Source of the DNA: Candidatus Omnitrophota bacterium
GTDB lineage: Bacteria; Omnitrophota; Gorgyraeia; Zapsychrales; Fredricksoniimonadaceae
DNA length: 64,000 nucleotides
Assembly (NCBI GenBank): GCA_903860135.1
Contig: CAIOPG010000017.1
Coordinates: 203,364-267,363, forward strand
Direction: 5' to 3'
Shown here: piece after piece, positions 1 through 64,000 of the stretch
How positions within the stretch are numbered: the stretch's first letter is position 1
How the letters are laid out: each line of letters begins with the position of its first letter
Notes under the pieces: generated by a model
Told to the model about the DNA's origin: nothing
Database searches by the model: none
Seen by the model: only the letters and a program-made list of their open reading frames with translations
Translations under genes and position numbers: made by a program

Positions 1-29
1 TTCTCATACATCAACAAAGGAGCTTCTCC

Positions 30-377
30 ATGAATAAATTAACCTTAAGTTTCTGCCTGATAGCTGCTGCCGCCGTTATTTATTCCATCGCTACAACCGC
101 TCAACTTTCAGCGCAGTCATCACACTTCTCGAGCGTCATCCCCTTTTTCACATCCATTGGCCGAATGGCTTTCTTTGATCAGGGCAGTGGAAAACTTTAC
201 ATCTATGATGAAGACGGCAAAGAATGCCTTTATAAAGGGCAATTGTCTGAATTAGGCAAACCGCTGACAGCCATCACCAGCGAATCCACACCGCCACGAT
301 CAGTACAAACACCGCAATCAAACAAAAAGATCACGATCAACGAACGCGGCGAAAAGACAATCACACTTGACCCATAA
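30..377 (+). CDS. hypothetical small secreted protein (N-terminal signal peptide MNKLTLSFCLIAAAAVIYS)
   Basis: ORF with hydrophobic N-terminal signal-like segment; no recognisable domain. Confidence 0.35.
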   Translation: MNKLTLSFCLIAAAAVIYSIATTAQLSAQSSHFSSVIPFFTSIGRMAFFDQGSGKLYIYDEDGKECLYKGQLSELGKPLTAITSESTPPRSVQTPQSNKKITINERGEKTITLDP

Positions 378-390
378 GATCAAGGACTGA

Positions 391-975
391 TCAGCCCTTA
401 CGTAAAACAAAGATACCCGAATCAGCAAAAAGCCCGGTCATAAAAGCTACCCTGCATCCTTCACGCAGGTACCAGGCTTTTTCAATGCGCACATTTTTCT
501 CGACACAAAAATCCCTGAAATCTTTCAGGCTCAAGAACCGCACGTTGGGGGTGTTATACCACTTGTAAGGGAGGCTTTTGGTCACCGGCACCTGCCCCAT
601 GAAAAATATCTGCAGGCGCGCCCGAAGATTGCAAAAGTTCGGGATGCCGACGATAACCTTTTTCCCCACACGCAGGGAATCCGCCAATACTTTCTCGATA
701 TTCAAGACCTGCTGTAAACTTTCGTTCAAGATCACATAATCAAACCGCTTGTCCTCGTACACATCAAGGTCGGAATCAATATTCCCCTGGGCAACGGAAA
801 CACCGCGTTCCATGCACCGGATGATCTGCCGGGGCGATATTTCAATGCCCGTGGCCCGGCAGTTCTTTTTTTCTTTCAGCATGGACAAAAGTTCGCCATC
901 CCCGCAACCGAGGTCCAGCACCCTGGATCCTGGTTCAATGATATCGGCGATGATCTCATAATCCAGACGGATCAT
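391..975 (-). CDS. metW: methionine biosynthesis protein MetW
   Basis: ~194 aa SAM-MTase-like fold (VLDLGCGDGELL); sits immediately downstream of and overlapping metX as in metXW operons. Confidence 0.7.
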   Translation of the reverse strand: MIRLDYEIIADIIEPGSRVLDLGCGDGELLSMLKEKKNCRATGIEISPRQIIRCMERGVSVAQGNIDSDLDVYEDKRFDYVILNESLQQVLNIEKVLADSLRVGKKVIVGIPNFCNLRARLQIFFMGQVPVTKSLPYKWYNTPNVRFLSLKDFRDFCVEKNVRIEKAWYLREGCRVAFMTGLFADSGIFVLRKG

Positions 976-2180
976 ATAAGCCCTGCCCTTTCCCGCCCGA
1001 CCTTGGACAGATAATGCGCCACGGCGCGTGCCTGATCATCCAGTTCAACAAGGAATGCGTCATGCCCGTAATCCGAATGGATCTCCACATAAGAAACATC
1101 CGCATCCTCCGCCTGCAACGCACGCACCATTTCCCTGGACTGTGACGACGGATAAAGCCAGTCCGAGGTGAAGCTGATAACTAGGAAATCCGCCGTCACC
1201 CCTTTAAAGACCTCGCTGATCTTGCGGCCTTCGGCCAGATCGAAATAATCCATGGCCTTGGTCAAATAAATATAACTGTTGGCGTCAAAACGCTCGACGA
1301 AACTTTGCCCGCGGTATTCCAGGTAACTCTGCACCTCAAAGTCCTTGGAAAGGTCATACCCCAGTTTTTGCTTGTCCAAAAGTTTACGGCCGAATTTGCT
1401 CTCCATGGAAACCCAGCTCATATACGTGATGTGCCCGATCATCCGCGCCACCGATAACCCGCGCGCCGGGACTGCCTGTCCGTAATAATCGCCGTTGTTC
1501 CAGGCCGGATCCGCCATGACCGCCTGGCGCCCGACCTCATGGAACGCGATCTGCTGGGCCGTATGCCGGTGGCATGCGGCGATAATGATAACAGAATGCG
1601 CACATTGCGGATATTTCACCGCCCAGGTTATCGCCTGCATGCCGCCCATAGAGCCGCCCGCGCAACACAATAACTTACTGATGCCCAAATGATCCACGAG
1701 GGCCTTCTGCACATCCACCATGTCCTCAATGGTAATGACCGGGAATGCCAGCCCAAAGGGTTTTTCCGTCAGGGGATCAATGGAATCAGGGCCGGTCGTG
1801 CCTTTGCAGCTGCCCAGCACATTGGAACAGATCAGAAAATATTTATCCGTATCAAACGCTTTGCCGGGGCCGATCATGCCATCCCACCAACCCGGTTTCG
1901 TGTCACCGGCATGATAGAAGGCGGCATGCGCGTCGCCGGTAAAGGCATGCAGGATCAGGATCGCATTGGAACGGGCGGCATTGAGCGTCCCATAGGTTTC
2001 GTAGGCAACTGTCACCGGCCCAAGCTTTTCGCCACTCTTGATGCTGATCTGTCCCAAAGAAAAGTATTGTGTTGCAACGATCGTCGTATTATTCACAGGC
2101 TGTTTTCCTCGCCGGCCCCTGCTCGGCATAACGGAACATGGCCTCCAGGCACCCCAAGGCACGGGCGCGCACCTGCGCAT
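972..2180 (-). CDS. metX: homoserine O-acetyltransferase MetX (alpha/beta hydrolase); true start probably internal GTG near 2096 preceded by GAGGAAAA
   Basis: GGSMGGMQA nucleophile elbow, HAFTGD motif, length and metW partner; longest ORF overlaps nadA end by ~90 nt, internal start with SD removes most overlap. Confidence 0.85.
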   Translation of the reverse strand: MRRCAPVPWGAWRPCSVMPSRGRRGKQPVNNTTIVATQYFSLGQISIKSGEKLGPVTVAYETYGTLNAARSNAILILHAFTGDAHAAFYHAGDTKPGWWDGMIGPGKAFDTDKYFLICSNVLGSCKGTTGPDSIDPLTEKPFGLAFPVITIEDMVDVQKALVDHLGISKLLCCAGGSMGGMQAITWAVKYPQCAHSVIIIAACHRHTAQQIAFHEVGRQAVMADPAWNNGDYYGQAVPARGLSVARMIGHITYMSWVSMESKFGRKLLDKQKLGYDLSKDFEVQSYLEYRGQSFVERFDANSYIYLTKAMDYFDLAEGRKISEVFKGVTADFLVISFTSDWLYPSSQSREMVRALQAEDADVSYVEIHSDYGHDAFLVELDDQARAVAHYLSKVGRERAGLI

Positions 2181-3180
2181 CGACCTGGATAATGTCCGAC
2201 GGCTTAGGTGCCTTGAGCGTACTTAAAATGCTTTCGAGCGTATTCGATTTCATATATTTGCACAGGGTACAACTGCCCACAAGTTCCTTGTCCGGGAACT
2301 CCGACTGCAGCCGCGCCGAAAGGCCGCACTCGGTCAGCATCAAAAATTGCTTCGCGCGCGTCTGGCGCATATAATCCAGCATTTGCTCCGTACCACCCAC
2401 AAAATCCGAGTTCCCGACAACAACCGCATTGCATTCCGGGTGGCTGACGATCTTCACCCCCGGATACTGCGTGCGGATCTTCATGATCTGCTCGCCGGTG
2501 TATTCTTCATGGACATAGCACACACCTGAAAAATAACGGATATCTTTGGCCACCTTCCGGCGCGCCATTTCATTCTTCAGGTTGATGCCCATATATTTAT
2601 CCGGCAGGAAATAGATTTTGTCCGACGGGATACTCTCAACAACCTGATAGACGTTGGCCGACGTTACGCACACATCACATTCCGCCTTGACCTCGGCGGT
2701 AGTATTAACATAACAAACAAAGGTGTACCCCGGAAATTCCTGGCGCAAACGCCGGACATCGGCCGCCGTGATCGAATCCGCCAGCGTGCACCCCGGTTCG
2801 CGGGCCGGCATCAAAACGGTTTTGTCGGGATTAACGATCTTGGCCGTTTCCCCCATGAAACGGACGGCCACAAACACGATCGTTGCGGCCTTGGTCATCA
2901 TGGCATCGCGGCTCAGCTTGTAGGAATCCCCGACGAAGTCCGCCACTCCGTAAATGATCTCGGGGCTGGCATAGGAATGGACCAGGATGACCGCATTCCT
3001 GGCCACTTTCAGGGCATTGATCTCCTGGATCAACGGCACAAGTTCTTCGCATTTTTTCAGCGAATACTGGCACACCAGCGCGCCCGCGCGGACATTCTTG
3101 AGTTTCTGGTAAAGTTCCCCGGCCGTAACCGGCACAGCGGCTGACATATAGGTATCTTTCTGTTGGGAAAATTGTTTCAA
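2089..3180 (-). CDS. nadA: quinolinate synthase NadA
   Basis: NAVILVHSY, conserved Cys residues, ~360 aa, typical NadA architecture. Confidence 0.8.
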   Translation of the reverse strand: MKQFSQQKDTYMSAAVPVTAGELYQKLKNVRAGALVCQYSLKKCEELVPLIQEINALKVARNAVILVHSYASPEIIYGVADFVGDSYKLSRDAMMTKAATIVFVAVRFMGETAKIVNPDKTVLMPAREPGCTLADSITAADVRRLRQEFPGYTFVCYVNTTAEVKAECDVCVTSANVYQVVESIPSDKIYFLPDKYMGINLKNEMARRKVAKDIRYFSGVCYVHEEYTGEQIMKIRTQYPGVKIVSHPECNAVVVGNSDFVGGTEQMLDYMRQTRAKQFLMLTECGLSARLQSEFPDKELVGSCTLCKYMKSNTLESILSTLKAPKPSDIIQVDAQVRARALGCLEAMFRYAEQGPARKTACE

Positions 3181-3249
3181 AATACTATATATGAGTTTGC
3201 CGGATTATTCAAGGATATCAGGGGGAAAAATAGGGCGCGCGGGACCTCT

Positions 3250-4575
3250 TCACACGATGGATCTTTCATTCTCAATGACGTTGTAGATATCAGTCCGACG
3301 CCCACGATCCCAATCAAGATAAACCTGCCTGGACAGCTCCTTGTTCAACGGCAAAGAAGCCACTTTATTCGCCTGAAATACCTTCAAGACAGCAGGGGCG
3401 TACTTTTCACACAGCCAGCACTCTCCGGGATCTTTGAAGCAAGCCCTCATCCTGTCATATATGGCCGAAAAGTCTTCCTCGCATATATTTCCAAAGGAAA
3501 TGTTAAGGAACTCACAGGGCTGAACATCTCCTTTGGCATTGAGATAAAACCTGTCCGTGCCGCCGGCGGTACAGCCAAACACAAGAGGGTCCTCCTCGAT
3601 GATCTGGGCCGATATGGACGGGTACTCCCTGTACCGCGCCTCATTATTATACGCATGCACCAGTTCTTTAACCTTGTCCAGATCCGCTGCCGTGAAATTT
3701 TCGATCCCCGATTCCAGCCAGGCGCCAGAAGGCTTCGGCTTGATGACCTGCACCAGGCAAGCGCCAAAGTCCCTGGCTTTGGCCATCACCTGCGCGAAGG
3801 CACCATTATAAAAATCTTCCCGCCGGAGGCAGGCATTAAAGGCGACCGGCACATCCGCCGCGTGGCAGCAACGGATACCCTCCTGCAAAATAGCCCAGGC
3901 ATTTTCAGACCCCATGAAGGCATTCACATATTCAGGAACAGCACTATGCAAAGAGAACATGACCCCCGTCAACCCTAAACCTTTAAGCTCCCGCAACCGC
4001 TCCACACTCACCCCGTCACCTGTTGAATTGATCCATATCTCGGCGCCGCCATTGATAGACCCGCACAACCTCTTCAACCGGTCGTAGACCAAAAAAGGAT
4101 CCCCGCCTTCAATGTTAAAGAACGCCACGCCCTTCGCCTGCATGCGCTCAACAGCCTTAACCATAAGATCAATGGACACATCTTTGCCCGTGTCTTTTCT
4201 CTGATAACAATGCGCGCAGTGGTGCCGGCACGCCGATGTCACCGAGATCAGGGCCGTTGTGCACGGCAATTTGGCATCAAACACCATGAACTTGCGGCAA
4301 GCCGTGAAGAATGCCTTCGAAGGAAATCCGGGGATATATAATCCCACCCGGACATAGCGCCCGATGGCGACAAATTTGTTATGATAGATCTTGGACAAAA
4401 AATACAATAGCCGCTTCAGGAACATCCTATATCTGCCCACCGATAGCCTGCCCTTTAAAAGCTCCGGTAAGTAATAAAAGAAAATACACACCTTCAACTT
4501 AATGGAGAACAAAACCTTGTTGAATCCTGTGACATTCTTCACGCTGATCATAAGCCCCCTGCCTGCCGGTACCAT
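3250..4575 (-). CDS. radical SAM protein with C-terminal SPASM/twitch-like Cys cluster
   Basis: CRHHCAHCY (CxxxCxxC) radical SAM motif; C-terminal CTAGGTDRF...CEFL..C cluster; last gene of overlapped operon. Confidence 0.7.
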   Translation of the reverse strand: MVPAGRGLMISVKNVTGFNKVLFSIKLKVCIFFYYLPELLKGRLSVGRYRMFLKRLLYFLSKIYHNKFVAIGRYVRVGLYIPGFPSKAFFTACRKFMVFDAKLPCTTALISVTSACRHHCAHCYQRKDTGKDVSIDLMVKAVERMQAKGVAFFNIEGGDPFLVYDRLKRLCGSINGGAEIWINSTGDGVSVERLRELKGLGLTGVMFSLHSAVPEYVNAFMGSENAWAILQEGIRCCHAADVPVAFNACLRREDFYNGAFAQVMAKARDFGACLVQVIKPKPSGAWLESGIENFTAADLDKVKELVHAYNNEARYREYPSISAQIIEEDPLVFGCTAGGTDRFYLNAKGDVQPCEFLNISFGNICEEDFSAIYDRMRACFKDPGECWLCEKYAPAVLKVFQANKVASLPLNKELSRQVYLDWDRGRRTDIYNVIENERSIV

Positions 4576-5582
4576 TTGACCGTATTCCTTATCCCCTCAT
4601 CAAGGCTATAACGGGCCCTGAAGCCAAGGACTTCTTCGGCCTTGTGCGTGGCATATTCAATATTGTCATAGAACATATTCACCCGCCCGCGCGTCAACAG
4701 GGGCGGCGCTTTCATCTTTAACAATGTATAAACCAGCTCCATCAGGAAACCCGCCGGATAAACAAGCCATTTAGGCAACAGCAGCGGCTTCTTCACACCG
4801 GCATAACGGCAAAACAGTGAGAATATATGATCCATGCCGGCACAATCCGTGTCCGCAATGATCAGGTGCTGCACCCCCCTCAACCGCCGGATGAACGCCA
4901 GATAATAGGCCTCGGCAAGATCCGGGGCATAGATCACATGGAACTTGTTCTTGCGCGACCCGGGAGCAACCGCAACCCCCTGCTCAACGGACCTGATATA
5001 TTCCAAAAATACCGTATGCCGGCCATTCTCTCCGTAAACCCATACCGGATCGAGCACGGTTAGATTGATTGCTTCACGCCGGGCAAAGTCCATGGCACGT
5101 TCAGCCGCCAGGCATTTTGTATCACGGTAATGATTCAAACAGCACGGGAATATCCTGTCGAGAAAATAGGGATAATGCGCCTGATACGGTGAAGCCTCAT
5201 CTTTGACCTTGAACGAAGGCTCTTCCCCGTACACCGCATTGGTCCCTGTCATGATCACATCCTTGATCCCGTTCGCCACACAGGCTTCAAGGACATTCAA
5301 GGCCCCCTCAACATTCGTCTGATAAAAAGACTGGTACTCTCCCCAGTCTTTAACATACCCCGCATTATGAATGACAAAATCATGCCCTTGTAACGCCTCG
5401 ATCAACGACGCCCTGTTGCCAATATCTCCATATTTATATTCAACCGCATACCCTTGAATATCGGAAAGATCACTGCCCCGACGGACAAAACAGGTCACGG
5501 CCACCCCATGCCGGGTGAACAGGCTGACGAGATGGCTGCCGATAAACCCGTTAGCACCTGTGATCAATACGTTACGCTTCAT
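4548..5582 (-). CDS. NAD-dependent epimerase/dehydratase family (extended SDR) protein
   Basis: N-terminal VLITGANGFIGSHLV Rossmann motif; YxxxK region; 344 aa. Confidence 0.75.
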   Translation of the reverse strand: MKRNVLITGANGFIGSHLVSLFTRHGVAVTCFVRRGSDLSDIQGYAVEYKYGDIGNRASLIEALQGHDFVIHNAGYVKDWGEYQSFYQTNVEGALNVLEACVANGIKDVIMTGTNAVYGEEPSFKVKDEASPYQAHYPYFLDRIFPCCLNHYRDTKCLAAERAMDFARREAINLTVLDPVWVYGENGRHTVFLEYIRSVEQGVAVAPGSRKNKFHVIYAPDLAEAYYLAFIRRLRGVQHLIIADTDCAGMDHIFSLFCRYAGVKKPLLLPKWLVYPAGFLMELVYTLLKMKAPPLLTRGRVNMFYDNIEYATHKAEEVLGFRARYSLDEGIRNTVKWYRQAGGL

Positions 5583-6855
5583 GTTGTAGCTTTCTCAGGA
5601 GGACACCCGCATTGTGCCCGCCAAACCCGTAGGATGTGGATATCGCCGTATTAACTTCCGCCTCGATCGACGTGTGGACAAGGTTCAAATTCTCACGCGG
5701 ATCAGCCACGCCATTGCCGTGCACACGCGATGCCTTGATAGCCAGGGCCGTCACGGCGATCTCCAGCGCCCCGCTGGCGCCCAGCGTATGGCCGAGGATC
5801 CCTTTGGTTGAATTCACATAAGGCTGATCTGCCCGTGGACCAAAAATAGCGGCAATGGCATCGGCCTCAATGCTGTCATTGACAGCGGTCCCGCTGCCAT
5901 GGGCGTTAAGATAATCAATCGTCTGCCCCTGTTTGAGATCCCGTAATAATCGCCGGATCTGAGCGCCCGAAGGATCCATCTGGACAATATTATGCGCATC
6001 ACTGTTGCTTTGAAAATCAGCGATCTCCGCGTAGATCGCCGCCCCCCTGTTTAAGGCATGCTGATATTCTTCGAGCACAAGAACGCACGCGGCTCCTTGA
6101 GCGAACAGAAATCCTGTGCTTGTCTTTGAAAAAGGATAAGGAACGCCGTCAGCAGACCGGGTAAGGACCCCGAGCACATCAAAGCCCCGCATGATGCCGC
6201 CCATACTATCAGCCATACATTCCACGCCGCCGGTCAATACAACATCCTGCGGGCCATTCCTGATCGCATGATACGCTTGCCCAACGGCCACGGTCCCCGA
6301 CGCGCACGCGGCATTGACCGTATAACTGGGGCCCTTTAATCCATGCGCAATAGATATCCAGCTGGCCACCGCATTGGGCATCAGCATGGGTACAACCATG
6401 CGATTATAACGGACTTGCTGAATATCCATGGCAGAGGGGATTTCACTCTTATCCTTCACGATATGCGACAAGTAAGAACAAAAACCGGTTTCAAGGCTGC
6501 TCATCCCGATACCAACGATCACCCCGGCATCCATAATGTCCGGCGCTACAAACCCGTCCTCACGGCGGACAACAGAAAAACCGGCATCCTTCAAGGCCAG
6601 GGCTGCCGCGGCCAGAACCAACTTGTCTTCATCCTGCATGATCTTATTGTAATAAGAGGGAAACCCGTAGGCATCAAGATCAACGTGAGGACAAGGGCTG
6701 TAATAACGCGACTTGAACTGATACCCGCGTTCAAAATTCCCAGGTATCTCCCTGATACAACGCCGCCCATCAAGAATACCTTCGAGGAAATCCTTTTTCC
6801 CGACGCCTGTTGATGTGACCGGCCCGAGCCCGGTGATCACAACCCGGCGCATCAT
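5572..6855 (-). CDS. beta-ketoacyl-[ACP] synthase (KAS I/II, FabF-like)
   Basis: Active-site NAACASG Cys, HGSGT and GHTLGASG His motifs; 427 aa. Confidence 0.8.
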   Translation of the reverse strand: MMRRVVITGLGPVTSTGVGKKDFLEGILDGRRCIREIPGNFERGYQFKSRYYSPCPHVDLDAYGFPSYYNKIMQDEDKLVLAAAALALKDAGFSVVRREDGFVAPDIMDAGVIVGIGMSSLETGFCSYLSHIVKDKSEIPSAMDIQQVRYNRMVVPMLMPNAVASWISIAHGLKGPSYTVNAACASGTVAVGQAYHAIRNGPQDVVLTGGVECMADSMGGIMRGFDVLGVLTRSADGVPYPFSKTSTGFLFAQGAACVLVLEEYQHALNRGAAIYAEIADFQSNSDAHNIVQMDPSGAQIRRLLRDLKQGQTIDYLNAHGSGTAVNDSIEADAIAAIFGPRADQPYVNSTKGILGHTLGASGALEIAVTALAIKASRVHGNGVADPRENLNLVHTSIEAEVNTAISTSYGFGGHNAGVLLRKLQHEA

Positions 6856-7868
6856 GGCTGCTCCTTCAAATAACGGACAAGGGCCGCCAGGTAATCCTGG
6901 CGTTGATCAAAATCCCGGGCGCGCGCCACAAGCCCCCCCAGATCAACGCGTCTTTGCCCGTCGCACAAGCGCTTTGTTGCCGCCGTGATCTTGCCGATCC
7001 TGAAGAAGGTCAACCCTTCCTGGCTTGCCCTCGACAAGAACAACCCTTCATCCGCAGGTTGTACGGTAAAAAGCAACTCATACTCTCCGGCCTCGCCCAG
7101 GAACAGCAATTCTTTGGGCAGGGATAAAGCCGCCGCCCCCAACACACCGGCGTCAATATAAGGCAAGTCTGCCACCTCATACCCTACGCCATTAATGTCA
7201 GCCAGCGTATTCAACGCATTAAAAACACCGTCGCTGGTGTCTATGCAGCACCTGGCATAAAGGCCTATGAAGGCAGCTGCCTGAACACGCAACGGGAATC
7301 GGTTGCGGATCATGCCGGCCAACAACCGTAAACGGCCATCATCCGCGTAAAGCTTGAGCACCGCCTCGACATTTCCCAGCCCGATCCTGCCAGAAATATA
7401 AATTGAGTCCCCGACCTGAGCCCCTTTCCTGCCCAAAGGATATCTTCCCGGACTGCCTATAACAGCGGCGGTATAACGCCAGTGCGCAGCTTTCCCGAAA
7501 TCACCTCCCATAAAAGCCGTGCCGGCCTGCGCGAGCACATCAGCCACTCCTTGTGAGAACTTCTGAATATAATGCTCATCCCAGGCCTTGCTCACGGCCA
7601 TGGCATGGCCATAGAGGCACGGCTTGCCCGCGCAGGCAAGGATATCGCTGATCCCCCCGACAGCAACATTCCACCCCAAAGAGTACGGATCATCTTCACG
7701 CAACATGTCTTCGGCGGAAAACTCATCCATCGTAAAAAGAAGTTGCTTGTCATCCACCAAAACAACTTCCGCGTCAGACTCAAAAGGCCGGCTCAAACGG
7801 CAACGATCAGCCGGGAACATGCTGTCGATCAGGCGAATCGTTCTGGCCTCGGCGTCAATCTTACGCAT
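6852..7868 (-). CDS. AIR synthase-related (PurM-like superfamily; ThiL/HypE-like) ATP-dependent enzyme
   Basis: PurM-like N- and C-domain pattern (DDAAVL-like DAEVVLVDD, GGDT-like GGDFG); 338 aa. Confidence 0.5.
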   Translation of the reverse strand: MRKIDAEARTIRLIDSMFPADRCRLSRPFESDAEVVLVDDKQLLFTMDEFSAEDMLREDDPYSLGWNVAVGGISDILACAGKPCLYGHAMAVSKAWDEHYIQKFSQGVADVLAQAGTAFMGGDFGKAAHWRYTAAVIGSPGRYPLGRKGAQVGDSIYISGRIGLGNVEAVLKLYADDGRLRLLAGMIRNRFPLRVQAAAFIGLYARCCIDTSDGVFNALNTLADINGVGYEVADLPYIDAGVLGAAALSLPKELLFLGEAGEYELLFTVQPADEGLFLSRASQEGLTFFRIGKITAATKRLCDGQRRVDLGGLVARARDFDQRQDYLAALVRYLKEQP

Positions 7869-8820
7869 GGATCAGCTCCAGCTTATCCTTGGCCATGGTC
7901 ACCCCGCATGGCAGAAAACCCTGGGGATCCCCGTCAAATTCCACTTCGACCGCAGGCTGATCGGCCTTGACATCAACCCTCCGGGCATACGCAAGAGAAA
8001 TTTGCCGGCTGTTGCTGATCGGTTTCCCGCTATAGACAGCCATCAGGCAATGCGGCACGTGCCTCCAGGCGACATCTTTGACAGCTAATAAATAAAACCG
8101 TCCATCCCCTTCGATCAAGGTGCCGTTGACCTTGATGCCGGAGGCGATATGCCATGTTTTTCCTATGGAAAGATTACACAATCCCGGCCATATCTCTGCC
8201 CTGCCGTCACAGGACACAGCTAATTTTAAACGACGGTATTGCCTGAACGACCTGATAATAGCCCTGAGCGTTCCTACGCTATCCCCCCATCTTTTCCTGC
8301 CCCCGGCATTAGCCTCTCGGGCCACCGAAGCCCCCAGGCCGATATTGACGCAACAGGCAAAATAACGCGTCACACGCTCCGGCACGCCCTGCCCGGGACA
8401 CCCATCAGCGCCAGCCGTGTTCAAGGTTATTTGCCCCAGCTGGATCTGCGTTGTACGCCCCGCCAGGAGCACGTCGAGCGATCGCTCTATAGCCCCATAA
8501 GGAACCGCATAGCTTTTACAGAAATCCGGGCTTGTTCCGGTATAGATAACACCCAAACTGGCCCTGGAGAGCCTGGATCCGTTCTCATCGTAAAACCCGT
8601 TGATGACCCTGTTGATCGTGCCATCCCCCCCCACCGCAACGACCACATCATAGCCCGCCCTGTTGGCTTCTTTCGACAAGGTGCACGCATCGTGCAATGA
8701 TCCCGTTATCGCGCATTCAAAGATGACTTTCCGCGCCACCAACAAAGAACGCAGGCGCGCGATCAGCGGCGCGCTCTGCCCATGCCGCGACCCTGGATTA
8801 AAAATAAAGAAATACCTCAT
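7861..8820 (-). CDS. lipid kinase, diacylglycerol-kinase catalytic domain family (YegS/BmrU/ceramide-kinase-like)
   Basis: FIFNPGSRHG start and VAVGGDGTINRVING motif typical of DAGK_cat. Confidence 0.65.
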   Translation of the reverse strand: MRYFFIFNPGSRHGQSAPLIARLRSLLVARKVIFECAITGSLHDACTLSKEANRAGYDVVVAVGGDGTINRVINGFYDENGSRLSRASLGVIYTGTSPDFCKSYAVPYGAIERSLDVLLAGRTTQIQLGQITLNTAGADGCPGQGVPERVTRYFACCVNIGLGASVAREANAGGRKRWGDSVGTLRAIIRSFRQYRRLKLAVSCDGRAEIWPGLCNLSIGKTWHIASGIKVNGTLIEGDGRFYLLAVKDVAWRHVPHCLMAVYSGKPISNSRQISLAYARRVDVKADQPAVEVEFDGDPQGFLPCGVTMAKDKLELIHA

Positions 8821-10004
8821 ACGGCCGTCATTCTCCTGCCAATGGACTGAAACACATCGAGGACCCTGCCCACCGTGCCCTCGGACAAATTGGCTCCGGC
8901 GATCAATCGTATCTTGTTCTCATGCACCGGCACCGATGGAGGAACAAACGGTGTTACCAGAATATTGGCCTCATGGATCATTTTCGCCAGGCGCGCGCAA
9001 TCATCCAGATCCCTGACCATGATCGACGTGATCGGCGCACTCCCGTCTGTCACATTAAAACCGCTGGCAACAAGGCCTTGGCTGATCATCCTTTTGTACC
9101 GCCACATCTTTTCACTCAGGGCCGGAAACTCAGCATCGATGATATCGAGGACCGCTTCCACACCGGCAAGTACTGGCGGCGGCAAAGCGGTCGAATAAAT
9201 AAAAGCGGGGCATGAATACTTCAAATACTCGATAAACGCTTTCCTGCCACCGACAAAACCGCCGGCATTGGCCAAAGCCTTGCCCAAAGAGGCCGTGTAT
9301 ATCCCCTCGAAATTAACAACATTCTTTTCTTCCAAAACCCCCCGGCCTGAACGGCCGAGCACCCCGATCCCGTGGGAATCATCAATGACCGGCACCGCGT
9401 TGAATTGCGTGCACAACCGGATGATCTCATCACAAGGGGCCAGGCTCCCTTCGGTCGAAAAAACCGACTCGGTCACCACAAAGACCCGCCTGTACATTTC
9501 CGTCTTTGAAAGGACCTTTCTCAAATGATCCATATTGTTGTGCAGGAAAGGCCTGATCTTACACCCGGCCAGGCGTACCCCCTGGATGAGCGACGCATGC
9601 GCATAATGGTCAATGATGATCAGGTCTTCGGGCCCGGCCAATGACAGGAAGATCGCGCCATTGGCCTGATAAGCTGACGGGAAAATAATACCGGCCTCCA
9701 CCCCCGCGAACGTTGCCAGCCTTTGTTCCAGCCGCGTCAGGATCGCCATGGAACCGGTGGCTATCGGCGTGCCGCACATCGACGCTCCATAGCGCCCTGC
9801 GGCCAGCGCTATCGCCCGGGCAACGCGCGGGTCAGCGGCAAGGCCAAGATAATTATTAGCGGCCAGATTGATAAAGGCCGTGCCGTCAATGATAATGGGA
9901 TCCCCCAGGCTCGACTCAATATGGGCATAATACGGATTGAAATCATATTTTTGCGTCAAGCTTTTGTCCACCACCAGCCCGGTATAAAAAGGTTCGCGCG
10001 CCAT
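8817..10004 (-). CDS. alpha-oxoamine synthase family PLP enzyme (serine palmitoyltransferase / 8-amino-7-oxononanoate synthase / Kbl-like)
   Basis: NYLGL substrate-loop motif, class-II aminotransferase fold length 395 aa, PLP-Lys region; adjacent ACP. Confidence 0.8.
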   Translation of the reverse strand: MAREPFYTGLVVDKSLTQKYDFNPYYAHIESSLGDPIIIDGTAFINLAANNYLGLAADPRVARAIALAAGRYGASMCGTPIATGSMAILTRLEQRLATFAGVEAGIIFPSAYQANGAIFLSLAGPEDLIIIDHYAHASLIQGVRLAGCKIRPFLHNNMDHLRKVLSKTEMYRRVFVVTESVFSTEGSLAPCDEIIRLCTQFNAVPVIDDSHGIGVLGRSGRGVLEEKNVVNFEGIYTASLGKALANAGGFVGGRKAFIEYLKYSCPAFIYSTALPPPVLAGVEAVLDIIDAEFPALSEKMWRYKRMISQGLVASGFNVTDGSAPITSIMVRDLDDCARLAKMIHEANILVTPFVPPSVPVHENKIRLIAGANLSEGTVGRVLDVFQSIGRRMTAV

Positions 10005-10255
10005 CAGGGCTCCTTGAGGTCAGGATAATGCTGTTGCAGGCGCGCGACAATATCGGCCACATGAGCAATCCCGATAAAGTCCTTTTCCGCGATCGTGATA
10101 CTGAATTCATCCTCGAGGGCATTGATGATGATGAGCATGGCAAATGAATCGACCCCCAGGTCATGCCGCAGGTCCGTCGCGGGCGTGATCGTGGTCCGTT
10201 CTTTCCCTTCAAGATTCTTTTCAATGGTCCTGATGACCCTGTCTTGCAAGCTCAA
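10004..10255 (-). CDS. acyl carrier protein
   Basis: 83 aa acidic protein with LGVDSF phosphopantetheine-attachment-like motif; start overlaps AOS stop. Confidence 0.65.
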   Translation of the reverse strand: MSLQDRVIRTIEKNLEGKERTTITPATDLRHDLGVDSFAMLIIINALEDEFSITIAEKDFIGIAHVADIVARLQQHYPDLKEP

Positions 10256-10270
10256 GGGCGCCTCCTCTGG

Positions 10271-11491
10271 TTAAACATCCACCGCGCGATAACACCGCGT
10301 CGGCTGATGACTATCGGTCATGACCGCACACCTGTTACAGTTCAGGCATTTGGCTTTCCAGCCGTGATCCGCGATCAATTGATCAACGAGATCCGGTTCA
10401 CTGATAAACGGCCGCGACAAACCAACCATATCCGTTGCACCCCGTTCAACGGCAGTGGACATCTCTTGCCCTGTCCTGAAGCCACCAACAGAAATAATGG
10501 GGATCGCCGTGTGCTGTTTGGCCTGCCTGGCATAAGCCAGATTGTACATCGGAGAGAACAGCCTGATACCCGGCCTCATGAAGGGATAAAGCACATACCG
10601 GCGCCATAACCGCCCCAGGATCGATGCCGTCTTGTATTTCGGGTTATAGCGCCAGATGGCATCGAGCGGTACTGTCTGCCCCCTGAATATGTTCAAGGCC
10701 CGTTCCATGGTGCCACAACTGATCTCAATGGCATCCACCTTCATTTGATCAAGGAAACGCACCAAATGAATGAGCGGTGCCCCCTCCAAGCCATGCTGAG
10801 GCTGGTCATCGCCGCTGATCTTCACCCATAATGGAAAATCATGGCCACAGCGCTCCCTGACACGTTCAATGATCACTTTCAAAAACTGCGGCCCGATCCC
10901 GGTCTTGCGATCTATCCCAAAAATATCCCGACGGTCATTGATCGACGGCAAAAGGAATTGATGCACCAGATACCCATGCGCCGCATGGATCTGCACCCCA
11001 TCAAAACCTGCCTTTTGACATCTCAAAGCCGCTGTGGCAAAACCTTCTGCCAGCGCCCAGGCTTCGCTGGTTGTCAAGGCTTTCACCTTGACGCCAAAAT
11101 ACGCAGAACTCTGGCTGGATGCCCCGCGTGCCCAGCCACCCACGGCGCGGGCCGACGTCTGCCGCCCGCTATGCGCGATCTGCATGAGCACCTTGCCGCC
11201 ACGGGCATGGACCAGGCCGGTCATGGTTTTATACAGAGGGATCTTTGCGTCATCCTCGATCCCCGCCTGCCCCGGTTGCATCGCCCGCCCGCAAGGCGTG
11301 ACATACGCAAATCCCGTCAACAAAGCACCGATATGCTGCCCGGCCAAAGCCGCGTAAAGATCAAGGTATGCCTTTGTCGGCCGTCCGTCATCGTCGCACA
11401 GCCCTTCAAACGTCGCCGATCTCACGATCCGGTTCGCCAGGGTCAGGCGGCCTGTGGCCACGGGCTGAAAAAGTTTATCCATACGCCTCAT
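10271..11491 (-). CDS. NADH:flavin oxidoreductase, Old Yellow Enzyme family
   Basis: HAAHGYLVHQFL motif, TIM-barrel OYE signature, 406 aa. Confidence 0.75.
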   Translation of the reverse strand: MRRMDKLFQPVATGRLTLANRIVRSATFEGLCDDDGRPTKAYLDLYAALAGQHIGALLTGFAYVTPCGRAMQPGQAGIEDDAKIPLYKTMTGLVHARGGKVLMQIAHSGRQTSARAVGGWARGASSQSSAYFGVKVKALTTSEAWALAEGFATAALRCQKAGFDGVQIHAAHGYLVHQFLLPSINDRRDIFGIDRKTGIGPQFLKVIIERVRERCGHDFPLWVKISGDDQPQHGLEGAPLIHLVRFLDQMKVDAIEISCGTMERALNIFRGQTVPLDAIWRYNPKYKTASILGRLWRRYVLYPFMRPGIRLFSPMYNLAYARQAKQHTAIPIISVGGFRTGQEMSTAVERGATDMVGLSRPFISEPDLVDQLIADHGWKAKCLNCNRCAVMTDSHQPTRCYRAVDV

Positions 11492-12495
11492 GACCTCGGA
11501 TTGGCATGCAGGTCAAACAGGAAGCCTACCAGCATATACGACATGAGAAATAACCATAACGCCAGCTCGGGATTGAAGAAAGCCACGATCGTTGCCTCAC
11601 CGCAGACACACGCGCGGAAATTCATTTTCAACGACGCATAGGTCTTTTCTCCGGTAGCATGGCAATAGTAAAGGAACCCGGTCCAGGCCTGCATCAAAAT
11701 TGTCAAACAGCCTAGGATCACAAAAGTGCTGTTGATCGACACCTCGAGCATATGCGTGGCGCGCAAGATGAAAAATGTTACCGTCGGCAGGAATGTCGCA
11801 AAAAGCGCTATCAGGCGCGCCTTATTGATCCCGTAGCGGACAACAAGGGTTTCCTTCCCGGCCGCTTTATCCCCTTCATAATCCTTGAAATAGGTGTAGA
11901 ACGTCATCAGGCCGTTAATGATCAGGATAAGCAATAATGCGGAAGTACGGTGCGACGCCAGGAAGGATGCCTGGGTCGGGCCGCAGGCATAGAACCCGTA
12001 GAAAGGCGCCATGGTGATCATCAGCCCGAAAACAATATTACCAAGGATGCCATGCCCTTTGGCGTATTCATAAACAATGTTAAATATCACACCGGCCAAA
12101 AGAAAGATCACCGCCACCGGCTCCAGATACAACCACGTCACCGCCGCTGCAAGGATCAACATAACGATCGAAAGCCCCAGCGCCTTGTTGGCATCGAGTT
12201 CACCGGTCACCATGGGGCGTTCGGGCGCGTTGATCCTGTCCTCTTTAAGCCCCAGGTAATCATTGATGATCTGGTTGATCCCCCAGCTTAAAAACAGCAG
12301 GCACAGGATAACGATCTTCTTTTCATCACCAGGCAGAACTTCAATCGTCCTTTCCGGATGATGCCTGGCCAGCAATTCATAATAAGCCACGCCGATCCAC
12401 CCGGCTATCCCGGTCACAAAGGAATAATAAAGCCGCATTGATTTGATATATGCCGTGATGAACTTGATAAAGACCTCCCTGGTATCAGACCCCAT
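11488..12495 (-). CDS. UbiA-family aromatic/lipid prenyltransferase (integral membrane)
   Basis: Polytopic; first Asp-rich motif NDYLGLKED and second DYEGDKAAGKET (DxxxD...G..T) typical of UbiA superfamily. Confidence 0.65.
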   Translation of the reverse strand: MGSDTREVFIKFITAYIKSMRLYYSFVTGIAGWIGVAYYELLARHHPERTIEVLPGDEKKIVILCLLFLSWGINQIINDYLGLKEDRINAPERPMVTGELDANKALGLSIVMLILAAAVTWLYLEPVAVIFLLAGVIFNIVYEYAKGHGILGNIVFGLMITMAPFYGFYACGPTQASFLASHRTSALLLILIINGLMTFYTYFKDYEGDKAAGKETLVVRYGINKARLIALFATFLPTVTFFILRATHMLEVSINSTFVILGCLTILMQAWTGFLYYCHATGEKTYASLKMNFRACVCGEATIVAFFNPELALWLFLMSYMLVGFLFDLHANPRS

Positions 12496-12505
12496 CGTTA
12501 TAGAA

Positions 12506-12997
12506 TCAAGCCTTCAACCCATGGAACCACGTGTGCATCATGCCCGCCAGGGCCTTTTGCTCTGACGAAGAGATCTTGCCCATCAAATGTTCAACGGTCT
12601 TGATATACCCCGGCCAGGCGTCATCAAGCAGGCGCGACCCGCGCGCGGAGACCCGGATCACCTTGACCCGCTTGTCGCCGGAACGCGACGAACGCTCGAT
12701 CAATTTCTCACGCTCCAGTTTGTCCAGCAGGCGCGTCATGTTCGACGCTGTGACCATGAGCCGCTTGCCGATATCACACTGACTCAACCCGACATCCCCG
12801 CCCTGATGCTTGATGATCATCAGCACATTCATCTTCGCCGGCGTCAGGTCAAAGGTGTCCAGGTATTTCGAGACCTTGTCGAACAGGACGGTATACACCA
12901 GCACCAGCCCGTAAAAAGCTTCCTCGTAATACTGCCCCTTGCCCGCCTTGATCCCGAAAGCTTCCAGATAATCCATAGCCCCCTCCATGTCTGGCAT
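12506..12997 (-). CDS. MarR family transcriptional regulator (longest ORF extends to 13144 but overlaps miaB; likely start at MPDM/MEGAM)
   Basis: Winged-helix MarR core (LSQCDIGKRLMVTASNMTRLLDKLEREKLIER...DKRVKVIRVSARG). Confidence 0.7.
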   Translation of the reverse strand: MPDMEGAMDYLEAFGIKAGKGQYYEEAFYGLVLVYTVLFDKVSKYLDTFDLTPAKMNVLMIIKHQGGDVGLSQCDIGKRLMVTASNMTRLLDKLEREKLIERSSRSGDKRVKVIRVSARGSRLLDDAWPGYIKTVEHLMGKISSSEQKALAGMMHTWFHGLKA

Positions 12998-13028
12998 AAC
13001 AATATCACAACTTAGTTGATATGTCAAC
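12986..13028 (-). promoter_or_regulatory. candidate sigma70-like promoter (TTGACA-N17-TATTGT) with imperfect inverted repeat TATCAAC..GTTGTGATA (putative MarR operator) immediately at marR start
   Basis: Read on minus strand at miaB/marR junction: TTGACATATCAACTAAGTTGTGATATTGTTATG. Confidence 0.3.
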
Positions 13029-14348
13029 AATCTCGCCTTTGAGCTGATGCGGGGTGGCGCGGGTGATGCGGGCGTTGAGGATATCTCCGGGTTGGGCGAT
13101 GCCGTGCGGCAGGACAACGATCTTGTTGGCGTCATTGCGGCCATAAAGGGCGTTGGCCTTGATATCCCGCGCGCTTTCGATCATGACAGGCTGTATCCGG
13201 CCAACAAGAGCTTTGTTTTTCTGAAGGGAAATATCGGTCTGGAGCCGGTTGATCCGCACGATGCGCGCGGTCTTTTGAGCTTCGGTAACATCATCCTTGA
13301 GCGTTCGCTCGGCCTCGGTGTTGGGCCTGACGGAATATTTAAACATGAACGCCGTATCAAACTGAACCTCGTGCATGAGGCGGACCGTATCTTCGAACTC
13401 GATATCTGTTTCCGTCGGAAATCCAACGATAATATCCGTCGATAAGGCGATGTCCGGGCATGCACGGCGCAAGCGTCCGACCAAAGAAATAAAATCAGCC
13501 CCCGTATAGTGCCGATTCATCAGGGCCAGGACCCGGTCATGACCCGCCTGCAGAGGTAAATGCACCTGTTTGCAAACTTTCGGATTTTCAGCAAGGACAC
13601 GGATCAGGCTGTCCGGAAAATCCTTGGGATGCGGCGATGTAAAACGGATACGCTCGATGCCCTTGACCGTTGATACAGCGCTCAGCAAAGCGGCAAAATC
13701 CTGATCTTCATGCTGATAAGAATTCACATTCTGCCCGAGCAAGGTCACCTGTTTGAAGCCTTCATCGGCCAGGCGCTTCACCTCGTCGAGAATATTGCTC
13801 ACCGACCGACTGCGTTCACGCCCGCGGGTAAAAGGCACAATGCAGAATGAACAGAAATTGTTGCACCCGCGCATGACCGCCACCCAGGCATTGATCCCTG
13901 AAGTGCGCGCCGGGTACACATCCGCATAGGTCTCAAATTCCGACAAGGTCACATCATAGCCGGAATGTTGATCGCGGGCATGGCCCGATTGACACCCCGC
14001 CGCCAGCGCCGACGCCAATAGTCCAGGCAACCGTTTATAACTGTCCGGCCCGGCCACCACATCGAGCGCCAGCGCCTTATCCTCGATCAACTCCTTGCGC
14101 AACCCCGTCGCCATGCACCCCAGGATCCCGATCACCACCGGCCGCCCCTGACGCCGGTGACGGATCTCATGCACATGCCCATACACCTTACGGTGCGCAT
14201 TCTCCCGCACCGAGCACGTATTCAAAAGGACAATATCCGCCGCCGCCTCATCATCCACAAACACATACCCCGCCTCAATAAGGATCGCCCTCACGAGCTC
14301 GGAATCGTATTCGTTCATTTGGCACCCGAAAGTCTGTAAAAATATCAT
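13005..14348 (-). CDS. miaB: tRNA-2-methylthio-N6-dimethylallyladenosine synthase MiaB
   Basis: MIFLQTFGCQMNEYDSE N-terminal MTTase domain, CNNFCSFC radical SAM motif, TRAM C-terminus. Confidence 0.85.
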   Translation of the reverse strand: MIFLQTFGCQMNEYDSELVRAILIEAGYVFVDDEAAADIVLLNTCSVRENAHRKVYGHVHEIRHRRQGRPVVIGILGCMATGLRKELIEDKALALDVVAGPDSYKRLPGLLASALAAGCQSGHARDQHSGYDVTLSEFETYADVYPARTSGINAWVAVMRGCNNFCSFCIVPFTRGRERSRSVSNILDEVKRLADEGFKQVTLLGQNVNSYQHEDQDFAALLSAVSTVKGIERIRFTSPHPKDFPDSLIRVLAENPKVCKQVHLPLQAGHDRVLALMNRHYTGADFISLVGRLRRACPDIALSTDIIVGFPTETDIEFEDTVRLMHEVQFDTAFMFKYSVRPNTEAERTLKDDVTEAQKTARIVRINRLQTDISLQKNKALVGRIQPVMIESARDIKANALYGRNDANKIVVLPHGIAQPGDILNARITRATPHQLKGEIVDISTKL

Positions 14349-14406
14349 CTTAATGCCCCACTGTTATACAGAAATATAAGACTGTTAAATGCATCGCAAC
14401 CTATAT

Positions 14407-15078
14407 TCATCTCAATTCATCAACAGAAAATTCCTTCCCATGAGATGGAAATAATATTTTCGCCCCGCTACTGATAATCCTTGCCCAGCTTTCTTTTACG
14501 ACAATGTAATCTTCAGCCTCGATCGGGTACGGCTTAACACCGAATATGTTCATGGCGGCATCTCCGCAATAAGCTTTACCGTCATCCGTAATCAATGTTA
14601 TAGAATCTGCGCTGTGCCCGGGTGTATCGACAATCACACCATTAATACCGATCTCTTTCAAAACCTCTCTGCCGTCATCCCCAATCACGATATCCGTGTC
14701 ATTTGTAAATATAGGTGAATACGAAATCCTAATGAACAACCTCAGTGCTCTATCGAGCAACTTCAAAGAAAGATTGTACTGTTTAGTCTTTGCTATCTCC
14801 GTGTTTCCATTCTTCAATAAATCTACCTGTTTCTTATGCAATATCAATTTTGCGCCCATTATCGTTCGCAATTCGTTCACAAGCGCGGCATGGTCATGGT
14901 GATGGTGTGTGACCATTATATAGTTAACTTCCCTCGGATCTATACCAGCCTCATACATCTTTCTTAAAAACACGCTCATCTTGCCGTTCCACCCGGCATC
15001 TATCAACAAATATCCACCCTTTGCCCGCAAAAGGTAATAATTGGTATCACTATATCGTATCGTTTTGTGCTCACCCAT
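14407..15078 (-). CDS. MBL-fold metallo-hydrolase
   Basis: VTHHHHDH metal-binding motif, 223 aa. Confidence 0.7.
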   Translation of the reverse strand: MGEHKTIRYSDTNYYLLRAKGGYLLIDAGWNGKMSVFLRKMYEAGIDPREVNYIMVTHHHHDHAALVNELRTIMGAKLILHKKQVDLLKNGNTEIAKTKQYNLSLKLLDRALRLFIRISYSPIFTNDTDIVIGDDGREVLKEIGINGVIVDTPGHSADSITLITDDGKAYCGDAAMNIFGVKPYPIEAEDYIVVKESWARIISSGAKILFPSHGKEFSVDELR

Positions 15079-15134
15079 AATTCATTTCCGAAATTATTGC
15101 TCGTCCATCGGTTATAATTAACGGGACACAATAC

Positions 15135-15413
15135 TTATTTCCCCATCCGCCATTTGGCTGGCTTCCCCTTGCCAAGACAAACGATCTTCTTTTCAGCCTT
15201 GAGTGTCCGGAAGACTTTACGGATCATATCAGGATCGATGCCGGAACACGCCCCCCTAACTTCAGTCATCGAAAAATCACCCTGCTGTTTCAGGATCACA
15301 TCCCGAACGATTTCGGTTTTTGCCCCTCTGCGAACAGACAACTCTCCCGCCCGTTCACTGAACTCTTTATACGCTGTCAAAACAGTCACAAGAAAATAAT
15401 GCACCCACGGCAT
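15135..15413 (-). CDS. hypothetical protein (92 aa)
   Basis: ORF only; basic C-terminus; no recognisable motif. Confidence 0.25.
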   Translation of the reverse strand: MPWVHYFLVTVLTAYKEFSERAGELSVRRGAKTEIVRDVILKQQGDFSMTEVRGACSGIDPDMIRKVFRTLKAEKKIVCLGKGKPAKWRMGK

Positions 15414-15530
15414 GACATTGTGACGGCTCTCATGCTATTGACGGGAACTTATATTTAGAGTTTTATCAATAATAGTGTCAGTTCTCGACTACCCGATGCC
15501 TTGCAGGCACTTGACTAATAATTCCCCATG

Positions 15531-16526
15531 TCAATTCAATTTATTGATCAAATTCACAACCAGCGCCGCTATAACATCTTTTTCCTTTGCCTGACTCTCG
15601 GCGATCAGAAGTGTTATCGCGACCAGCGCATTATCCGCGATGCGCTTGCCCCCGTCAGCCTTGTACAGTATCCTGTTCCGATCAAGGAACCACACGAACA
15701 GGGCGGCCGCAATGCGCTTATTGCCGTCAGAAAATGCATGGTTCTTAACGACCAGATAAAGCAAATTGGCCGCCTTTTCTTCCACGCTGGAATAAAGATC
15801 TTTCCCGCCGAAGGTCTGGTAAACAGCACCCAGGGCACTCTTAAAGGAGGCGTCTTTCTCATTGCCGAACAAGCCGCTGACCCCAAATTTCTGCCGCATC
15901 TGGTCGATCACCCTTAAGCCTTCTTCATAGGTCAACTGATAGCACTCTTTAGCGGTAGACGACTTGATCCGGGTCCGCCCGTGATCATAATCATCCAGAA
16001 CATCCAGGCCATAACTGTAATCACGAATGACCTCGAACAACCCTTTAGCTTCATCGCTAGTCAAAGCCTTGCGCTCGCTCACATCCGCCAGCAATTTCAC
16101 TGCCTGCTGAAGGGTCTTTAGACTGGCCGTATGTTCTTTAAGCCTCTTATCATTGATCGTATACCCCTGAATCAAATGCTGCTTCAAGACATTCGTGGCC
16201 CAGATGCGAAATTGTGTCCCGCGCTTTGATTTAACCCGGTAACCAACAGAGATGATAACGTCCAAGTTATAAAAGACGGTCTCGTACGCTTTACCGTCGC
16301 TAGCAGTTATCCGGAAATTCCGGATAACTGACGACTTAACGAGCTCTTTTTCTTTAAAAATGTTCCCAATGTGCTCATTAATGGTGCGTAGATCTTTACT
16401 AAAAAGCTCTGCCATTTGCTTTTGAGAGAGCCAAACAGTTTCATCCTGTAACTTTACCTCAACAGAAACACCTACCCCCTGCTGGCGAAAAACAATCAAA
16501 TCTGTCTTTTTTACTTTATCATCCAT
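15531..16526 (-). CDS. RhuM-family / Fic-Doc domain fusion protein (Doc-like toxin domain)
   Basis: N-terminal RhuM-like region (YNLDVIISVGYRVKSKRGTQFRIWAT); C-terminal HAFSDGNKR Fic/Doc motif. Confidence 0.7.
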   Translation of the reverse strand: MDDKVKKTDLIVFRQQGVGVSVEVKLQDETVWLSQKQMAELFSKDLRTINEHIGNIFKEKELVKSSVIRNFRITASDGKAYETVFYNLDVIISVGYRVKSKRGTQFRIWATNVLKQHLIQGYTINDKRLKEHTASLKTLQQAVKLLADVSERKALTSDEAKGLFEVIRDYSYGLDVLDDYDHGRTRIKSSTAKECYQLTYEEGLRVIDQMRQKFGVSGLFGNEKDASFKSALGAVYQTFGGKDLYSSVEEKAANLLYLVVKNHAFSDGNKRIAAALFVWFLDRNRILYKADGGKRIADNALVAITLLIAESQAKEKDVIAALVVNLINKLN

Positions 16527-16554
16527 AAATTATCTCCAAAATCCTCAATATCAT

Positions 16555-16590
16555 CGTGCGTATCTTGCACATACGGTCAACCGTAGGTAG
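16555..16590. repeat. partial copy of recurring intergenic motif (TACGGTYGACCG..GTGCA..ATCTTA on coding strand) upstream of Fic/Doc gene
   Basis: Aligns to copies at 18115-18157 and 22851-22894. Confidence 0.45.
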
Positions 16591-16690
16591 TAATATGTAC
16601 GACTTTCCCGAACTCTTTGGAATTAATTGACTTATGTTGCATTTCAACTTGTCCTTCACTAATCCAATGGACTGTTACTACGACAGAAAT

Positions 16691-18055
16691 CTATCTATCC
16701 CTGCGTGATGCTCTCTTTAACGCCTCAACAAATCTTGGATTTATATCTCTGCCCAATGATTCAGCCTTGTGCAAATCATCCCACGCCTCATCATATTCTT
16801 TTTTCAAATAAAATGCTGACGACCGATTAATAAACGCTTCAGAAAAATTAGGGTTTAATTGAATGGCCTTATTGAAGTCCAAAATGGCCTGGTCAATATC
16901 GCCTTTGTTTAAATACCCGAACCCTCGATTATGGTAAGCATTGGCATCACGGGGGTTTAATTCTATAGCTTTGTTATAGTCGGAAATGGCTCGACCGTGG
17001 TCATTACTGCTTTGATAGCACACTCCTCGATTATAGTAAACCAGCGCATCAGCAGGGTTTAGTGCAATAGCCCGATTATAGTCAGAAATAGCTCGATCAA
17101 AGTTGCCTATATTTTGATAAACAAGCCCTCGATTATTGAAAGCATCCGCGTCATTAGGATTTAATTCTATAGCTCTACTATAGTCGGAAACGGCTTGGTC
17201 AAGGTTGCTCATTTTTTGATAGACCGCTCCTCGAGCGTAATAGGCATTGGCCAAATTAGGATTTAATCCGACAGCCTTATTAAAATCAGCAATGGCCTGC
17301 TCAAAGTTCCCTTTTTCCGAGTAAGCGTTACCTCGATTAGCAAACACGTCAGCATTATCTGGCTCTAATTCTATGACCTTGCTGTAATCCGAAATGGCCA
17401 GGTCAAAATTGCCCTGAGCTTTATAAACAAGCCCTCGATGATGGTAGACTAGTGCATCTTTAGGATTTAGCTCTATGGCCTTGCTATAGTCAGAAATCGC
17501 CTGAGCATCGTCACCCTTCTTGCCATAAACAAACCCCCTATTAGCATAGGCAATAGCATAATCAGGGGCTAATTCTATAGCTTTGCTATAGTCCAATAGA
17601 GCTTGGTCAAAGTTACCTTTCTTCTTGTAGAAAACACCGCGACTGTTATAGGCATCTGCGTAAGCAGGATCTAATTCTATGGCTTTACTATATTCTGCCA
17701 TAGCCCCGTCAAAGTTTTGTTTTTCCTCATATTCCAGCCCCCTATCATGCGCTTCCTTTGCAGCTTGCCGGTCATTTGAAGAAGTATTGACTGTGGGCCC
17801 TGAAACCTCTAAGATTTTTTGCTCAACCACAACCGTCTTATTGGGCAAAGCTCTCAGTGTTTCAGCCTGATCTTTTCTAATCATGCTAAAAGGAATTGTC
17901 ACTGTTTTGCCGTTGACGTCTTTGAGAGTGACATCGCTATCTGTCTTCTCAAGGATTTCGCCCTTTTTTACAACACCTGACTTTAACTGGACATCTTCAG
18001 GGAAGGCAAGGCCCGAAACCGTCAGGAACGCAGCCAACAGAATAACCTTCTTCAT
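16691..18055 (-). CDS. secreted tetratricopeptide-repeat protein
   Basis: Signal peptide MKKVILLAAFLTVSGLA; >10 TPR units with recurring AIELNP/AY.NRG motifs. Confidence 0.75.
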   Translation of the reverse strand: MKKVILLAAFLTVSGLAFPEDVQLKSGVVKKGEILEKTDSDVTLKDVNGKTVTIPFSMIRKDQAETLRALPNKTVVVEQKILEVSGPTVNTSSNDRQAAKEAHDRGLEYEEKQNFDGAMAEYSKAIELDPAYADAYNSRGVFYKKKGNFDQALLDYSKAIELAPDYAIAYANRGFVYGKKGDDAQAISDYSKAIELNPKDALVYHHRGLVYKAQGNFDLAISDYSKVIELEPDNADVFANRGNAYSEKGNFEQAIADFNKAVGLNPNLANAYYARGAVYQKMSNLDQAVSDYSRAIELNPNDADAFNNRGLVYQNIGNFDRAISDYNRAIALNPADALVYYNRGVCYQSSNDHGRAISDYNKAIELNPRDANAYHNRGFGYLNKGDIDQAILDFNKAIQLNPNFSEAFINRSSAFYLKKEYDEAWDDLHKAESLGRDINPRFVEALKRASRRDR

Positions 18056-18063
18056 TTACTCAC

Positions 18064-18122
18064 TCCAATCAATCGACATTGTTAAGCCCGTAAATCCGTC
18101 TCAAGAATACTCCAAAAGCCGT
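18064..18122. repeat. ~58 bp 5' leader/RBS segment of TPR gene, duplicated in degenerate form at 18394-18450
   Basis: Two aligned intergenic segments (~65% identity); second copy followed on minus strand by GGGGAAATGAAGAAACTTTATTAG (MKKLY-stop) mimicking the TPR gene start MKKVILL. Confidence 0.4.
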
Positions 18123-18157
18123 AAGATAGTGCACCCATCGGTCAGCCGTAGGTTGCT
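18115..18157. repeat. recurring ~42 bp intergenic motif, copy B (aaagccgtaagatagtgcacccatcggtcagccgtaggttgc)
   Basis: 37/42 identical to copy at 22851-22894; ~60 bp upstream of TPR gene start. Confidence 0.55.
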
Positions 18158-18476
18158 GGGAAGACTTTCTTATTCACAATTACTCTACCCATGAGCAGTT
18201 ACATCAAAATATTTTCCTTATATGACATTTTAAATACCCTAAGAACCATACTCGTTGATCGGCACGTGTTCAAAAGGCCACACAATTTATTATCTACATG
18301 CCTGCGTACATCCACCATCACAAACCTTCTTGTATAACCTATCCGCCTCGGAGAAATTCCTTTCTTTTGCTAATAAAGTTTCTTCATTTCCCCTTCAATC
18401 ACTCGACAATGTCAGACCAGTAAATCCTCTTCAAAAACGCGAAAATCGGGACACACTATTATTTCTATCTTGCCCC

Positions 18477-18803
18477 TCAATCGCCACTCTTCTTCAGCCG
18501 ATCCTTGCCCTTCTTAGTTAAACGATATTTCTGCAACCGACTATTAGGCTTATCGGGAATAGTAAATTCCACCAAAGAATCCGATACAAGTTTCTTTAAA
18601 ACATTCTTGAGCTGTCCGGAAACCTGCCGCTGACCCAACTCCTTCGATATATGAGATAAAGGCAAAGAACCATCCTTTAACAGGAACAAAACATGTTCCT
18701 CTAATGACTTGTACTGTTCTTGTACTGGTCTTGTACTGGTCTTCGGCTGCGACTTCGGCTGTGAATCTACCTTTGCTAGAGCATTCTTTCGCCAAACGGT
18801 CAA
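18477..18803 (-). CDS. hypothetical basic protein (108 aa) containing in-frame tandem nucleotide repeats
   Basis: ORF; 3 x 11-nt and 2 x ~10-nt tandem repeats inside coding sequence; alternative overlapping ORF 18550-18816 also possible. Confidence 0.3.
   Translation of the reverse strand: MTVWRKNALAKVDSQPKSQPKTSTRPVQEQYKSLEEHVLFLLKDGSLPLSHISKELGQRQVSGQLKNVLKKLVSDSLVEFTIPDKPNSRLQKYRLTKKGKDRLKKSGD
18708..18763. repeat. short tandem repeats (3 x cttgtactgKt, 2 x cttcggctg) inside the 108-aa ORF
   Basis: Visible directly in sequence. Confidence 0.6.
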
Positions 18804-18857
18804 AATAAAGAATCAAACACGATCAGCAGCACCCCCGCTATTTTTCTGAACATCATT

Positions 18858-20627
18858 TTAAGCTCCATGTTGTTTCTCCATCTCTTTGAACATCTTGCCG
18901 ATCGTATCGTTAATCTCGACCATTTTCCGGCATGTATCGAGCAAGGCCTGAAAGATATTGCCGGGATCATCCGTTGGAAGCGTCCCTAAATAACCCTTCA
19001 GATCCATAACAACAGGCGTGTTCAAAAGTCCTTCATTGAGCGCAGCCCAATCTTTAGGCAAAGTAGACAGCGCACTTTCTTCCGCCACGTCCCACGTGCT
19101 TCCGGCTGTCCCGTTGTCGATCCTGGCCTTCACCTCATTGTAAGAACCCATGATGATGCCTTTATCAGGAATATCGTCGATGATCGCCAGCGCAACGGCA
19201 AGCGTTTGACGGGCGCCCTCGACATCTCTTGCCTGAGATTGTGCTTCTGCAATCTCCTGCTTGGCGAGACTGGCTTGAAAGGGCGAACCTTGGATGCTGT
19301 CCGCTGTTCTCAACGCGGCTTCAATGTCCCCGGCGCGGGCCAGCCCTAAAGAAAGATATTGTTTGGCAATGGCTTTAAAATTGGGCTCCGTCGAATCTGG
19401 CATGCCATCAGCGATCACAACGCCATCAGCAAGAGTTTGTAACGCTCCCGCAAGGTCCCCCGCCTTCGTCTGCTCGCGCGCAACCCAATTCTTGGCCGTA
19501 CTTTTCGTGAAAAGATCATGGATGGCATCAACGGTATGAAGCGCCAGCTTTACATCCCCTGCCTTAGCCTGCGCCTCGGCAATGGAACGCAACAAACTGT
19601 CCTTGGTCGTGGCATCCCCGATCAGTTCGAGCGTTCGTAACGCAGCGGCAAAATCACCCCGTTTGAGCTGCGCTTGCGCGACCTTTTCTTTCGCAGAGCT
19701 TTTCGAACTGTACTCATCTTCCTGGATGTTATCGACGGTTTTAAATGCCGCCGCGTCATTTCCGGCCCTGGCCCAGAGATCCGCGACATTCACCAGATCG
19801 AAATATCTTGAATGCGCGTCCATGCCCTGGTTGGCAATTTTTTCGACGAGCGCAATGAAACGGGACAGGGCTCGCTCGCGAAGTTGCCGGATCTGTTCTT
19901 TGATGATTAACGCCCGAGAGGAATCAGGATCAGCGGCCAAATACGCGCCATACCACGCCATAGCCCTGAACTCCCTTCCCGGGATCCTTGATTCTGCCAG
20001 GCCAAGGTTATAGTCAATGTCCGCGTCATCCGGCGCGATCTTGCGCGCTTCTTCAAAGTTCAGGATGGCGGATAGATAATCTTTTTGTTTCGCCGCCACA
20101 TAACCCTTATTCATAGTGGCGTTCACGGCCTCTTGCTGGGAGGGGGCAAGATCAAGAAGATACAACCCGTCTGGAAACTCCATATCCAGAATAAACCGGC
20201 AAACAGTGGCCGCTGACTCCATCCGCACCGCTTCATCTGAATCCACCGAACCGGCATCCATGTCAAACCTGATGGTGTTGCCATTCTGCCAGGTCATATT
20301 TACGACCCGCTCACCCTGCGGATCCTTGGGATCAATGGTCGACGCGCTGATAGCTGCTACGTGCAAAGAATCCAATATAGCCAATATTCTCCTGGCTCGG
20401 GTCGAGCCCTCCCAGACCTCTCCTTCTTTCTGCCGGTGATCCATATAAAGCGCCCGCAGCGTGGAATATTCCGGTGTCTCCTCCATGATCCGCGTTACCG
20501 TAACGGCCAGGGGCCCAAACTTGTCGGCAGGTTGATCTGTCTGTGCCCAGGAAGGAATGCTAGTGGCAGAAGAAATAATGATAAATAATAAAGTGTTCCG
20601 GAAAGACCGGCTTAAAGGCAAACTCAT
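18858..20627 (-). CDS. secreted hypothetical protein with degenerate ~35-aa alpha-helical repeats (K/RAGDxxxALxTxDxI)
   Basis: Signal peptide; at least 4 copies of AGD..AL.T motif (HEAT/TPR-like); first gene of 3-gene overlapped operon. Confidence 0.5.
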   Translation of the reverse strand: MSLPLSRSFRNTLLFIIISSATSIPSWAQTDQPADKFGPLAVTVTRIMEETPEYSTLRALYMDHRQKEGEVWEGSTRARRILAILDSLHVAAISASTIDPKDPQGERVVNMTWQNGNTIRFDMDAGSVDSDEAVRMESAATVCRFILDMEFPDGLYLLDLAPSQQEAVNATMNKGYVAAKQKDYLSAILNFEEARKIAPDDADIDYNLGLAESRIPGREFRAMAWYGAYLAADPDSSRALIIKEQIRQLRERALSRFIALVEKIANQGMDAHSRYFDLVNVADLWARAGNDAAAFKTVDNIQEDEYSSKSSAKEKVAQAQLKRGDFAAALRTLELIGDATTKDSLLRSIAEAQAKAGDVKLALHTVDAIHDLFTKSTAKNWVAREQTKAGDLAGALQTLADGVVIADGMPDSTEPNFKAIAKQYLSLGLARAGDIEAALRTADSIQGSPFQASLAKQEIAEAQSQARDVEGARQTLAVALAIIDDIPDKGIIMGSYNEVKARIDNGTAGSTWDVAEESALSTLPKDWAALNEGLLNTPVVMDLKGYLGTLPTDDPGNIFQALLDTCRKMVEINDTIGKMFKEMEKQHGA

Positions 20628-21655
20628 TCGGCTCCCGTTGGACTTAGAAATTCTATAACAGTTTTCTCATCAGGCGTCACTGTAACGCCGTTCTCTTTAA
20701 GCAACATCCTGAGTTCTTTTTCGTTGAGATAAAGCCTTTGCTGCACACCTGCTTCATTGGAGTCGATCATCTCATACCAGGTCCCGCCTTCATGCTGAAA
20801 TGTCTTTGTCAGAACAACTTCATGCCCATCCTTCATCGCCCCATCATAAGGGACAAAATTCACCATCACCGGCCGGCCGCTTTCTAACGTCTTAACAAAT
20901 TCCCCGCTTGGCACGATCCTGACTTCCCCTAAAGCTTCCGCAACCAGGATCACCTCGCCGCCATTGAGCCCGCCCTTTTCAATGGTCTGCTGCACATCCC
21001 GACGCGCATCAACAGAGCGCCACGTGGCATCTTTAATAAATTCTGCCGCCCTGGCAGCGGCCACGCCGTATGGCACACCCGCCGCATTTGCCAAAGAAAA
21101 GACCGCACAGTCCTGATAGTTCGTCTGTCCACCGGCACCAGGCATCCCGGGCCCCTTTCCTTGAGATGCTTCCCACGCAAAGACGTCGTTATCACGGCGG
21201 GCTTGCACATCCTTCCAGATCAGCTGAACATCATCACGGCTTGCGTCATCGCCATCGCCTTTAAGCGTGTTCAACGCGGTCACGGCACGATCCTTTTCCT
21301 TATCCTGCCACGGCAAGGTTTTAACATGCGCTATCATGGCATCCCGAACCCACTTCTCCGCAGCATCAAGCACGTCCTTATTAAAAGCGAGGACCACAAC
21401 AATATAATTTGCCCGCTGGGTCTGAATGGCGTCAAACTCTTTATCCGTCTGATTTTCCGTAGTCTTGGCCGAGAACGCATCTGCAACGGCCTTAAAAGCT
21501 GCATACGCGCTATCAAGGGTCAGCGCTTGCTGATCAAACTGAATTTTGTCTGCAGCGGTTAGGGTAAAAGGAACATCTTCCCGGACGGGTATCAGATCTT
21601 CGGCGTAAGCTGTGGCACAAGACATGATCAAAAGCGCTGTTATAAAAGCTTTCAT
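20624..21655 (-). CDS. secreted hypothetical protein; C-terminal half has papain-like Q-x5-C ... H arrangement (tentative cysteine peptidase-like)
   Basis: Signal peptide MKAFITALLIMSCATAYA; GGQTNYQDCAVF and DGHEVV motifs; start overlaps upstream gene stop. Confidence 0.4.
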   Translation of the reverse strand: MKAFITALLIMSCATAYAEDLIPVREDVPFTLTAADKIQFDQQALTLDSAYAAFKAVADAFSAKTTENQTDKEFDAIQTQRANYIVVVLAFNKDVLDAAEKWVRDAMIAHVKTLPWQDKEKDRAVTALNTLKGDGDDASRDDVQLIWKDVQARRDNDVFAWEASQGKGPGMPGAGGQTNYQDCAVFSLANAAGVPYGVAAARAAEFIKDATWRSVDARRDVQQTIEKGGLNGGEVILVAEALGEVRIVPSGEFVKTLESGRPVMVNFVPYDGAMKDGHEVVLTKTFQHEGGTWYEMIDSNEAGVQQRLYLNEKELRMLLKENGVTVTPDEKTVIEFLSPTGAE

Positions 21656-21665
21656 GGGATATCCT

Positions 21666-22694
21666 CTAGTTTCTCTTCTTTTCAGTACTGATCACCCGAT
21701 GCAACACCTTGATCTTCTCTTCTTTCTTATAAACATCAAATAACTTTTCTTCTTTGATCTTATTTTGCGCGTCGATCGCGCTGGTGAGATCCTGCACAAC
21801 AGCAGAATCCTTAGCGACGATTCGTTCTGAAGTAAGCTTAGCGATCGCCTTATCAATAACGGCCTGCTCGGTCTTTAAATCGGCAAGCTCAGCCGTGGCC
21901 TTGAGCATGCGCGGGTCCGTGCTGGCCACATCTTTCGGTGGAGCAACTGTCACGGTCCCCATCAGCCGCCGATCGTTATCAAATCCTTGACGAGCTTGTT
22001 CGCTGATCGCCTCAAGGTCATTGGGATCACCAAATTCCAGAACCCCAGGTGCCTTGACAACCGTTCCTGCCGTTGCAGGACCTGTATCCAAATTGGCAGT
22101 AAATTCACGGATACGCGCATTGATCTTTGTTACGGCCGCAATGTCTTCTTTTTCCCGCACCCGCGCATTTGCTTCAGCCGCCTTACGCTCGCGCGCTTCA
22201 CGGGCAGGGCGTTCACGCTCTGCTTTCTCAGCAGCTTCAACACTTTCCACATGACGGAGATTCTCATCTGTAAAAGCCTTGGGCTCCATGCTGATCGCAT
22301 GACGTAATTCAGCGGCAGTTTTAGCCTCTGTCCATGCGATCACTGCTTTCGCTGACGAGATCCATCTGCGTAAAGTGGGCCCATCAGCAACCTTTTGCCG
22401 CTCTTGGCAAAGCCGTAAATATTCACGGAAATCTTTTCTAGCCCATACCGCTTGCACCTGTTCATCAAAAGCCCTGGCAATCGCATTTAACTCCGCGACC
22501 TGCTCCGGGGAAACTTCCCACTCCTTCTCACGGCGCTGCCGTGGTTCATTATAAACAGGAGACGGACTATCATCACCGCAGTTCATGCAAACACCCGTTG
22601 GATTCTGCCAATCATTCGCCTGAACAAGAACGGAAGGAAAAAACAGCAGGCCGCCAACAATCAAAGCTACACTTCCCGATAACTTTATTTTCAT
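21666..22694 (-). CDS. secreted hypothetical protein, charged coiled-coil rich (ERERPAREARERKAAE)
   Basis: Signal peptide, low-complexity E/R/K/A helical region. Confidence 0.45.
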   Translation of the reverse strand: MKIKLSGSVALIVGGLLFFPSVLVQANDWQNPTGVCMNCGDDSPSPVYNEPRQRREKEWEVSPEQVAELNAIARAFDEQVQAVWARKDFREYLRLCQERQKVADGPTLRRWISSAKAVIAWTEAKTAAELRHAISMEPKAFTDENLRHVESVEAAEKAERERPAREARERKAAEANARVREKEDIAAVTKINARIREFTANLDTGPATAGTVVKAPGVLEFGDPNDLEAISEQARQGFDNDRRLMGTVTVAPPKDVASTDPRMLKATAELADLKTEQAVIDKAIAKLTSERIVAKDSAVVQDLTSAIDAQNKIKEEKLFDVYKKEEKIKVLHRVISTEKKRN

Positions 22695-22850
22695 CTTTTT
22701 TCCCAGTCAATTTTAAACCCGTCAAAAAACCTTATAGGCACTATCATTTTCCAATAATTACCGACCAAATTCAATTTTATCTGCGACAGAAATCGTAATG
22801 GAAATATCTGCTTTATTGCTCTTTTCCGTAAACTGTCGTAAGAAATCGCC

Positions 22851-22894
22851 GCAAAGCCATAAGATAGTGCGTCCATCGGTCAGCCGTATGTAAC
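22851..22894. repeat. recurring ~42 bp intergenic motif, copy C
   Basis: caaagccataagatagtgcgtccatcggtcagccgtatgtaac; ~160 bp upstream of the 21666-22694 gene start. Confidence 0.55.
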
Positions 22895-23097
22895 TAGCAA
22901 AATTCTCTTATCTTGTTTCATATCAGCACTCTGTAATTTCATGGCCAAACTTAAAAATTTCTTAAACCGATGCATGGATACGGCTCTCCTCACGCATTTA
23001 ATCTTTATTCGATTCTCCTTGCCCTCCATCTTTGCTCCAGAAAAAAGTTTAACCGGGAATTTTTCTCCGGACTCATGATCTTTTGATCTGTTATTCA

Positions 23098-23867
23098 TCA
23101 AACCAGCTCAAGCCGCTGGAATCGCTCGATCAGAAGCTTGTCGAACGCTTCAGCCAATTCTTCGGGAAGGAATGACGCCGCAAGCCTTGAAGGGAACAGC
23201 TCTTTCTTACCCGCAAACTTCTCGAATCTGATCTTCTCCGGGATGCCGTTGTATTTATCCTGCTTCTCCAGGATCTGGGCAAAGTCCTCCTGGTGAACTT
23301 TCCGTCGCCCTTCCCGATCGAAACGCTTGACCACATAGGCCAGGCTCTTATCCTTCAGGTGCACCAGGCAATGCGCGGGCACATCGATCCCAATATCCTC
23401 GGCGATCGTCATGCAAAGCTCTTCGTTCTCCGGCAGATTTGCGAACGCCTGCACCTGCGGCTTAAGGATATATTGGCGACCCGCACCAGTGACTTCCAGA
23501 TGCGAATCACCTGCCCGGTCAGCCAATTTCACGGCAAGTTTGAGCTGCACGCCAGAGATCGACATCTTTCCAACCATCTCCTGAGCCTTTAAAGACACCC
23601 CGGCCAGCGTCAGGTCAATGCAAGGATCCCTGTCGATACCAAAGACTTTACGCCATAATGATCGTTCGTTCCTCATACGGCACCACTCTCTTTCACAGTA
23701 ACAGCGCAGATCGTGCTCTCACCTGTCACCAATAAGATCCCGAATTCATCGGACGGGTCAATTTTCCTTGTCGCGCACACGATGTCCCTGTACCATCCTT
23801 CTGAATTTAACCCGGTAAAGAATGGAAAAAGTATTGTTGATTCAAAAGGCGCCTCCCGCAAAGGCAA
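23098..23867 (-). pseudogene. hipA: hipA-like toxin gene remnant: frameshifted N-terminus (23673-23867 fragment) and truncated before the catalytic kinase motifs
   Basis: FFTGLNSEGWYRD...ICAVTV (HipA N-terminal region) in one frame, MSISGVQLKL...VKRFDREG in the next; total ~260 aa versus ~440 aa for HipA, no D-x-H-x-K-N loop. Confidence 0.5.
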
Positions 23868-23987
23868 AGAAAGAGAAACCGCCTTTCCGCTCTTGAGATA
23901 CGCGGGGTCATAGGTGAACCTGTACCCCGCGTCCGTTTCCTCAAGAACCCCGACAAGGCGGTCGTGATAAAAACATCAGCTTTTCTT

Positions 23988-24194
23988 TTATTGTTCCCTG
24001 CCATTACGCACGACCTCAAGATGGTGCCCCAAGAATTCAAGGACCACATTGACCTTGTCCAGACGCACCGTGTTCTTCCCCTGCTCGAGCTCTCTCACGA
24101 AACGGAGCCCGACACCGGCACGCTTCGCGAACTCGATCTGGTCGAGACCTGCTTTCTTTCGCAGAACCTGTATTATCTTCCCGATACTTTTCAT
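23988..24194 (-). CDS. hipB: HipB-like XRE-family HTH antitoxin/transcriptional regulator
   Basis: LDQIEFAKRAGVGLRFVRELEQGKNTVRLDKVNVVLEFLG HTH_XRE pattern; immediately upstream of hipA remnant. Confidence 0.6.
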   Translation of the reverse strand: MKSIGKIIQVLRKKAGLDQIEFAKRAGVGLRFVRELEQGKNTVRLDKVNVVLEFLGHHLEVVRNGREQ

Positions 24195-24419
24195 GATTAG
24201 AATATACACCCTAAAGGGTATAAAACAAGATTTAATATTGAAAGTCTGGAGAAACAATCATCCAAACACCATAAATACACCCTATCGGGTGTATTTTAGA
24301 TTTTACTTCTGAGCTGTTATCTATTCAATTCCATACGCCCAAAGGTAAAATCTTTTCCCTCCCTTCGGCCATATCAAATATCAATGATGACCGGCTCGTT
24401 AACCAATTGATAATCCTCA

Positions 24420-24989
24420 TCAAGGGCTGAACAGTTGATGAAAATCGATAGATAGGACTTCAATACTTTTAACAAGATATTGAAAAGACCCTTCAACGCT
24501 ACGGCCTTCGGTCACAACTGTGATCTGTGGTGATCCAGGGATATCATAGGGATCATCGATCCCGGTAAAATGTTTGATCTCCCCGGCCCTGGCCTTCTTG
24601 TAAAGTCCTTTAGGGTCGCGGCGCTCACACTCCGTCAACGAAGCTTCCACATAAACTTCGATAAAATTACGGCAGCTGCGCCGCACGGCCATGCGTGCGT
24701 CGTTATAGGGTGAAATGAACGAGGCCACCACGATCACCCCGTTGCGCTCGAGCAAAGAAGCGATATAACCAACACGCATGATGTGCTCATCACGGTCCTT
24801 CTTCGAGAAACCTGTCAGAGGGAATACCGCACGCACCGCATCCCCGTCAAGATGTTCGACACGAAATCCCTTGGCCTTGTAAAACGCACACAGCTTCTCG
24901 GCCAATGTGCTTTTACCGGAACCGGACAGCCCCGTTAACCACACCACAAAACCCTTGTTTTTTTCTTCTGGCATCATCAGAAACCCCAA
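24420..24989 (-). CDS. cysC: adenylyl-sulfate (APS) kinase
   Basis: GLSGSGKSTLA P-loop, LDGD motif, 189 aa; start overlaps TpsB stop. Confidence 0.8.
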   Translation of the reverse strand: MGFLMMPEEKNKGFVVWLTGLSGSGKSTLAEKLCAFYKAKGFRVEHLDGDAVRAVFPLTGFSKKDRDEHIMRVGYIASLLERNGVIVVASFISPYNDARMAVRRSCRNFIEVYVEASLTECERRDPKGLYKKARAGEIKHFTGIDDPYDIPGSPQITVVTEGRSVEGSFQYLVKSIEVLSIDFHQLFSP

Positions 24990-26677
24990 CGTACGGCAAG
25001 GTGGAACTGAGCCGCATGGTTGTCGGAAGGGTCATCGCCCAGCGGAAACCCTGTGTCAAAGGTGATATTGGAATCAGGGCTTAAATAAAACCTGAGACCG
25101 ATGCCAGCCCCGACCAAGGTTGTATCTTTTAACGACGACACCTGCTCTCGCTTACGATTAAAAACTCGCCCGGCATCAATGAACGTCGCCAATGAAAGCG
25201 CATCACGCCAGGTCTTGTCCTTCATGCCGACAACGTGCCAGGTCTCAGGGATAAAATAAACAGGGATACGCCATTCCTGCGACACACTAAAGCCGCTGTC
25301 GCCGGAGGCGTCGTTCTCGGGATAGCCCCTTACCGAATACATCCCCCCCAGGTTAAACTGCTCCAGAGAATTCAGGGCCGCATCGCTGAACTGCCCTGAA
25401 GCCTGCGAAATCAGCGCCATTCCCAGCGGCAAGCGCTGGATCCTCGCGAGATTGAGCGTCTCGTACACAAAACTTCCGCCGGAATCCATACGGCTGGCAA
25501 GGCTGTCATGGTGAGATGAAGATCCCATGAACCCTGCAGCACCTGTGTGCACATCAGCACCTGCAAAAGTGCGGCCGGTTGCATCATTAAACGTCACCCT
25601 CGGCCCGGCCACAAGCACCCGGTTACGGTCAAACGAAAACTTGTCCTTCAAAACGTCGGTCTTGGAATCCTTGATCTCAAAACGAACATCACCCTCCAGT
25701 CTCACCCTTGTATCTTCAACAAACGTGTGCGTCCATCCGGAGATAAAACTTATCAAATTGCCTGTCACATGCAGATCATACAAATTCTTTTGAAGACGGC
25801 TTTGCGCCCTACCCACATCCAAATGAAACACATCTCTCGTCTTGGGGATGGGCATTTCATAATGCATGGAACTCGCGTAAAGTGCCCCTGCCTCAGCCAT
25901 TGAAAATGTTGACTTAAGGCTATCCCCATGCCCGGTGAGATTATTATCAGTCAGGTGCAGGAGGTACCTGTCTCCACCGGTCAGCTTGGATCCGGTTAAA
26001 TTATACTCCAGCGACGCATGCAGCGGCTGCTGATCCTGAACTTTCATCAGAATATCGGTCGTACCAGGTTCATGTCCCGGCGCAAGGTAGGTCGTGGCAA
26101 AACGATCCGGCTGGGTGTTAATCTTGCGCAAGGCGTTCTCCAGATCCCCCATTTCAAAATGATCGCCACTGTTGAGTCCCAAGGCATTCCGGTACAGGCT
26201 TTTGCTAAACCAGCGCTCCCCCTCAACAGACACCTTACCGACGCGCACTTCGAGGATATGGATCGATACCACCCCGTCTACGACCTTCTGGGGTGGAATA
26301 TAAGCCCGGCTTGTTGTATACCCATGCTTATGGTAAAGAATAGTGATGCGATCAGCGAATTTCTGAAGATCGGCCAAGGACATCATCGTCCCTTCAAGTT
26401 GATGTGCCTCGGCCAGTAAATCATCGGACTTAAAAAGCCCGTTCCCCTCAATGACGATTTTCTTGACCAGAAATTGAATACCTTCCGCCACAACCTTCTT
26501 CTCTTCTTTCTTTTCTATGACAACTTTCTTCGAAGGCTGTACGGAGGCCTTATTCGCGCGCTCCAAAGGATTGGTCTGGGTGGTCAATTGACGCTGAACG
26601 ACTTCATTGACAGGTTGGGCAAAGACAAAAGCTGTCTGTACCAAGCATACACACAACAAAATTATGGATATTCGCAT
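24977..26677 (-). CDS. two-partner secretion outer-membrane transporter (TpsB; ShlB/FhaC/HecB family)
   Basis: Signal peptide, POTRA region, Omp85-type C-terminal beta-barrel ending ...LAVRWGF. Confidence 0.8.
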   Translation of the reverse strand: MRISIILLCVCLVQTAFVFAQPVNEVVQRQLTTQTNPLERANKASVQPSKKVVIEKKEEKKVVAEGIQFLVKKIVIEGNGLFKSDDLLAEAHQLEGTMMSLADLQKFADRITILYHKHGYTTSRAYIPPQKVVDGVVSIHILEVRVGKVSVEGERWFSKSLYRNALGLNSGDHFEMGDLENALRKINTQPDRFATTYLAPGHEPGTTDILMKVQDQQPLHASLEYNLTGSKLTGGDRYLLHLTDNNLTGHGDSLKSTFSMAEAGALYASSMHYEMPIPKTRDVFHLDVGRAQSRLQKNLYDLHVTGNLISFISGWTHTFVEDTRVRLEGDVRFEIKDSKTDVLKDKFSFDRNRVLVAGPRVTFNDATGRTFAGADVHTGAAGFMGSSSHHDSLASRMDSGGSFVYETLNLARIQRLPLGMALISQASGQFSDAALNSLEQFNLGGMYSVRGYPENDASGDSGFSVSQEWRIPVYFIPETWHVVGMKDKTWRDALSLATFIDAGRVFNRKREQVSSLKDTTLVGAGIGLRFYLSPDSNITFDTGFPLGDDPSDNHAAQFHLAVRWGF

Positions 26678-26726
26678 ACTGACCTTTTTAAGTTTAACCA
26701 GAATAGTACCACTTCAAACCCCAAGA

Positions 26727-29700
26727 TCAAGAGACAAGCTCAACACCATCACCCGACATAATGGCATGCCCGGCCTGCGGGAACCCGCCAACAGGCGTAC
26801 CAAAGATCGGGCCAAGGGTATTGGGCACATGCGGCAAATCCCTAAAGTTAAAGCCAGTGATCCCAGGGATCATCTCATGCACGATCGCTTCATGCGTCGG
26901 TTCATCCACAAGTCCAGACGACGGTGCCGGTGCTGGTGTTGGTGTTGGTGTTGGTGTTGGTGTTTCGGAAGGGAATAGCCAGTTGAGGTTATTACCGGAA
27001 TCCATACAGTCCGTCGTGCAATCCAGCTCCAGTCCGGATGCCTTTGAATCCTTGACGTCAAGGTAAGACAATGTTGACGTGCCCGTGAGCTTCAATAAAG
27101 CGCGTGTTCCAGGGACAGAAGCGCGGATATTCAGAGGATCTGTGGCACTGCCACCCTCCAGATCAAGTTCACCACCCACGACCTGTTCACTGCCCGATTC
27201 AAAGGTCAGCGTATGCCCGCCGTCCGCAAACTTCTTGAGATTATGGAACGTCGTAGTGCCATGGATCGCCTGGTCCGTACCATTGAAATTCACGGTCGAT
27301 GTCCCGGCATGGAATACCCCGTCATTCGTCCAATCCCCTCCAACCTCAACATCACCCGCCGTGGCTGTCACAGCCGCACCGAAGCCTATATCAACATTAC
27401 CGGCAAGGCTCCATGTCCCGGCATCATCGGCAGCATCATTGATCGACCCGGCTGTCACCGTCAATCCGCCCACGGTTAACGCATGATTACCGAAACTCAC
27501 ATCACCGGTGCCCTGCTTCGTGAAAAGACCTGTGATACTGATATCCGCATTGAAATTAACCACACTGTCTGTGTCGTTCACAATAGTGAAATCCGTCAGC
27601 CTGCTCACGCTACCTGAGCCGACCACACCTAGACCCACCGTGCCTGTCCCCGTATTCAGCGTTAACAACTCGGCCACCCCGCCCAGCGTGCCATCAATAG
27701 TGCCGGTCACCGTAATATTCTGGTCATTCGTGGCGACCACCGGAGCATGCCCTTCGGCTATCGTCAGTGCCCCGTCAATATTCAGATTGCCACCACCGGC
27801 AGACAGATCGATCGCATTATTGTCAAACGTCACATTATTAAAATGCTGGCCATTGGTTGCAATCGCCTGGGTGCCTGTACCATTAAACACAACACGACCG
27901 GTCCCGGAGTTGAACAGCCCTGCCGTCAACGCAAGATCAAGGCCGACGGCAAGCGTGTAACTGTTTTGATTGAACGTCCCGTCAGCCTGGATATAACTGC
28001 CACTAATAGAAAGATCCGCATTCTGGCTAACAACACCCGTATACCCGGGATCGATGTTCAACCGGGCAATGGTACTCGCAAAACCCGCATCGATCGTGGC
28101 ATTGTTGATGCTGGTGCCGTTGAAAAGAACATTGGTTGATGACGTCGGTACACCATGGTTCCAGTTGCCGGCCACAGACCATGCATCACTCAAAGCTCCA
28201 GTCCAGATATCTGTCAGGTCATTCACCCCGAATGTCGGATAGGAAACCCCTGATACCCAGATAAAATCAAAATCCCAGGGATTTGTCCCGTTATAGACCG
28301 TATGTGTCGAATCAAAGAAATCGCTCGCAGCCGTCGCTTTCTCCCATTGCCCATCACTGGTGGCTGAACCGCTGGCTCCAACACCATTATCAAGGGCGTT
28401 GTACCACCAGTTGTTTGTCAACGTATCGGTGCTAACAACATACCCCACAAGCCCACCAACTTCCGTTTCACCGCTGACACTACCCGTGGCGTAGCTGCTA
28501 TCAATGCTGGATAAATCAGAATTAAAACCAACAAGGCCACCGACATAACTGGCGCCACTCACATCGCCCGTGGCGTAGCTGTTATGAATGCTCGATGAAT
28601 CAGAACTATAACCCACCAACCCCCCAACATCCGAAATATTATTATCCCCGACATTCACATTGCCCGTGGCGTAACTGTTATCCATACTTGAATTATAAAA
28701 AGAACCTACCAGTCCGCCAACGTCCCAAATGCCTTCTCCCGTTACATCCACGTTGGCGTAGGCATTGCGAATAATTGTGTTATGACCCGAACCCACCAGC
28801 GCGCCGACGCTATTACCGCCTATGACCGACCCACTGATAATCTCGATATCATGGATATTAGTGCCCGTGGCATAGCCAAAGAACCCGATGTTGTCGTTAT
28901 TCGGCATGTTAATGTTCAGATGGCTGACAGTTTTGGAATTGCCATCCAGTTCATTGACACCAAGATACGGGATATACAACCCGGAAGAACCGGCCAGATC
29001 CAGGTTCGCAGTAAGTTTGAACTTATCGGTGCTGTGATCGAACTCTGCAAAACCTAAGAAATCCTTGAGGTCAGCAACGCTGGTGATTTCATAGAAACCG
29101 GCAACCAAATTCAAATAATCAGTGATCGCCAGCGATTTGCCATGGCCCAACCAGTCCTGAAACTGCCCGTCATAAATCCCGCCGACCGTTATGGCAGGAA
29201 CACCGTTGATAAGCACACTGTCAATGTTATAGAATGAATTGCTAATAGTGCCGCCACCACCGTTATAACCAACCATCCCCCCAACCGCCAGAATGGTATC
29301 CCCGCTGTTCACATTGCCCGTGGCATAACTATTTTCAATAATGCCATAATAATTATTTTTTCCAACAAGCCCTCCAACATTTTCACTGCCGAGCCCAACG
29401 GTCACACTGCCAGTGGCATAACTGTTAGAAATGACGCCACTATACACATTGCAACCAACCAATCCCCCGACATCCCAACTGTCATCCCCGCCGATCACAT
29501 CACCCGTGGCGTAGCTGTTATCAATACTGGATGAATCAGAATTATAACCAACAAGACCGCCGACCCACCTCACACCGGTCAGATTAACCGTGGTATGGCT
29601 GTTGGAAATGGTGCTGCTATAGTCATTACGACCAACCAAACCACCACTCATATCGCCAGCCACATCACCCGTGGTGTAGCTGTTATCAATGCTCGATGAA

Positions 29701-31361
29701 TACGCATTATACCCAACAAGGCCGCCGACATCCGAGGCTCCTGTGACATTGTTATTCACAAGTCCGACATTTTTAATAGTCGCGCCGGATACATAACCAA
29801 ACAACCCGACACAATTCGTTGAAGGACGATTGATGAAAAGACCCGAAATGGTATAGTTATCGCCATTAAAAGAGCCAGTAAAGGGCGTAACATCATCGCC
29901 GATAGGCGCGAATCCAGCACCTGCATTCCAGGTTGAGGTATCAGCAGCATTAATATTGTTCGCCTGTTTATAAACATTGCCTAGGCCTTGGGTCGGGATA
30001 TACTGCAAACCACCCACGACGTTAGACACAGAATAGATCATGTACGGATCGCCTGCCGTGCCCGATCCTTGTGACCTTGAAAAGCGCGCATGGTAATTGG
30101 TCTTGAGTGTTGCCACACTGAAAGCAGCTCCTGTGGAGGTGAACGTCCTGTCGTCCGTGGTCGATGCGTTGAGCGTCAGGAGATCGACACCCGTGATCGA
30201 ACCGTTAAGCGTGTCATTCACGCCCGTATACATCTCAAGGTCAAACCCGTTGCCAGTCAACGCAAACCCGTTCATGATGACCGAACCGGCCGTCCCGCTG
30301 CCGCCCGAATCCGCCTGGAACGTCGCGCTGCCGATCAAATTGACAACCCCTGTAAAATGAATATTGCCTGCATCCGATTGAATCCCGCCGACATCCCCGG
30401 AAATATTGATAGCCCCGTCCAAGTTGCTGTAATACCCATGCCCCACATCAAGGACGCCTGAAGAATAAAACGTATAGCCGCTCTCGTTCAGCTGGCTTGC
30501 CTGAATCGTGCCGCTGTTCTCAATACCGCCATCGGCAACAAGCTCCACCAAGCCTCCGTGTTCACGCACGCTGTTGGCCTCGATGATCCCTTCATTATTC
30601 ACAACACTTGCCAACGTTGTCTTCAACAGCGCCGCCGTTATCTGCACCTTGCCACCCGCCGCGCTGATATCACCCTTGTTCGTGATCTGCGCATCCGCCA
30701 GCTGCTGCGACACCCCCTTATTCACAACAAGGTTCACCAGCCCGCTTGGGTCAAAGCTCACCGCGATCTTCTCGCCCGACCCCATGGCCACACTGCCCAG
30801 ATACGCCGTGATCGTCCCGTTATTGATGATCTTGTCCGCCATAAAGATCAAATACCCGCCATCCTTGACCTTGATATTCGCATCATTGAGGACCTGTGCC
30901 GTAGCTGAGCCGCTGACCTTCTCGAAGGCCAGTTGACCGGTCAGGAACTGTTCGTTCTGGATATTGAGCGTTGAAGCAATAAGAGAAGCGACATTGATAC
31001 TGGCCGAGGCACCAATATAGACGCCATTGGTGTTGATCAACACCACTTTACCCGTAGCCAGAAAAGTGCCCAGCCAATTGGTTGTCGAGTCGGTAATGTC
31101 CCTGAAAAGAACATCGCTGGTACCAAGCACGCGCACCGTCTCACCAGCCCCGATACTGGTATCGCCGTGCAGGATCGCGCGGTCTTTAAGTGTGATGGTG
31201 GTGATGTCGCCGGATTTTAAGACGGAAGCATCCCCATCGGTCACGTCGACATTGAAAGCAAAGGCGGGGTGACATACAGACAAGAAAATGAAACAAACAG
31301 CCGTATACGCGGCCAGGAATTGCTTGATAGGAAAAGTAAATTCTTTTCTCGTTATGCACAT
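26727..31361 (-). CDS. large TpsA-type exoprotein: N-terminal TPS (haemagglutination activity) domain, ~20 GLUG-like repeats (GGLVGxN), beta-helical repeats, (TP)n linker and ~65-aa C-terminal domain
   Basis: Extended signal peptide, LINTNGVYIG TPS motif, recurring VGGLVGYN..SSI.NSYATG units, C-terminal TPTPTPTPTPAPAP. Confidence 0.75.
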   Translation of the reverse strand: MCITRKEFTFPIKQFLAAYTAVCFIFLSVCHPAFAFNVDVTDGDASVLKSGDITTITLKDRAILHGDTSIGAGETVRVLGTSDVLFRDITDSTTNWLGTFLATGKVVLINTNGVYIGASASINVASLIASTLNIQNEQFLTGQLAFEKVSGSATAQVLNDANIKVKDGGYLIFMADKIINNGTITAYLGSVAMGSGEKIAVSFDPSGLVNLVVNKGVSQQLADAQITNKGDISAAGGKVQITAALLKTTLASVVNNEGIIEANSVREHGGLVELVADGGIENSGTIQASQLNESGYTFYSSGVLDVGHGYYSNLDGAINISGDVGGIQSDAGNIHFTGVVNLIGSATFQADSGGSGTAGSVIMNGFALTGNGFDLEMYTGVNDTLNGSITGVDLLTLNASTTDDRTFTSTGAAFSVATLKTNYHARFSRSQGSGTAGDPYMIYSVSNVVGGLQYIPTQGLGNVYKQANNINAADTSTWNAGAGFAPIGDDVTPFTGSFNGDNYTISGLFINRPSTNCVGLFGYVSGATIKNVGLVNNNVTGASDVGGLVGYNAYSSSIDNSYTTGDVAGDMSGGLVGRNDYSSTISNSHTTVNLTGVRWVGGLVGYNSDSSSIDNSYATGDVIGGDDSWDVGGLVGCNVYSGVISNSYATGSVTVGLGSENVGGLVGKNNYYGIIENSYATGNVNSGDTILAVGGMVGYNGGGGTISNSFYNIDSVLINGVPAITVGGIYDGQFQDWLGHGKSLAITDYLNLVAGFYEITSVADLKDFLGFAEFDHSTDKFKLTANLDLAGSSGLYIPYLGVNELDGNSKTVSHLNINMPNNDNIGFFGYATGTNIHDIEIISGSVIGGNSVGALVGSGHNTIIRNAYANVDVTGEGIWDVGGLVGSFYNSSMDNSYATGNVNVGDNNISDVGGLVGYSSDSSSIHNSYATGDVSGASYVGGLVGFNSDLSSIDSSYATGSVSGETEVGGLVGYVVSTDTLTNNWWYNALDNGVGASGSATSDGQWEKATAASDFFDSTHTVYNGTNPWDFDFIWVSGVSYPTFGVNDLTDIWTGALSDAWSVAGNWNHGVPTSSTNVLFNGTSINNATIDAGFASTIARLNIDPGYTGVVSQNADLSISGSYIQADGTFNQNSYTLAVGLDLALTAGLFNSGTGRVVFNGTGTQAIATNGQHFNNVTFDNNAIDLSAGGGNLNIDGALTIAEGHAPVVATNDQNITVTGTIDGTLGGVAELLTLNTGTGTVGLGVVGSGSVSRLTDFTIVNDTDSVVNFNADISITGLFTKQGTGDVSFGNHALTVGGLTVTAGSINDAADDAGTWSLAGNVDIGFGAAVTATAGDVEVGGDWTNDGVFHAGTSTVNFNGTDQAIHGTTTFHNLKKFADGGHTLTFESGSEQVVGGELDLEGGSATDPLNIRASVPGTRALLKLTGTSTLSYLDVKDSKASGLELDCTTDCMDSGNNLNWLFPSETPTPTPTPTPAPAPSSGLVDEPTHEAIVHEMIPGITGFNFRDLPHVPNTLGPIFGTPVGGFPQAGHAIMSGDGVELVS
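26922..26963. repeat. hexanucleotide tandem repeat (ggtgYY x7) encoding the (TP/AP)n linker of TpsA
   Basis: ggtgcc ggtgct ggtgtt x5 read directly. Confidence 0.8.
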
Positions 31362-31449
31362 ATTATATATATAACATATTAATTTAAAACGATGTTGTCT
31401 AAACTGGAAATAATGGAAAAGACCACCGGAACCGAGACAGGAAAGGATT

Positions 31450-32568
31450 TTATTTCTTTAAGAATGATTCAATAAAACACGGGGCATAACGCACCATGCG
31501 GTAGATCCACTGGCGACGGCCAAAACTCTCCGGATGCATGGAGTTGGCAACATCCTGACGTTGTGGGTGATAATATTCCCAAACAATCTCTCCCGCTGAT
31601 GTGATCTCAAAAGATCGCCCGCGCTCACTCTCGGTTACCAGCGTATTCCCGTTGGGGAAACGCTGAACATAACCTTGCGATAAGGTAAAGAAACCATCCG
31701 CCCGATATTCCCACGTGATCCGCATCGCCCGCGGGTCAAGTTCAATGACCCGTGACCAGCCGCGATAACGGCCATTCTCAAACACAAGGATCCGCCCGCT
31801 GGGCAGCATTGTGGGAGCATGCTGGCCTTGTAGTCCGTCGGGAATATCATCGGCAATGCATTTCCAAACAACCTTCTTCGTCACCTGATCCATGATAAAG
31901 ATCATACTGCCATGACGAAAACTGACCAGCCAGTTCCCTTCCCGAAAACGGGGATCGTGCGTGCCCAAAGCGTTCCTAGGCAGCAATTGAAAAGAGTTCA
32001 ATCGATAATAATCATAATTACCACCCCAGGGTGTTGCTCCCTTACGTTTGGCGGCTTCAGGCCAAAGAAATATCCTAGGACGATCCAACTCCAGCGGATA
32101 ATGCAATGACTGGAGATATTTCAAGTTCTCCCATGTCGACCAGCGCGCTATCTGCCGCCCCTGCAGATCAAACTCCACCACAGCACAAAAATCAACCTTC
32201 CGGCCTTTGTACACATGCATTTCTTTGGTCAGCGTGATGATCGTGCCGCGGGACGTATACACAATGTCGTGATGGATAGGGAAATCCTGTTCCCAGATCA
32301 CCTGGTCGTCAAACGTATACATCCCCCATTTGCACGACTCATAATAGGCTTGGGCTACGTATCGGCCATCGGGCAATAGAAGCCCCAGATAACGCGATCT
32401 CCACTGCTTCCAGCTATTGCCCTGAAGGTCGATCAGCTGGCCATCAAAAAGATTATAACCCGGTGAAATTTGTTGCGGCATACGCGCATGGGCACCCGAA
32501 AGCGTCGCGTCAAAACGCGGCTCTTCGAGTTCACGGAGCTTCAACTTTACAAGATCGGAAAATGCCAT
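31450..32568 (-). CDS. arylsulfotransferase (ASST)-like beta-propeller protein, no signal peptide (tentative family assignment)
   Basis: NYDYYRLNS, NGNTLVTES, repeated W/hydrophobic blades; paralog of next gene. Confidence 0.4.
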   Translation of the reverse strand: MAFSDLVKLKLRELEEPRFDATLSGAHARMPQQISPGYNLFDGQLIDLQGNSWKQWRSRYLGLLLPDGRYVAQAYYESCKWGMYTFDDQVIWEQDFPIHHDIVYTSRGTIITLTKEMHVYKGRKVDFCAVVEFDLQGRQIARWSTWENLKYLQSLHYPLELDRPRIFLWPEAAKRKGATPWGGNYDYYRLNSFQLLPRNALGTHDPRFREGNWLVSFRHGSMIFIMDQVTKKVVWKCIADDIPDGLQGQHAPTMLPSGRILVFENGRYRGWSRVIELDPRAMRITWEYRADGFFTLSQGYVQRFPNGNTLVTESERGRSFEITSAGEIVWEYYHPQRQDVANSMHPESFGRRQWIYRMVRYAPCFIESFLKK

Positions 32569-32569
32569 T

Positions 32570-34015
32570 TTAAGGTTTCAGCAAAGGATCGATCATGTTT
32601 GGGGGGTAACGGGTCATGCGGTATATCTCCTGCCGCTGGCCCCATTTCTTTTTATCTGTAGAATTCTTTTCATTCTGCTTGTCAGGATTGTAGAACTCCC
32701 AAACGATCCTGTTGTCCGGCGTTAATTCGAACACACGCCCTTCTTCTGCTTCCGTAACGAGCATATTTTGGTTGGAAAGTTTTTGAACAAACCCCTGGGA
32801 CAAAGAATAGAAATGCTCGCTGCGGTATTCCCAGACGACTTTAAGTGTCATGGGGTTCAATTCAAGCAAACGCGACCATTTACGATAACGGCCGTTATCA
32901 AGTAGAAGGATGTTCCCATTGGGGATCATCGATGGCGCATGCGGACCTTCCAGCCGATCCTTGACCTGATCATCAATGGCGCGCCAAAGGATTTTATGGC
33001 TATCCTTATCAAGAATAAATACCATGCTTCCATGCCGCAAACTGATAAGCCAGTTGCCCGGTGTAAAAGCCGGGTGACGGCCCTGTAACGGCGTGGGCGG
33101 CACAATAGACAAAGAATTAAGATGATAGTAATCATAATGACCGCCAAAAACGCTCTTAACCATTCGATGGTTCTGCGGCATGGGGATATTGGCGGGCATA
33201 TCGAGTTCAAGTTTCTTGTGGTACTTCTGGAATTCCTGAAGATGATCCCAGAAAGAATACCGCTGCAATTCATTGCCGTCTTTGTCATACTCGAGGATCA
33301 CATCGAACTCAACATCACGGCCATTATATCTGTGCACTTCCTTCGTGAATGTCATCACCGTGCCCTGCGGGGTCAATAACAACTCGTGATGGATGGGGAA
33401 ATGCTTTTCCCAGACGACTTTACCATCCCACGTATAACGGCCCCAGAGAGGCGCCTCAAAATATTTCTCGGCATAATAATCGCCATTCTTATCAATAACA
33501 CCCAAATAAATGCTCGGCCATTGCTTGACCACGCGCCCTTGGTTATCCATGAGTTTACCTTCATAAAGGTTATAACCAGGACTGACACGGGAGGTATCCA
33601 CGCTGTGCACCCCCGAGCGTGCGCGATCGAATTTTACAATAGACGGCATATGCAGAGCCTTGAAAATAAAGAAGCCGAACATACCCGAGACAATAAGAAT
33701 GCCCGCGAGAAAAAACACCCGGTGTCGGCACCATAAAAAACTAACACCTTTAATGATAATGCTGCGGAAGAAATGAATAACAACAGCAGAAGCAAAAGCA
33801 AAGAAAGCAATTATCCCGGTCAGTATCGAACTGATAAGATAACCGCCGCTGCCGGGGTCAATGTAAGCACCGGCATCTGCGGGGTACAATGAAAAGCAGA
33901 CCACCCATAGGATAAGATTTAAAATCATACTGCCTTGATCCCCGTGTTTACTATAAAAACGTCTGAACGATAAGCATAAACACTCAAAAACCAAAGGGTT
34001 GTACCCATCGCTCAA
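32570..34015 (-). CDS. membrane-anchored paralog of ASST-like beta-propeller protein (N-terminal 3 TM helices; start probably at MILNLILW ~33928)
   Basis: ~40% identity by eye to 31450-32568 product (SPGYNLYEG, HYDYYHLNS, NQNMLVTEAE); N-terminal hydrophobic helices. Confidence 0.4.
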   Translation of the reverse strand: MSDGYNPLVFECLCLSFRRFYSKHGDQGSMILNLILWVVCFSLYPADAGAYIDPGSGGYLISSILTGIIAFFAFASAVVIHFFRSIIIKGVSFLWCRHRVFFLAGILIVSGMFGFFIFKALHMPSIVKFDRARSGVHSVDTSRVSPGYNLYEGKLMDNQGRVVKQWPSIYLGVIDKNGDYYAEKYFEAPLWGRYTWDGKVVWEKHFPIHHELLLTPQGTVMTFTKEVHRYNGRDVEFDVILEYDKDGNELQRYSFWDHLQEFQKYHKKLELDMPANIPMPQNHRMVKSVFGGHYDYYHLNSLSIVPPTPLQGRHPAFTPGNWLISLRHGSMVFILDKDSHKILWRAIDDQVKDRLEGPHAPSMIPNGNILLLDNGRYRKWSRLLELNPMTLKVVWEYRSEHFYSLSQGFVQKLSNQNMLVTEAEEGRVFELTPDNRIVWEFYNPDKQNEKNSTDKKKWGQRQEIYRMTRYPPNMIDPLLKP

Positions 34016-35637
34016 CCCTTGGCTTTGGCAAATTCCTCCCGCAGGGTTTTGACGCGCGCATCGGACAGGTAATCATCAAAGGTCGTGCCTGTGCGGTCGA
34101 TCATGCCGGCCGGGGTGATCTCGATGATACGATTGGCCACGGTCTGCACGAGTTCATGGTCATGCGAGGAAAACAGGATCGTGCCCTTATAACGCTTGAG
34201 GCCTTCATTGAGCGCGGTGATCGATTCAAGGTCCAGGTGATTGGTCGGCTCATCGAGGATAACAACGTTGGGCTTCATCAGCATCATGCGCGACAGCATG
34301 CAGCGCACCTTCTCCCCGCCGGAAAGGACTTTGGATGACTTTTGCGACTCTTCGCCCGTAAAAAGCATCTTGCCCAGAAAACCGCGTATAAAGATCTCGG
34401 ACTTCTCCTCGGAATACTGCCGCAGCCAGTCGACAATACTCAGGTCGGATTTAAAATACTCGGCATTGTCCTTGGGAAAATACGCGCGCCGCGTGGAAAA
34501 GCCCCATTTGAAAGCCCCCTGGTCTACCGGAAGTTCACTCATAAGCACCTGGAAAAGGGTTGTCCTGATCAGGTCATTGGTGCCGACGAAAGCCACCTTG
34601 TCGCCTTTCTGGATCGTGAAGGATATCTTGCGGAACATCGCCTGACCATCCACAGACCTGGAAAGATCGATAACATCAAGAAGATCATTGCCCGCTTCGC
34701 GTTCCTGCTCAAAATGAACATACGGATATTTACGCGACGACGGCTCAATGTCTTCAATGACAAGTTTCTCGAGGATCTTCTTGCGGCTGGTTGCCTGACG
34801 CGACTTGGACAGATTGGAACTGAACCGCGCGATGAAATCCTGCAATTCCTTGCGGCGATCCTCGACCTTCTTGTTCTCCTCACTGCGCTGTTTGGCGGCG
34901 AGGCGGCTTGATTCCGACCAGAACGTATAATTGCCGGAATATATCTTTACCTTCCCGAAATCAATATCGGCGATATGCGTGCACACATTATCGAGAAAAT
35001 GGCGGTCATGGGAAACCACAATCGCCGTATTCTCAAACCGGGACAGAAAGTCCTCCAGCCACATGCAGGTCTCGACATCAAGATGGTTCGTCGGCTCGTC
35101 GAGCAGCAGGATGTCGGGGTTACCGAAAAGTGCTTGCGCCAACAGCACGCGCACCTTGTCGCCGCCTTCGAGCTGTTTCATCTGCCGGGTGTGCGCGGAG
35201 GTGGGGATACCCAGTTCTGCCAGAAGTTTACCGGCATCGGATTCTGCGTTCCAGCCGTCCATTTCCACAAACTCGGCTTCAAGCTCGGAAACGCGCATGC
35301 CATCTGCATCGGAGAAATCCGCCTTGGCATAAATGGCGTCTTTTTCGAGCATGACATCAAAGAGCCGTTTGTGCCCCATAATGACCGTCGTTAAGACCGG
35401 ATACTCGTCAAAGGCAAAATGATCCTGCCGCAATACCGACATGCGTTTGCCCGAATCAATGGCCACCGTGCCTTCGGTCGAGTCGATCTCGCCGGAAAGG
35501 ATCTTGAGGAACGTTGATTTCCCGGACCCGTTGGCGCCGATAAGGCCGTAACAGTTGCCCTGGGAAAAAACGATATTAACACCGGAAAAAAGTTTCCGCT
35601 GGCCATACTGAAGCGTGACATTATTAACTGTGATCAT
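34012..35637 (-). CDS. ABC-F family ATPase (two tandem ABC domains, no TMD; YbiT/Uup-like)
   Basis: Two Walker A (GANGSGKST / GTNDLIRTT-region), two LSGGE signatures, 541 aa. Confidence 0.8.
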   Translation of the reverse strand: MITVNNVTLQYGQRKLFSGVNIVFSQGNCYGLIGANGSGKSTFLKILSGEIDSTEGTVAIDSGKRMSVLRQDHFAFDEYPVLTTVIMGHKRLFDVMLEKDAIYAKADFSDADGMRVSELEAEFVEMDGWNAESDAGKLLAELGIPTSAHTRQMKQLEGGDKVRVLLAQALFGNPDILLLDEPTNHLDVETCMWLEDFLSRFENTAIVVSHDRHFLDNVCTHIADIDFGKVKIYSGNYTFWSESSRLAAKQRSEENKKVEDRRKELQDFIARFSSNLSKSRQATSRKKILEKLVIEDIEPSSRKYPYVHFEQEREAGNDLLDVIDLSRSVDGQAMFRKISFTIQKGDKVAFVGTNDLIRTTLFQVLMSELPVDQGAFKWGFSTRRAYFPKDNAEYFKSDLSIVDWLRQYSEEKSEIFIRGFLGKMLFTGEESQKSSKVLSGGEKVRCMLSRMMLMKPNVVILDEPTNHLDLESITALNEGLKRYKGTILFSSHDHELVQTVANRIIEITPAGMIDRTGTTFDDYLSDARVKTLREEFAKAKG

Positions 35638-37426
35638 GCTGACTGCCTCTCGGGTTAAATTGCTTTTTCATTCCCTGTTTACCTAAAATATGAAGCGCCT
35701 TATCAATCCATGGCGCACTGCCGGGATTCTGCGACTGCACCAGCGCCCGCTGCATGGCGCGTTCATTATCTTTCTTGGGCACATAAACACTTTTACCCGT
35801 CAAAGGATGCTTCCCCGTGTGATACATGCACGCCGACACCGTCATGGGCAAAGGCAAAAAATCCTGCACCTGCTCCGGGCGCATCCCGTGGGATAAAAGG
35901 GTTGTGGCACAATCAAAAGCCTCTTTAAGCCCTGCCCCGGGATGGGCGCTGACAAAATAATTTACTAAAAACTGCCGTTTGCCCAGACTGGCGTTCATTT
36001 CATTAAAAAGCCGGACAAACGCTTCATACCGCGCATACGGCGGCTTGTTCATGAGCGCAAGGACCTCGTCGGATGTATGCTCAGGGGCCACCTTCATCTG
36101 CCCGCTGACATGATCACGGCATAATACCTTAAAATAATCGAGCGCTGCCGGTTCGAGCAAAAGATCATACCGCAAACCGCTCTGCACGAACATATGTTTT
36201 ATGCCCGGCACACGCCGTATCGCCGCATACAAGGAAACGGCCGCCCGACATCCTATATCCAGCGACGGGCATTTCGACGGCATCAGGCACTGCTTGCCGC
36301 GGCAAGCCCGGCCTTTATTCCACTGGGCACAGCTGGCGCCGTACAAATTTGCTGTCGGACCGCCCACATCCTGGATCGTCCCCCGGAACGCCGGATCCCG
36401 CGCCAGGCCTTCAGCCTCGCGGACAATGGAAGCCTCGCTCCGGCTCTGCACGATCCTGCCCTGATGAAAAGTGATCCCGCAAAAATTACATTCACCCGGA
36501 CAGCCGCGCAACGCCGTGATCGACCAGCGCACCGTCTCCAAACCCTTCACGCCACCCAGGGCATCGTACGACGGATGCCAGGTGCGCGCATACGCTACGT
36601 CATAGCTAGCATCCAGTTCCTGGGATGTCAGGGGCAAGGCCGGCGGCAACTGCAAGACCCATTGATCCGCGTGCCGCTGGGCCAGGGGCTTGCCATCTTC
36701 CGGTGCCATTTCCGCATACGCCAACCGAAAAGCTTCATTAAAAATTTCAGGGTCGCGGCTAACCTCTTCAAATGCCGGCAGTTCGATCGTGCCGGCAGGA
36801 AATTCCCCCGGCTTCCCACGCACCACCGTACCACGCACATCACGGATCGACGCTATCAGTTCACCTTGCGCCAGGCGCGCCATCACCTCAACGACGGACC
36901 GCTCCGCCATGCCGTAGATGATCATGTCCGCCTTGGCATCGATCAACACCGAACGCCGCACCGCATCATCCCAATAATCGTAATGCGCCAGGCGCCGCAG
37001 GCTGGCCTCAACACCGCCGAGAATGACCGGCAAACCCTTGAACGCCGCCTTGGCACGATTGGCATACACGATCGCCGCCCGGTCCGGCCTCAAGCCGTCC
37101 TTGCCACCCGGCGCAAAATCATCCCCGTGCCGCCGCCGCTTGTTGGCCGTGTAATGCGCGACCATGGAATCCACATTGCCCGCCGTAACGCAAACACACA
37201 GGCGCGGACGCCCCAGGCGCGTAAAATCATCGATCGACCGCCAGTCCGGCTGGGCAATAATACCGACGCGATACCCCTTGCTTTCCAGGAGACGTCCGAT
37301 CAAGGCCGTGCCGTAGGAAGGATGATCCACATAGGCATCGCCGCTGATGATGATGACATCCAGCTCCCCCCACCCCCGGGCCGCCAGCTCATCAAGATAC
37401 ATGGGAAGAAACGAAGTTTTTTTCAT
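35624..37426 (-). CDS. YgiQ family radical SAM protein (UPF0313)
   Basis: N-terminal IISGDAYVDHPSYG, CxxxCxxC region CPGECNFC... typical YgiQ, 600 aa. Confidence 0.8.
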   Translation of the reverse strand: MKKTSFLPMYLDELAARGWGELDVIIISGDAYVDHPSYGTALIGRLLESKGYRVGIIAQPDWRSIDDFTRLGRPRLCVCVTAGNVDSMVAHYTANKRRRHGDDFAPGGKDGLRPDRAAIVYANRAKAAFKGLPVILGGVEASLRRLAHYDYWDDAVRRSVLIDAKADMIIYGMAERSVVEVMARLAQGELIASIRDVRGTVVRGKPGEFPAGTIELPAFEEVSRDPEIFNEAFRLAYAEMAPEDGKPLAQRHADQWVLQLPPALPLTSQELDASYDVAYARTWHPSYDALGGVKGLETVRWSITALRGCPGECNFCGITFHQGRIVQSRSEASIVREAEGLARDPAFRGTIQDVGGPTANLYGASCAQWNKGRACRGKQCLMPSKCPSLDIGCRAAVSLYAAIRRVPGIKHMFVQSGLRYDLLLEPAALDYFKVLCRDHVSGQMKVAPEHTSDEVLALMNKPPYARYEAFVRLFNEMNASLGKRQFLVNYFVSAHPGAGLKEAFDCATTLLSHGMRPEQVQDFLPLPMTVSACMYHTGKHPLTGKSVYVPKKDNERAMQRALVQSQNPGSAPWIDKALHILGKQGMKKQFNPRGSQHDHS

Positions 37427-37496
37427 AGCGCCATCAGCATTAATCCCGCCTGAACAGCGCCATTATAAGGTTGATTGCAGGTTTGTCGATGAAATA

Positions 37497-38477
37497 TTAC
37501 TTGATGCCCAATAGGGCCGCTACATCAGCCAGTGGGCGAATACTCATAATAACAGGCGTAAAGCCGGCGACATTGCCCAGGCTACCTAATTGATAAGAAT
37601 AAGCCATATCAACCTTTTTTCCGATACTCTGTATCTTCAAATTCCGGGCATTAAGATCAATACCACCCACGCGCTCTGCCTGATCTATTTGCTTGATCTG
37701 GTCAAGATTATGCCGAGCATTGTTCTCCGCCAACAGCAAGGTCAGATAATCTTCCAAAAGACGAAGATTTTTCACCTTATGCCGCTCAGCCAAGTCGCGA
37801 TAGAACATGACACTGTAATATTCCTTCAATAATTCCTTACGGTTAGGCGAATCAATAACCGCCGGAAATCCCCCTGTATCTAAGTATTCATTGAAAGCCT
37901 TCTTCACGAGTGGCCGCTCACGGCTGTACAAAATGCGCTCCACATCGACCGCTATGCCCCGGGCTGAAAGAAATTCCTTGAAACTTAACGGAAATACATT
38001 AACGCTCAACGTCCTCCCTCTCAGTTCTGTGGCGATCTCACGGCTCAAAAGCTTCGACGATGAACCCGTGATGATCAACTTGATATTGGGATGTTGATCC
38101 GTGATCCGTCGCGCCCATTTCGACCAGTTAGCCGCATTTTGGATCTCATCCACAAAGAGATAGACCCTTTGGGTCATATCAACATCCAGCATTTCCCGGC
38201 AAATATCCCACAACAAGGACAATTCATCTCCTCGAACAGGCGAAAGCCGTTCATCCTCAAGGTTAATATAAATAACATTACCAACGGGCACCTTCTGCTT
38301 CGCCCACCGCGCCATCTGGTAACATAAATATGTTTTCCCGGTCCTGCGGGCACCGATGATCGAAAGGATCTCTTTGCCATCCAGAAATCGATTATCAAAA
38401 TCGCGGGCATACCCTTGCGGAATATCGAATTCCTTCCACTCCTGAAGGATGCGTTTAATTTTATCTCGTGTGATCAT
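37497..38477 (-). CDS. AAA-family ATPase with DUF4143 (AAA_14/DUF4143 family)
   Basis: Walker A GARRTGKT, Walker B LFVDEIQ, C-terminal DUF4143-like region. Confidence 0.65.
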   Translation of the reverse strand: MITRDKIKRILQEWKEFDIPQGYARDFDNRFLDGKEILSIIGARRTGKTYLCYQMARWAKQKVPVGNVIYINLEDERLSPVRGDELSLLWDICREMLDVDMTQRVYLFVDEIQNAANWSKWARRITDQHPNIKLIITGSSSKLLSREIATELRGRTLSVNVFPLSFKEFLSARGIAVDVERILYSRERPLVKKAFNEYLDTGGFPAVIDSPNRKELLKEYYSVMFYRDLAERHKVKNLRLLEDYLTLLLAENNARHNLDQIKQIDQAERVGGIDLNARNLKIQSIGKKVDMAYSYQLGSLGNVAGFTPVIMSIRPLADVAALLGIK

Positions 38478-38576
38478 ATGTCCTCCTTACTGGACATAAG
38501 CATACCATATTAGTCCTATATATAGGACACGTTAATATATTCTTGTGGCATAGGTAAAGAATTCGAGATACACCGA

Positions 38577-38593
38577 ACGGGTTTAAAACCCGT
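38577..38593. promoter_or_regulatory. 17-bp perfect palindrome acgggttt-a-aaacccgt between the two DUF4143 ATPase genes
   Basis: Seen directly; candidate operator or hairpin. Confidence 0.3.
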
Positions 38594-38675
38594 CCCTACA
38601 TGGCATACTCTTACCAGAACCCTGTGGCCATAATTGACCTTTTCCCCTATTATTCTTCTGGTAGAAACCAATGCT

Positions 38676-39848
38676 TCAAACCAATCCACCCAGAAACTTA
38701 GCGACGGAGATAATGCGAATATCTTCCTTTAAGACATCAATATTTTGATCCTGAACAACCAGGAACAGGAACGGCACCTTCAATTTGCGCCCAAAATATG
38801 ATAAGGATGAAGATACCCCTTTAAAAGAAGATTTTACTTCAACGCAAAACCATGGCTTATGATCAACACAAACCATGAAATCAACCTCTCTCTGTTCTTT
38901 ATCCCGCACATAGTAAAGCTCCGCTTTATATCCGTCCCGATCAGACAAAAAGTGGCAAAACTTTAAGAGATGCGACGCCACAATATTTTCAAGCCTGGCA
39001 CCGGGATCCTGTACTTCTGACCAGTCCCATAAATATAATTTCGGCTCTTTCCTTAATGACTTAATAGCCGTGCTCTGCCAGGGATATATCCGAAAATGAT
39101 AATAAAACTTCTCAAGAATATCGACCCACAATGAAACCGTCTTGTGCGTTACCTGCAGATCCTCCCTTAGCGCATTCATGGAAAAAAGTGACCCTACTTT
39201 ATCGGGAAGAAGCTGAACAAGAACCTGCAACGCAGAAAGATCACGAACAATTTCAACATCCCGAATATCTTCCTTGATCAGACGATCCGCCCTTTCCTGA
39301 TGCCAACGTCTCAAACTACGTTCAGTCTGCCTGGCGACCTGTTCCGGAAACCCTCCGAATTTTAATAATGTCTCAAATGCTTGTGGCTGTGCTGAAGGAA
39401 AATCAAGACTTCCCCCAATCCGAAATTCCTGGGACTTTATTCCAGCAAGCTCGGCTGTCGAGAAAGGATTCAACCTATAGGAACGATACCGCCCCAGAAG
39501 AGAATCCCCTCCTTTACGATAGACATCGAGTCGAGCACTGCCTGTCACAAGAACATGAAACTTGTCCTTATGCTTGTCATACTCACCTTTAAGCAACGTT
39601 TTCCACTTCTTGTACTTATGGATCTCATCAAGAATAAACAGCCTAGTGTCAGCCTGCCACAATCCTTTTAAAATCTGTTTTCTATCTACGCCGTAATCCC
39701 AGTTCAAATACGCTGACGCTCCCGCGAAAGCATCACCGGCAACATTCTTGGCCAGCGTAGTCTTACCAACCTGACGAGGCCCGCTGATAAAGACCATCTT
39801 CTCGTTTAAGTCTTCAAGAATATACTTCTCAAGATATCGCTTGATCAT
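38676..39848 (-). CDS. AAA-family ATPase with DUF4143 (second paralog)
   Basis: Walker A GPRQVGKTT, Walker B ILDEIH, 390 aa. Confidence 0.65.
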   Translation of the reverse strand: MIKRYLEKYILEDLNEKMVFISGPRQVGKTTLAKNVAGDAFAGASAYLNWDYGVDRKQILKGLWQADTRLFILDEIHKYKKWKTLLKGEYDKHKDKFHVLVTGSARLDVYRKGGDSLLGRYRSYRLNPFSTAELAGIKSQEFRIGGSLDFPSAQPQAFETLLKFGGFPEQVARQTERSLRRWHQERADRLIKEDIRDVEIVRDLSALQVLVQLLPDKVGSLFSMNALREDLQVTHKTVSLWVDILEKFYYHFRIYPWQSTAIKSLRKEPKLYLWDWSEVQDPGARLENIVASHLLKFCHFLSDRDGYKAELYYVRDKEQREVDFMVCVDHKPWFCVEVKSSFKGVSSSLSYFGRKLKVPFLFLVVQDQNIDVLKEDIRIISVAKFLGGLV

Positions 39849-40043
39849 TCCAGCCCCCGATTGATGCTCCTACATTTTCTACCATAGTAGAATAAAGTAT
39901 ACAACATTTTCTAATCTGGTCAAGTAAGCTGGGGATGTTCTCAATCACATACCCCCTATGATCACGCCTCTTTCTTCGGTCGCTCGCCATAGTATTGGTA
40001 ATAATTGACTTCGATGTCGCTATAAGCCAAAGAAGGGGGCATC

Positions 40044-40916
40044 CTAAGGTTCCTTCCTGACAGCCGGCGTGAATGCCTCGCGGCTGAGATCGTTTAATTC
40101 AATTCCGGCCGCGCTGACAGCCAAAGCATCATGCCCCGGCCAGGGCACAACGACCAGCTTGATCGTCGGGGTACCGCTGTTGCCATAATAAAGCTTGAAT
40201 GTTGAACGCGGCTGGAACACAGGATTCCCCAGGACCTGCTTCAACCCCGGAAAGATGAAATTCTTCACATAATTGATCCAGCCGGCCTTGTTGATGGCCG
40301 CCACCGCCGCCTCATTCACCAGAAGCTCCTCGCCCGACCAGCCTTGGTTGAACTCATCATGGCCCTGCACCACAACCCGAATCTTCACATGAACAGGAAC
40401 AGGCGCATGCGCCTCAAAGCGTTCGATCAACTGACCTGTCAAATGCGCCACCCCGAACCACGCCTGCTGGGCATCATCAAAACTTCCGGCGAGCCTGAAA
40501 GCCTCGAGACTTTCTTTCGCCGGGAACCATATCTGCCACGCCCGCTGGATATCATCCCATATTCCCTTAAGCGACGGATCCGCCTGCAGGGCCCGGCGCA
40601 TGATATTGCTGATCTCCACCCGCAGGTCATAGGGGATCTCCCGGATGAACCGCGCCGCCAGCGGTGATGCCGGATTCCCGGGCTCCTGATGCCCCACATG
40701 TAGGATAGCTCCGTCCTGACGGATGACCGTGCCATTGGAACTGCCGGTCACCTGCAACGGGATCACCAGCCCCCGCTTGACCTGCACACGCAACGGCGTC
40801 ACCCCGTACTCGATGGCCGACGGCAGGCTCAATTCTATCTCATGATCAACAAGCTCCCGCGGGAACTTCCTGTCATCCAGAAAACCTGATTCTCTTAATC
40901 TGTCATGGGGGATCAT
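40044..40916 (-). CDS. hypothetical protein (290 aa), no recognisable motif
   Basis: ORF downstream of XRE gene. Confidence 0.35.
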   Translation of the reverse strand: MIPHDRLRESGFLDDRKFPRELVDHEIELSLPSAIEYGVTPLRVQVKRGLVIPLQVTGSSNGTVIRQDGAILHVGHQEPGNPASPLAARFIREIPYDLRVEISNIMRRALQADPSLKGIWDDIQRAWQIWFPAKESLEAFRLAGSFDDAQQAWFGVAHLTGQLIERFEAHAPVPVHVKIRVVVQGHDEFNQGWSGEELLVNEAAVAAINKAGWINYVKNFIFPGLKQVLGNPVFQPRSTFKLYYGNSGTPTIKLVVVPWPGHDALAVSAAGIELNDLSREAFTPAVRKEP

Positions 40917-40996
40917 AAGACCTTCAGTTGATTAGTATGCCCAACCAGCCCAACGAATAACATTCTTCAATGAGTCAACGGGAGCAACGCTTCTTG

Positions 40997-41299
40997 TTAA
41001 ATCACTCCGATCAAACCTTTTTCCTCAATAATGTGCAACAATTTTAAAGCAGTCCCCGACGGTTTCTTGATGCCCTGCTCCCACCCCTGGACTGTTTGCA
41101 CGCTCGTATTGATAAATCTGGCAAAGGCCGCCTGACTTAATTTTAATTTTCTCCGTAATCTAACGATCGCTTTAGGTTCATAGGGCTTCACGTCAAGCGC
41201 AAAAGCTTTGACTTCACGGAGAGTTATTTCCGTAATAGAACCATTTTTATAAAGGTCTTCCATTGATTCCAGAACCATGTTTTTAATGTTGTTTTCCAT
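40997..41299 (-). CDS. XRE-family HTH antitoxin-like protein (COG2944/HigA-MqsA-like)
   Basis: LKLSQAAFARFINTSVQTVQGWEQG HTH; preceded by a 32-codon ORF (MYYLKNKYFYRWVKKQGITDDALFEV...) resembling the N-terminus of a RelE-like toxin. Confidence 0.55.
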   Translation of the reverse strand: MENNIKNMVLESMEDLYKNGSITEITLREVKAFALDVKPYEPKAIVRLRRKLKLSQAAFARFINTSVQTVQGWEQGIKKPSGTALKLLHIIEEKGLIGVI

Positions 41300-41480
41300 T
41301 TAACCATCATCCTTTTTTGAAACTTCAAAAAGTGCATCGTCCGTAATTCCCTGCTTTTTGACCCAACGATAGAAATATTTATTTTTTAAATAATACATTT
41401 GGACTCCCTACTACTGACCAACACCCACATAAAGTATACCGCTCAGTAGCATACCTATCAAGTAGAAACTCCCGAGGGAT

Positions 41481-41512
41481 TGGGAATGATACCATTGATC
41501 ATTCCCCCCCCC
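41481..41512. repeat. 9-bp inverted repeat (gggaatgat..atcattccc) fused to a 10-nt poly-C homopolymer
   Basis: Seen directly in intergenic region between the YhcG-like gene (41568-42653) and the XRE gene. Confidence 0.7.
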
Positions 41513-41567
41513 CTGAGCGACGAGGATATCCAACACGGCCTGTTCAACTTCGAACGCGGTGATTAAT

Positions 41568-42653
41568 TTACTTATTGTGTAATATTAACTGGTTATGTAG
41601 CTGTTTCTCTGACGGTAACGCTAATTTATATTTAGATGCAAAAATCTTGTTATTCATTCCGCCTAAAACATATTTGGCAAAAACTTCGCTCTTTTTCGTG
41701 CAAAGAATAAGACCTATCGGATCATTTTCATCCGGACCTTTCTCGTGCTCCTTGAAATAATTCAGGTAAAGATTCATCTGCCCGGCATCCGCGTGATCAA
41801 GCTCACCGGACTTGAGGTCCACCAATACAAAACATTTCAAAAGGCGATTATAAAAAACAAGATCAACCCGATAGTGCCTGTTGGCAACCGTAATCCTTCT
41901 TTGACGTGCTACAAAAGAAAAGCCTTTGCCCAATTCCAACAGGAAATATTGTAGCTTGTCAATCAGGGCTTGTTCCAGTTGAGTTTCCGAATAAGCGGCG
42001 TCCTCGCGTAAATTCAAAAACTCCAAAATATACGGATCCTTGATCGCGTCTTCCGGCTTCTCGATGATATGACCCTGCTTGGCCAGTTGAAGAACCTTCT
42101 TCTTGTCCTTACTGAGCGACAACCTCTCAAACAGCGATGCGTTCATTTGTCTCTTAAGCTCGCGGACAGACCATCTGTTCTCGACAGATTCTTTCTCGTA
42201 GAATGCCCGCGCCAGATCACCGTCCTCTTTTAAAAGCTCACAATAATGCGACCAACCCAATAACGGACGAAATTGGTCAGACGACGTCTGACCAATCATC
42301 TTGAGAGCGCTCGCCTTGGATCCCGGCACTGATTCGTCAGACACTGTCTGACGAATTGGGAACACCTGATAAAATAATCGCATCATTTTCAAATTCGTTG
42401 TAGAGAAACCTTTTCCAAACCTCTGTCTCATATCTTCAGACAAGCGATCAATCAACGCATCGCCGTATTCGGCACGCGACCGGCCTTTTTGCTCATATTC
42501 AACAATCGATTGACCAATACGCCAATAAGCTGACACCTGCGTTGTGTCAATCACCTGCACAACCTGACGCCGTGCATTAATAATAATTTCGCCGATCACG
42601 TCCAATAAGGATCCGTATCCGGCAGCAACAGGTTTGATTGATTTCTTCGTCAT
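41568..42653 (-). CDS. YhcG/DUF1016 family PDDEXK-type nuclease-like protein
   Basis: Length 361 aa, C-terminal D...(V/L)DLK..E(L) PD-(D/E)xK-like core (VLVDLKSGE), N-terminal helical domain typical of DUF1016. Confidence 0.55.
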   Translation of the reverse strand: MTKKSIKPVAAGYGSLLDVIGEIIINARRQVVQVIDTTQVSAYWRIGQSIVEYEQKGRSRAEYGDALIDRLSEDMRQRFGKGFSTTNLKMMRLFYQVFPIRQTVSDESVPGSKASALKMIGQTSSDQFRPLLGWSHYCELLKEDGDLARAFYEKESVENRWSVRELKRQMNASLFERLSLSKDKKKVLQLAKQGHIIEKPEDAIKDPYILEFLNLREDAAYSETQLEQALIDKLQYFLLELGKGFSFVARQRRITVANRHYRVDLVFYNRLLKCFVLVDLKSGELDHADAGQMNLYLNYFKEHEKGPDENDPIGLILCTKKSEVFAKYVLGGMNNKIFASKYKLALPSEKQLHNQLILHNK

Positions 42654-42719
42654 TGAACAAACTCCCTTGAAATGCCCGTTATACCTACCTGGTAAACATT
42701 TACACTTATTCTCTAAAGT

Positions 42720-43523
42720 CTACCCCAGATTCTCCGCGCTATAGCGCGCAATAAGGCCGGTGCGGACGGCGTGGCGGTAGGTGGCGGTGAAGAATTTGCA
42801 GGCAAGGATGACATAAAGGGCGGCCAGCGTGATACTCGCCAGGAGCGGCGCTAACGGGACACTGCCCCCTGAGGCCATGACGCGCATTGACTCAAAGACA
42901 TACGACGGCGGCACGGCGTGGGCGATGATCTGCATCCAGGGGGGTAAGGTGGAGAGCGGATAAAAGACACCGGCAAACGGGGCGATCAGGGCGGGTAAAG
43001 GCCATATCAGCCATTCGGCGGCAGGGCCAAAACGCAGGACAACCGCACAACCCAGAACGCCCATGGCGATCCCAAATAAAAAGAGAACGAAAATAAACGG
43101 CACCAGCATCAGGCCATAAACAGCAAAGGACAGGCCAAAAAACCCTGTTGCCAGAATAAGCATCATGATCACCCCGACACAGCTGGTCGCTATGCTCGAC
43201 AGCACAAGCCCGATGATATACTCCGATATCAGTAAAGGCGACGCAAAAATATTAAGAAAGTTGCGCGACCAGACATCTTCAAAGAACACCATGGTCACCC
43301 CCTGCATGATGCGCAGGAAGAAATCCCACAACAAAACAGCCCCCAGGATCACCGGGATAAAATCAAGCCCAGCAGGAACGACCGAATTAAGATACCGGCT
43401 CATGAACCCCCATAAAACAATATCAATGACCACCCAGATAAATAACGGCACCATTCGGGTAAAACTCCCGCGGATGAGGTAAAACTGGCGCAATAAGATC
43501 GCGTAAATACGATGGATTGACAT
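42720..43523 (-). CDS. ABC-2 type transporter permease (longest ORF to 43799 is an artefact overlapping the ATPase gene)
   Basis: 6 TM helices; start MSIHRIYAILLRQFYLIRGS just downstream of ATPase stop. Confidence 0.7.
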   Translation of the reverse strand: MSIHRIYAILLRQFYLIRGSFTRMVPLFIWVVIDIVLWGFMSRYLNSVVPAGLDFIPVILGAVLLWDFFLRIMQGVTMVFFEDVWSRNFLNIFASPLLISEYIIGLVLSSIATSCVGVIMMLILATGFFGLSFAVYGLMLVPFIFVLFLFGIAMGVLGCAVVLRFGPAAEWLIWPLPALIAPFAGVFYPLSTLPPWMQIIAHAVPPSYVFESMRVMASGGSVPLAPLLASITLAALYVILACKFFTATYRHAVRTGLIARYSAENLG

Positions 43524-43527
43524 AGGG

Positions 43528-44274
43528 TTATCCGTCAGACAATGTGAGGGGTTCACGCGCCACTGTAATAAAAAGATCCTCGAGCGATGCCTTGCCATGC
43601 TGGGCCGGAAGAGTTTTGGGATCACCCTGAAGCAGGATTTTGCCGTGGGAAAGGAATAAGACCCGGTCGCACACCACCTCAACTTCGTGCATATTGTGAG
43701 ATGTCCACAGAACCCCGCCGGTCCCCCCGACCGTGAAGCCCCTGATCTTCTGGCGGATATCACGCGCTGTCGACGGATCAAGAGACGCTGTCGGCTCATC
43801 GAGCAATAAGAGTTTAGGCTGATTCAGCATGGCCTTGGCCAGGCACAAGCGCGTCTGCTCACCCGAAGAAAGCGCCCCGCACTTGACACGACGGAATGCT
43901 TCAAGCCCGAACTGCGCCATCAATGCCTCAATGCGCGCCGTGATATCTTTAACACCATAAAGCAAACCAAAAAAATGCAGATTCTCGGTTACAGTAAGAT
44001 TCCCCGGTAAGGGCGCATAGACAGCCGCAAAGTTGGTGCGTGTCAAAGCCGGCGAACGGTGTTTCTGAATATCAAGGCCGTCAATACTCACGGTCCCCGC
44101 TGAAGGCTCAAGCACCCCCAGGATCATATTGATCGTCGTGGTCTTCCCCGCCCCGTTAGGCCCTAAAAGCCCCACGATCTCGCCGGGCGCCACATCAAAG
44201 GACACGCCCGCCACCGCAGCCTTATCGCCGTAATTCTTGCATAGATTGGAAATAGAAAGGATATGTTCTGGCAT
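43528..44274 (-). CDS. ABC transporter ATP-binding protein
   Basis: GPNGAGKTT, LSSGEQ, LLLDEPT. Confidence 0.85.
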   Translation of the reverse strand: MPEHILSISNLCKNYGDKAAVAGVSFDVAPGEIVGLLGPNGAGKTTTINMILGVLEPSAGTVSIDGLDIQKHRSPALTRTNFAAVYAPLPGNLTVTENLHFFGLLYGVKDITARIEALMAQFGLEAFRRVKCGALSSGEQTRLCLAKAMLNQPKLLLLDEPTASLDPSTARDIRQKIRGFTVGGTGGVLWTSHNMHEVEVVCDRVLFLSHGKILLQGDPKTLPAQHGKASLEDLFITVAREPLTLSDG

Positions 44275-44308
44275 AGGGAAGGATTATAACAGATAACCCA
44301 TTCAAATC

Positions 44309-44716
44309 TCATTTCCTGGCTTCTTTTTCTATCAACGAGAACGAAACAAAGCACCCTTCGATTTCCTTCAACGGTAACACGGTTTCTTGGGTGCCGCGTT
44401 TGACGGTCACAAACACCTCTCCCGGGATCTCTTTCCGGTTAATGATCGACACGTCCTCGTAAACGTCCGTCACAAAATCTGCAAGTCGCTTGGAACGGTT
44501 GCCCGGCTCCATGAAAATAACCTGCTCCCCAACCATTGGTTTACGGAATTTATAATCCAGCTTATACACGATCCCCCGGTCAACACGCCCATCGGCATAC
44601 ATGACCTTACTGGACTCCGCAACAAAGTGACGTGTCAATAACAGCACCACATACAACAAGAAAAGAACGCTCCCGATCCTGGGTACGAGCTTTGACCCGG
44701 CATTATTCCTGGGCAC
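44309..44716 (-). CDS. hypothetical membrane-anchored protein (135 aa)
   Basis: Single N-terminal TM helix. Confidence 0.35.
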   Translation of the reverse strand: MPRNNAGSKLVPRIGSVLFLLYVVLLLTRHFVAESSKVMYADGRVDRGIVYKLDYKFRKPMVGEQVIFMEPGNRSKRLADFVTDVYEDVSIINRKEIPGEVFVTVKRGTQETVLPLKEIEGCFVSFSLIEKEARK

Positions 44717-44779
44717 ATCTTGTGCCTCCGACGGCTACATGTCATTCATCATGGCAATAATTCTCCGTTCTTCATCACC

Positions 44780-46354
44780 CTAAACATCCAATTTTTTATC
44801 CCCAAGAATATGCAACGCCATCGCCCTGCGCGTCTCATACGCCAAAAAGCTCATCACGCCGGCAACAATACACGGCGCCATTACCGCTATAAACTCGAAC
44901 TGCTTTTGTTCCAACAATAAAGAAGCGGCATATGGCAGAGCCATGAACGGCGATATTGTCGCCATTGAAACATGCTCATTCAACCTGAAATTCATCATCA
45001 GTGCCATCATCCATGGCAAAAACACCCACCATATCAGCAGGGCCGTAAGAATGAAAATCCGTTTATTCCGCCAGCGGCTCAATCTGAAGAACTCCAGGAA
45101 TCCCGCGAAGGCCATGATATGACTGCTTATAATCAGAAAATATGAGATGCCGCTCAACAGCGAGCAATGAACAACCATTACATACGGCAGAATGAAAAGC
45201 CCCCCCATCCCGACATAAACAAGGACTGTCAGCATGCCGGTGGCGCCATCATCGGCCATCACCTTCCCCGCAATTCCAAAACTTTTGTTCAACATCAGAT
45301 ACTTTGAACATCTAAAATATGTCGGGACACAAAAGAAACTGATCAAGCCGCCGGCCATGACAAATAACGAAGTGAACAATGAGATTTCTGACCAGATGAA
45401 CCTATTAAGAAAGGACTTCATTGACCCGTCGGAATAGAAAGTAAAGTAGGCACTTGCTTTAAAAAGTTCATCAATATGCATATAATTTGCCACAAAAAAA
45501 CCTGTCACCACAAACAAAATGAAACCACAAAAACGCATCACGTCAGCTTTTGACCAGGCAAGGCTGTTGGGCAGGCAGAATAGCCGCGTGATCCCCTTGA
45601 TCACCAGCAACAACAAGGGTATTTGAACAATGGCCTGCATCACAATCAATGGGAAATCTAGGATATAAAAATGACCGTTAAAATGCGGCGCACTCGGCAC
45701 ATGCCACAAACCTGGGAGAATAGCCTGAAACGCCGTCACCCCTGATACATGAGAAAAGAACGTACAAGATGTTGCCAATAGAAATGCCCCGAGAATAGGA
45801 ACACCAAAGAAAAGAAAAAGCAACAATAAAAATATTGGATTAATACGTTTTTTATTGGCTGATGAGAGGGCAGCCATCACGGCTATAGAATGGAAAAGAA
45901 CCCCTGTCATGATCAGGGATACATTGAATGTAACAACCTGGAGAATCCTCACCTCAGGTAAAACCGTAAAGAATAATTCAAGCACAAATAAAATGCAGAA
46001 AATCCCCCACTCCACACACGTACTTCCAAAAATAAGGCCAATGACTTTATGCCCCACCGGCTGAGGGGAATTCCGATGAAAATCCAGCGTTTCCCCTGTC
46101 CGCTCACGGGCCGCCATCTGCCCGGCCAGCATCGTCCCCTGCACCAAAAGAACCAGCGCCTGAACAATAACAATCGTATTGAATAAGGACAAACAAACAG
46201 CTGACAATTGTGTCTGATGCAATGACGCGCTCAGAAATCCCAGGAATATACTCCCTAAAATCAATATGCCGATACAGATCAGCTGCACCGGGCGCGTACG
46301 TTCATACCAGCAACTTAAGAAAAGTGCGTTATTTTTCAAATCCAGGCAATTCAT
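44780..46354 (-). CDS. polytopic membrane protein, putative ABC-2-like permease partner of 46351-47376 ATPase
   Basis: ~12 predicted hydrophobic helices; start overlaps ATPase stop. Confidence 0.5.
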   Translation of the reverse strand: MNCLDLKNNALFLSCWYERTRPVQLICIGILILGSIFLGFLSASLHQTQLSAVCLSLFNTIVIVQALVLLVQGTMLAGQMAARERTGETLDFHRNSPQPVGHKVIGLIFGSTCVEWGIFCILFVLELFFTVLPEVRILQVVTFNVSLIMTGVLFHSIAVMAALSSANKKRINPIFLLLLFLFFGVPILGAFLLATSCTFFSHVSGVTAFQAILPGLWHVPSAPHFNGHFYILDFPLIVMQAIVQIPLLLLVIKGITRLFCLPNSLAWSKADVMRFCGFILFVVTGFFVANYMHIDELFKASAYFTFYSDGSMKSFLNRFIWSEISLFTSLFVMAGGLISFFCVPTYFRCSKYLMLNKSFGIAGKVMADDGATGMLTVLVYVGMGGLFILPYVMVVHCSLLSGISYFLIISSHIMAFAGFLEFFRLSRWRNKRIFILTALLIWWVFLPWMMALMMNFRLNEHVSMATISPFMALPYAASLLLEQKQFEFIAVMAPCIVAGVMSFLAYETRRAMALHILGDKKLDV

Positions 46355-47376
46355 GCAACCTCCTTGGCGCCGACTTTAAGAAAGATATCTTCTATGTCAT
46401 CGCTGGCTAGTGAACATTCCAATAAACCGACATTAGCCGCCAATATTTTCTTCAGAAATTGAGATGCGGCTTCTTCGGCATTCTGAAAATAAATAACATA
46501 TCGGGTCCCCTCTTGGCGTACGCGATCCTTGCCAAGACCTTCTTCAAGCAACAAACCTTCAAGCGCTGCAAGTCCCTCCGCTTCTTTGGCAAAGCGGATG
46601 ATCAACTTCTGCGTGCCCCCTGTCTGCCTACGGAGCTCATCCATCGTCCCCGCCATGACCAGCCTGCCTTTTTCCAGGATAATAATCGAATCAACAAACT
46701 CACTCAACTCAGAAAGAATATGACTGGAAATAAGGATCGTGGCGCCATTGGCCCTGGCTTCTTTCAGCAGGTCACGCATTTGTTTGCGCGCCAGAGGATC
46801 AAGCCCGCTGGCAGGTTCATCAAGGAGCAATATCAGCGGATAAACCTCGAGGGTCTTCGCCAATACCAGGCGCTGCTGCATCCCGCGCGACAAACCCTTG
46901 ATCAACGCATCTCTTTTCGTGCCTAGGTCACTCTTGATCAGCCACTTTTCAACGCAGCTGGGACGATCTTCTGCCTTAATACCGTAAGCGGCAGCAAAAA
47001 TATCCAGATATTCCCACACTTTCAAATTTTCATAGACCGGAGAAAAATCCGGCATATACCCCACACACGCCAATGCTTTTTCACGCGCTGTTTCCAGATT
47101 AAATCCATTCAGGCTTATCTTGCCCTGGGCAGGCTCAAGAACACCGGCCAGCGCCTTGATCGTCGACGTTTTACCGGCACCATTAGGGCCGATAAAACCA
47201 TAGATCTTCCCGCGTTCCAGCTGGAAGGAAAGATCATTCACCGCCGTCATGCCATCATAAACGATGCACAAGTTTGAGACTTCAACAAAACTCATGTTTT
47301 CTCCTTGTCTTGGGTGAACACATATTCCCGCGCACTCCAACGAATCCACAACCACTTTCCCCTGCGGATACATCAA
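46351..47376 (-). CDS. ABC transporter ATP-binding protein (probable start MSFVEVSNL ~47295)
   Basis: GPNGAGKTST, LSRGMQQR, LLLDEPASGLD. Confidence 0.85.
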   Translation of the reverse strand: MMYPQGKVVVDSLECAGICVHPRQGENMSFVEVSNLCIVYDGMTAVNDLSFQLERGKIYGFIGPNGAGKTSTIKALAGVLEPAQGKISLNGFNLETAREKALACVGYMPDFSPVYENLKVWEYLDIFAAAYGIKAEDRPSCVEKWLIKSDLGTKRDALIKGLSRGMQQRLVLAKTLEVYPLILLLDEPASGLDPLARKQMRDLLKEARANGATILISSHILSELSEFVDSIIILEKGRLVMAGTMDELRRQTGGTQKLIIRFAKEAEGLAALEGLLLEEGLGKDRVRQEGTRYVIYFQNAEEAASQFLKKILAANVGLLECSLASDDIEDIFLKVGAKEVA

Positions 47377-47501
47377 CCTTAATCAAAACTGACAGAATAC
47401 TCATACCATGGCCCGAACAAATGCCCCCGAAGCTTTTCAAGTTTCTTATGCTTTGGATTATAGCAGATGCCTGACGATCAAGTCATTAGACTCATTAACC
47501 T

Positions 47502-48050
47502 TTATTTCCCTTCATCCCACGTCCTAGTCGCTGAATGATAAGTTGGCCCTAAAAGCCCTGCCGTATGACTATCAAGTGGCGATGTAATATACAAGTCAAA
47601 ATTACCTGATTTAGGCCAATAAGAATACTCATCCCCTGGACATCCGATTTGTGCTAATCCTTTGGGGTATTCCCCATGTCTTTGCTTGAATTTCTCGAGT
47701 TTGAAAATAATATGTTGCGTACGGCTATCATGAGGATCAGGAAACCTGTAACCTCTGAATCCCTCCAGTATCACCCAAAAACCCAATGACACAAATAAAA
47801 CCGGTGCCAAAACCGATGTTAATACTCCGATACAAATAGCGCGCCGGCGCTTCCATAAATAGATGATTAAAAAAATCCAAGTCAACAGCACTAACGCTGC
47901 ACTTACATTAGTTGCCATATATGACTTCCATGGGAAAACCTGCAAAATAAATATTGCCAAAGGAAGATATAAACAGCCTATGCAAAAGAGAATAAAAGTT
48001 TTTATCATAAAATTCCGATGTATAAGACTAACGAAACCCTTGGATAACAA
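47502..48050 (-). CDS. hypothetical membrane protein (182 aa)
   Basis: 3 hydrophobic helices. Confidence 0.35.
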   Translation of the reverse strand: MLSKGFVSLIHRNFMIKTFILFCIGCLYLPLAIFILQVFPWKSYMATNVSAALVLLTWIFLIIYLWKRRRAICIGVLTSVLAPVLFVSLGFWVILEGFRGYRFPDPHDSRTQHIIFKLEKFKQRHGEYPKGLAQIGCPGDEYSYWPKSGNFDLYITSPLDSHTAGLLGPTYHSATRTWDEGK

Positions 48051-48101
48051 CCCCCACCACGCTGAACCTTCTCCCGGGAAGAAGGGGTCGCGTGTGGCGG
48101 G

Positions 48102-48305
48102 TTATTTCTGGGCGTTGAGGACCGCGAAGCTGATGAGCCCGCCCGACATGAGAACACCGCCGGCAATAAAAAACAGTGCTGTTGCCGCAGCCACCTGCAA
48201 TGTTCCAAAGGCGAGCGGCAGACAAGCGATACATCCCAATCCTCCGACGGCCACAAATATTGCCGCAAGAGCCTTGCCAAACTTGGTTATAGCTTCTGGT
48301 GTCAT
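48102..48305 (-). CDS. small two-helix membrane protein (67 aa; longest ORF to 48443 lacks RBS)
   Basis: AGGAGG RBS 6 nt upstream of ATG at 48305; Gly/Ala-rich TM helices. Confidence 0.4.
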   Translation of the reverse strand: MTPEAITKFGKALAAIFVAVGGLGCIACLPLAFGTLQVAAATALFFIAGGVLMSGGLISFAVLNAQK

Positions 48306-48500
48306 AACAACCTCCTGGTTTAATATACTTCCCTGGCTGCTACTTCTAACGGGGAACAGCCTTGACCCTTTGCTTAAAACCCCTCCCCCTGCCCCCTCCC
48401 ACGCTGACGCGGGGCGGGGGATTTCATATCCCATGCAAGACAACTACCTTTTGACGCACACATATCCAAGCATGCCTGTACGGATACATTCAACTACTTA

Positions 48501-49823
48501 TTAAACTTCCTCATAACACCACCGACGGTATGTTAGCGCGACAAGGCTGGCCGTTACAATCACGGCCAATCCAAGATGCCATAAAAGAATCGGCAGGCTG
48601 TACGCTGAAATATGCATGAACTCGACGAGCACATAGGCCGCATACAGGACAACAAGGCCAATGGCGCCCGGCTTATCTTTTAGGGCCGCCACATACATCA
48701 GGCAGGCCAGTGTCATCTGGGCGAAAACTCCGGTAAATACAAGATAGACCCAAAATTTAGATGTCATGATAAATGGCAAATGCCAGATAACGGCAGGGAG
48801 TATGCCAAAAACAACCGCAATGATGCCCCAGGCACCTGTGAGAATGATTGTCAAAAAAGTCCCCCATTGCAAGGCAATTTTTTCACGGCATACTGGACGC
48901 AATAAGGCATAATCGCGGAACGACACAGTGCGATAACAAAAACACAACATCACTGCCAGCGGCAATACCGAGAGGACAAGGAAATTGGCATAAGGACGCG
49001 CATAAAATCCCGTCGGACCTGCGATATAAATAACATACCCGGTGAAAATCAGTGCCCCCGCCGAAAAGATCCCGATAATCCCCGGAATATCCTCGGCTTC
49101 AACATACGCCCAGTGAAAAGCTTGCGCGATCAGGCTTTTCTGCTGCACATAAAGGGGCACTTCACGCGGCACATAGGCACGCATTGATGCCGATGTTTTG
49201 GCCCGGTGCAGGGGCCAGGACAAAACGCAGCCAAATTCCGCCATGCCTTCTCTTAACGATGCCAAGCGCCAGACAAATCCGCCCAACATCACAACGGCTA
49301 AACCTGTCAACCCGTAATACACCGGATCCGAGATGATGAGAAGATGCAGAAAATCCCGCGTATATCCGACGATGAGTAAGAGAAGCCCGTAACCAATAAA
49401 GAGGATCCGCCGTTCTGAAATATAGGCGATCACAAGGGTGGCGAAATAGGTTGCAAGGCATAAAAATATCCAGCTCGAATTGCTCCGGTCACTAATAGTA
49501 TTCTGTAACGCCGATACCCAGCACCCCATGATGATCGCCACCAAAACCCAAATAAAGACCGCGACAAAAATGTGCGCCGCACGATACCCCGGCATCAATC
49601 CCGCCATGGGCGATACCATCTGACGCTTGATCATTATTCCCAATTGAAAGCCAAGGGTCATCCACAGGCAAAGCCAGATCGTGGTCATATCATCAAACCA
49701 ACCCCATTCTCCCCTGGCCACGGCCATATGACCAAAAGGCACGATCAGCACAAGGGCCGCCATGAGCGTCAGCATCAACTTACGCTCCCGATACAGCATC
49801 AAGACCGCTATGATATTTTTCAT
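48501..49823 (-). CDS. polytopic membrane protein, putative ABC-2-like permease partner of 49820-50695 ATPase
   Basis: ~10-12 hydrophobic helices; start overlaps ATPase stop. Confidence 0.5.
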   Translation of the reverse strand: MKNIIAVLMLYRERKLMLTLMAALVLIVPFGHMAVARGEWGWFDDMTTIWLCLWMTLGFQLGIMIKRQMVSPMAGLMPGYRAAHIFVAVFIWVLVAIIMGCWVSALQNTISDRSNSSWIFLCLATYFATLVIAYISERRILFIGYGLLLLIVGYTRDFLHLLIISDPVYYGLTGLAVVMLGGFVWRLASLREGMAEFGCVLSWPLHRAKTSASMRAYVPREVPLYVQQKSLIAQAFHWAYVEAEDIPGIIGIFSAGALIFTGYVIYIAGPTGFYARPYANFLVLSVLPLAVMLCFCYRTVSFRDYALLRPVCREKIALQWGTFLTIILTGAWGIIAVVFGILPAVIWHLPFIMTSKFWVYLVFTGVFAQMTLACLMYVAALKDKPGAIGLVVLYAAYVLVEFMHISAYSLPILLWHLGLAVIVTASLVALTYRRWCYEEV

Positions 49824-50695
49824 CGGTTCATCTCCAGAAAGATCTCTTCGAGGTTCAGGTCCTCAACGTCAACGAGTGCGCCGAATGTTTTTTCCAAGGA
49901 TTCACGCCGGGCATCGCTGTAATCACGCACCGTCAGTATGGCCTGCTGGCCACGCACATAACTGTTAATGACCCCTTCCTGGCCCATGTCCGGCAAAACT
50001 CCCGTCGGGCAATAAAGGCGGACGCGCTTGACGCTCTCCTTAAGAACATCAATCCCACCGCAAAAGTCGATCGTGCCGGCACGCAGGACAGCCACGGTGT
50101 CAGCGATACGTTCCAGATCCGACGTGATATGCGTTGAAAAAAGAACCGTACAGGGACGCTCGGCCACAACATCCAGGATCGTCTTTAGAAATTCGCGTCG
50201 CGCCACCGGATCCAGACTGGCCACGGGCTCATCAAAGACAAGCAATGGCGGCTCGTGCCCCAAGGCAAGGATAATCAGAAGTTTCTGCAGTTCTCCCTCG
50301 GAAAGCGTATCCACGCGCACGGAAAGGTCCAATTTCCAGTCTTTGACAAGCTGCGCGGCCAACGCCGTATTCCACTGCGGATAGAACGACGCTGTATACT
50401 CTATAAGCCGCCCTGCCTGCAACCACGGATACGGCCGATACCCCTGCGGCACATACCCGATGCCGGCCTTGACAGCCGCCGATAAATGCCATGGATCCTC
50501 GCCGAGAATAGATGCTTTCCCCGCATCCACTTTAAGCAGGCCCAAGAGGCATTTGAGCAGTGTCGTCTTGCCGGCTCCGTTTGTGCCCAGCAGTCCGATC
50601 ACCATACCCTCGGGCACAGCCAGTGAAACCCCATCGAGGACAACCTTGCGGCCATACCCTTTGCTGACATCCTGAAGATAAATAATATTACGCAT
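49820..50695 (-). CDS. ABC transporter ATP-binding protein
   Basis: GTNGAGKTTLL, LSEGELQK, LVFDEP. Confidence 0.85.
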   Translation of the reverse strand: MRNIIYLQDVSKGYGRKVVLDGVSLAVPEGMVIGLLGTNGAGKTTLLKCLLGLLKVDAGKASILGEDPWHLSAAVKAGIGYVPQGYRPYPWLQAGRLIEYTASFYPQWNTALAAQLVKDWKLDLSVRVDTLSEGELQKLLIILALGHEPPLLVFDEPVASLDPVARREFLKTILDVVAERPCTVLFSTHITSDLERIADTVAVLRAGTIDFCGGIDVLKESVKRVRLYCPTGVLPDMGQEGVINSYVRGQQAILTVRDYSDARRESLEKTFGALVDVEDLNLEEIFLEMNR

Positions 50696-51092
50696 GACGA
50701 TCTTCCTCCCAGATAGCCCTCAGTTTTTGCACAACACTTGCCTCATCCAGGGACAACTGCTGTGCGCTGTTGATCACTTCCTTTATAAGCAGGGTCAAAC
50801 GCTCCTGATCCCTGTCCGGCATGGTAATTCCCTCTGCCTTCACCGGAATGCGCATCCCCTGCCCGCGCACCAATTCAATGATCCCGCTCTTTTCCAATGA
50901 TGAATACGCCTTCGACACGGTCATGGGATTGACCTCAAGGCTTTTGGAAACATCCCGGATCGATGGCAGGAATTCACCCGCCACAAACTTCCCCAGCGCG
51001 ATCCCGATCTTCACCTGATCATAGATCTGACGGTAGATCGGCACCCCCGATGCGGGACTGATCTGAAAATATAACCTGGCATTATGATCCAT
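50688..51092 (-). CDS. GntR-family (YtrA-subfamily-like, short) transcriptional regulator
   Basis: LPSIRDVSKSLEVNPMTVSKAYSSLEKSGIIE GntR HTH; 134 aa; heads ABC operon as ytrA does. Confidence 0.75.
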   Translation of the reverse strand: MDHNARLYFQISPASGVPIYRQIYDQVKIGIALGKFVAGEFLPSIRDVSKSLEVNPMTVSKAYSSLEKSGIIELVRGQGMRIPVKAEGITMPDRDQERLTLLIKEVINSAQQLSLDEASVVQKLRAIWEEDRHA

Positions 51093-51325
51093 AATTCTCC
51101 TCTGATAACGCTACTGCATTAGAAGTATAATACACCAATACACCATTGTCAAGGGTAGGGCGAGAAAATAGCGAGAAAATATCATGAAATATTCATAACA
51201 TATACGGATATAACAGGTAGGAAACGGTTTACAACCGTTCCTTGATCTGAATAAATAAACGAATGAATGAAAAGGAAGGAAAACCGAATGCGGCGAACAT
51301 ATTCAAAATAACGCGCCAGCTTAAA

Positions 51326-52072
51326 TCATCCGAGGGATAAAACCATGCCACCTTCAAAATTAAATTTCAATACCGAACCCGTCCTGTCAACCGCGTTCAA
51401 CGCAAGCCCGATCAACCGGAACAACGCCGTACCCTGCCGTTGCATGAAGGGCTGGGCACGATCAATTGCTGTGCCTTTACTGTCTAGAAGCACCCAGCTC
51501 TTCTCTATCATCAGAAGCTCATGGCCATAAAAATAAATTCCGACTTCATCTTTCGACCAGAAAACCCTGCTCACCGATTGACCACATATCGCAGTTAAAC
51601 GCGCGATATCTTTAGCCAAGACATTAACCCTGTGAACAAGCATCTTCTTCTTATCTTTTTTCCCCAACAAAGAACCCGGGGTCGTTAACGCCAGAGGATC
51701 CCATAAAACCGCCCAACGACTCGTGATCCCGTCAGTCAAACGCGGCTGATCCTCTGCTAACGGAAGCTGGAGCGTATGCTTATCAAAAACAAGCTCCATG
51801 CATCCGCTTTTTAAATCAACCTTGTTCAGTTTCTGCCCTGTCAAAAACAAGCTACAGGCTGTCTGCCTGAGCTTGAGACCAAAACTCCTGTCAACCTCTT
51901 GCTGCTGTACATCCTTCAACGACCACGTACCCTCGACAAGAAAAGCACTGTCCTGGAGAAAATGCACACCAATATCATAGGCCGACATAGATACGCGCGC
52001 GACCGACTTGCCAATAAAAGGATTTAAATCATTTGGAACACGGATCGTCACCGCCATACCCTGTCCTGTCAT
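51326..52072 (-). CDS. hypothetical protein (248 aa) co-oriented downstream of PilB/GspE-like ATPase
   Basis: ORF only. Confidence 0.35.
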   Translation of the reverse strand: MTGQGMAVTIRVPNDLNPFIGKSVARVSMSAYDIGVHFLQDSAFLVEGTWSLKDVQQQEVDRSFGLKLRQTACSLFLTGQKLNKVDLKSGCMELVFDKHTLQLPLAEDQPRLTDGITSRWAVLWDPLALTTPGSLLGKKDKKKMLVHRVNVLAKDIARLTAICGQSVSRVFWSKDEVGIYFYGHELLMIEKSWVLLDSKGTAIDRAQPFMQRQGTALFRLIGLALNAVDRTGSVLKFNFEGGMVLSLG

Positions 52073-52099
52073 TTATAAGAATTATCAAACCCTTGTTGG

Positions 52100-53482
52100 T
52101 CAGGAACCTTTTTCCAGCAAGATCGGATAAATATCTTCAACTGTTACAAGCCCCTGTTTGGCTTTTTCGATCGCATCCATAGCAATAGAACGAAAGCCTT
52201 TCTGACGGGCGATCGTTTCAAGCTCGGTAATGGACGCATTACGGATAATCGCGTCGCGCAAATCTTCACTGAAGAAAACAACCTCAAAAATACCGACGCG
52301 CCCATGATAGCCGGTATTATTGCAATTTTTGCAACCCGCTTTCTTGTAGAATGTGACCTTGATCGGCTTGATCTTATTTTGATCACTTTCATCGAGATAT
52401 TGCATGCCTTTACCCGAATGATCGGCTTTGTCAGATGAAAACAACTGGATGTCAAGTCCGCACTGTTCACAAAGCACCTTCAAAACACTTTCATCAAGAA
52501 CATAGGGGATACGGCAACTATTACATAATTGGGGCACAAGCCTTTGCGTTACAGCCCCAATGACGGCATACGAAACCATATAACGCTCCAACCCCATATT
52601 CACAAGGCGGATCACGGTGCCAATGGCGCTGTTGGCATGCAGACTTGTCAAGACCAAATGCCCGGTAATAGCCGCACGGATAGCAATATCAGCCGTTTCT
52701 AAATCACGGATCTCGCCAATCAAGATAACATTGGGATCCTGGCGCAGAATGGCCTTCAACCCCGACGCAAAAGCTTCATCATCCTTTTTATCGATGTCGC
52801 ACTGATTGATCCCGTCGATCTGGTATTCCACAGGATCTTCAAGCGTTACAATATTAACCTGAGACGTATGAATACGATTGAGGATGGCATAGAGCGTGGT
52901 TGTTTTACCACTACCTGTCGGTCCACTCACGATCAAAAGCCCGTTCTTACGCTGAAGAATCTTCTCAAGGCAAGCCAGATCAGTGGTCCCCAGCCCGATC
53001 TTGTTTAAATCCACAAGCCCATGATCTTTATTAAGGATACGGATGGCTAACTTTTCGCCAAGCAAGGTTGGAAACGTAGCCACACGAAAATCATATTCAT
53101 TCTTCCCGATCGTCATCGAAAACCTGCCATCCATCGCCTTGCGGGCACTCATGGCATCCGTGGACATATTGGCCGAAATCTTGATGCGCGCGATAACAGT
53201 AACATTATGAATATGCGGAATACGCAAGACTTCATAAAGAAGACCATCCACGCGAAACCTCACGCGCAACCATTCCTGGAAAGGCTCAAGATGTATATCG
53301 CTCGCCCTAGACTGGATCGCTTCCGTAAAAATGGCATTAAGGACGTCGCTGGCCAGGGTAGCTCCGCTGACAGCCGGGGCACTGCCCCAGGAGGCACGCC
53401 GAGGATCCTTCTGGGCAGCAATCATTTGCGCATAATTTTCCTTGAGTGAATGCATAACATACCTTTCAGCAAACTTGAACAA
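52100..53482 (-). CDS. type II secretion / type IV pilus assembly ATPase, GspE/PilB family
   Basis: Walker A GPTGSGKTT, Asp box, His box LTSLH, C-terminal tetracysteine CKNC.. Confidence 0.8.
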   Translation of the reverse strand: MFKFAERYVMHSLKENYAQMIAAQKDPRRASWGSAPAVSGATLASDVLNAIFTEAIQSRASDIHLEPFQEWLRVRFRVDGLLYEVLRIPHIHNVTVIARIKISANMSTDAMSARKAMDGRFSMTIGKNEYDFRVATFPTLLGEKLAIRILNKDHGLVDLNKIGLGTTDLACLEKILQRKNGLLIVSGPTGSGKTTTLYAILNRIHTSQVNIVTLEDPVEYQIDGINQCDIDKKDDEAFASGLKAILRQDPNVILIGEIRDLETADIAIRAAITGHLVLTSLHANSAIGTVIRLVNMGLERYMVSYAVIGAVTQRLVPQLCNSCRIPYVLDESVLKVLCEQCGLDIQLFSSDKADHSGKGMQYLDESDQNKIKPIKVTFYKKAGCKNCNNTGYHGRVGIFEVVFFSEDLRDAIIRNASITELETIARQKGFRSIAMDAIEKAKQGLVTVEDIYPILLEKGS

Positions 53483-53493
53483 ACTTTTTTTGT

Positions 53494-54204
53494 TTATCCC
53501 GACTTACCCATTGTAAGGCTAATCCCGCCGTGCTCGATGGCGATCTGACGTTCTTTATAGAGGAGGCCGATGGCCATCTTGAATTTCTTTTTGCTCACGC
53601 CGAATAAACGGTAGATCTCTTCAGGCGGGGTTTTATCCGTTAGCTCCATGGATCCGCCGGACTTCTTGAGAAAAGCCACGATCTTGTCCGACAAGGCATC
53701 GACCGCCGCATAGCCAGGTTTCTGCAAGCAAAGATCGATCTTGCCGTCTTCCCTGACCTTTTTGACAAAACCTTGGATCCGTTGACCGTACGTCAAGGGC
53801 TGAAATATCTCGGGCTTGTATAAAAGCCCCCAGTAGGCATTGTTCACAATGGCCTTGTACCCCAGTGGGGTAGGATCACAGATCAAAAGGTCGACGGTGT
53901 CGCCGTCATGGACATCAACCGCCGCATTGCCCATGCACTTGTCCAGACGGGCTGAAGCCGCAAAACGTCCGGCTTCATCACAATAGATGTAAACAATGTA
54001 TGACTCACCCTCTTTCATGCGCCGCTGTTGTTCCACCCATGGCACGAAAAGATCCTTGGCAAAACCCCAGTCAAGAAAAGCACCAAAATCGGTGATAGAA
54101 ACAACCTTGAAGAAATCAAACATCCCCACAAGCTCCGCCGGATCTTCGACAAGATCGGGTTCTTTGACGATCTTTGACTTTTCAGGTTTCTTGATCTCTG
54201 CCAT
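53494..54204 (-). CDS. CvfB/YitL-family S1-like RNA-binding protein
   Basis: Repeated S1-like segments and C-terminal winged-helix tail, 236 aa. Confidence 0.6.
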   Translation of the reverse strand: MAEIKKPEKSKIVKEPDLVEDPAELVGMFDFFKVVSITDFGAFLDWGFAKDLFVPWVEQQRRMKEGESYIVYIYCDEAGRFAASARLDKCMGNAAVDVHDGDTVDLLICDPTPLGYKAIVNNAYWGLLYKPEIFQPLTYGQRIQGFVKKVREDGKIDLCLQKPGYAAVDALSDKIVAFLKKSGGSMELTDKTPPEEIYRLFGVSKKKFKMAIGLLYKERQIAIEHGGISLTMGKSG

Positions 54205-54260
54205 AAAATCATCCCTTATTTCTCTAACAACAATTCACTATTGCCAGCAATATACCATAA

Positions 54261-54446
54261 TCAAGATTTACATTCTGCCTTTTTTAGAATTGATATCATC
54301 GGGCACCAGTTGGTGAATGCCGACTGCAGCAGATTCGCGCCGACAAAAGCCGTGAACCAGAGCCACCCCGGATGCACAAAATGCGCCAGCAAAAGGCTGA
54401 TGAGGACAAAAACACCGGCAATGCCACGTAATTTTCTTTCGATCAT
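54261..54446 (-). CDS. DUF2892 (YgaP-like) small membrane protein
   Basis: 61 aa; NLLQSAFTNWCPMISIL matches the G..CP motif of DUF2892. Confidence 0.5.
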   Translation of the reverse strand: MIERKLRGIAGVFVLISLLLAHFVHPGWLWFTAFVGANLLQSAFTNWCPMISILKKAECKS

Positions 54447-57400
54447 TTCTTCCCCCTTTTTATAATTACACTTGAAACAACTTTCGGCTTCATGACCATA
54501 TAATAGATCACCGGGATCGCTGTGCGTGAAAGTAGCGTCGAGGCGATCTCGCCGGCCATCAACGATAATGCCAGCCCCTGGAAAATAGGATCGAATAAAA
54601 TGACCGACGCCCCAACAACCACGGCAGCCGCCGTCAGGAGCATAGGCCGAAAACGCTTGGCCCCTGCGTCAATGACCGCTTCCTCGAGCGGCACCCCTTC
54701 CTTGATCCGCAGTTCAATGAAATCAACAAGGATGATCGAGTTACGCACCACGATCCCTGCCCCGGCGATCATGCCGATCATCGAGGTTGCCGTAAAGAAC
54801 ATCCCGCTCATCCAGTGCGCCGGCAGTATGCCTATCAAGGTCAAGGGGATCGGCAGCATGATGATCAACGGCGTCTTGAACGATTTAAACCAGCCCACGA
54901 CCAGCGTGAAAATCAGAATAAGCACAATGGCAAACGCTATCCCCAGGTCCCTGAAAACCTCGAACGTGATCTGCCATTCCCCGTCCCATTTGATCGACCA
55001 GCGGTCATCGGTTTCAGGCTGTCCCATAAAAAGGACATCCGGGTGAACCTGTGCTTTGGGATTCAACGCTGGCAAAGGCAGCCTGTCGAGCCCGGCGTTT
55101 AAGCCAAGCATACCGTACACCGGACTGTCAAACCGACCCTGCACATCACCGATCACGTATGTTACACGTTCCAGGTTCTTGTGATAAATGACATGCTCTT
55201 TCATGACCGGATCAACCGTGACCAAATCCTTGACAGGGATGCGGCTTCCCGAACGCGCCAGCACGGTAAGATCAAGAACAGCATCGAGGGTCATGCGTTT
55301 TTCCCTGGGCAGGCGCAACACGATCTCGAGCGGCTCATTTTCGTTCGATAAATGGGCCAGGTCCGCCGTCTCACCCTGAATAGCACCGGCAATGATCTCA
55401 GCTACCGCATTCACAGCGATCCCATTAAGGAAACAGGCCTGCGCATTGATCCTCAAGCTGTAAAGCTTTTCCTGACGCCCGACATAACTGTCCACATCCG
55501 TGACACCAGGGTCGCTGTTCAACAGCTTTTCTACATGCGCCGCCAGATGACGCTGGCCTGCGAGCGTCGGCCCATAAACTTCGAGCACCAGGGTGGAAAG
55601 GACCGGCGGCCCGGGTGGCACTTCCGCTACCTGGACATGGCCGCCATGCTTGAGGACGATCGCGTGGATCCCCGGGCGTAACGCGGCGGCGATCGCATGG
55701 CTCTGGCGACGGCGTTCTTTCTTCCCGGCAAGATTGACCTGAAGATCCGCCTGCCATGGCTTGTCGCGCAGGAAATAATGGCGCACCAGGCCGTTAAAAT
55801 TATAAGGCGCGCTCGTGCCAATATAGGCCGTGATATTCTTCACCTCGGGGGTGGCCACAATGTAGGCGGCGAGCTCCTCGATCACAACCCGCGTCTCTGC
55901 CAGCGGCGTTCCTTCGGGCATATTCAGGACAACCTGAAATTCATCCTTGTTATCAAACGGCAGCATCTTGGCCTTCACAAGTTTCAGCGGCACCAGAAGG
56001 ATCGACCCCGACAGAAGGACCAGCATCACCATGATAAATATCTTGCGTACCCGCGCCTGATAAATAAGCGGCTGCATGTACGAACGGTATATGCGCGTCA
56101 GCAGATCATCTTTTTCCCCCTCCGCCCCGTGATCCTTGAGCGACCCCTTCTGCCAGGCGCCCCCGAGGATCCTGTAAGCAGCCCACGGTGTGGCCACGAA
56201 AGCCACGATCATGGAAAACACCATGGCCATGCTGGCGCCGATAGGGATAGGGCGCATGTACGGACCCATAAGCCCGCTGACAAAAGCCATGGGCAGGATG
56301 GCGGCAATGACCGTCAAGGTCGCAAGGATGAGCGGGCTCTGGACTTCCTTGAAGGCTTCAACCGTAACCTCCAGAAGGTCCCGCCCCTTATTCCTGGACA
56401 TGCGCAAATGGCGGACAATGTTCTCAACACCGACGATCGGGTCATCCACAAGGATCCCGATGGAAAATATAAGCGCGAAAAGCGTGATGCGGTTCAGGGT
56501 GAACCCAAGGAAATAGAATCCGGCCAGGGTCAATGACAGCGTCATCGGGATCGCGATGGCCACCACCGCTGATTCGCGCCATCCGAGCACCAACCCCATA
56601 AGGAGCGTCACGCCCAGCACAGCCAGCCCCATATGAAAAAGGAGCTCGTTTGATTTCTCGTCGGCCGTGGCTCCGTAATCGCGGGTCACGGTCCAGCTGA
56701 CATCTGCCGGGATCACGCTCCCGCGCAAGCCCTCCACTTTTTTAAGGATCTGCGCGCACAGGCGTGAAGCATTGGCCCCCTTGCGTTTTGAAACAGCCAA
56801 TGTTACAGCATCCACCGGCCCGGGAGCACTGGCCGCCCCGATAGCACCAAAACGGATATTCACGGCCGACTCTTCTTCATCGGCGCCGTCCACCACGCGC
56901 GCCACATCCTTGAGATAAACCTCCGCCCCCTGGCTTACGCTGATCACAAGATTTTCAAGGTCTTCTCTCGAACGAAAAAACCCGTCGGCTTCCACATTCA
57001 CAAGTTCCGGAACGCTTTCCAGATGCCCGGCAGAAGCTTTGACATTGGCCTGGCGGATCAACCGGCTTAGATCCAAAGGATTCAGGAATCTTGCCTTGAG
57101 CTTGTCCGCGTCAAAGAAAACCTGGAACTGGCGTTTGCGCCCGCCGGTGATCATGGTCTGGGAAATATCGGGGATCACATTAACGCTCGCCTGAACATCC
57201 GTTACCAACTTGCGCAAGCGCACAGGATCTGGCATAGAACTGTGAAATGTGAGAGTCAGCACCGGAACGTCATCAATGGAGCGCACCTTGATCAGCGGCT
57301 GAGACCCGCCCTTGGCCAGGACATCAAGGTTCGAAGCCACCTTGGTATATAATTTGATGAGGCTCTTTTCCATGTCTTCCCCCACACGGAAGCGCACCGT

Positions 57401-57697
57401 AATCACAGCGCCCTCCGCCTGGGTCATGGAATAGACATACTCCACCCCGCCGATCTCCCAAAGCTTGCGCTCACCCACGTTGACAATGCGCCGCTCCACT
57501 TCCTCGGCCGTCGCGCCAGGGTAAGCAACAAGCACATCAAACATCGGAACCGAGATCTGCGGCTCTTCTTCCCGGGGTAAATTAATAACCGAAAGGACAC
57601 CGAGGAAAACGGCAAAACCGATGATCAGCGGCGTTACCTTTGACCTAACAAAAACCCCCACGACCCGGCCGATAAAACTTTCCTGGTAAGGACTCAA
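54443..57697 (-). CDS. efflux RND transporter permease subunit (AcrB/CzcA superfamily)
   Basis: 1084 aa, 12 TM helices with two large periplasmic loops, typical N-terminus. Confidence 0.85.
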   Translation of the reverse strand: MSPYQESFIGRVVGVFVRSKVTPLIIGFAVFLGVLSVINLPREEEPQISVPMFDVLVAYPGATAEEVERRIVNVGERKLWEIGGVEYVYSMTQAEGAVITVRFRVGEDMEKSLIKLYTKVASNLDVLAKGGSQPLIKVRSIDDVPVLTLTFHSSMPDPVRLRKLVTDVQASVNVIPDISQTMITGGRKRQFQVFFDADKLKARFLNPLDLSRLIRQANVKASAGHLESVPELVNVEADGFFRSREDLENLVISVSQGAEVYLKDVARVVDGADEEESAVNIRFGAIGAASAPGPVDAVTLAVSKRKGANASRLCAQILKKVEGLRGSVIPADVSWTVTRDYGATADEKSNELLFHMGLAVLGVTLLMGLVLGWRESAVVAIAIPMTLSLTLAGFYFLGFTLNRITLFALIFSIGILVDDPIVGVENIVRHLRMSRNKGRDLLEVTVEAFKEVQSPLILATLTVIAAILPMAFVSGLMGPYMRPIPIGASMAMVFSMIVAFVATPWAAYRILGGAWQKGSLKDHGAEGEKDDLLTRIYRSYMQPLIYQARVRKIFIMVMLVLLSGSILLVPLKLVKAKMLPFDNKDEFQVVLNMPEGTPLAETRVVIEELAAYIVATPEVKNITAYIGTSAPYNFNGLVRHYFLRDKPWQADLQVNLAGKKERRRQSHAIAAALRPGIHAIVLKHGGHVQVAEVPPGPPVLSTLVLEVYGPTLAGQRHLAAHVEKLLNSDPGVTDVDSYVGRQEKLYSLRINAQACFLNGIAVNAVAEIIAGAIQGETADLAHLSNENEPLEIVLRLPREKRMTLDAVLDLTVLARSGSRIPVKDLVTVDPVMKEHVIYHKNLERVTYVIGDVQGRFDSPVYGMLGLNAGLDRLPLPALNPKAQVHPDVLFMGQPETDDRWSIKWDGEWQITFEVFRDLGIAFAIVLILIFTLVVGWFKSFKTPLIIMLPIPLTLIGILPAHWMSGMFFTATSMIGMIAGAGIVVRNSIILVDFIELRIKEGVPLEEAVIDAGAKRFRPMLLTAAAVVVGASVILFDPIFQGLALSLMAGEIASTLLSRTAIPVIYYMVMKPKVVSSVIIKRGKK

Positions 57698-59091
57698 CGT
57701 GCGACCTCCTTTAAGAGAACAACATTATCCACGCTCAATTCTCCGGATAAAAATAACAGGCGGGCGCGCGCGAGGCGTAACCCGGCCATGGCCTTTTCAT
57801 TGGCCTGGACTGCCTGCCAATAAGCCATGCGCATCTCCATAAGATCCACGATCGATTTACGCCCTTCATTATAAAGCGGCTCCATCAGCAAAGCCGCCTC
57901 CCGGGCGTCATCGGCCATCGCCTGAAAAACACCCCTGTTATCGCGCAATGCGGCGTAACGCGCATGCTCTTCAGCCTGCGCACGGCGCAGATCATCCTTG
58001 ACCGTTTGAATTTCTGATGCCAGACGGGCCCTTTGGGCAACGGCTTCTTTCAGGCGACCGGAACGGCCGGGATCAAACAACGGCATCTGTGCCCTGACAC
58101 CCACCGTGAAATTATTCCCGCCGGGCACCGCGAGCCTGTCACGGTCATTGACCGCGCTCGCGAAAGCGCCAAGGCTCGGCCATGCCGTTGAACGTTCCCG
58201 GCGAAGATCGCTATCCAGTGCCTCCAGGCGGGCTTCGAGCGCCAATATATCCGGGCGCCGATCGACCCCCCCGACGGCCCCATCACGCGCTTCACCATCG
58301 GGCACGTGCCCATCACCGGCCAAAGGAACATAGCTCCAAACCCGATTTCCTGATTCTCCCATCAAAATATTCACAAGCACCGCCATGGCGTGCTTCTGGC
58401 GCTCCATATCATGGCTGAGACGCATGAGCTCACCGTGCATGACCCGTGCCGCATAATAATCAGCCCCGAGGATCATGCCGCGCTCCTTGAGTTCCACGGC
58501 CTTGTGCATATCAGCAGCAGCACGGCGCAAGACCTCCTCGAGAACGAGCGACAACCTGTCGAGCGTCAAGGCATTCACAAAAGCATCCTGGGCCACAAGC
58601 AGCGCCTCCATGCGCGTAAATACCTCGGCCATGCCCCCCGCCTTGACCTCTGCCGCCGCAGAACGCGCACGGTAGATCGTCTGCATGGCATCCCACAAAG
58701 GGATCTCGGCGTGCACCCCGGCGGCAATATCCTGATGACGGCGCGGCGTATTCAAATGCTTGAGATCAAAATCCGACGCTGTAAACCGCTCCTGGCGTAA
58801 AAGCATCCCGAACACATTGACCGGTTCCTCACTGACCTGATACCCGGCAGATAAATTCAGCGACGGCCAAAACCCCGCCTTGGCCTGCATCTGCCGCCCC
58901 AACGCAACCTCCACATCAGCATGCGCGGCTTGAAGTGCCGGATAATAGGCCACAACCTTTTCACAGAAACGCTCGAGTGTCAGGCTTTCAGCCTGCGCCG
59001 CAACAGGCGTCATCCCGTCGGCGTGAACTGCCGGCATCAACACCAGCAACAAGCCTGCCCACAAAAAGCACATCCTTTTAAAGATCACCAT
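57694..59091 (-). CDS. TolC-family outer membrane efflux protein
   Basis: Signal peptide, two-fold repeated alpha/beta TolC architecture, 465 aa. Confidence 0.75.
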   Translation of the reverse strand: MVIFKRMCFLWAGLLLVLMPAVHADGMTPVAAQAESLTLERFCEKVVAYYPALQAAHADVEVALGRQMQAKAGFWPSLNLSAGYQVSEEPVNVFGMLLRQERFTASDFDLKHLNTPRRHQDIAAGVHAEIPLWDAMQTIYRARSAAAEVKAGGMAEVFTRMEALLVAQDAFVNALTLDRLSLVLEEVLRRAAADMHKAVELKERGMILGADYYAARVMHGELMRLSHDMERQKHAMAVLVNILMGESGNRVWSYVPLAGDGHVPDGEARDGAVGGVDRRPDILALEARLEALDSDLRRERSTAWPSLGAFASAVNDRDRLAVPGGNNFTVGVRAQMPLFDPGRSGRLKEAVAQRARLASEIQTVKDDLRRAQAEEHARYAALRDNRGVFQAMADDAREAALLMEPLYNEGRKSIVDLMEMRMAYWQAVQANEKAMAGLRLARARLLFLSGELSVDNVVLLKEVAR

Positions 59092-59231
59092 GGCCTTCCC
59101 CCCGAAAATTGAATATCAAGAAAATCTCTAACACCCTTCATCCATCGTAATATCTGGATAATACATTTATTGCGTGCGCTTGTCAACCCTTGCCACCCAA
59201 GGATACCAGCCTTACCAATACCTGATTTTTT

Positions 59232-59567
59232 TTATTTAAGAAGACCGTTCAAACGCCGCGTCGAGGAATCATCCATGGCCGTGAAATAAATGGCAAGACC
59301 CTCCCCCACAACGATGCGTGAAATGCGTGCTTGGCCATGAACAGCAGGCTCGGCATGAACAGGAGAACACTGGATAGAAAAACCAACTTCATCATTGAGT
59401 TTAAGATAAACAGTACTTTTCATCGTAATAAAAGCACTCTTCGATGACAGATCTTTTAACAACCCGTCGATCGTCAACTGCGAACCGACGCTGATCTTCG
59501 CCGGAAGCTCCACGCCGACGCGCGACTCCAGTCGCTGCTCGTCTGATTTCCTTAAATAACTCATCAC
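59232..59567 (-). CDS. PilZ-domain protein (tentative c-di-GMP receptor)
   Basis: EQRLESR (RxxxR) and DLSSKS (DxSxxG-like) motifs, 111 aa. Confidence 0.4.
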   Translation of the reverse strand: MMSYLRKSDEQRLESRVGVELPAKISVGSQLTIDGLLKDLSSKSAFITMKSTVYLKLNDEVGFSIQCSPVHAEPAVHGQARISRIVVGEGLAIYFTAMDDSSTRRLNGLLK

Positions 59568-59579
59568 GCCTCCTGCGGA

Positions 59580-60221
59580 TTAATAATTCTCGACCCTGAG
59601 TTCAAACACAGACTGCGGATTCTGGCACACCGGACACGCCCGGGGCGCCTGTTTGCCAATATGAATATAACCGCATTCGCGGCAAACCCACGCGGCCTCG
59701 GTATCCTTCGCAAACACCTGGCCTTCCTTCACATTCACCGCCAGCTTCCGAAAACGATCTTCGTGCTCTTTCTCGACCTTGGCCACCATGCGAAACTGAT
59801 TGGCGATCTTGACAAATCCTTCCTTCTCGGCGACATCAGCAAAATGCGGGTAAATATCCACAAATTCCTCATGCTCTCCATTGGCCGCGGCCACAAGATT
59901 ATCGAATGTCCCTGCCACGATCCCCGCCGGATAAACCGCCGTGATCTCAACCGCACCACCTTCGAGGAACGCAAAGAAGACCTCCGCATGATGTTCTTCA
60001 TTGTGTGCTGTTTCCAGAAAGATCGCCGCGATCTGGTCAAAACCGTCCTCTTTGGCAACCCCGGCGAACATCTTGTACCTGTTACGTGCCTGCGACTCCC
60101 CCGCAAACGCCTTCAGCAAATTCTTTTCCGTTTCAGTCCCGCTCAGGGATTTACCATTTTTGTAAGCTGTAAATTTCTCGCGTAATTCTTTTTTCATACA
60201 GCAGTCTCCTGATATATTCAT
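59580..60221 (-). CDS. rubrerythrin (ferritin-like diiron domain + C-terminal rubredoxin-like CxxC..CxxC)
   Basis: E..H diiron motifs (ETAHNEEHH), C-terminal CRECGY...CPVC. Confidence 0.8.
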   Translation of the reverse strand: MNISGDCCMKKELREKFTAYKNGKSLSGTETEKNLLKAFAGESQARNRYKMFAGVAKEDGFDQIAAIFLETAHNEEHHAEVFFAFLEGGAVEITAVYPAGIVAGTFDNLVAAANGEHEEFVDIYPHFADVAEKEGFVKIANQFRMVAKVEKEHEDRFRKLAVNVKEGQVFAKDTEAAWVCRECGYIHIGKQAPRACPVCQNPQSVFELRVENY

Positions 60222-60272
60222 TAACTGATATTATATAAGATATAGCGATGACACGCCCCTGTCAATGCCAAC

Positions 60273-60304
60273 ACAAAAAAGCCGCCACATTAAACTGTGA
60301 CGGC
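60273..60304 (-). terminator. rho-independent terminator downstream of vapBC (stem GCCGTCACA..TGTGGCGGC followed by TTTTTT on minus strand)
   Basis: Hairpin plus U-tract read on minus strand. Confidence 0.45.
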
Positions 60305-60409
60305 CTTTGGCATCAAAAAATTATTCTGGGAATCGTATCAACCCCAAAAAACCTGCCCATCAACAACTGTGAGATAATTTTCTGCGTAGCGTACATTCCT
60401 TGCCAATAA

Positions 60410-60832
60410 TTACTTAAACGGATCAATGATCCTAACCCCGTCTATACATCGGTCGTGTTGCATATCTTCAGAATAAACGACACGGCATCCGGCTTCACCG
60501 GCAGCAACAAGGATCAGCGCATCATAAAATGAAAAACCGGTTTCTTCACTCATATTCAGCGCGCGGGTATAACTGGCAGCTGTGGGATAAACAGCGCATA
60601 AAGGCAGCAGAACATCCTCCAGATACATATGTATATCCCGTCGGTTCAACTTGACCGCAAATTTCTTGATAGCGACATTCAAAAACTCCTGGACTACCTG
60701 TGAACTGATCAATCCTGCATCATGCTCCATGGCATCGTCGATGAGTCTCACCGCCTTCTTCTGCTTGTCCGGAGCCGCATGATCAAAGCTGTAAACAAGA
60801 ATATTGGTGTCCAGAAAATACTTAGCGCTCAT
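60410..60832 (-). CDS. vapC: PIN-domain ribonuclease toxin VapC
   Basis: YFLDTNILVY start, conserved acidic residues, 140 aa. Confidence 0.75.
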   Translation of the reverse strand: MSAKYFLDTNILVYSFDHAAPDKQKKAVRLIDDAMEHDAGLISSQVVQEFLNVAIKKFAVKLNRRDIHMYLEDVLLPLCAVYPTAASYTRALNMSEETGFSFYDALILVAAGEAGCRVVYSEDMQHDRCIDGVRIIDPFK

Positions 60833-61040
60833 TTAATTCTTCCCGCGTAAATTTCTTCCCCGGCGAGGCATAGGACAATTTCTTCATCAGGTCGCGGTAT
60901 TTTCCATCGCGCCCCTGACGGACATAGCCCGTGATCCATTCACGAAAAAGGACATTCAACACCTTCCGCTCCTGCACCGCTTTCTCGCGCGCTTTACGTA
61001 ACAACAAAGGTTCAACTGTAAATGTTACATTCGTCAACAT
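60822..61040 (-). CDS. vapB: VapB-like antitoxin (~72 aa; longest ORF to 61271 unlikely)
   Basis: GAGGAGG RBS before ATG (MPMLTNVTFTVEPLLLRKAREKA...); stop overlaps vapC start by 11 nt. Confidence 0.5.
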   Translation of the reverse strand: MLTNVTFTVEPLLLRKAREKAVQERKVLNVLFREWITGYVRQGRDGKYRDLMKKLSYASPGKKFTREELNER

Positions 61041-61358
61041 AGGCATCCTCCTCAATGAAATGTACACGAAGTTCGTGCGCCTGTCAAGATGCCCCAAGCT
61101 GCTAATGGCAAATAGTAATAACTCAGCTCGTGGAAGGACCGTCAACAGATCAATCGAATGAAACATGGGTGGAGGGCAACCAACAACGGTGACCACTCCT
61201 CGACCAACCGCAGGTTCTGTCAAAATTAACTCTTTCCCTGAGCTCCACGCGAGTTTGGGAATCCAAACCACAACATTCGACTATAACTCTTTGGAAATCC
61301 GATCGATGATTATCCGGGGTTGACTATCGATATTTTTTTAATACCTGCTAATATCTTC

Positions 61359-61391
61359 TTGACAAGCTTAAAAAACGATCTAAAGTATATA
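61359..61391 (+). promoter_or_regulatory. candidate sigma70-like promoter for rrf2 (TTGACA ... TAAAGT/TATATA)
   Basis: TTGACA at 61359-61364 and AT-rich -10 candidates ~30 nt upstream of rrf2 ATG. Confidence 0.3.
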
Positions 61392-61418
61392 AAATCAATA
61401 GACATAATAGGATAGTAT

Positions 61419-61859
61419 ATGAAAATCACACACAAGGGCGATTACGCATTGAAGGCGGTCTTGGATCTGGCTGTCCACTACGACGAAGGGGTTGTCACTA
61501 TCCAGGCGATCGCCAAACGCATTGATGCGCCTTCCAAATTCCTTGAACAAGTTTTATTGGAATTAAAACGCGGCGGGTTTATCGAGAGCCGCAGGGGGAA
61601 GATCGGCGGCTATATGTTGTCCAAACCTCCCCAGGATATCACGCTTGGAGAGATCATACGCTTCGTCGATGGGCCACTTGAGCCCATTGCCTGTGTCAAT
61701 AAAGGTTACGCGGACTGCCACGACCTGCACACCTGCGTCTTTCGGCCCGTCTGGCAAAAAGTATTTCAGGCAACATCGGCCATTGTCGATCACGTTACCT
61801 TTGAAACACTGGCCCGGGAAGTCAAGGCTTCCGAGAATATACCTACTTACTCGATTTGA
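61419..61859 (+). CDS. Rrf2-family transcriptional regulator (IscR/CymR/NsrR-like; C-x6-C-x5-C cluster present)
   Basis: MKITHKGDYALKAVLDLA N-terminal wHTH, CVNKGYADCHDLHTC. Confidence 0.8.
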   Translation: MKITHKGDYALKAVLDLAVHYDEGVVTIQAIAKRIDAPSKFLEQVLLELKRGGFIESRRGKIGGYMLSKPPQDITLGEIIRFVDGPLEPIACVNKGYADCHDLHTCVFRPVWQKVFQATSAIVDHVTFETLAREVKASENIPTYSI

Positions 61860-61870
61860 TATTTACAGTG

Positions 61871-61916
61871 CGGGGACACGTACCCAATACAAAGGGCGTA
61901 TGGGGTACATGTCCCC
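61871..61916. terminator. long hairpin (15-bp stem, one mismatch) between convergent rrf2 and metY; possible bidirectional terminator
   Basis: cggggacacgtaccc ... gggtacatgtccccg. Confidence 0.35.
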
Positions 61917-61923
61917 GTTCTAA

Positions 61924-63231
61924 TTACAACGCTGATCGTTCAAACGCCTGTCCGATATCCCACAATAGATCGTCGACATTCTCAGTACCGATCGAGAACC
62001 GGATCTGTTCGGGTTTGACACCGGCGAGGCGTTGTTCGGCTTCGGTCAACTGGCCGTGCGTGACGGTGGCCGGATGCACAACGAGCGACTTTGAATCCCC
62101 GACATTAGCCAGGAATGAAAAAACCTTCATGCTCTCGATGAATTTTTTTGCACGCGCAAAGCCACCCTTGACGCCGAAAGCCAGGATCGCCCCCGGTCCC
62201 TTGGGCAGGTACTTCTTCGCTAACGCATAATACGGGCTGGTCTTAAGCCCGGGATAATTGATCCAGGCGACCTCAGGATGTGCCGCCAGATATTCAGCGA
62301 TCCGCTGGGCACTGGCCACCTGACGCGCAACGCGGAAAGATAACGTTTCAATCCCCTGAAGGAAAAGAAACGCATTGAACGGGCTCATGCACGCGCCAAA
62401 ATCACGCAGGTAATGCAGGCGCACCTTGATGATATAAGCGATATTGCCGACACCGGGATAATTGCCCCAGCGATCCCAGTGAATGAACCCGCTGTACGCC
62501 GGATCAGGCGTCGTGAAATCCGGAAACTTGCCGCTCTTGGCCCAGTCAAAGTTACCGCCATCGACGATCAATCCGCCGATGCTGGTGCCGTGCCCGCCGA
62601 TATACTTTGTGGCAGAATGCACAATGATATTGGCGCCATGATCAAAAGGCTTAAAAAGATACGGCGTGCCGAAGGTGTTATCAACGATCAGCGGGATGCC
62701 ATGCTCGGCGGCGATGCGCGCGACCTTTTCAAAATCAATGATGTTAATATCAGGGTTGCCAATGGTCTCAATGAAGATCGCCTTGGTCTTTTCATTGATC
62801 GCCCGACGGAAATTCTCGGGATCGACCGGATCCACGAGGCGCGTCTTGACCCCGTGCTTGGGCAGGGTGTTCTGGAACAGGTTGAAACTCCCGCCGTAAA
62901 GGGTTTTCGCCGCAACGATCTCATCACCGGTATGGGTGATATTGAGGATCGCATAGGCGGTAGCCGCTGAACCGGACGCAACCGCGAGGGCTCCTGTGCC
63001 GCCTTCAAGTGCCGCAATGCGGTTTTCCAGGACCTCGCAGGTCGGATTGGTGATACGGCTGTAATCAAAACCGAATTCCTCGACGGAGCTGATCAGCCTG
63101 GCCTGCTCAAAATTCTTGAACACGAAAGAGGTGGTCTGATAGATCGGCACCGCCCGCGCTCCGGTCACAGGATCAGGCACCTGCCCGGCATGGACCTGCA
63201 GGGTGTCAAAATGTAATTTTCTCTCGCTCAT
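61924..63231 (-). CDS. metY: O-acetylhomoserine aminocarboxypropyltransferase / O-acetylhomoserine sulfhydrylase
   Basis: Cys/Met-metabolism PLP family, N-terminus MSERKLHFDTLQVHAGQ, 435 aa. Confidence 0.85.
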   Translation of the reverse strand: MSERKLHFDTLQVHAGQVPDPVTGARAVPIYQTTSFVFKNFEQARLISSVEEFGFDYSRITNPTCEVLENRIAALEGGTGALAVASGSAATAYAILNITHTGDEIVAAKTLYGGSFNLFQNTLPKHGVKTRLVDPVDPENFRRAINEKTKAIFIETIGNPDINIIDFEKVARIAAEHGIPLIVDNTFGTPYLFKPFDHGANIIVHSATKYIGGHGTSIGGLIVDGGNFDWAKSGKFPDFTTPDPAYSGFIHWDRWGNYPGVGNIAYIIKVRLHYLRDFGACMSPFNAFLFLQGIETLSFRVARQVASAQRIAEYLAAHPEVAWINYPGLKTSPYYALAKKYLPKGPGAILAFGVKGGFARAKKFIESMKVFSFLANVGDSKSLVVHPATVTHGQLTEAEQRLAGVKPEQIRFSIGTENVDDLLWDIGQAFERSAL

Positions 63232-63803
63232 ATTTTCTCCTTACCTGTGTAGTGTGATGACCCGGCGAATGCCACTTCCGGCTGGATTTGATACGCATCG
63301 AGTGCTTCATCAAGATCCACCTGCAACGCGCTGTTAAAAACATTATTCACGATCATGAGCGCGCCCAAAACCGTCAACTCAACGATCTGGGCGGGCGTCA
63401 GGAATGCCTGCAATGACTGAAAAAGGGCATCCTTCACGCGATTGGGATCCGCCGCCAGCTGACGGCCAAAAGCGACAACAGCTTGGTCTTTCTCGTCGAG
63501 CTTCAGATCACGCGGATCTTCGCCGCCTTTTAAGATCGCGCGGTTCATGTACGTCGCGCACAGGGTGCAGGCATTCTCGCGTGAGATCGCGTCGCAAAAA
63601 AGGATGGTGCGGCGCTCGCCGAGCACCGGCTTGACCTTGTCGTAAAGGGTGTACCATTCAAGCACAGCCTTTAATGCCGCCGGTGAATGCAGGAGCGTGG
63701 CTTTCATATTCGACACAGCCCCGTGTTTGGCAACGACCTTGTTATATTCCGCCTGAAGCTCCGGCGATGCGCTCTCATATTGAATGAGCGGTATACGTCC
63801 CAT
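63228..63803 (-). CDS. carboxymuconolactone decarboxylase (CMD/AhpD-like) family protein
   Basis: 191 aa all-alpha, conserved Cys pair in ISRENACTLC. Confidence 0.55.
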   Translation of the reverse strand: MGRIPLIQYESASPELQAEYNKVVAKHGAVSNMKATLLHSPAALKAVLEWYTLYDKVKPVLGERRTILFCDAISRENACTLCATYMNRAILKGGEDPRDLKLDEKDQAVVAFGRQLAADPNRVKDALFQSLQAFLTPAQIVELTVLGALMIVNNVFNSALQVDLDEALDAYQIQPEVAFAGSSHYTGKEKI

Positions 63804-63818
63804 AGGATCTCCTTATTT

Positions 63819-64000
63819 CTTTATTGCTGATGCCTTAACCGCTTTAACCGCCGCGCCAACAGCCTCAATGACAATTGCCGCGATGCGGTCAATATCCTCA
63901 GCACTGATCACCAACGGCGGCGCCAGGCAGATCACATCATCGAGCACACGCGTATAAAGGCCGCGCTGAAAAAGCTCCTGCCGCACGCGTTTGCCGATCC
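63819..64000 (-). CDS. class-III aminotransferase, C-terminal fragment (gene continues beyond window)
   Basis: ...IGKRVRQELFQRGLYTRVLDDVICLAPPLVISAEDIDRIAAIVIEAV... typical AT-III C-terminus. Confidence 0.5.

Follow-up and report, generated by a model that had tools for sequence, protein, structure and literature searches.

The described systems closest to the operon analyzed here come from several branches of lipid and cofactor metabolism. Bacterial ceramide clusters comprise Spt, a dedicated acyl carrier protein (ACP) with an acyl-ACP synthetase, CerR, the acyltransferase bCerS, and, in Caulobacter, the ceramide kinase CpgB. Activation of an alcohol by two kinases is known from plants, in which the phytol kinase VTE5 and the phytyl-phosphate kinase VTE6 precede the UbiA-family phytyltransferase VTE2, and from thiamin synthesis (ThiD, ThiE, and ThiL). 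Prodiginine modules (RedP/Q/R, RedL, and RedK; PigJ/PigH) and the Fe-S OYE family (FadH 2,4-dienoyl-CoA reductase, BaiCD, and bilirubin reductase) offer further points of comparison; OYE enzymes use a His/His/Tyr set to bind and protonate carbonyl-activated alkenes. Finally, homologs of the archaeal-type GGGP and DGGGP synthases of diether lipid synthesis are co-localized in Cloacimonadota (Villanueva et al. 2020).

We examined a 64,000-nucleotide stretch of a Candidatus Omnitrophota genome (contig CAIOPG010000017.1), here called the window, which contains an operon of nine enzyme genes and a MarR-family regulator gene. Its product is probably an undescribed membrane lipid that combines an amino acid with a fatty acyl chain. 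Our literature searches found no published description of this cluster and no characterized cluster to match it.

Operon layout and conservation

The nine enzyme genes and the MarR gene lie head-to-tail and closely packed on the minus strand between positions 3250 and 12976 (Table 1). All ORFs listed in an earlier, sequence-only reading were present at its coordinates and on this strand, and a Pfam search matched every product above the gathering score to the domains that had been predicted for it. None of the products reached the curated cutoff of a named NCBIfam family. The earlier reading had each start overlapping the preceding stop by 4 to 30 nt. Overlaps of 1 to 28 nt occur at seven of the nine junctions (4 nt for UbiA/OYE, AOS/DAGK, and AIRS/KAS; 1 nt for ACP/AOS; 8 nt for DAGK/AIRS; 11 nt for KAS/SDR; and 28 nt for SDR/radical SAM, or 4 nt if the radical SAM gene starts at ATG 4551), but the other two are spacers (10 nt for MarR/UbiA and 15 nt for OYE/ACP).

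Table 1. Features of the operon, by position in the window
Feature	Coordinates	Strand	Evidence
Radical SAM + SPASM enzyme	3250..4551 (longest ORF to 4575)	-	Pfam Radical_SAM, SPASM
Extended SDR (3-beta-HSD/epimerase fold)	4548..5582	-	Pfam Epimerase, 102.9 bits
FabF-type beta-ketoacyl-ACP synthase (KAS)	5572..6855	-	Pfam KAS N and C domains
ThiL-like PurM/AIRS superfamily member	6852..7868	-	Pfam AIRS N and C domains
DAGK-fold (YegS/DgkB-like) lipid kinase	7861..8820	-	Pfam DAGK_cat, 75.7 bits; YegS_C, 41.2 bits
PLP-dependent alpha-oxoamine synthase (AOS)	8817..10004	-	Pfam Aminotran_1_2
Acyl carrier protein (ACP), 83 aa	10004..10255	-	Pfam PP-binding, 40.5 bits
OYE-type FMN ene-reductase, 406 aa	10271..11491	-	Pfam Oxidored_FMN, 168 bits
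UbiA-superfamily membrane transferase	11488..12495	-	Pfam UbiA, 102.5 bits
MarR-family regulator, first gene of the unit	12506..12976 (longest ORF to 13144)	-	Pfam MarR, 47.9 bits
Promoter-like site	12999..13027	-	Consensus match only, 10/12 positions

The right-hand end had been placed at 13144. The longest MarR ORF does extend to that point, but it then runs into a MiaB-like gene whose stop lies at 13005, and the real start is most likely ATG 12976 (∼156 aa), because this codon is preceded by a ribosome-binding site, GGAGGGGG, and the resulting N terminus (MDYLE...) matches the orthologous MarR of other Omnitrophota loci. Just upstream, within the 3' end of the MiaB-like gene, is a candidate promoter (TTGACA-17 nt-TATTGT with a TG extension). 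As had been proposed, the unit begins with a MarR gene, and the same holds for no fewer than five other Omnitrophota loci; Firmicutes loci have an XRE-type regulator in its place. The unit may be controlled by MarR here and by XRE regulators in Firmicutes.

The operon recurs nearly gene for gene in strict anaerobes of more than 12 bacterial phyla, and the carriers found so far all belong to anaerobic lineages. Among 82 non-redundant loci compared, all nine genes were present on one strand in 49, of which 41 keep the gene order of the window; 22 of the loci that lack the full set merely end at contig ends. The arrangement is far beyond chance: 41 of 82 loci from many phyla share it, with all nine genes collinear on a single strand. 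The genes are co-inherited, in keeping with the earlier view of one unit, and the neighborhood is conserved. The loci come from cultured Desulfosporosinus and from genomes labeled Omnitrophota, Clostridia, Bacteroidales, Spirochaetota, Cloacimonadota, Latescibacterota, Acidobacteriota, Verrucomicrobiota, and others, and the operon has apparently been exchanged between phyla. All nine genes are present in the completely sequenced Desulfosporosinus orientis DSM 765, which makes the amino-lipid idea directly testable.

The recurring core consists of the AOS, a ketoreductase, the DAGK-fold kinase, the ThiL-like kinase, the UbiA transferase, and a radical SAM enzyme; the KAS, ACP, and Fe-S OYE genes are accessory and dispensable in some lineages. 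Thus, of five enzymes previously regarded as extra to a sphingolipid-type core, the UbiA, ThiL-like, and radical SAM enzymes proved invariant, and only the KAS and OYE can be missing. The KAS gene is absent from four loci (L003, L037, L079, and L083) and the OYE gene from three (L003, L027, and L034). In L003 an AMP-binding ligase gene follows the radical SAM gene, two related loci contain a dehydratase gene, and L065, from a Verrucomicrobiota genome, encodes a natural AOS-DAGK fusion of 790 aa. Two other architectures, only distantly related, reuse these functions. Type 2 (AIRS-AOS-DAGK-UbiA-classical SDR-B12 radical SAM) retains the core without KAS and ACP, and type 3 (UbiA-ACP-AOS-SDR-rSAM-DAGK-AIRS-OYE) is directly followed by genes for an MMPL-family transporter and a TP_0789/LolA-like protein. 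Among the loci compared, neither the cassette nor its flanks contain a recurrent gene for an acyltransferase or a prenyl-diphosphate synthase.

Properties of the individual enzymes

Catalytic motifs are intact in all nine enzymes and at least 95% conserved over 60 to 80 homologs. The AOS had been described as Spt-like, which was not borne out. It scored 265 bits against the Bacteroidota-type Spt model (cutoff, 640), slightly less than against BioF (305) and Kbl (288), and fell far below all three Spt cutoffs, whereas a genuine Prevotella Spt used as a control scored 660 bits on the Bacteroidota-type model. In a small neighbor-joining tree the cassette AOS formed its own clade, with a weak affinity (25%) for the Spt side. 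By these measures, it appears to represent a clade of its own within the BioF/Kbl/Spt family, and Spt is not a nearer relative than Kbl or BioF. A grouping with BioF, against which the earlier reading had suggested checking, was not found either: the AOS stands apart from BioF and has no biotin context. Its residues Lys242, His136, Asp208, and His211 are conserved. The type-2 AOS and SDR scored somewhat better on Spt and KdsR models.

The best solved relative of the UbiA protein is MjDGGGPS (6M31), followed by chlorophyll synthase, and every NCBIfam match was below cutoff. The first Asp-rich motif is non-canonical (NDxxGxxED) and conserved in 67 homologs; the position of MjDGGGPS Asp66 is Gly or Gln in the cassette proteins. 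The AIRS protein had been called PurM-like, which is correct for the superfamily but can be narrowed to ThiL-like: it scored 115.5 bits on TIGR01379 thiL (cutoff, 184), and its best solved matches are eight ThiL sequences and then HypE. Its DTSDG motif is invariant, and its family comprises 281 50%-identity clusters at E ≤ 1e-30. The predicted reaction of this enzyme turns a phosphate ester into a diphosphate. The other kinase has a GGDGT motif and is nearest to the DgkB/YegS lipid kinases, with DgkB as its best solved relative.

For the OYE, the earlier family assignment stood but needed refinement to a truncated Fe-S type. Its best solved relatives are YqjM and FadH, and the YqjM segment HAAHGYL aligns with the stretch that holds His169/His172/Tyr174. 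C382, C385, C388, and C400 (at least 95% conserved) make up a C-terminal four-Cys motif, a probable 4Fe-4S site. Because the enzyme lacks the FAD/NADPH domains of FadH, it must draw its electrons from an external donor.

The ACP has the DS phosphopantetheine motif (Asp36-Ser37, conserved), and the KAS, which has a weak NCBIfam match to PigJ, has an intact Cys184/His319/His356 triad. The extended SDR, for which HpnA and OleD were the best NCBIfam matches (both below cutoff), is predicted to be a lipid ketoreductase; a classical SDR takes its place in the type-2 cassette. The radical SAM enzyme has CxxxCxxC at residues 116 to 123 and an N-terminal extension of ∼100 residues, predicted to form two long helices. 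Against related loci its bit scores exceeded those of the other eight proteins, and the homologs listed are 55 to 73% identical across phyla. Its AF2 model (pLDDT, 87.8) found generic structural neighbors only.

A proposed amino-lipid route and its alternatives

Our preferred reading, held with somewhat less than even confidence, is a self-contained biosynthetic operon for a membrane-associated amino-lipid. The family-level chemistry of the route is established, and we infer the substrates and the order of steps. An acyl chain would be loaded or extended on the dedicated ACP, here with the FabF-type KAS and elsewhere perhaps with the AMP-ligase (one lineage) or the dehydratase (two related loci). 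The AOS would condense a small amino acid, for which serine is the most obvious guess, with the acyl-thioester, yielding a 2-amino-3-keto long-chain base. The SDR would reduce the ketone, and somewhere around this part of the route, the Fe-S OYE may reduce a carbonyl-conjugated C=C bond. The DAGK-fold kinase would then phosphorylate the base at a hydroxyl, a reaction known from sphingosine and ceramide kinases, which share its fold, and the ThiL-like kinase would add a second phosphate to give a diphosphate. The whole UbiA superfamily acts on Mg-bound diphosphate substrates, and the UbiA enzyme could use this one to attach another hydrophobic partner to the base, supplying the second chain that ceramides obtain from an N-acyltransferase, absent here. 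Oxygen-independent tailoring by the radical SAM/SPASM enzyme would complete the product, which in some lineages the adjacent MMPL-family transporter and LolA-like (TP_0789) protein could export from the cytoplasmic membrane.

We count in favor of this route the proximity of the UbiA protein to DGGGP synthase, which equips a single-chain lipid phosphate with a second chain. The intact motifs, the co-inheritance, the reuse of the functions in types 2 and 3, the AOS-DAGK fusion, the MMPL and LolA-like genes, the DgkB/YegS and ThiL affinities of the two kinases, the His/His/Tyr residues of the OYE, and the lack of a recurrent acyltransferase or prenyl-diphosphate synthase gene also speak for it. 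By analogy, two kinases in series with a diphosphate-dependent transferase resemble the phytol and phytyl-phosphate kinases that lead to phytyltransferase and also HMP-PP in thiamin synthesis. Against it, a primary non-allylic alkyl diphosphate would be a poor substrate for UbiA carbocation-type chemistry; the scheme therefore needs an allylic, hetero-benzylic, or neighboring-amine-assisted center. The non-canonical Asp-rich motif of the UbiA protein and an AOS that lies no nearer to Spt than to its other relatives also count against it. The prenylated, phosphorylated, radical-modified amino-lipid of the sequence-only reading remains a reasonable hypothesis.

UbiA enzymes are reported to cluster by acceptor structure (review PMC9385802), which counts against our route and fits a phosphorylated base as the acceptor of an ordinary prenyl diphosphate. 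Such a DGGGP-synthase-like step within the same amino-lipid pathway is a rather unlikely but substantial alternative: the DAGK-fold kinase would supply a long-chain base 1-phosphate as the acceptor, farnesyl or geranylgeranyl diphosphate from the cellular pool would be the donor, and the product would be an O- or N-prenylated sphingoid phosphate. Its head-group phosphate would then be extended by the ThiL-like kinase to a diphosphate that serves as an activated intermediate or as the final head group. This chemistry has precedent, the best characterized UbiA relatives are DGGGP synthases, and the base 1-phosphate resembles geranylgeranylglyceryl phosphate. To our knowledge every bacterium has farnesyl diphosphate, so a dedicated synthase would be unneeded, consistent with none recurring beside the cassette. 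However, this scheme offers no obvious purpose for the invariant ThiL-like kinase, the catalytic residues of the OYE indicate a carbonyl-conjugated alkene rather than isolated prenyl double bonds, and the Asp66 replaced in the cassette UbiA is a position at which D66A strongly impairs MjDGGGPS. Improbable is a heteroaromatic small molecule or pigment-like lipid in place of a sphingoid base. Here a beta-ketoacyl-ACP from the KAS would condense with serine or glycine and cyclize to an alkyl-pyrrolinone that the SDR reduces (compare RedL/RedK and PigJ/PigH), and a diphosphorylated alkylpyrrole-methanol would undergo UbiA coupling or prenylation through a stabilized azafulvene-type cation, as with HMP-PP. 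The KAS-ACP-AOS-reductase quartet mirrors prodiginine logic, the KAS has its weak PigJ match, and a hetero-benzylic diphosphate would remove the carbocation problem. The patchy, horizontally spread distribution and local regulators are typical of secondary-metabolite clusters, and several components have pyrrole or tetrapyrrole enzymes (chlorophyll synthase, NirJ/AhbD, bilirubin reductase, and ALA synthase) as their nearest named relatives, with every score well below cutoff. Such tetrapyrrole-enzyme similarities are, however, generic and at the family level only. Moreover, the core persists without KAS and ACP in type 2 and without KAS in several type-1 loci, and the DAGK-fold kinase and the MMPL-family transporter after type-3 cassettes better fit a bulk lipid.

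Two conventional explanations fare worse. We consider it very unlikely that this is an ordinary ceramide/sphingolipid cluster (Spt, ACP, reductase, and ceramide kinase) with unrelated neighbors, even though the AOS, ACP, NAD-dependent reductase, and DAGK-fold kinase adjoin, the type-2 AOS and SDR lean toward Spt and KdsR, and Spt-like genes without bCerS or CerR nearby are reported in Cloacimonadota (Ding et al. 2024). No bCerS-like acyltransferase lies in or near any of the loci, and the AOS is far below the Spt cutoffs, while a true Spt passes; this is not a canonical Spt/bCerS/CerR cluster. Further, three independent architectures have inherited the UbiA, ThiL-like kinase, and radical SAM genes together with the core, and these are therefore not chance neighbors. 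A biotin/pimelate (BioF), threonine (Kbl/Tdh), or specialized fatty-acid-synthase operon is hardly credible. The top AOS scores are those for BioF and Kbl, KAS and ACP are fatty-acid-synthase parts, and an extended SDR can serve as threonine dehydrogenase. Yet all these scores are below cutoff, the AOS clade is separate from both families, and the UbiA, lipid kinase, and MMPL transporter are given no role. Unlike at genuine BioF control loci, bioA, bioB, and bioD are not nearby, and gene context effectively refutes this explanation.

Comparison with known systems

The cassette shares with ceramide clusters an AOS beside a dedicated ACP, an epimerase-fold NAD(P)-dependent reductase, and a DAGK-fold lipid kinase, and variant L003 shares the AMP-binding ligase of the Caulobacter cluster. 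It differs in having no bCerS acyltransferase, an AOS that is not Spt by curated models, and an obligatory ThiL-like kinase, UbiA transferase, and radical SAM enzyme, and all its carriers found so far belong to anaerobic lineages. Prodiginine modules have a similar KAS, ACP, oxoamine synthase, and reductase, but the cassette proteins are separate and small rather than multidomain synthases, some variants do without KAS and ACP, and the similarity to PigJ is weak. The OYE follows the Fe-S family in its FMN TIM barrel, His/His/Tyr set, and subsequent four-Cys motif, but at only 406 aa, it lacks the C-terminal FAD/NADPH domains.

The nearest solved and named relatives of the cassette UbiA are the DGGGP synthases of archaeal diether lipid synthesis, and we propose that it would likewise add a second hydrophobic chain to a single-chain phosphorylated lipid. 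Its similarity to these enzymes (45 to 80 bits) is far below equivalog cutoffs, however, and the Asp66 position of motif 1 is replaced; GGGP synthase is not near the cassette, in contrast to the co-localized Cloacimonadota genes of Villanueva et al. 2020, and the backbone would be an amino alcohol instead of glycerol. With VTE5/VTE6/VTE2 and ThiD/ThiE/ThiL, the cassette shares two kinases in series, one of them here a ThiL homolog, and their pairing with an enzyme whose superfamily ionizes Mg-bound diphosphates, but its kinases belong to the DAGK and PurM/ThiL folds.

Gene layout and conservation of the cassette

Ten consecutive ORFs were called on the minus strand of the window between 3250 and 13144, comprising the nine enzyme genes of the cassette and, at its head, a gene for a MarR-type regulator. 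Each domain predicted in the sequence-only reading was confirmed by a Pfam match above the gathering score, and the operon observation is genuine, with its gene content correctly read. That reading had placed overlaps of 4 to 30 nt between starts and stops at every junction; seven of the nine junctions do overlap (by 1 to 28 nt), but the other two are spacers of 10 and 15 nt. The overlap between the stop of the acyl carrier protein (ACP) gene and the start of the alpha-oxoamine synthase (AOS) gene is 1 nt, and this adjacency is kept in nearly all related loci.

The right-hand limit of 13144 proposed earlier has to be withdrawn, as it merely marks the longest MarR ORF, which runs into a MiaB-like gene whose stop is at 13005. 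The true MarR start is most likely the ATG at 12976, downstream of GGAGGGGG; it gives the N terminus MDYLE... of the orthologous MarR proteins in other Omnitrophota loci. A promoter-like site (TTGACA-17-TATTGT) is found at 13027-12999. Housekeeping genes flank the cassette, with a MiaB-like gene on the upstream side and genes for NadA, a MetX-like hydrolase, and MetW on the other, and the GC content of the cassette is unremarkable; we therefore rejected a mobile island around the cassette. Over the stretch compared, the window matched an ENA metagenome scaffold without differences, and its closest relatives carry the label Omnitrophota.

Features of the window and the type-2 cassette of a related locus
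Feature	Position	Strand	Remarks
MarR	12506-12976 (longest ORF to 13144)	minus	Pfam above gathering score
UbiA	11488-12495	minus	Pfam UbiA 102.5 (gathering score 34.2)
Old Yellow Enzyme (Oxidored_FMN)	10271-11491	minus	Pfam above gathering score
ACP	10004-10255	minus	Pfam above gathering score
AOS	8817-10004	minus	Pfam above gathering score
DAGK_cat/YegS_C kinase	7861-8820	minus	Pfam above gathering score
AIRS (PurM-superfamily) protein	6852-7868	minus	Pfam above gathering score
FabF-type KAS	5572-6855	minus	Pfam above gathering score
Extended SDR	4548-5582	minus	Pfam above gathering score
Radical SAM/SPASM	3250-4551 (longest ORF to 4575)	minus	Pfam above gathering score; SPASM 24.3 (gathering score 21.5)
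Metallo-beta-lactamase-fold gene	14407-15078		Low-GC stretch
RhuM/Fic-domain gene	15531-16526		Low-GC stretch
TPR protein, 454 aa	16691-18055		Low-GC stretch
ShlB/FhaC-type transporter	24977-26677		
TPS-domain/GLUG-repeat exoprotein, 1544 aa	26727-31361		
Type-2 cassette (L078)	10007-16466 of locus L078		Bacteroidales bin82, CP070654

Elsewhere in the window, the stretch at 14000-19000 had a GC content of 0.42 to 0.47, compared with ∼0.54 in the cassette, and is possibly an acquired island. At 18858-22694, three minus-strand ORFs in a row (589, 343, and 342 aa) had no Pfam match at an E value of ≤1e-6. Further along are a two-partner secretion pair (24977-31361), two adjoining arylsulfotransferase (ASST)-like genes (31450-34015), and, just past these, genes for an ABC-F type ATPase and a Radical_SAM_N/DUF3362 protein (34012-37426).

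In a scan of species-representative genomes, a profile of the ThiL-like (AIRS) protein detected relatives in 159, and the best 80 loci were fetched. Six-frame ORFs of these loci were scored with the window proteins and three loci were added by direct look-up, for a total of 82 nonredundant loci. All nine enzyme genes were found on one strand in 49 of the 82, and 41 of these complete loci had exactly the gene order of the window, so the conservation of the neighborhood, a check suggested in the sequence-only reading, was borne out. Seven complete loci, all from Bacteroidota, showed the circular permutation AIRS-KAS-SDR-rSAM-UbiA-OYE-ACP-AOS-DAGK (rSAM, radical SAM; OYE, Old Yellow Enzyme; DAGK, DAGK-fold kinase), and one had the OYE in last place. 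The remaining loci were cut by contig ends (22 of 82) or had internal losses or split genes (11 of 82). The cassette is far more widespread and more strictly conserved than a reader of the sequence alone could know.

Carriers included Desulfosporosinus orientis DSM 765, a cultured organism whose complete genome carries the full nine-gene set (at about 2,174,600-2,184,050 of CP003108.1), as well as many other Desulfosporosinus, Acetivibrio, Petroclostridium, Herbivorax, and Anaerovorax. Further carriers came from Omnitrophota, Bacteroidales, Spirochaetota, Cloacimonadota, Latescibacterota, Calditrichaceae, Acidobacteriota, Verrucomicrobiota, Desulfobacterales, Desulfobulbaceae, Sumerlaeota, Auribacterota, Mcinerneyibacteriota, and Oligoflexia. 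We take these carrier lineages to be anaerobic. The radical SAM enzyme had the top bit scores of the nine proteins against the related loci, and its listed homologs were 55 to 73% identical across phyla. In an exhaustive profile search of 1.84 billion representatives, the ThiL-like family comprised 281 clusters (50% identity) at an E value of ≤1e-30.

The flanking genes differ between phyla. Apart from a regulator (MarR in Omnitrophota, an XRE-type HTH protein in 14 Firmicutes loci), only a few small genes recur, and these are lineage specific. The 5-kb regions on either side of the related loci had no recurrent gene for a prenyl synthase, an acyltransferase, or a head-group transferase, nor was there an acyltransferase among the cassette genes. 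Six Omnitrophota loci (L005 to L008, L011, and L012) have an alpha/beta-hydrolase gene between MarR and UbiA and, following the radical SAM gene, a gene for a small membrane protein, both of which are absent from the window.

Family assignment of the cassette enzymes

None of the 10 cassette products (the nine enzymes and MarR) reached the curated cutoff of any NCBIfam model. The AOS scored below the cutoffs of three serine palmitoyltransferase (Spt) equivalog models (NF047600, 265 against 640; NF047599, 226 against 500; NF047603, 178 against 670), whereas a genuine Prevotella Spt, our positive control, passed the Bacteroidota-type Spt model (659.7; cutoff, 640). It likewise scored below the BioF model TIGR00858 (305; cutoff, 426) and two Kbl models (288 and 263; cutoffs, 460 and 493). 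It was 35 to 37% identical to Ralstonia Kbl, and its identity to plasmid-borne Kbl, BioF, HemA, or Bacteroidales AOS proteins did not exceed 37%; among solved structures, Kbl and Sphingobacterium Spt resembled it to about the same degree. By scores and identities it is equidistant from Kbl, BioF, and Spt (28 to 37% identity). In a small neighbor-joining tree, the cassette AOS proteins formed their own clade (bootstrap, 90 to 100) apart from BioF and Kbl; this clade joined the Spt side with a support of just 25%, the deep nodes being weak.

These comparisons bear on three candidate identities. The AOS is not BioF, given its score and its place in the tree; moreover, no bio genes (bioA, bioD, or bioB) lie nearby, while genuine BioF control genes sit between bioA and bioD or bioC. 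Separation from BioF in a phylogeny was a check proposed in the sequence-only reading, and it came out as anticipated there. Kbl was rejected on both scores and on context, which is that of a lipid operon and not a threonine-catabolic one. The description of the AOS as "Spt-like" was not borne out: all three Spt models rejected the protein, its affinity to the Spt side of the tree is weak, and identity as a serine palmitoyltransferase is not demonstrable from sequence.

The protein previously described as PurM-like is specifically ThiL-like: its best solved matches were eight ThiL sequences, the ThiL fold is kept, and its DTSDG motif is invariant. A thiamine-phosphate kinase proper was rejected, since the score against the thiL model TIGR01379 was 115.5 (cutoff, 184) and the gene lies inside the lipid cassette in every architecture. 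The UbiA protein is nearest to the Methanocaldococcus (M.) jannaschii DGGGP synthase (MjDGGGPS) and then to chlorophyll synthase. Its motif 3 (D205xxxD209) and YxxxK are present, and its first Asp-rich motif (residues 78 to 86) reads NDxxGxxED instead of NDxxDxxxD; it is a UbiA superfamily member with an atypical motif 1. Gly82, which is kept in 67 homologs and replaced by Gln in the type-2 UbiA described below, occupies the position of Asp66 of MjDGGGPS, and the D66A mutant of that enzyme is strongly impaired (PMC9385802). DGGGP synthase itself was rejected (67 to 68 bits; cutoffs, 296 to 353), and no GGGPS was found in the related loci.

The kinase is nearest to DgkB and YegS. The nearest named relatives of the extended SDR are HpnA and OleD-type lipid reductases, both below the NCBIfam cutoff, and it shares a broad fold with CerR-type reductases. 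The triad of the KAS (C184/H319/H356) is intact and conserved and its score against the FabF model TIGR03150 was 270 (cutoff, 494), consistent with an elongating type that is not the housekeeping FabF. The OYE is YqjM/FadH-like, with His169, His172, and Tyr174 aligning with the HAAHGYL segment of YqjM, and has a conserved C-terminal CxxCxxC...C motif (residues 382 to 400) resembling the 4Fe-4S site of FadH/BaiCD. At 406 aa, it has the barrel and the four-Cys motif without the C-terminal FAD/NADPH domains of FadH/BaiCD; a full FadH-type Fe-S flavoenzyme was thus rejected, and an external electron donor is implied.

The radical SAM protein, a SPASM-type enzyme, has C116, C120, and C123 of the CxxxCxxC motif and conserved C335, C354, and C389, preceded by an N-terminal extension of ∼100 residues predicted to form two long helices. 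No named NCBIfam radical SAM subfamily reached its cutoff. Sequence searches gave nothing beyond generic SPASM/twitch enzymes, and a Foldseek search with the AF2 model (pLDDT, 87.8) likewise returned just such enzymes, at a TM score of ∼0.5 (SkfB, SuiB, BlsE, viperin, MoaA, anSME, and PqqE). Tetraether synthase (Tes, GDGT-MAS) was rejected, having no sequence match at an E value of ≤1e-3 and a Foldseek rank of 45 over only 223 columns of the common core. Across 60 to 80 homologs, the catalytic motifs of all cassette enzymes were ≥95% conserved.

Variant architectures and a proposed pathway

Besides the window-like cassettes (type 1), there are two distantly related architectures that reuse the same functions. 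Type 2 (AIRS-AOS-DAGK-UbiA-classical SDR-B12-binding radical SAM) is without ACP, KAS, and OYE; it was found in a Bacteroidales genome (L078), and locus L075 is probably of this type too. Thiamine genes (ThiH-like and ThiF) lie just upstream of the L078 cassette, with three opposite-strand genes between, a proximity that may be coincidental. Type 3 (UbiA-ACP-AOS-SDR-rSAM-DAGK-AIRS-OYE; L095, 1-7680) has more distant ThiL-like relatives. One type-3 variant (L100, 119-6713) has a polyketide synthase (PKS)-type dehydratase (PS-DH) between ACP and AOS, and in three others (L091, L093 [1-10046], and L094) the cassette is directly followed by genes for an MMPL-family transporter and a protein of TP_0789/LolA-like type. 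In a Verrucomicrobiota MAG (L065, 3220-5589), a single 790-aa ORF encodes an AOS-DAGK fusion, with the AOS Pfam domain at residues 86 to 427, DAGK_cat/YegS_C at 476 to 785, and a linker of ∼50 residues. Within type 1, the OYE is missing in L003, L027, and L034 and split in L068, the KAS is missing in L003, L037, L079, and L083, and in L003 the radical SAM gene is followed by one for an AMP-binding ligase. Based on types 2 and 3, the fusion, and these losses, the invariant core consists of the AOS, a ketoreductase, the DAGK-fold and ThiL-like kinases, UbiA, and a radical SAM enzyme whose type can be exchanged. The other parts (ACP, KAS, dehydratase, ligase, and OYE) are accessories that serve in chain supply or tailoring.

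Enzymes of the AOS family catalyze the condensation of an acyl-thioester and a small amino acid. Sphingosine and ceramide kinases share the DAGK fold, ThiL turns phosphate monoesters into diphosphates, and UbiA-superfamily enzymes act on Mg-bound diphosphates. Family-level chemistry and co-inheritance are established for the cassette; the substrates and the order of steps are what we infer. The AOS would join an acyl-ACP, the substrate implied by the adjoining ACP gene, to a small amino acid, giving a ketone for the SDR to reduce. Through its fusion with the AOS in one locus, the DAGK-fold kinase is tied to the AOS product. Because the cassette has neither a prenyl-diphosphate synthase nor an N-acyltransferase, the DAGK-fold and ThiL-like kinases most likely build the diphosphate used by UbiA, which would contribute the second hydrophobic part, a role that bCerS plays for ceramides. 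The catalytic residues of the OYE imply an intermediate with a carbonyl-conjugated C=C bond, and the dehydratase of some type-3 cassettes would yield a 2-enoyl-ACP. It is therefore conceivable that the base is unsaturated and has an allylic alcohol, which would make the carbocation-type chemistry required by UbiA enzymes easier. That the product is a membrane lipid is indicated by the MMPL and LolA-like genes, by the membrane-bound UbiA, and by the helical N terminus of the radical SAM protein.

On this basis, we tentatively suggest that two-chain membrane lipids of a new class are made by an O2-independent route, horizontally spread among anaerobes of many phyla, in which a sphingoid-type amino alcohol is converted by two kinases to a diphosphate and then undergoes UbiA alkyl transfer rather than N-acylation, giving a sphingolipid/archaeal-ether hybrid; this is possible, although we would not call it probable. 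In its main rival, about which we are rather doubtful, the pathway is otherwise unchanged and UbiA, acting like DGGGP synthase, prenylates the base 1-phosphate with an ordinary prenyl diphosphate, the ThiL-like kinase acting afterwards. The reported clustering of UbiA enzymes by acceptor (PMC9385802) fits this rival, which leaves the second kinase unexplained. A prodiginine-like alkylpyrrole, with a diphosphorylated hydroxymethyl group, seems to us improbable.

If the product is a lipid, a ThiL-like kinase and a DGGGPS-like UbiA would be at work in a bacterial amino-lipid pathway, with bearing on O2-free membrane diversification and the bacterial/archaeal "lipid divide." Two-chain lipids of this kind might explain some orphan nitrogen-containing lipids of anoxic waters and sediments, and an anaerobe-restricted product could serve as a lipid biomarker. 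The hypothesis is testable now, because the complete set is present in the cultured, fully sequenced D. orientis DSM 765.

Relation to known systems

We found no published description of the cassette in the literature searched, although most subscription-journal papers lay outside the search and an earlier description is possible. To our knowledge, bacterial sphingolipid synthesis has been solved only recently, and for the Spt/bCerS/CerR route only. An environmental survey reported Spt-like genes in anaerobes, e.g., Cloacimonadota, with bCerS and CerR not nearby, and suggested replacement by nonhomologous proteins (Ding et al. 2024, PMC11334938); the cassette is a candidate to fill this gap in some cases. 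DGGGPS homologs of Cloacimonadota are co-localized with a GGGPS homolog (Villanueva et al. 2020), and we rejected them as counterparts of the cassette UbiA, since the cassette has no GGGPS.

Among described systems, the bacterial ceramide cluster (Spt, ACP, CerR, bCerS, and ceramide kinase) comes closest; it has four functions in common with the cassette and shares with it a dedicated ACP next to the AOS. A canonical Spt-bCerS-CerR cluster was rejected, as no bCerS-type N-acyltransferase was found among the cassette genes or recurring in the 5-kb flanks. Unlike the ceramide cluster, the cassette has an AOS that is not an Spt equivalog, has no bCerS, and includes three additional obligatory enzymes (ThiL-like, UbiA, and radical SAM). 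We would class it as a variant of sphingolipid-type amino-lipid biosynthesis that carries an undescribed extension made up of the ThiL-like, UbiA, and radical SAM enzymes.

Follow-up and report, generated by a model that had tools for sequence, protein, structure and literature searches.

Why should a gene for a PurM-superfamily protein sit inside an operon of lipid-type genes, and what could its product do there? The question is raised by a ThiL-like gene in the window, by which we mean the whole 64-kb stretch of DNA analysed here. We find that this gene is a fixed member of a lipid-type biosynthetic cluster that is apparently undescribed, and we tentatively read its product as the later-acting of two kinases that work in tandem.

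The ThiL-like gene and its operon

The target protein passes the Pfam gathering thresholds for both AIRS (50.3 bits versus 24) and AIRS_C (27.7 bits versus 23.1). Its AlphaFold model (pLDDT 90.4, pTM 0.89) matches solved ThiL, SelD and HypE structures in Foldseek at E ~1e-24 and TM 0.7–0.8 (2yxz, 3c9t, 2yye, 3vyt), a comparison that does not separate these three families and served for superfamily confirmation only. Profile and fold thus agree with the original prediction, made from the DNA letters, that the protein belongs to the PurM superfamily. One homologue shares 98% identity with the target and more than 100 others share 44–62% (E 1e-92 to 1e-138), conservation well above chance, and the target is a real gene.

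Its placement is equally clear. At the upstream junction, GGAGCTGATCCATGCGTAAG, a GGAG precedes the target ATG, and the TAA stop of the lipid kinase overlaps that ATG by 8 nt (ATGCGTAA); at the downstream junction, AAGGAGCAGCCATGATG, the target TGA and the ATG of the beta-ketoacyl-ACP synthase (KAS) share 4 nt (ATGA), and a Shine-Dalgarno sequence, AAGGAG, stands ahead of the KAS start. The translational coupling between KAS and lipid kinase that had been predicted for this lipid-type operon can therefore be read directly from the two overlaps, and the neighbours had been rightly described: a kinase with DAGK_cat and YegS_C domains upstream, a FabF-like KAS downstream and, in the same operon, an Spt-like gene encoding a class-II aminotransferase (Table 1). 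Promoter and terminator scans returned counts at chance level.

Table 1. Genes of the cluster in the window, with positions, strand and supporting profile matches (E values) or gene details
Gene product	Position	Strand	Evidence
MarR-family regulator	12506..13144	minus	Pfam MarR 1.2e-12
UbiA-superfamily membrane transferase	11488..12495	minus	Pfam UbiA 2.9e-29
Old-yellow-enzyme (OYE)-type flavoprotein, FadH/BaiCD/BilR kind	10271..11491	minus	Pfam Oxidored_FMN 3.6e-49
Dedicated acyl carrier protein (ACP)	10004..10255	minus	Pfam PP-binding 3.4e-10
PLP-dependent alpha-oxoamine synthase, Spt/Kbl/BioF-like	8817..10004	minus	Pfam Aminotran_1_2 2.6e-44
DAGK_cat/YegS-type lipid kinase	7861..8820	minus	Pfam DAGK_cat 3.2e-21, YegS_C 1.8e-10
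ThiL-like PurM-superfamily protein (target)	6852-7868	minus	ATG start, 338 aa
FabF-like beta-ketoacyl-ACP synthase (KAS)	5572..6855	minus	ketoacyl-synt 1e-36, C-terminal domain 7e-24
Extended SDR, 3beta-HSD/HpnA/OleD type	4548..5582	minus	Pfam Epimerase 2.4e-29, 3Beta_HSD 7.4e-22
Radical-SAM/SPASM enzyme	3250..4575	minus	Pfam Radical_SAM 2.8e-15, SPASM 3.8e-5

The partner genes give some insight into the chemistry on offer. The UbiA-type enzyme has its closest solved relative in archaeal DGGGP synthase (PDB 6m31, 1.1e-10) and also matches NCBIfam DGGGPS models. Its first Asp-rich motif is non-canonical, N-D-x-x-G-x-x-E-D, with a glycine kept in 67 of 67 relatives, and its second reads D-x-x-G-D. 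The OYE-type flavoprotein, which in the window is without an NAD(P)H domain, matches the NCBIfam FadH/OYE, BaiCD and BilR models, in each case below cutoff; its sequence ends in CLNCNRCAVMTDSHQPTRCY, carrying a C-terminal CxxCxxC...C pattern that is a probable 4Fe-4S site, and its gene went undetected in a few related loci (L004, L027, L034, L067, L070). The ACP gene adjoins the oxoamine synthase gene in related loci as well. The oxoamine synthase is predicted from its family to condense an amino acid with an acyl thioester, and it scores below cutoff against the BioF (305 bits), Kbl (288) and Spt (265) models; the three Spt models, whose cutoffs are 640, 500 and 670 bits, give 265, 226 and 178, and its best PDB matches, Kbl (3e-61) and Spt (2.5e-57), are nearly tied. 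In two loci (L067, L102) it is fused to the lipid kinase.

Downstream of the target, the KAS matches the FabF model at 270 bits, below cutoff, and retains an intact Cys-His-His triad when aligned to 1j3n; it is undetected in about eight genome loci and so counts as an accessory member of the cluster. The extended SDR, with matches to the HpnA and OleD models below cutoff, is probably a ketoreductase, and in one locus (L156) it is fused to the radical-SAM enzyme. The latter has a hydrophobic N-terminal extension of about 100 residues and a CxxxCxxC motif reading CRHHCAHC, and its gene, found in 64 of 82 related loci, ends the conserved block. On a kinship with tetraether or other lipid radical-SAM enzymes its sole PDB sequence match, SkfB (2e-9), is uninformative. 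The regulator is a variable accessory, MarR in Omnitrophota and XRE/HTH_19 in Firmicutes: a MarR gene lies upstream of the cluster in eight Omnitrophota loci (L003, L006, L009-L012), and a 153-residue HTH family occurs in 25 related loci. Because the MarR ORF in the window overlaps miaB, the true start of the gene is probably internal to the ORF.

Distribution and conservation of the cluster

When the ThiL-like gene is used as the anchor, the same genes are recovered in 82 loci, forming a nine-gene cluster of UbiA, Fe-S OYE, ACP, oxoamine synthase, lipid kinase, ThiL-like protein, the accessory KAS, SDR and radical-SAM/SPASM enzyme. The original prediction had pointed to co-occurrence with Spt-like genes in other genomes, and this is very strong, the same cluster recurring in about 13 phylum-level groups. 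All-against-all clustering of the ORFs in the 82 loci yielded no conserved family besides the nine genes and the regulator. With UbiA as the anchor in metagenomes, the ThiL-like gene was present in every sufficiently long locus (43 in all), the one exception being a visibly decayed cluster, and no other kinase type was found in its place; the only clusters without an intact ThiL-like gene are decayed ones (L130, L165). The UbiA gene is present in 68 of the 82 loci, many of which are truncated, and in all those with enough sequence. More than 120 loci share the nine-gene context. Of 185,579 species genomes, at least 225 encode a member of the target family, all from anaerobes and spread over the same phylum-level range.

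The cluster is not frozen in its arrangement. Three different gene orders all keep the lipid kinase gene immediately upstream of its ThiL-like neighbour, and in Bacteroidota the two stand at opposite cluster ends. A sister family at about 29% identity occupies rearranged versions of the same cluster. Longer ThiL-like database entries were considered as possible fusions and are mostly just longer ORFs; P0171 alone, a single fragment in which one ORF combines YegS_C with AIRS, is suggestive. Replacement of the KAS by an acyl-ACP synthetase likewise failed as a general rule, holding in two loci (L004, L005). Our literature search (Spt/AONS, UbiA, radical SAM, AIR synthase, ThiL-like, anaerobe sphingolipids) found no paper on the cluster, and a paper on Black Sea sphingolipids mentions none of its neighbour genes.

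Relationship to ThiL

ThiL is the closest family to the target, by about 70 bits. The target scores 115.5 bits (E 2.4e-33) against the ThiL model TIGR01379, compared with 46.6 bits against the SelD model (cutoff 125) and 20.9 against the HypE model, and the PurM and PurL models give no match at E<0.01; its best eight solved-structure sequence matches are all ThiL. Many of its relatives are named 'thiamine-monophosphate kinase' by source databases. Yet the TIGR01379 score falls short of the equivalog cutoff of 184.15, and four NF0043xx ThiL equivalogs give 90.6, 66.7, 61.4 and 60.5 bits against cutoffs of 301, 441, 324 and 204, respectively. Ten further representatives of the target family and its outliers also miss the ThiL cutoff. 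No TPP riboswitch is found in the 64-kb window (Rfam), and no thiamine gene family is conserved around the target relatives among the 82 loci. Judged by these scores and surroundings, the target is ThiL-like, yet not ThiL; the prospect that it is a ThiL orthologue among thiamine genes, which would have made its position a coincidence, can be set aside. The scores offer no clean gap between the target family and canonical ThiL, running continuously from 471 to ~105 bits via sister families, so the family is better defined by its D-E-F/Y-S-x-E-D motif together with genomic context.

Active-site residues

We took ThiL residue roles from the papers on AbThiL and PaThiL. In PaThiL, D30, D47, D75 and D211 are reported to be metal ligands kept strictly throughout ThiL, together with D122 and a loop, S213-D214-G215, whose D214 bridges the TMP phosphate through a metal (PMC13254938). 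In the target, D32, D48, D75, D210, D123 and S212-D213-G214 align with this set, and D123, D210, S212 and D213 are kept in 83 of 83 cluster-linked relatives. A GGD motif, a D-x-S-D-G loop and a G-E-(D/Y)-Y-E-L-L-F-T motif are also present.

Other positions depart from ThiL. The G-D-D loop that contacts the ATP ribose and phosphate reads E30-S31-D32, with the last Asp alone retained. Of the two thiamine-contacting residues of PaThiL, H54 and Y189, the first, a His that hydrogen-bonds TMP (equated by motif spacing with AaThiL H50 in 'GVHF'), aligns with D54, part of a family-specific motif, D48-E-F-S-x-E53-D54, whose E53 and D54 occur in 83 of 83 relatives. A C-terminal extension of about 35 residues carries R318, kept in 82 of 83. 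The E-D pair and the C-terminal Arg are retained in the sister family (26–30% identity) and absent from more ThiL-like outliers. Neither hallmark of the other subfamilies appears: the target family has no HypE-type conserved C-terminal Cys, the residue that bears the carbamoyl and cyano group (Cys-rich columns are found only at 207, 208 and 260, and the C-terminus is variable), and, with no conserved Cys or Lys in residues 1–30, no SelD-type N-terminal glycine-rich loop with its catalytic Cys/Sec and Lys.

Taken at face value, these alignments suggest that the target keeps the catalytic machinery of ThiL and differs in its acceptor pocket. The acidic E53-D54 pair would suit an ammonium-bearing acceptor, as expected of an unacylated oxoamine-synthase product. 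The S-D-G loop also occurs in PurL, which activates an amide oxygen, and the conserved Asp residues are therefore no proof of a phosphate acceptor.

A candidate second kinase

A plausible reading, though one that we hold with less confidence than doubt, is that the target acts as an ATP/Mg-dependent second kinase, converting R-O-P into R-O-PP on an amino-lipid intermediate, and that the UbiA-type enzyme then uses the diphosphate. The analysis above shows the fold, the conservation of the catalytic residues, the distinction from ThiL and the obligate place in the nine-gene cluster; what kind of acceptor is used, in which order the steps run and whether UbiA takes up the diphosphate are inferred. 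In the proposed sequence, the Spt/Kbl-like oxoamine synthase and its own ACP would produce an alpha-amino-ketone lipid, the KAS serving to load or extend the acyl group, and the Fe-S OYE and 3beta-HSD-type SDR would adjust an enone, ketone or alcohol. The DAGK/YegS-type kinase would next phosphorylate a hydroxyl to give R-O-P, onto which the ThiL-like enzyme would transfer the ATP gamma-phosphate in line to give R-O-PP, as ThiL does in converting TMP to TPP. The UbiA-type membrane enzyme would then use the diphosphate, most simply as an electrophilic donor, and the radical-SAM enzyme would finish the product.

The attraction of this scheme is that it connects genes that travel together. The UbiA family works on diphosphate substrates, and here a UbiA-family enzyme with Asp-rich diphosphate/Mg motifs is co-conserved with the ThiL-like kinase. 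Lipid kinase, phosphate kinase and diphosphate-using UbiA could form a complete logical unit, for which phytol kinase VTE5, phytyl-phosphate kinase VTE6 and the UbiA-type VTE2/ChlG of plants offer a precedent. The adjacency of the two kinase genes in three gene orders speaks for the scheme; their separation in Bacteroidota and the E-S-D reading of the ThiL G-D-D loop speak against it. A saturated primary or secondary alkyl diphosphate is a poor electrophile for UbiA-type SN1 chemistry, however, and an allylic or otherwise stabilised centre must therefore be assumed for the UbiA step. In its most specific form, the proposal has a DAGK-type and then a PurM/ThiL-type kinase pyrophosphorylate a sphingoid-like alcohol, derived from an amino acid and not from isoprenoids, which then serves a UbiA enzyme like archaeal DGGGP synthase as alkyl donor; this form is speculative, and we think it unlikely to hold in every part.

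Alternative explanations

The diphosphate might also not be the donor, since DGGGP synthase, the nearest relative of this UbiA, takes a phosphorylated lipid as its acceptor. The UbiA-type enzyme could then prenylate an amino-lipid 1-phosphate made by the lipid kinase, much as it would GGGP, with an ordinary isoprenoid diphosphate, and the ThiL-like enzyme would build a pyrophosphate head group or an activated intermediate in head-group exchange. The catalytic evidence from the ThiL-like protein is identical under both readings, and the fusions of oxoamine synthase to lipid kinase speak for this one. However, the 82 loci show no conserved head-group transferase near the cluster, lipid pyrophosphates are rare as end products, and the invariant glycine in the first UbiA motif suggests an unusual diphosphate rather than a standard prenyl diphosphate; we judge this alternative to be improbable, if a serious one.

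The second alternative returns to the chemistry of PurM, PurL and HypE, with the amino-ketone being phosphorylated on a carbonyl, amide or enol oxygen to drive cyclisation or dehydration; examples would be ring formation from an amino-diketone, giving a pyrroline or pyrrole, and from an N-acyl amino-ketone, giving an oxazole. Such activation is known in the PurM superfamily, HypE and SelD structures match the target fold just as closely, and the oxoamine-synthase product is a reactive amino-ketone. Moreover, the combination of KAS, ACP and oxoamine synthase resembles the PigJ/PigH logic, in which a beta-ketoacyl-ACP and serine lead to a pyrrole, and there is a weak match to the PigJ model (68.8 bits). 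Against this stand the conserved gene set and the family scores. No N-acyltransferase, ceramide-synthase or other amide-forming family is conserved in or beside the cluster among the 82 loci, the KAS that a pyrrole route requires is missing from about eight clusters, and the strictly co-conserved lipid kinase and UbiA would be left without connecting logic. The PurM and PurL models find nothing at E<0.01, and HypE reaches just 21 bits and SelD 47 against 115 for ThiL. The original prediction had proposed a version of this chemistry in which an N-acylated amino-lipid undergoes amide activation, cyclisation or dehydration; given the family scores and the want of a conserved N-acyltransferase, and with the Cys residues diagnostic of HypE and SelD absent from the family, that version finds no support, and the broader idea seems to us rather unlikely.

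That the target is simply the host's thiamine-phosphate kinase, in the operon by chance, is very improbable: ThiL is its best family match and its relatives often bear that label, but it misses the TIGR01379 cutoff and falls further below those of four other ThiL models, the TMP-contacting His is replaced, the nine-gene context is maintained with neither a conserved thiamine gene nor, in the window, a TPP riboswitch, and a sporadic distribution (225 of 185,579 species genomes) is at odds with the near-universal presence of ThiL in thiamine producers.

Implications

If the tandem-kinase reading is true, the name 'thiamine-monophosphate kinase' is probably wrong for hundreds of database entries, and predictions of vitamin B1 autonomy for metagenome-assembled genomes (Omnitrophota, Clostridia, Bacteroidota and others) would be inflated as a result. 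A lipid or amino-alcohol phosphate would also join the known substrates of the PurM/ThiL scaffold as a new class. Should the diphosphate in addition prove to be an alkyl donor, the target would be the first lipid-phosphate kinase of the PurM superfamily, and the cluster would encode a previously unknown lipid pathway in which 'archaeal-style' diphosphate-driven alkylation or ether formation acts on a fatty-acid/amino-acid skeleton. More broadly, the gene would mark a compact, horizontally spread cluster in at least 225 strict-anaerobe species, whose product may prove to be a new membrane lipid or a biomarker of anoxic environments. The question is directly testable, because cultured carriers exist, including Petroclostridium sp. 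X23 and Desulfosporosinus orientis DSM 765, both with complete genomes, as well as D. fructosivorans, D. hippei, D. lacus and Acetivibrio alkalicellulosi DSM 17461.

Comparison with known systems

Among characterised enzymes, ThiL (TIGR01379; PDB 3C9T, 5DD7, 8YKU) is the nearest counterpart, sharing with the target the two-domain PurM fold, all metal-binding Asp residues and, likely, the chemistry of in-line ATP gamma-phosphate transfer to a phosphate monoester. The target differs in having E-S-D for G-D-D, a Glu-Asp pair for the TMP-contacting His, the C-terminal extension, a lipid-type cluster and a sporadic distribution. With HypE, SelD, PurM and PurL it has the fold and the ATP/Mg site in common, but it is without the C-terminal Cys of HypE and the N-terminal Cys/Sec-Lys loop of SelD, and its scores against these families are far below those for ThiL.

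At the level of pathway logic, the proposed route from alcohol to monophosphate to diphosphate, ionised by a transferase, would parallel the plant series VTE5/VTE6/VTE2-ChlG; in thiamine synthesis, ThiD similarly makes HMP-PP for ThiE. Those systems use CTP-dependent membrane kinases or the ribokinase-type ThiD, whereas here a DAGK_cat and a PurM-type enzyme would do the work, on a carbon skeleton supplied by the oxoamine synthase and not by isoprenoid metabolism.

Bacterial sphingolipid genes offer a second parallel. Their set comprises Spt, a dedicated ACP, the reductase CerR and a DAGK-type ceramide kinase, and the cluster resembles that of Caulobacter and Sphingomonas in bringing together an oxoamine synthase, its own ACP, an epimerase-family reductase and a DAGK_cat kinase; in the variant locus L004, the place of the KAS is taken by an acyl-ACP-synthetase-like AMP-binding gene. 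The cluster differs in being without a bCerS-type N-acyltransferase and in an oxoamine synthase that stays below all three Spt equivalog cutoffs, and its UbiA, Fe-S OYE, radical-SAM/SPASM enzyme and ThiL-like kinase are foreign to the known ceramide pathway.

Finally, although the target scores 27 bits against a cutoff of 321 for the sll0787/MSMEG_0567 'AIR synthase-related' family (TIGR04049) and the partner genes differ, that family is likewise an orphan paralogue of ThiL-like type with a fixed place in a conserved gene cluster, one linked to nitrogen starvation that also holds a radical-SAM enzyme and a flavoprotein.

A PurM-superfamily gene inside a lipid operon

The ThiL-like gene encodes a 338-aa protein from an ATG start, and its product passes the Pfam thresholds for both PurM-superfamily domains, AIRS (3.8e-13) and AIRS_C (3.5e-6). 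It lies in a densely packed operon on the minus strand. When the junctions were read directly, the TAA stop of the lipid-kinase gene overlapped the ThiL-like ATG by 8 nt (ATGCGTAA), with GGAG upstream, and the ThiL-like TGA overlapped the ATG of the beta-ketoacyl-ACP synthase (KAS) gene by 4 nt (ATGA), with AAGGAG ahead. The original prediction, a PurM-like gene translationally coupled between a KAS and a lipid kinase, is right in every detail, because domains, gene order and both junction overlaps are confirmed.

Coordinates of the operon genes, numbered in transcription order, and of other features in the window
Feature	Position	Strand	Remark
MarR regulator	12506-13144	-	1st
UbiA-family transferase	11488-12495	-	2nd
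Old-yellow-enzyme (OYE)-type flavoprotein	10271-11491	-	3rd
ACP	10004-10255	-	4th
Alpha-oxoamine synthase (AOS)	8817-10004	-	5th
DAGK_cat/YegS lipid kinase	7861-8820	-	6th
ThiL-like gene	6852-7868	-	7th
FabF-like KAS	5572-6855	-	8th
3beta-HSD-type SDR	4548-5582	-	9th
Radical-SAM/SPASM enzyme (rSAM)	3250-4575	-	10th
Sigma-70-like site	13027-12999		10/12 matches; MarR/miaB region
miaB	13005-14348	-	3' end overlapped by MarR ORF
Low-GC stretch	14000-18000		GC 0.42-0.47
RhuM/Fic-domain gene	15531-16526		within low-GC stretch
TPR protein	16691-18055		in low-GC stretch
Two-partner secretion pair	24977-31361	-	ShlB/FhaC-type transporter, 566 aa; TPS-domain/GLUG-repeat exoprotein, 1544 aa
RND efflux pump with outer-membrane factor	54443-59091

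About 140 nt of the listed MarR ORF run into miaB, and translation of MarR probably begins at an internal codon. The low-GC stretch, against about 0.50-0.55 GC elsewhere, lies close upstream of the cluster region and could have been inserted as foreign or mobile DNA. The two-partner secretion pair and the RND pump point to a diderm host, in line with Omnitrophota.

A ThiL-like enzyme with an altered acceptor side

Among NCBIfam models, ThiL TIGR01379 matches the protein best, at 115.5 bits (E 2.4e-33) against an equivalog cutoff of 184; it falls short of the other four ThiL models by wider margins, scores 47 bits with SelD, 27 with the sll0787 family and 21 with HypE, and has no listed match to the PurM or PurL models in this search. 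The eight solved structures that it matches best by sequence are all of ThiL (E about 1e-14, roughly 22-25% identity). A 20-sequence alignment gave a confident AlphaFold model (pLDDT 90.4) that superposes about equally on ThiL, SelD and HypE (TM 0.7-0.8), so the fold confirms the superfamily only. Neither the hallmark C-terminal Cys of HypE nor the hallmark N-terminal Cys of SelD appeared in the family in our conservation check.

Strictly conserved metal ligands in PaThiL, a ThiL of solved structure, are D30, D47, D75 and D211, joined by D122 and the loop S213-D214-G215-L216; a metal bridges D214 and the TMP phosphate, and TMP is hydrogen-bonded by H54 and Y189 (PMC13254938). Alignment to two further ThiL proteins of solved structure, AaThiL and TtThiL, gives D32, D48, D75, D210, D123 and S212-D213-G214 as the counterparts here, invariant across the family (83/83 at the positions checked). 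Every metal-site Asp of ThiL is present; the original prediction had asked for a check of the ATP-binding Asp residues against ThiL and HypE. The G-D-D loop of ThiL, by contrast, reads E-S-D, and D54 aligns with AaThiL H50, which we equate with PaThiL H54 by spacing (in 'GVHF', 7 residues past the second Asp). D54 belongs to the invariant motif D48-E-F-S-x-E53-D54, with E53 and D54 found in 83/83. At the C-terminus, some 35 extra residues contribute a terminal helix and an invariant Arg, R318 (82/83). Judged from these residues, the enzyme keeps the phosphotransfer machinery of ThiL and has an altered acceptor side.

Among database proteins, one relative is 98% identical and over 100 others share 44-62% identity; they come from Omnitrophota, Desulfosporosinus, Dehalobacterium, Clostridia, Halanaerobiales, Spirochaetes and Proteobacteria. 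In GTDB, with one genome per species, 225 species encode a relative, and the best 80 loci of that scan span Omnitrophota, Bacillota, Bacteroidota, Spirochaetota, Calditrichota, Latescibacterota, Acidobacteriota, Verrucomicrobiota, Desulfobacterota, Sumerlaeota, Auribacterota, Mcinerneyibacteriota and Proteobacteria. Searched exhaustively with HMMER, 1.84 billion representatives yielded 95 clusters at E<=1e-30, rising to 943 at E<=1e-10; all 10 representatives sampled down this list also fall below the ThiL cutoff. The ThiL-like cloud as a whole comprises 5905 representatives. NCBI and JGI records label many family members 'thiamine-monophosphate kinase' or 'thiamine-phosphate kinase' despite their failing the ThiL equivalog cutoffs, probably a systematic misannotation and one that would affect the vitamin B1 pathways predicted for MAGs.

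A conserved cluster in several gene orders

The ThiL-like gene is an obligate member of a conserved cluster, whose other constant members include a kinase for lipids (alcohols) and an enzyme of the UbiA family. When the operon proteins were run by tblastn against the best 80 GTDB loci, the full set of UbiA, OYE, ACP, AOS, lipid kinase, ThiL-like protein, KAS, SDR and rSAM was found wherever the contig was long enough, with OYE undetected in 5 loci and KAS in 8; the proteins encoded next to the cluster in the window (NadA, MetX, MetW and MiaB) were not conserved as neighbours. Unsupervised clustering of all ORFs from 82 non-redundant loci (cut-off 90 aa) recovered the ThiL-like gene in 82, the lipid kinase in 73, SDR in 69, UbiA in 68, KAS in 67, OYE in 65 and rSAM in 64. 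The Spt-like co-occurrence raised in the original prediction is borne out, with the AOS in the cluster across groups and in 67 of the 82 loci. ACP, at 18/82, is under-counted, most ACP genes being shorter than the cut-off. The next family, a 153-aa HTH regulator, reaches 25/82, and this clustering showed no further conserved family, whether a thiamine gene, an N-acyltransferase or a head-group transferase.

Reciprocally, with UbiA as the anchor in metagenome contigs, the ThiL-like gene was present in 43/43 loci of sufficient length. The only exceptions to this linkage are two visibly decaying clusters, either of which may reflect assembly error: L130, which lacks the genes for ACP, AOS, the kinase and the ThiL-like protein and has its KAS broken into three pieces, and L165, with the ThiL-like gene split into two ORFs and no kinase.

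Gene order varies. Bacteroidota have a cyclic permutation (ThiL-like, KAS, SDR, rSAM, then UbiA, OYE, ACP, AOS, kinase), a sister family at 26-30% identity (proteins P0200 and P0270) has UbiA, ACP, AOS, SDR, rSAM, kinase, ThiL-like, OYE, and yet another order occurs in locus L133 (rSAM, kinase, ThiL-like ... AOS, SDR). In the window's order, the sister family's and that of L133, the kinase gene directly precedes the ThiL-like gene; in Bacteroidota the two stand at the far ends of the cluster. The sister family retains the E-D pair and the C-terminal Arg, which are lacking in four outliers closer to ThiL (P0230, P0240, P0252 and P0267). Its rearranged clusters (L086, L087, L133) carry an extra epimerase with DUF1731, and a PS-DH dehydratase and a KAS a few kb off; in L133 an ETF-QO-like Fe-S protein adjoins UbiA.

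Several partners are fused: AOS with the DAGK-type kinase as one 790-aa ORF in a Verrucomicrobiota MAG (L067, about 3220-5590) and a metagenome contig (L102), SDR with rSAM as one 798-aa ORF (L156), and the kinase C-domain with the ThiL-like protein in a single database fragment (P0171). On a high-GC metagenome contig, a 1471-aa BcrAD_BadFG ATPase + DUF2229 protein (L099:8306-12721, +) directly follows the ThiL-like gene and replaces the usual KAS-SDR-rSAM block; we take this architecture to be of the activase/dehydratase type, such as plasmalogen/ether-lipid PlsA-PlsR or Ger.

Proposed role

The AOS is equidistant from BioF, Kbl and Spt and below all NCBIfam cutoffs, its best PDB matches being Kbl (3e-61) and Spt (2.5e-57), and the KAS carries a Cys-His-His triad, as condensing enzymes of the decarboxylating type do. 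The OYE is of the FadH/BaiCD/BilR kind, with a C-terminal CxxCxxC...C and no NAD(P)H domain, and the SDR is of the 3beta-HSD/HpnA/OleD type. An allylic alcohol is a plausible intermediate by analogy, because enone and allylic-alcohol motifs are the classical targets of BaiCD-like and 3beta-HSD-like families. In the radical-SAM enzyme, a hydrophobic stretch of about 100 aa extends the N-terminus, and a SPASM domain is present. As oxygen-sensitive types, this enzyme and the OYE, an Fe-S flavoprotein, fit a strictly anaerobic host range. The closest solved relative of the UbiA protein is archaeal DGGGP synthase. In the UbiA family of this cluster, the first Asp-rich motif is N-D-x-x-G-x-x-E-D (residues about 78-86; Gly and E-D invariant in 67/67) rather than the canonical N-D-x-x-D-x-x-x-D, which may reflect an unusual diphosphate substrate.

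UbiA-family enzymes work on diphosphate substrates. We tentatively favor a pair of kinases in tandem, in which the lipid kinase would form R-O-P on an amino-lipid made by ACP, KAS, AOS, OYE and SDR, the ThiL-like enzyme would convert R-O-P to R-O-PP, by analogy with TMP to TPP in ThiL, and UbiA would then consume the diphosphate. The acidic E53-D54 pair would match the free ammonium of an unacylated AOS product. In a rather unlikely variant the kinase reaction is unchanged, but UbiA would prenylate the monophosphate in the manner of DGGGP synthase acting on GGGP, the diphosphate then serving as a head group or activated intermediate. The original prediction placed a PurM-type enzyme in a lipid operon, which stands, and suggested that it could catalyse amide activation, cyclisation or dehydration on an N-acylated amino-lipid. 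Such a carbonyl- or amide-activating role we consider improbable: no amide-forming partner is conserved in the cluster, and the co-conserved lipid kinase and UbiA would be left unexplained. That the enzyme is a genuine ThiL is very hard to credit: it probably works as ThiL does, yet its score, its G-D-D loop, one thiamine-contacting position and its genome neighbourhood all depart from ThiL. The 64-kb window contains no TPP riboswitch, nor any other Rfam family.

Comparison with known systems

We found no description of this cluster in the literature, most subscription papers lying outside our coverage, so that an earlier one is possible. The residues and setting of the ThiL-like protein suggest a kinase of the ThiL type whose substrate and context are new, and it may mark an entirely new pathway. 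The cluster occurs in cultured organisms, among them Desulfosporosinus orientis DSM 765 (lipid-kinase and ThiL-like genes at CP003108, about 2,178.4-2,180.4 kb), which makes that pathway testable. Like bacterial ceramide loci, the cluster combines an Spt-like gene, an ACP, a reductase and a DAGK-type kinase; it lacks a ceramide synthase and adds four enzyme types that are foreign to the ceramide pathway.

Follow-up and report, generated by a model that had tools for sequence, protein, structure and literature searches.

A DGGGPS-like UbiA prenyltransferase and an OYE-family flavoenzyme in a conserved nine-enzyme operon of anaerobic bacteria: tentative link to a sphingoid/isoprenoid lipid pathway

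Exactly two minus-strand ORFs lie between positions 10271 and 12495 of the window (the whole stretch of 64,000 nucleotides analysed, from a Candidatus Omnitrophota bacterium), namely a UbiA-superfamily membrane prenyltransferase and an FMN ene-reductase of the OYE family. Their pairing, observed in an earlier note on this DNA, is confirmed far beyond chance. They are the second and third genes of a MarR-headed, translationally coupled operon of nine enzymes (window 3250-12976, minus strand), a self-contained cassette common to many anaerobic phyla. Full-text literature searches turned up no paper on the nine-gene cluster, and apparently the operon has never been described before. UbiA and OYE would represent two steps of a pathway building an isoprenoid/sphingoid hybrid membrane phospholipid, a reading which is put forward tentatively, as somewhat short of probable; beneath it, the gene content and order, their conservation, the intact motifs and the position of UbiA outside the quinone clades are firm observations.

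The order of the operon is MarR, UbiA, OYE, acyl carrier protein (ACP), alpha-oxoamine synthase (AOS), DgkB/YegS-type lipid kinase, ThiL-like kinase, beta-ketoacyl-ACP synthase (KAS), extended SDR and radical SAM enzyme, and at all junctions starts and stops either overlap by 1 to 28 nt or are separated by gaps of 10-15 nt. The OYE start shares an ATGA with the stop of UbiA (within TCATGA), and another in-frame ATG follows 9 nt on. The first gene encodes a MarR-family regulator of 156 aa (12506-12976, minus strand; PF01047, 1.2e-12) that ends 10 nt before the UbiA start; its ORF runs to 13144, and the gene calls on an identical contig (L001/L002) put the start at the equivalent of 12976. Directly upstream of this start, a consensus scan gave a promoter-like site (12999-13027, minus strand; TTGACA, 17 nt, TATTGT, with a TG extension) with 10 of 12 matches, which is a pattern match only. 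In related loci, MarR or XRE-type regulators are located upstream of the cassette, and they are the only recurrent flank genes when the ORFs within 6 kb of the cluster are grouped over 80 loci. None of the nine operon proteins reaches a curated NCBIfam cut-off; the catalytic motifs of the enzymes are all intact and conserved.

The signature enzyme of the cassette is UbiA (11488-12495, minus strand; 335 aa), which matches PF01040 with an E value of 2.9e-29 (102.5 bits against a gathering cut-off of 34.2). The two Asp-rich strings quoted in the earlier note (NDYLGLKED and DYEGD) are indeed present in its translation, within NQIINDYLGLKEDRINAPERP and YFKDYEGDKAAGK; its motifs are SMRLYY, NDYLGLKED, YEYAK and KDYEGD. 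Compared with the reference superfamily pattern (NDxxDxxxD, DxxxD and YxxxK), motif 2 (KDYEGD) and YEYAK are present, while motif 1 is non-canonical: it reads NDxxGxxED (Glu-Asp at positions 8-9), with Gly replacing the middle Asp in all 81 aligned sequences, a set made up of the window sequence and 80 members of the family at related loci. The most distant sub-clades retain this Asp. Such a replacement might reflect an unusual diphosphate substrate.

From a structural perspective, the AlphaFold (AF2) model of UbiA (pLDDT 90.9, pTM 0.89) has the all-helical membrane fold of the superfamily and was matched by Foldseek with a probability of 1.00 to 6m31, 4tq3/4tq4, 4od5, UBIAD1 and the membrane PRTase 8j8j. 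The top match was the DGGGP synthase (DGGGPS) 6m31 (E 1.3e-8), which is also the best solved structure by sequence. A family HMM ranked the MjDGGGPS fragment first (44.5 bits), followed by ChlG (32.7), E. coli UbiA (24.5), MenA (20.5) and CyoE (11.4), and the NCBIfam models gave the same order, with all matches far below their cut-offs: the DGGGP synthase equivalogs PRK12882, PRK12883 and PRK12884 scored best (67-80 bits against 269-353), and the quinone models MqnP (38), 4HB-type (about 23-25) and MenA (17.7-20) were low. Moreover, quinone, GGGPS or polyprenyl-synthase genes are not recurrent in the flanks of the 80 loci. With such scores and flanks, the assignment as a quinone prenyltransferase (4-hydroxybenzoate UbiA/COQ2, DHNA MenA or MqnP) was rejected, and the earlier claim that the enzyme does not serve a quinone stands, since UbiA did not fall in a 4-hydroxybenzoate or menaquinone clade with quinone genes nearby and is nearest to DGGGPS and ChlG by HMM, sequence and fold.

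MjDGGGPS (EC 2.5.1.42; 6m31) thus offers the closest comparison. Both proteins have the UbiA fold and the motifs D/E-D-R-I-N-x-P-x-R-P...G and F-x-D-x-E-G-D-K, and they likely share the logic of adding a second hydrophobic tail onto a one-tailed phospholipid precursor. The operon UbiA differs in having about 50 extra residues, conserved N- and C-terminal extensions (SMRLYY... and ...NFRAC.CG...) and the Gly of motif 1, and its identity to MjDGGGPS is about 20% in the Foldseek structural alignment and 26% by BLASTP over the aligned fragment. The genomic partners are different as well: where DGGGPS has GGGPS and G1PDH, the operon UbiA is accompanied by the oxoamine synthase, both kinases, the SDR and the radical SAM enzyme. 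The UbiA proteins have a mean identity of 61% across 79 loci in more than 10 phyla, and they form a distinct and very conserved clade whose nearest relatives are archaeal DGGGP synthase and chlorophyll synthase.

The flavoenzyme encoded directly downstream of UbiA, as had been claimed, is an OYE-family FMN ene-reductase of 406 aa (10271-11491, minus strand; PF00724 Oxidored_FMN, E 3.6e-49, 168 bits against a cut-off of 27). It has the TIM-barrel FMN fold of YqjM-type ('thermophilic-like') OYEs and of the N-terminal FMN/4Fe-4S module found in 2,4-dienoyl-CoA reductase (FadH), 2-enoate reductases and BaiCD. Its best PDB sequence matches are YqjM (1z41) and the N-terminal domain of FadH (1ps9). 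The AF2 model (pLDDT 89.7) was matched by Foldseek to OYE and FadH structures, to many OYEs with E values around 1e-27, and FadH had the highest query-normalised TM-score (TMq 0.78) among the 50 matches listed. Residues T27, H169, H172, Y174, C382, C385, C388 and C400 are invariant; the HAAHGY motif aligns with the identical motif of YqjM (HxxHGY), and the C-terminal CxxCxxCx11C (C382-x2-C385-x2-C388-x11-C400), invariant in 24 homologues, is a predicted 4Fe-4S motif positioned like the cluster of FadH and TMADH. The L096 orthologue (39% identical) keeps the Cys motif with a shorter last spacing (x10). A classical OYE site is combined with an Fe-S motif, but the chain stops 6 residues past the last Cys and has no counterpart of the FAD- and NAD(P)H-binding part that FadH-type enzymes (about 640-670 aa) carry at the C-terminus; in NCBIfam, only the first 260-290 or so positions (the N-terminal barrel) of models of 640-770 positions are matched. 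Proteins of this kind, about 400 aa long, make up a family of their own that occurs only in the cassette. Their conserved insertion of some 40 residues (about 276-316) contains many aromatic and basic side chains and might serve for docking to the membrane or to a lipid chain.

The OYE active site is informative about the possible substrate. The YqjM-type HAAHGY site binds a carbonyl-type activating group, and geranylgeranyl reductases, the isoprenoid saturases known so far, depend on FAD and belong to another family. By established OYE enzymology, isolated isoprene double bonds are not substrates of these enzymes, and no OYE is known to reduce isolated trisubstituted alkenes. This site, together with the 4Fe-4S motif and the missing NAD(P)H domain, favours a carbonyl-conjugated alkene over isolated isoprene bonds, and the lack of the latter domain presumably implies a low-potential donor such as ferredoxin. 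An assignment as an FAD-dependent GGR/FixC-type reductase was rejected on the OYE TIM-barrel fold, and no match of that type was present among the Pfam results of the operon.

The ACP, AOS and KAS neighbours named in the earlier note are all present, and the gene content does look like that of an amino-lipid pathway. The dedicated ACP (10004-10255, minus strand; 83 aa; PF00550, 3.4e-10) shows a DSF phosphopantetheine site, in LGVDSF. It is followed by a PLP-dependent AOS (8817-10004, minus strand; 395 aa; PF00155) with a conserved SLGKA lysine motif. In NCBIfam, AOS scored 305 bits against 426 for bioF, 288 against 460 for KBL and 265 against 640 for SPT; the SPT models as a whole gave 178-265 bits against cut-offs of 500-670, bioF and KBL being equal or higher, and the PDB matches were KBL (3e-61) and SPT (2.5e-57). 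The enzyme is roughly equidistant from KBL, SPT and BioF, and its sequence favours no single amino-acid substrate. The FabF-like KAS (5572-6855, minus strand; 427 aa; PF00109, PF02801) has a Cys-His-His triad, with CASG, HG..T and GH..GaSGA conserved and a fabF score of 270 bits against 494; some loci are without it.

Two kinases and a radical SAM enzyme, core members of the pathway, had been overlooked. The DgkB/YegS-type lipid kinase (7861-8820, minus strand; 319 aa; PF00781, PF19279) carries the GGDGT motif among other conserved ones, and its PDB matches are DgkB (7e-13) and then YegS. The other is an ATP-dependent kinase of the AIR-synthase fold (6852-7868, minus strand; 338 aa; PF00586, PF02769) that resembles ThiL, of the PurM/AIR-synthase superfamily, in its best HMM and PDB matches (all solved ones being thiamine-monophosphate kinases, 6e-15), in the conserved Mg/ATP aspartates, in GRxGAxxGD and in the serine of DxSDG (here DTSDG). 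A role as a true thiamine-monophosphate kinase was rejected: the protein is below the equivalog score (115.5 bits on thiL TIGR01379 against a cut-off of 184) and, unlike ThiL, lies in a lipid operon with no thiamine genes. The extended SDR (4548-5582, minus strand; 344 aa; PF01370, PF01073, PF07993) has GxxGxxG and YxxxK and is HpnA/OleD/3-beta-HSD-like (HpnA 132 bits against 368, OleD 110-116 against 580; PDB match 3wj7, MoeE5); as it also matches thioester-reductase and FAR-type profiles (PF07993), it is possibly not a ketoreductase. Lastly, the radical SAM enzyme (3250-4575, minus strand; 441 aa; PF04055, PF13186) combines a conserved N-terminal domain of about 100 aa, CxxxCxxC and a reduced SPASM/twitch-like C-terminus with three conserved Cys; SkfB (2e-9) was its only PDB sequence match.

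This UbiA is carried by 267 species genomes, and more than 10 phyla share the complete set of nine genes in an unchanged order; among the hosts are Omnitrophota, Fibrobacterota, Verrucomicrobiota, Acidobacteriota, Cloacimonadota, Desulfosporosinus and other Clostridia, Desulfobacterales and others. The nine-gene order is retained in about 70 of the 80 loci; Bacteroidota show a circular permutation of it, which puts the two kinase genes at opposite ends of the cluster. Among the 78 related loci with enough downstream sequence, 74 (about 95%) have the UbiA-OYE pair. No OYE adjoins UbiA at L003/L016, L023, L060, L068, L081 and L090; L068 and L090 are also without ACP and KAS nearby. L068 lacks AOS too, and the genes not seen there may be encoded in another part of its genome, as may seemingly absent genes at other short or split loci. 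A lone UbiA-OYE pair flanked by unrelated housekeeping genes was found at L015.

The pair is not the unit that is conserved. In the distant sub-clades the constant partners of UbiA come from the oxoamine synthase, the radical SAM enzyme, the two kinases and the SDR; the radical SAM gene and AOS are both seen adjoining UbiA there. A seven-gene version of the cassette has OYE between the ThiL-like gene and AOS, away from UbiA. The distant sub-clades lack KAS and ACP, as do several loci of the main clade. OYE, ACP and KAS are later additions to the cassette, and OYE was lost in some lineages with the rest retained, as expected for a tailoring step. Moreover, one distant sub-clade shows a minimal AOS-UbiA unit, on a contig of 53 kb where no kinase is encoded within 10 kb of the pair, and another an AOS-UbiA-rSAM arrangement, which argues that UbiA works on the AOS product with a diphosphate donor supplied by the cell.

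The most likely product would be a prenylated sphingoid-type phospholipid. A long acyl chain, supplied by the dedicated ACP and the FabF-like KAS, would be joined by AOS to a small amino acid to give a long-chain alpha-amino ketone (a sphingoid-type base), whose ketone would be reduced by the extended SDR and which would be phosphorylated by the DgkB/YegS-type kinase. UbiA would add the second hydrophobic tail to this one-tailed phospho-amino-lipid using a polyprenyl diphosphate from general metabolism, a step that would parallel that of DGGGP synthase on GGGP and stand in for N-acylation by bCerS in bacterial ceramide synthesis. As an optional tailoring reduction, OYE (FMN and 4Fe-4S), presumably with a ferredoxin-type donor, would act most likely on a carbonyl-conjugated C=C of an intermediate and not on isolated isoprene double bonds. 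The ThiL-like kinase could add a second phosphate or provide another ATP-dependent activation, and the twitch-type radical SAM enzyme a further modification. The scheme gives no necessary role to these last two proteins, though both belong to the deep core, and a plain sphingoid-plus-prenyl route has no obvious enone for OYE.

The bacterial ceramide pathway (Spt, a dedicated ACP, bCerS and CerR) resembles the operon in pairing an AOS with its own ACP and a reductase, and a lipid kinase of the DAG-kinase fold would fit a step that phosphorylates a sphingoid base or a ceramide. In Caulobacter, the second chain joins the keto base prior to reduction (PMC11087976, PMC9386255), and CerR is described as an NDUFA9-like, NADH-binding protein (PMC11087976). 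That pathway has a bCerS-type acyltransferase and an acyl-ACP synthetase, which are both absent from the operon; no acyltransferase of any kind, bCerS included, was found within the operon or among the genes that recur in its flanks. Furthermore, the AOS is below the SPT cut-offs, and UbiA, the ThiL-like kinase, the Fe-S OYE and the radical SAM enzyme have no counterpart in it. It is conceivable, if rather doubtful, that the cassette makes a new class of two-tailed lipids, with an amino-acid-derived long-chain base in place of glycerol and an isoprenoid tail attached by a DGGGPS-like enzyme or, in an odder variant, with a non-isoprenoid lipid diphosphate made by the two kinases as the alkyl donor of UbiA.

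An operon-made donor, taken as an explanation in its own right, is unlikely. The lipid kinase and the ThiL-like kinase would act in series to turn an operon-made alcohol, either the C1-OH of a 3-keto-sphingoid base (through its enol/enamine tautomer to an allylic diphosphate) or a 2-alkenol formed by a thioester-reducing SDR, into the diphosphate that serves as the UbiA electrophile, with no isoprenoid involved. UbiA would transfer this alkyl or sphingoid moiety, through a new ether or C-N linkage, to a nucleophile, after which OYE would reduce the resulting enone and SDR the ketone. Every core gene would thus obtain a role and OYE an enone; the ThiL-like protein has retained GRxGAxxGD, the serine of DTSDG and the Asp set known from ThiL, its best solved relatives all phosphorylate a phosphate monoester to a diphosphate, and the two kinases (LipK and AIRS) accompany UbiA in distant sub-clades. 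To our knowledge every UbiA-family enzyme requires a diphosphate substrate, and no prenyl-diphosphate synthase is present in any flank. The Gly that invariably replaces an Asp in the diphosphate-binding motif may also point to a donor out of the ordinary. However, prenyl diphosphates are already available in all cells, so that a cluster-encoded synthase is unnecessary, and no UbiA enzyme is known to use a non-isoprenoid lipid diphosphate of this kind. The lone AOS-UbiA pair, the AOS-UbiA-rSAM arrangement and the separated kinase genes of Bacteroidota are also against it. Improbable too, and somewhat more so, is a product that is no membrane lipid but a prenylated small molecule of heteroaromatic or redox type, which would be controlled by MarR and serve as signal, antibiotic or lipophilic cofactor. 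Undecylprodigiosin biosynthesis follows a RedL/RedK logic of KAS, ACP, AOS and reductase, which these enzymes of the operon would match: a beta-ketoacyl-ACP and glycine or serine would cyclise to a pyrrolinone or alkylpyrrole-type head group, prenylated by UbiA as an aromatic acceptor, and OYE would reduce an enaminone or quinone-like ring. Most characterised UbiA enzymes use aromatic acceptors, OYEs are good on enones and quinones, in line with HAAHGY, and MarR/XRE regulators at the cassette head are typical of conditionally expressed pathways. Against this, KAS and ACP are absent from the sub-clades and loci described above, the families nearest to UbiA, DGGGPS and ChlG, act on acceptors other than aromatic carbon nucleophiles, the core includes a DgkB/YegS-type lipid kinase, and no transporter or resistance gene is recurrent in the flanks.

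The earlier note had proposed that the pair adds and then saturates an isoprenoid chain. The link of the two enzymes at the pathway level holds, but saturation of the chain is chemically doubtful, and taken literally, with OYE as a new saturase of non-activated prenyl double bonds like the geranylgeranyl reductase acting after ChlG or DGGGPS, the proposal is about as improbable as the small-molecule route; overall, the interpretation is partly supported. A precedent for prenyl transfer followed by chain reduction exists in ChlG/BchG, the second-closest UbiA family, with ChlP. In that system, however, the chain is transferred to a tetrapyrrole carboxylate and is saturated by an FAD-dependent GGR in place of an OYE, and the operon has no tetrapyrrole genes. 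The overlap and adjacency of the two genes in about 95% of main-clade loci, the lone pair at L015, the dispensability of OYE, as expected of a saturase, a predicted 4Fe-4S cluster that could supply low-potential electrons and an insertion that might dock on the membrane or the lipid chain would all suit a saturase. On the other side, the classical His-His-Tyr site requires an electron-withdrawing group on the alkene, isolated trisubstituted alkenes are substrates of no OYE known to us, and in the seven-gene version OYE lies beside AOS, not UbiA. A true archaeal-type DGGGP synthase making archaeol-like diether lipids is by far the least credible explanation. Many homologues carry the JGI label 'geranylgeranylglycerol-phosphate geranylgeranyltransferase', and MjDGGGPS is the best solved relative, but the scores given above are far below the equivalog cut-offs, and the structural alignment shows an identity of only about 20%. 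No GGGP synthase or G1P dehydrogenase is recurrent within 6-10 kb of the 80 main-clade loci or was seen at 8 distant ones; over about 90 loci in total these genes do not stand near UbiA, whose partners are always AOS, kinases and the radical SAM enzyme. The Cloacimonetes DGGGPS, shown to be active experimentally, has a different context, being co-localised with GGGPS (PMC7852524).

If the hybrid phospholipid reading is correct, gene transfer would have carried a bacterial sphingoid/archaeal-type hybrid lipid to anaerobes in more than 10 phyla, and a third assembly of two-tailed lipids would stand beside glycerol diesters/diethers and N-acyl sphingolipids; if the donor is instead made by the kinases, ether- or amine-linked lipids would be reached by a route not known before, and the UbiA superfamily would gain a further class of donor. 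The gene context indicates that the clade is not part of the archaeol pathway despite the automatic annotation of many members as DGGGP synthase, and under either reading many 'bacterial DGGGPS homologues' of lipid-divide surveys would belong to an unrelated pathway. Surveys of bacterial 'archaeal-type' lipid genes themselves remark that the picture is confused by UbiA-superfamily paralogues (PMC6431249). Anaerobic sediments, peat, groundwater and guts would hold a widespread, unreported lipid or lipid-like metabolite with easily recognised genes, which could explain some orphan lipids of anoxic environments and would provide a genetic marker for the producer organisms. For enzymology, an OYE site wired to a predicted 4Fe-4S cluster in a protein that has no NAD(P)H domain would be of interest, as would a kinase resembling ThiL at work in lipid metabolism. 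The hosts include cultured organisms (several Desulfosporosinus species and Petroclostridium sp. X23), which makes the question directly testable.

Two minus-strand ORFs, and no other credible content, occupy positions 10271-12495 of the window. As an earlier note on this stretch had proposed, and as Pfam matches confirm, they encode a UbiA-superfamily protein of 335 aa (11488-12495, minus strand; PF01040, E 2.9e-29) and an Old Yellow Enzyme (OYE) family flavoprotein of 406 aa (10271-11491, minus strand; PF00724, E 3.6e-49); the motifs NDYLGLKED and DYEGD that it had read in the UbiA are both present in the translation. The UbiA gene runs into the OYE gene, their stop and start codons overlapping in the sequence TCATGA, and long ORFs on the opposite strand, e.g., 10841-11641 (plus strand), are contained within the two genes and are assumed not to be genes. 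The pair belongs to a run of ten consecutive minus-strand genes, all overlapping or spaced by at most 15 nt, that opens with a MarR regulator (12506-12976), with a sigma-70-like site immediately 5' of it, and continues after the OYE with an ACP (10004-10255), an alpha-oxoamine synthase (AOS; 8817-10004), a DgkB/YegS-type lipid kinase (7861-8820), an AIR-synthase-fold ThiL-like protein (6852-7868), a FabF-like beta-ketoacyl-ACP synthase (KAS; 5572-6855), an extended SDR (4548-5582) and a radical SAM enzyme (3250-4575). Housekeeping genes flank this operon, with MiaB upstream and NadA, MetX and MetW downstream. Across window 1-64000 no Rfam family reached its gathering score, a search of 12470-13080 for an inverted repeat as MarR operator gave none at the settings chosen, and the terminator scan was uninformative because its counts were no higher than the shuffled expectation.

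The nine enzyme genes form a cassette that is both widespread and sharply defined. Hundreds of UbiA relatives share 55-80% identity, those with a source label coming from Omnitrophota, Latescibacterota, Calditrichia, Chitinispirillaceae, Verrucomicrobiota, Spirochaetales and Firmicutes MAGs, and, with each species represented by a single genome, 267 species genomes were found to encode a relative; a tblastn search over 72,556 plasmids gave no match. Synteny was examined in the best 80 loci, using tblastn with the proteins of the window. The order UbiA, OYE, ACP, AOS, lipid kinase, AIRS-fold protein, KAS, SDR and radical SAM enzyme recurs unchanged in Omnitrophota, Calditrichaceae, Fibrobacterota, Verrucomicrobiota, Acidobacteriota, Cloacimonadota, Auribacterota, Neomarinimicrobiota, Desulfobacterales, Halobacteroidaceae and many Clostridia, including Petroclostridium sp. 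X23 (L049) and cultured Desulfosporosinus species, in which the cassette could be tested, among them D. hippei DSM 8344 (L028), D. lacus DSM 15449 (L048) and D. fructosivorans 63.6F (L026). In Bacteroidota it appears as a circular permutation, starting at the AIRS-fold gene, passing from the radical SAM gene to the UbiA gene and ending with the lipid kinase. The OYE gene directly follows the UbiA gene in 74 of the 78 loci with enough downstream sequence, a raw count corrected for three loci with overlapping or split tblastn matches. Catalytic motifs are conserved in all nine proteins (60-80 sequences), and UbiA is the best conserved (mean identity 61%, compared with 45-55% for the others). When all flanking ORFs were clustered, only regulators recurred, namely an XRE-type HTH protein at 21 loci, mostly of Firmicutes, and MarR in Omnitrophota; the flanks of the 80 loci held no recurrent polyprenyl synthase, GGGPS, quinone gene, transporter or head-group transferase.

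Among the NCBIfam models (June 2026 release), the UbiA scored highest with those of DGGGPS-like enzymes (67-80 bits) and BchG/ChlG (61-63), followed by "UbiA-other" (55), MqnP (38), EboC (33), CyoE and DPPRS (26 each), the 4-HB type (23-25) and MenA (18-20), all far below the respective cut-offs. A UbiA-family HMM run on reference sequences gave a similar ranking (DGGGPS 44.5 bits, ChlG 32.7, E. coli UbiA 24.5, MenA 20.5, CyoE 11.4), and the family profile matched only three solved sequences, the DGGGPS of M. jannaschii (6m31, 1e-9) and two chlorophyll synthases. The AlphaFold model (pLDDT 90.9) is likewise closest to 6m31, then to AfUbiA, ApUbiA, UBIAD1 and the mycobacterial membrane phosphoribosyltransferase. 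The motifs ...EDRINAPxRPmxxG... and FKDYEGDKxxGK are DGGGPS/ChlG-like and unlike those of the quinone enzymes. Since scores and motifs are nearest to DGGGPS and ChlG, the protein is placed outside the 4-hydroxybenzoate and menaquinone clades, and on these data, together with the lack of recurrent quinone genes in the flanks, a quinone prenyltransferase was rejected; the non-quinone assignment of the earlier note therefore stands. Conserved extensions are specific to the family, SMRLYY at the N-terminus and NFRAC.CG near the C-terminus, and the first Asp-rich motif carries an Asp-to-Gly change that is invariant in the main clade. When 1.84 billion representatives were searched exhaustively with a profile, 65 clusters matched at E <= 1e-30, and remoter full-length relatives formed a graded series (27-50% identity). 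These relatives retain SMRLYY and NQIxNDYxxxxED, the most distant of them with the canonical middle Asp.

The gene contexts of these distant sub-clades show which enzymes accompany the UbiA most persistently. At locus L095 (UbiA 46% identical to that of the window) the full nine-gene order is followed by an acyl-ACP thioesterase gene (11073-11864), directly 3' of the radical SAM gene, with lptC/lptD next. L096 and L097 (42%) carry a seven-gene version, UbiA-radical SAM-lipid kinase-AIRS-OYE-AOS-SDR (L096 6614-13936; L097 2209-9531), which has no ACP or KAS and in which OYE adjoins AOS, not UbiA; this OYE is 39% identical to that of the window and keeps a HAGHGY and the Cys motif. L090 (GCA_002069785.1, 7518-20411; 31%) lacks OYE, ACP and KAS and consists of MarR, three unknown genes, UbiA-radical SAM-lipid kinase-AIRS-AOS, three further unknown genes and SDR. 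Its unknown ORFs (those between AOS and SDR have 380, 604 and 319 aa) lack a Pfam assignment, one giving only a marginal membrane-domain match; they are probably membrane proteins and may stand in for OYE, ACP and KAS or contribute additional steps. Smaller units are AOS-UbiA-radical SAM in L092 and L093 (27%), lipid kinase-SDR-UbiA and radical SAM-UbiA on the short contigs of L087 and L094 (34-36%), and AOS-UbiA only in L091 (8679-10954; 40%), where a 53-kb contig shows no other cassette gene within 10 kb. The neighbours of the latter pair are genes for a TLC-type ATP/ADP translocase, a large GT4 glycosyltransferase and an FGE-sulfatase. From these contexts, the deep core is UbiA, AOS, the radical SAM enzyme, the two kinases and SDR, to which the largest sub-clade has added OYE, ACP and KAS.

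Even within that sub-clade, OYE is missing beside UbiA in L003 and L016 (Latescibacterota), L023, L060, L068 and L081, L068 being a reduced variant also without ACP, AOS and KAS nearby; KAS is absent from several other loci, and the two losses are independent of each other. A solitary UbiA-OYE pair occurs in a Neomarinimicrobiota MAG (L015, 9998-12193) between a CCA-adding enzyme gene and thyX/enolase, and another MAG of that phylum (L052) has the full cluster. The adjacency of UbiA and OYE to which the earlier note drew attention is thus genuine and common, yet it arose secondarily and does not mark the functional nucleus; the true core partners, such as the kinases and the radical SAM enzyme, had escaped the note.

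The best solved relatives of the window OYE are YqjM, other "thermophilic-like" OYEs and the FMN domain of FadH, which has the highest query-normalised TM-score (TMq 0.78) among the 50 fold matches listed. Its catalytic motif HAAHGY is identical in YqjM, and H169, H172, Y174 and T27 are invariant, as is a Cys motif after the barrel (C382-x2-C385-x2-C388-x11-C400) at the position of the 4Fe-4S-binding site of FadH and TMADH-type enzymes. Unlike FadH-type enzymes, the protein has no FAD/NAD(P)H domain, since the chain ends just past the Cys motif; electrons probably come from a low-potential donor via the putative 4Fe-4S cluster. A conserved insertion (~276-316) has many aromatic and basic residues. 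OYEs use their His-His pair to bind an activating group of the carbonyl type, so the enzyme probably acts on an enone, enal or enoate and not on an isolated isoprene double bond, and the saturation of an isoprenoid chain, the role assigned to the enzyme by the earlier note, is probably wrong. A role as enoyl-ACP reductase tied to the dedicated ACP and KAS has become less likely in view of the seven-gene version, where the OYE occurs without either, and of the independent losses of OYE and KAS. One OYE homologue, P0125 (60% identity), comes from a MAG labelled "Nanoarchaeota archaeon" by NCBI, probably a binning error or a transfer; the other labelled close homologues in the same listing are all bacterial.

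As regards the remaining enzymes, AOS is about equidistant from KBL, SPT and BioF, and sequence motifs do not decide its amino-acid specificity. The lipid kinase is nearest to DgkB and YegS. For the AIRS-fold protein, thiamine-monophosphate kinases were nearest in all comparisons; their aspartates, GRxGAxxGD motif and DxSDG serine are all retained in it, which suggests that the protein phosphorylates a phosphate monoester. In the SDR both the GxxGxxG and the YxxxK motif are intact, and it matches the profiles of HpnA, OleD and 3-beta-HSD and, weakly, of thioester reductases. The radical SAM enzyme combines a conserved N-terminal domain with just three conserved downstream cysteines, and SkfB is its single solved relative by sequence; a tetraether synthase (Tes/GDGT-MAS) was considered and set aside, no solved structure of this kind being matched in sequence. 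All cassette enzymes belong to known superfamilies, none of the nine proteins reaching the curated cut-off of any NCBIfam model, and full-text literature searches, covering papers other than subscription-only ones, found none on this gene combination.

Tentatively, the cassette is read as a pathway to a hybrid lipid with a long-chain amino base and a polyprenyl tail. An acyl chain from ACP and KAS would be used by AOS to make a long-chain alpha-amino ketone, which SDR would reduce and the lipid kinase phosphorylate; as second tail, the DGGGPS-like UbiA would then attach a polyprenyl chain drawn from the pool of the cell, OYE would optionally reduce a conjugated double bond, and the ThiL-like and radical SAM enzymes would perform further chemistry. 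The stand-alone AOS-UbiA unit of L091 favours the view that UbiA is directly linked to the AOS product and takes its donor from general metabolism. The linkage in the UbiA product may be ether- or alkyl-like, as the earlier note had proposed. In bacterial ceramide synthesis the keto base receives its second chain before reduction (PMC11087976) and SPT works with a dedicated ACP (PMC9386255), a parallel that is one of analogy, not of membership. That the cassette specifies a new class of lipid, or puts the UbiA fold to a new use, is a real possibility, though less likely than not.

Other readings are less favoured than this hybrid lipid. The two kinases could make a lipid diphosphate that UbiA uses as donor. 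This unlikely scheme would explain why a ThiL-like enzyme is present, why the diphosphate motif is altered and why an ene-reductase is needed, but it fits the kinase-free AOS-UbiA loci less well. A prenylated heteroaromatic small molecule, made by a RedL/RedK logic, is rather improbable, and there is similarly little to expect from the literal scheme of the earlier note, in which the isoprenoid is attached and then saturated: the usual UbiA-OYE neighbourhood of the main sub-clade agrees with it, and the His-His site of OYE does not. A true DGGGPS, the type to which the UbiA comes closest, is very improbable; the family falls outside DGGGPS in membership tests. Identity with the "archaeal lipid" DGGGPS system of Cloacimonetes was rejected, as that gene is co-localised with GGGPS (PMC7852524). 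The cassette bears on the debate over "archaeal-type" lipid genes in bacteria (PMC6431249; PMC7852524).

Some further features concern the surroundings of the cassette. Six Omnitrophota relatives (L004-L009) share a conserved ORF of ~125 aa located ~30-240 nt after the radical SAM gene, with no Pfam match, and an alpha/beta-hydrolase upstream of UbiA; the window operon adjoins neither, and nadA comes after its radical SAM gene. Between miaB and a TPR-repeat gene, 14407-16526 (minus strand) holds an MBL-fold gene (weak Anti-Pycsar Apyc1 match) and a RhuM/Fic-domain gene; GC is 0.42-0.47 at 14-18 kb against ~0.53-0.55 in the operon, and this low-GC stretch is possibly a small islet, either mobile or related to defence. 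Three successive ORFs of 589, 343 and 342 aa at 18858-22694 (minus strand) have no Pfam match at E <= 1e-5. At 24977-34015 (minus strand), a two-partner secretion pair, a ShlB/POTRA transporter and a 1544-aa TPS/GLUG exoprotein, adjoins two arylsulfotransferase-like genes and lies transcriptionally upstream of them.
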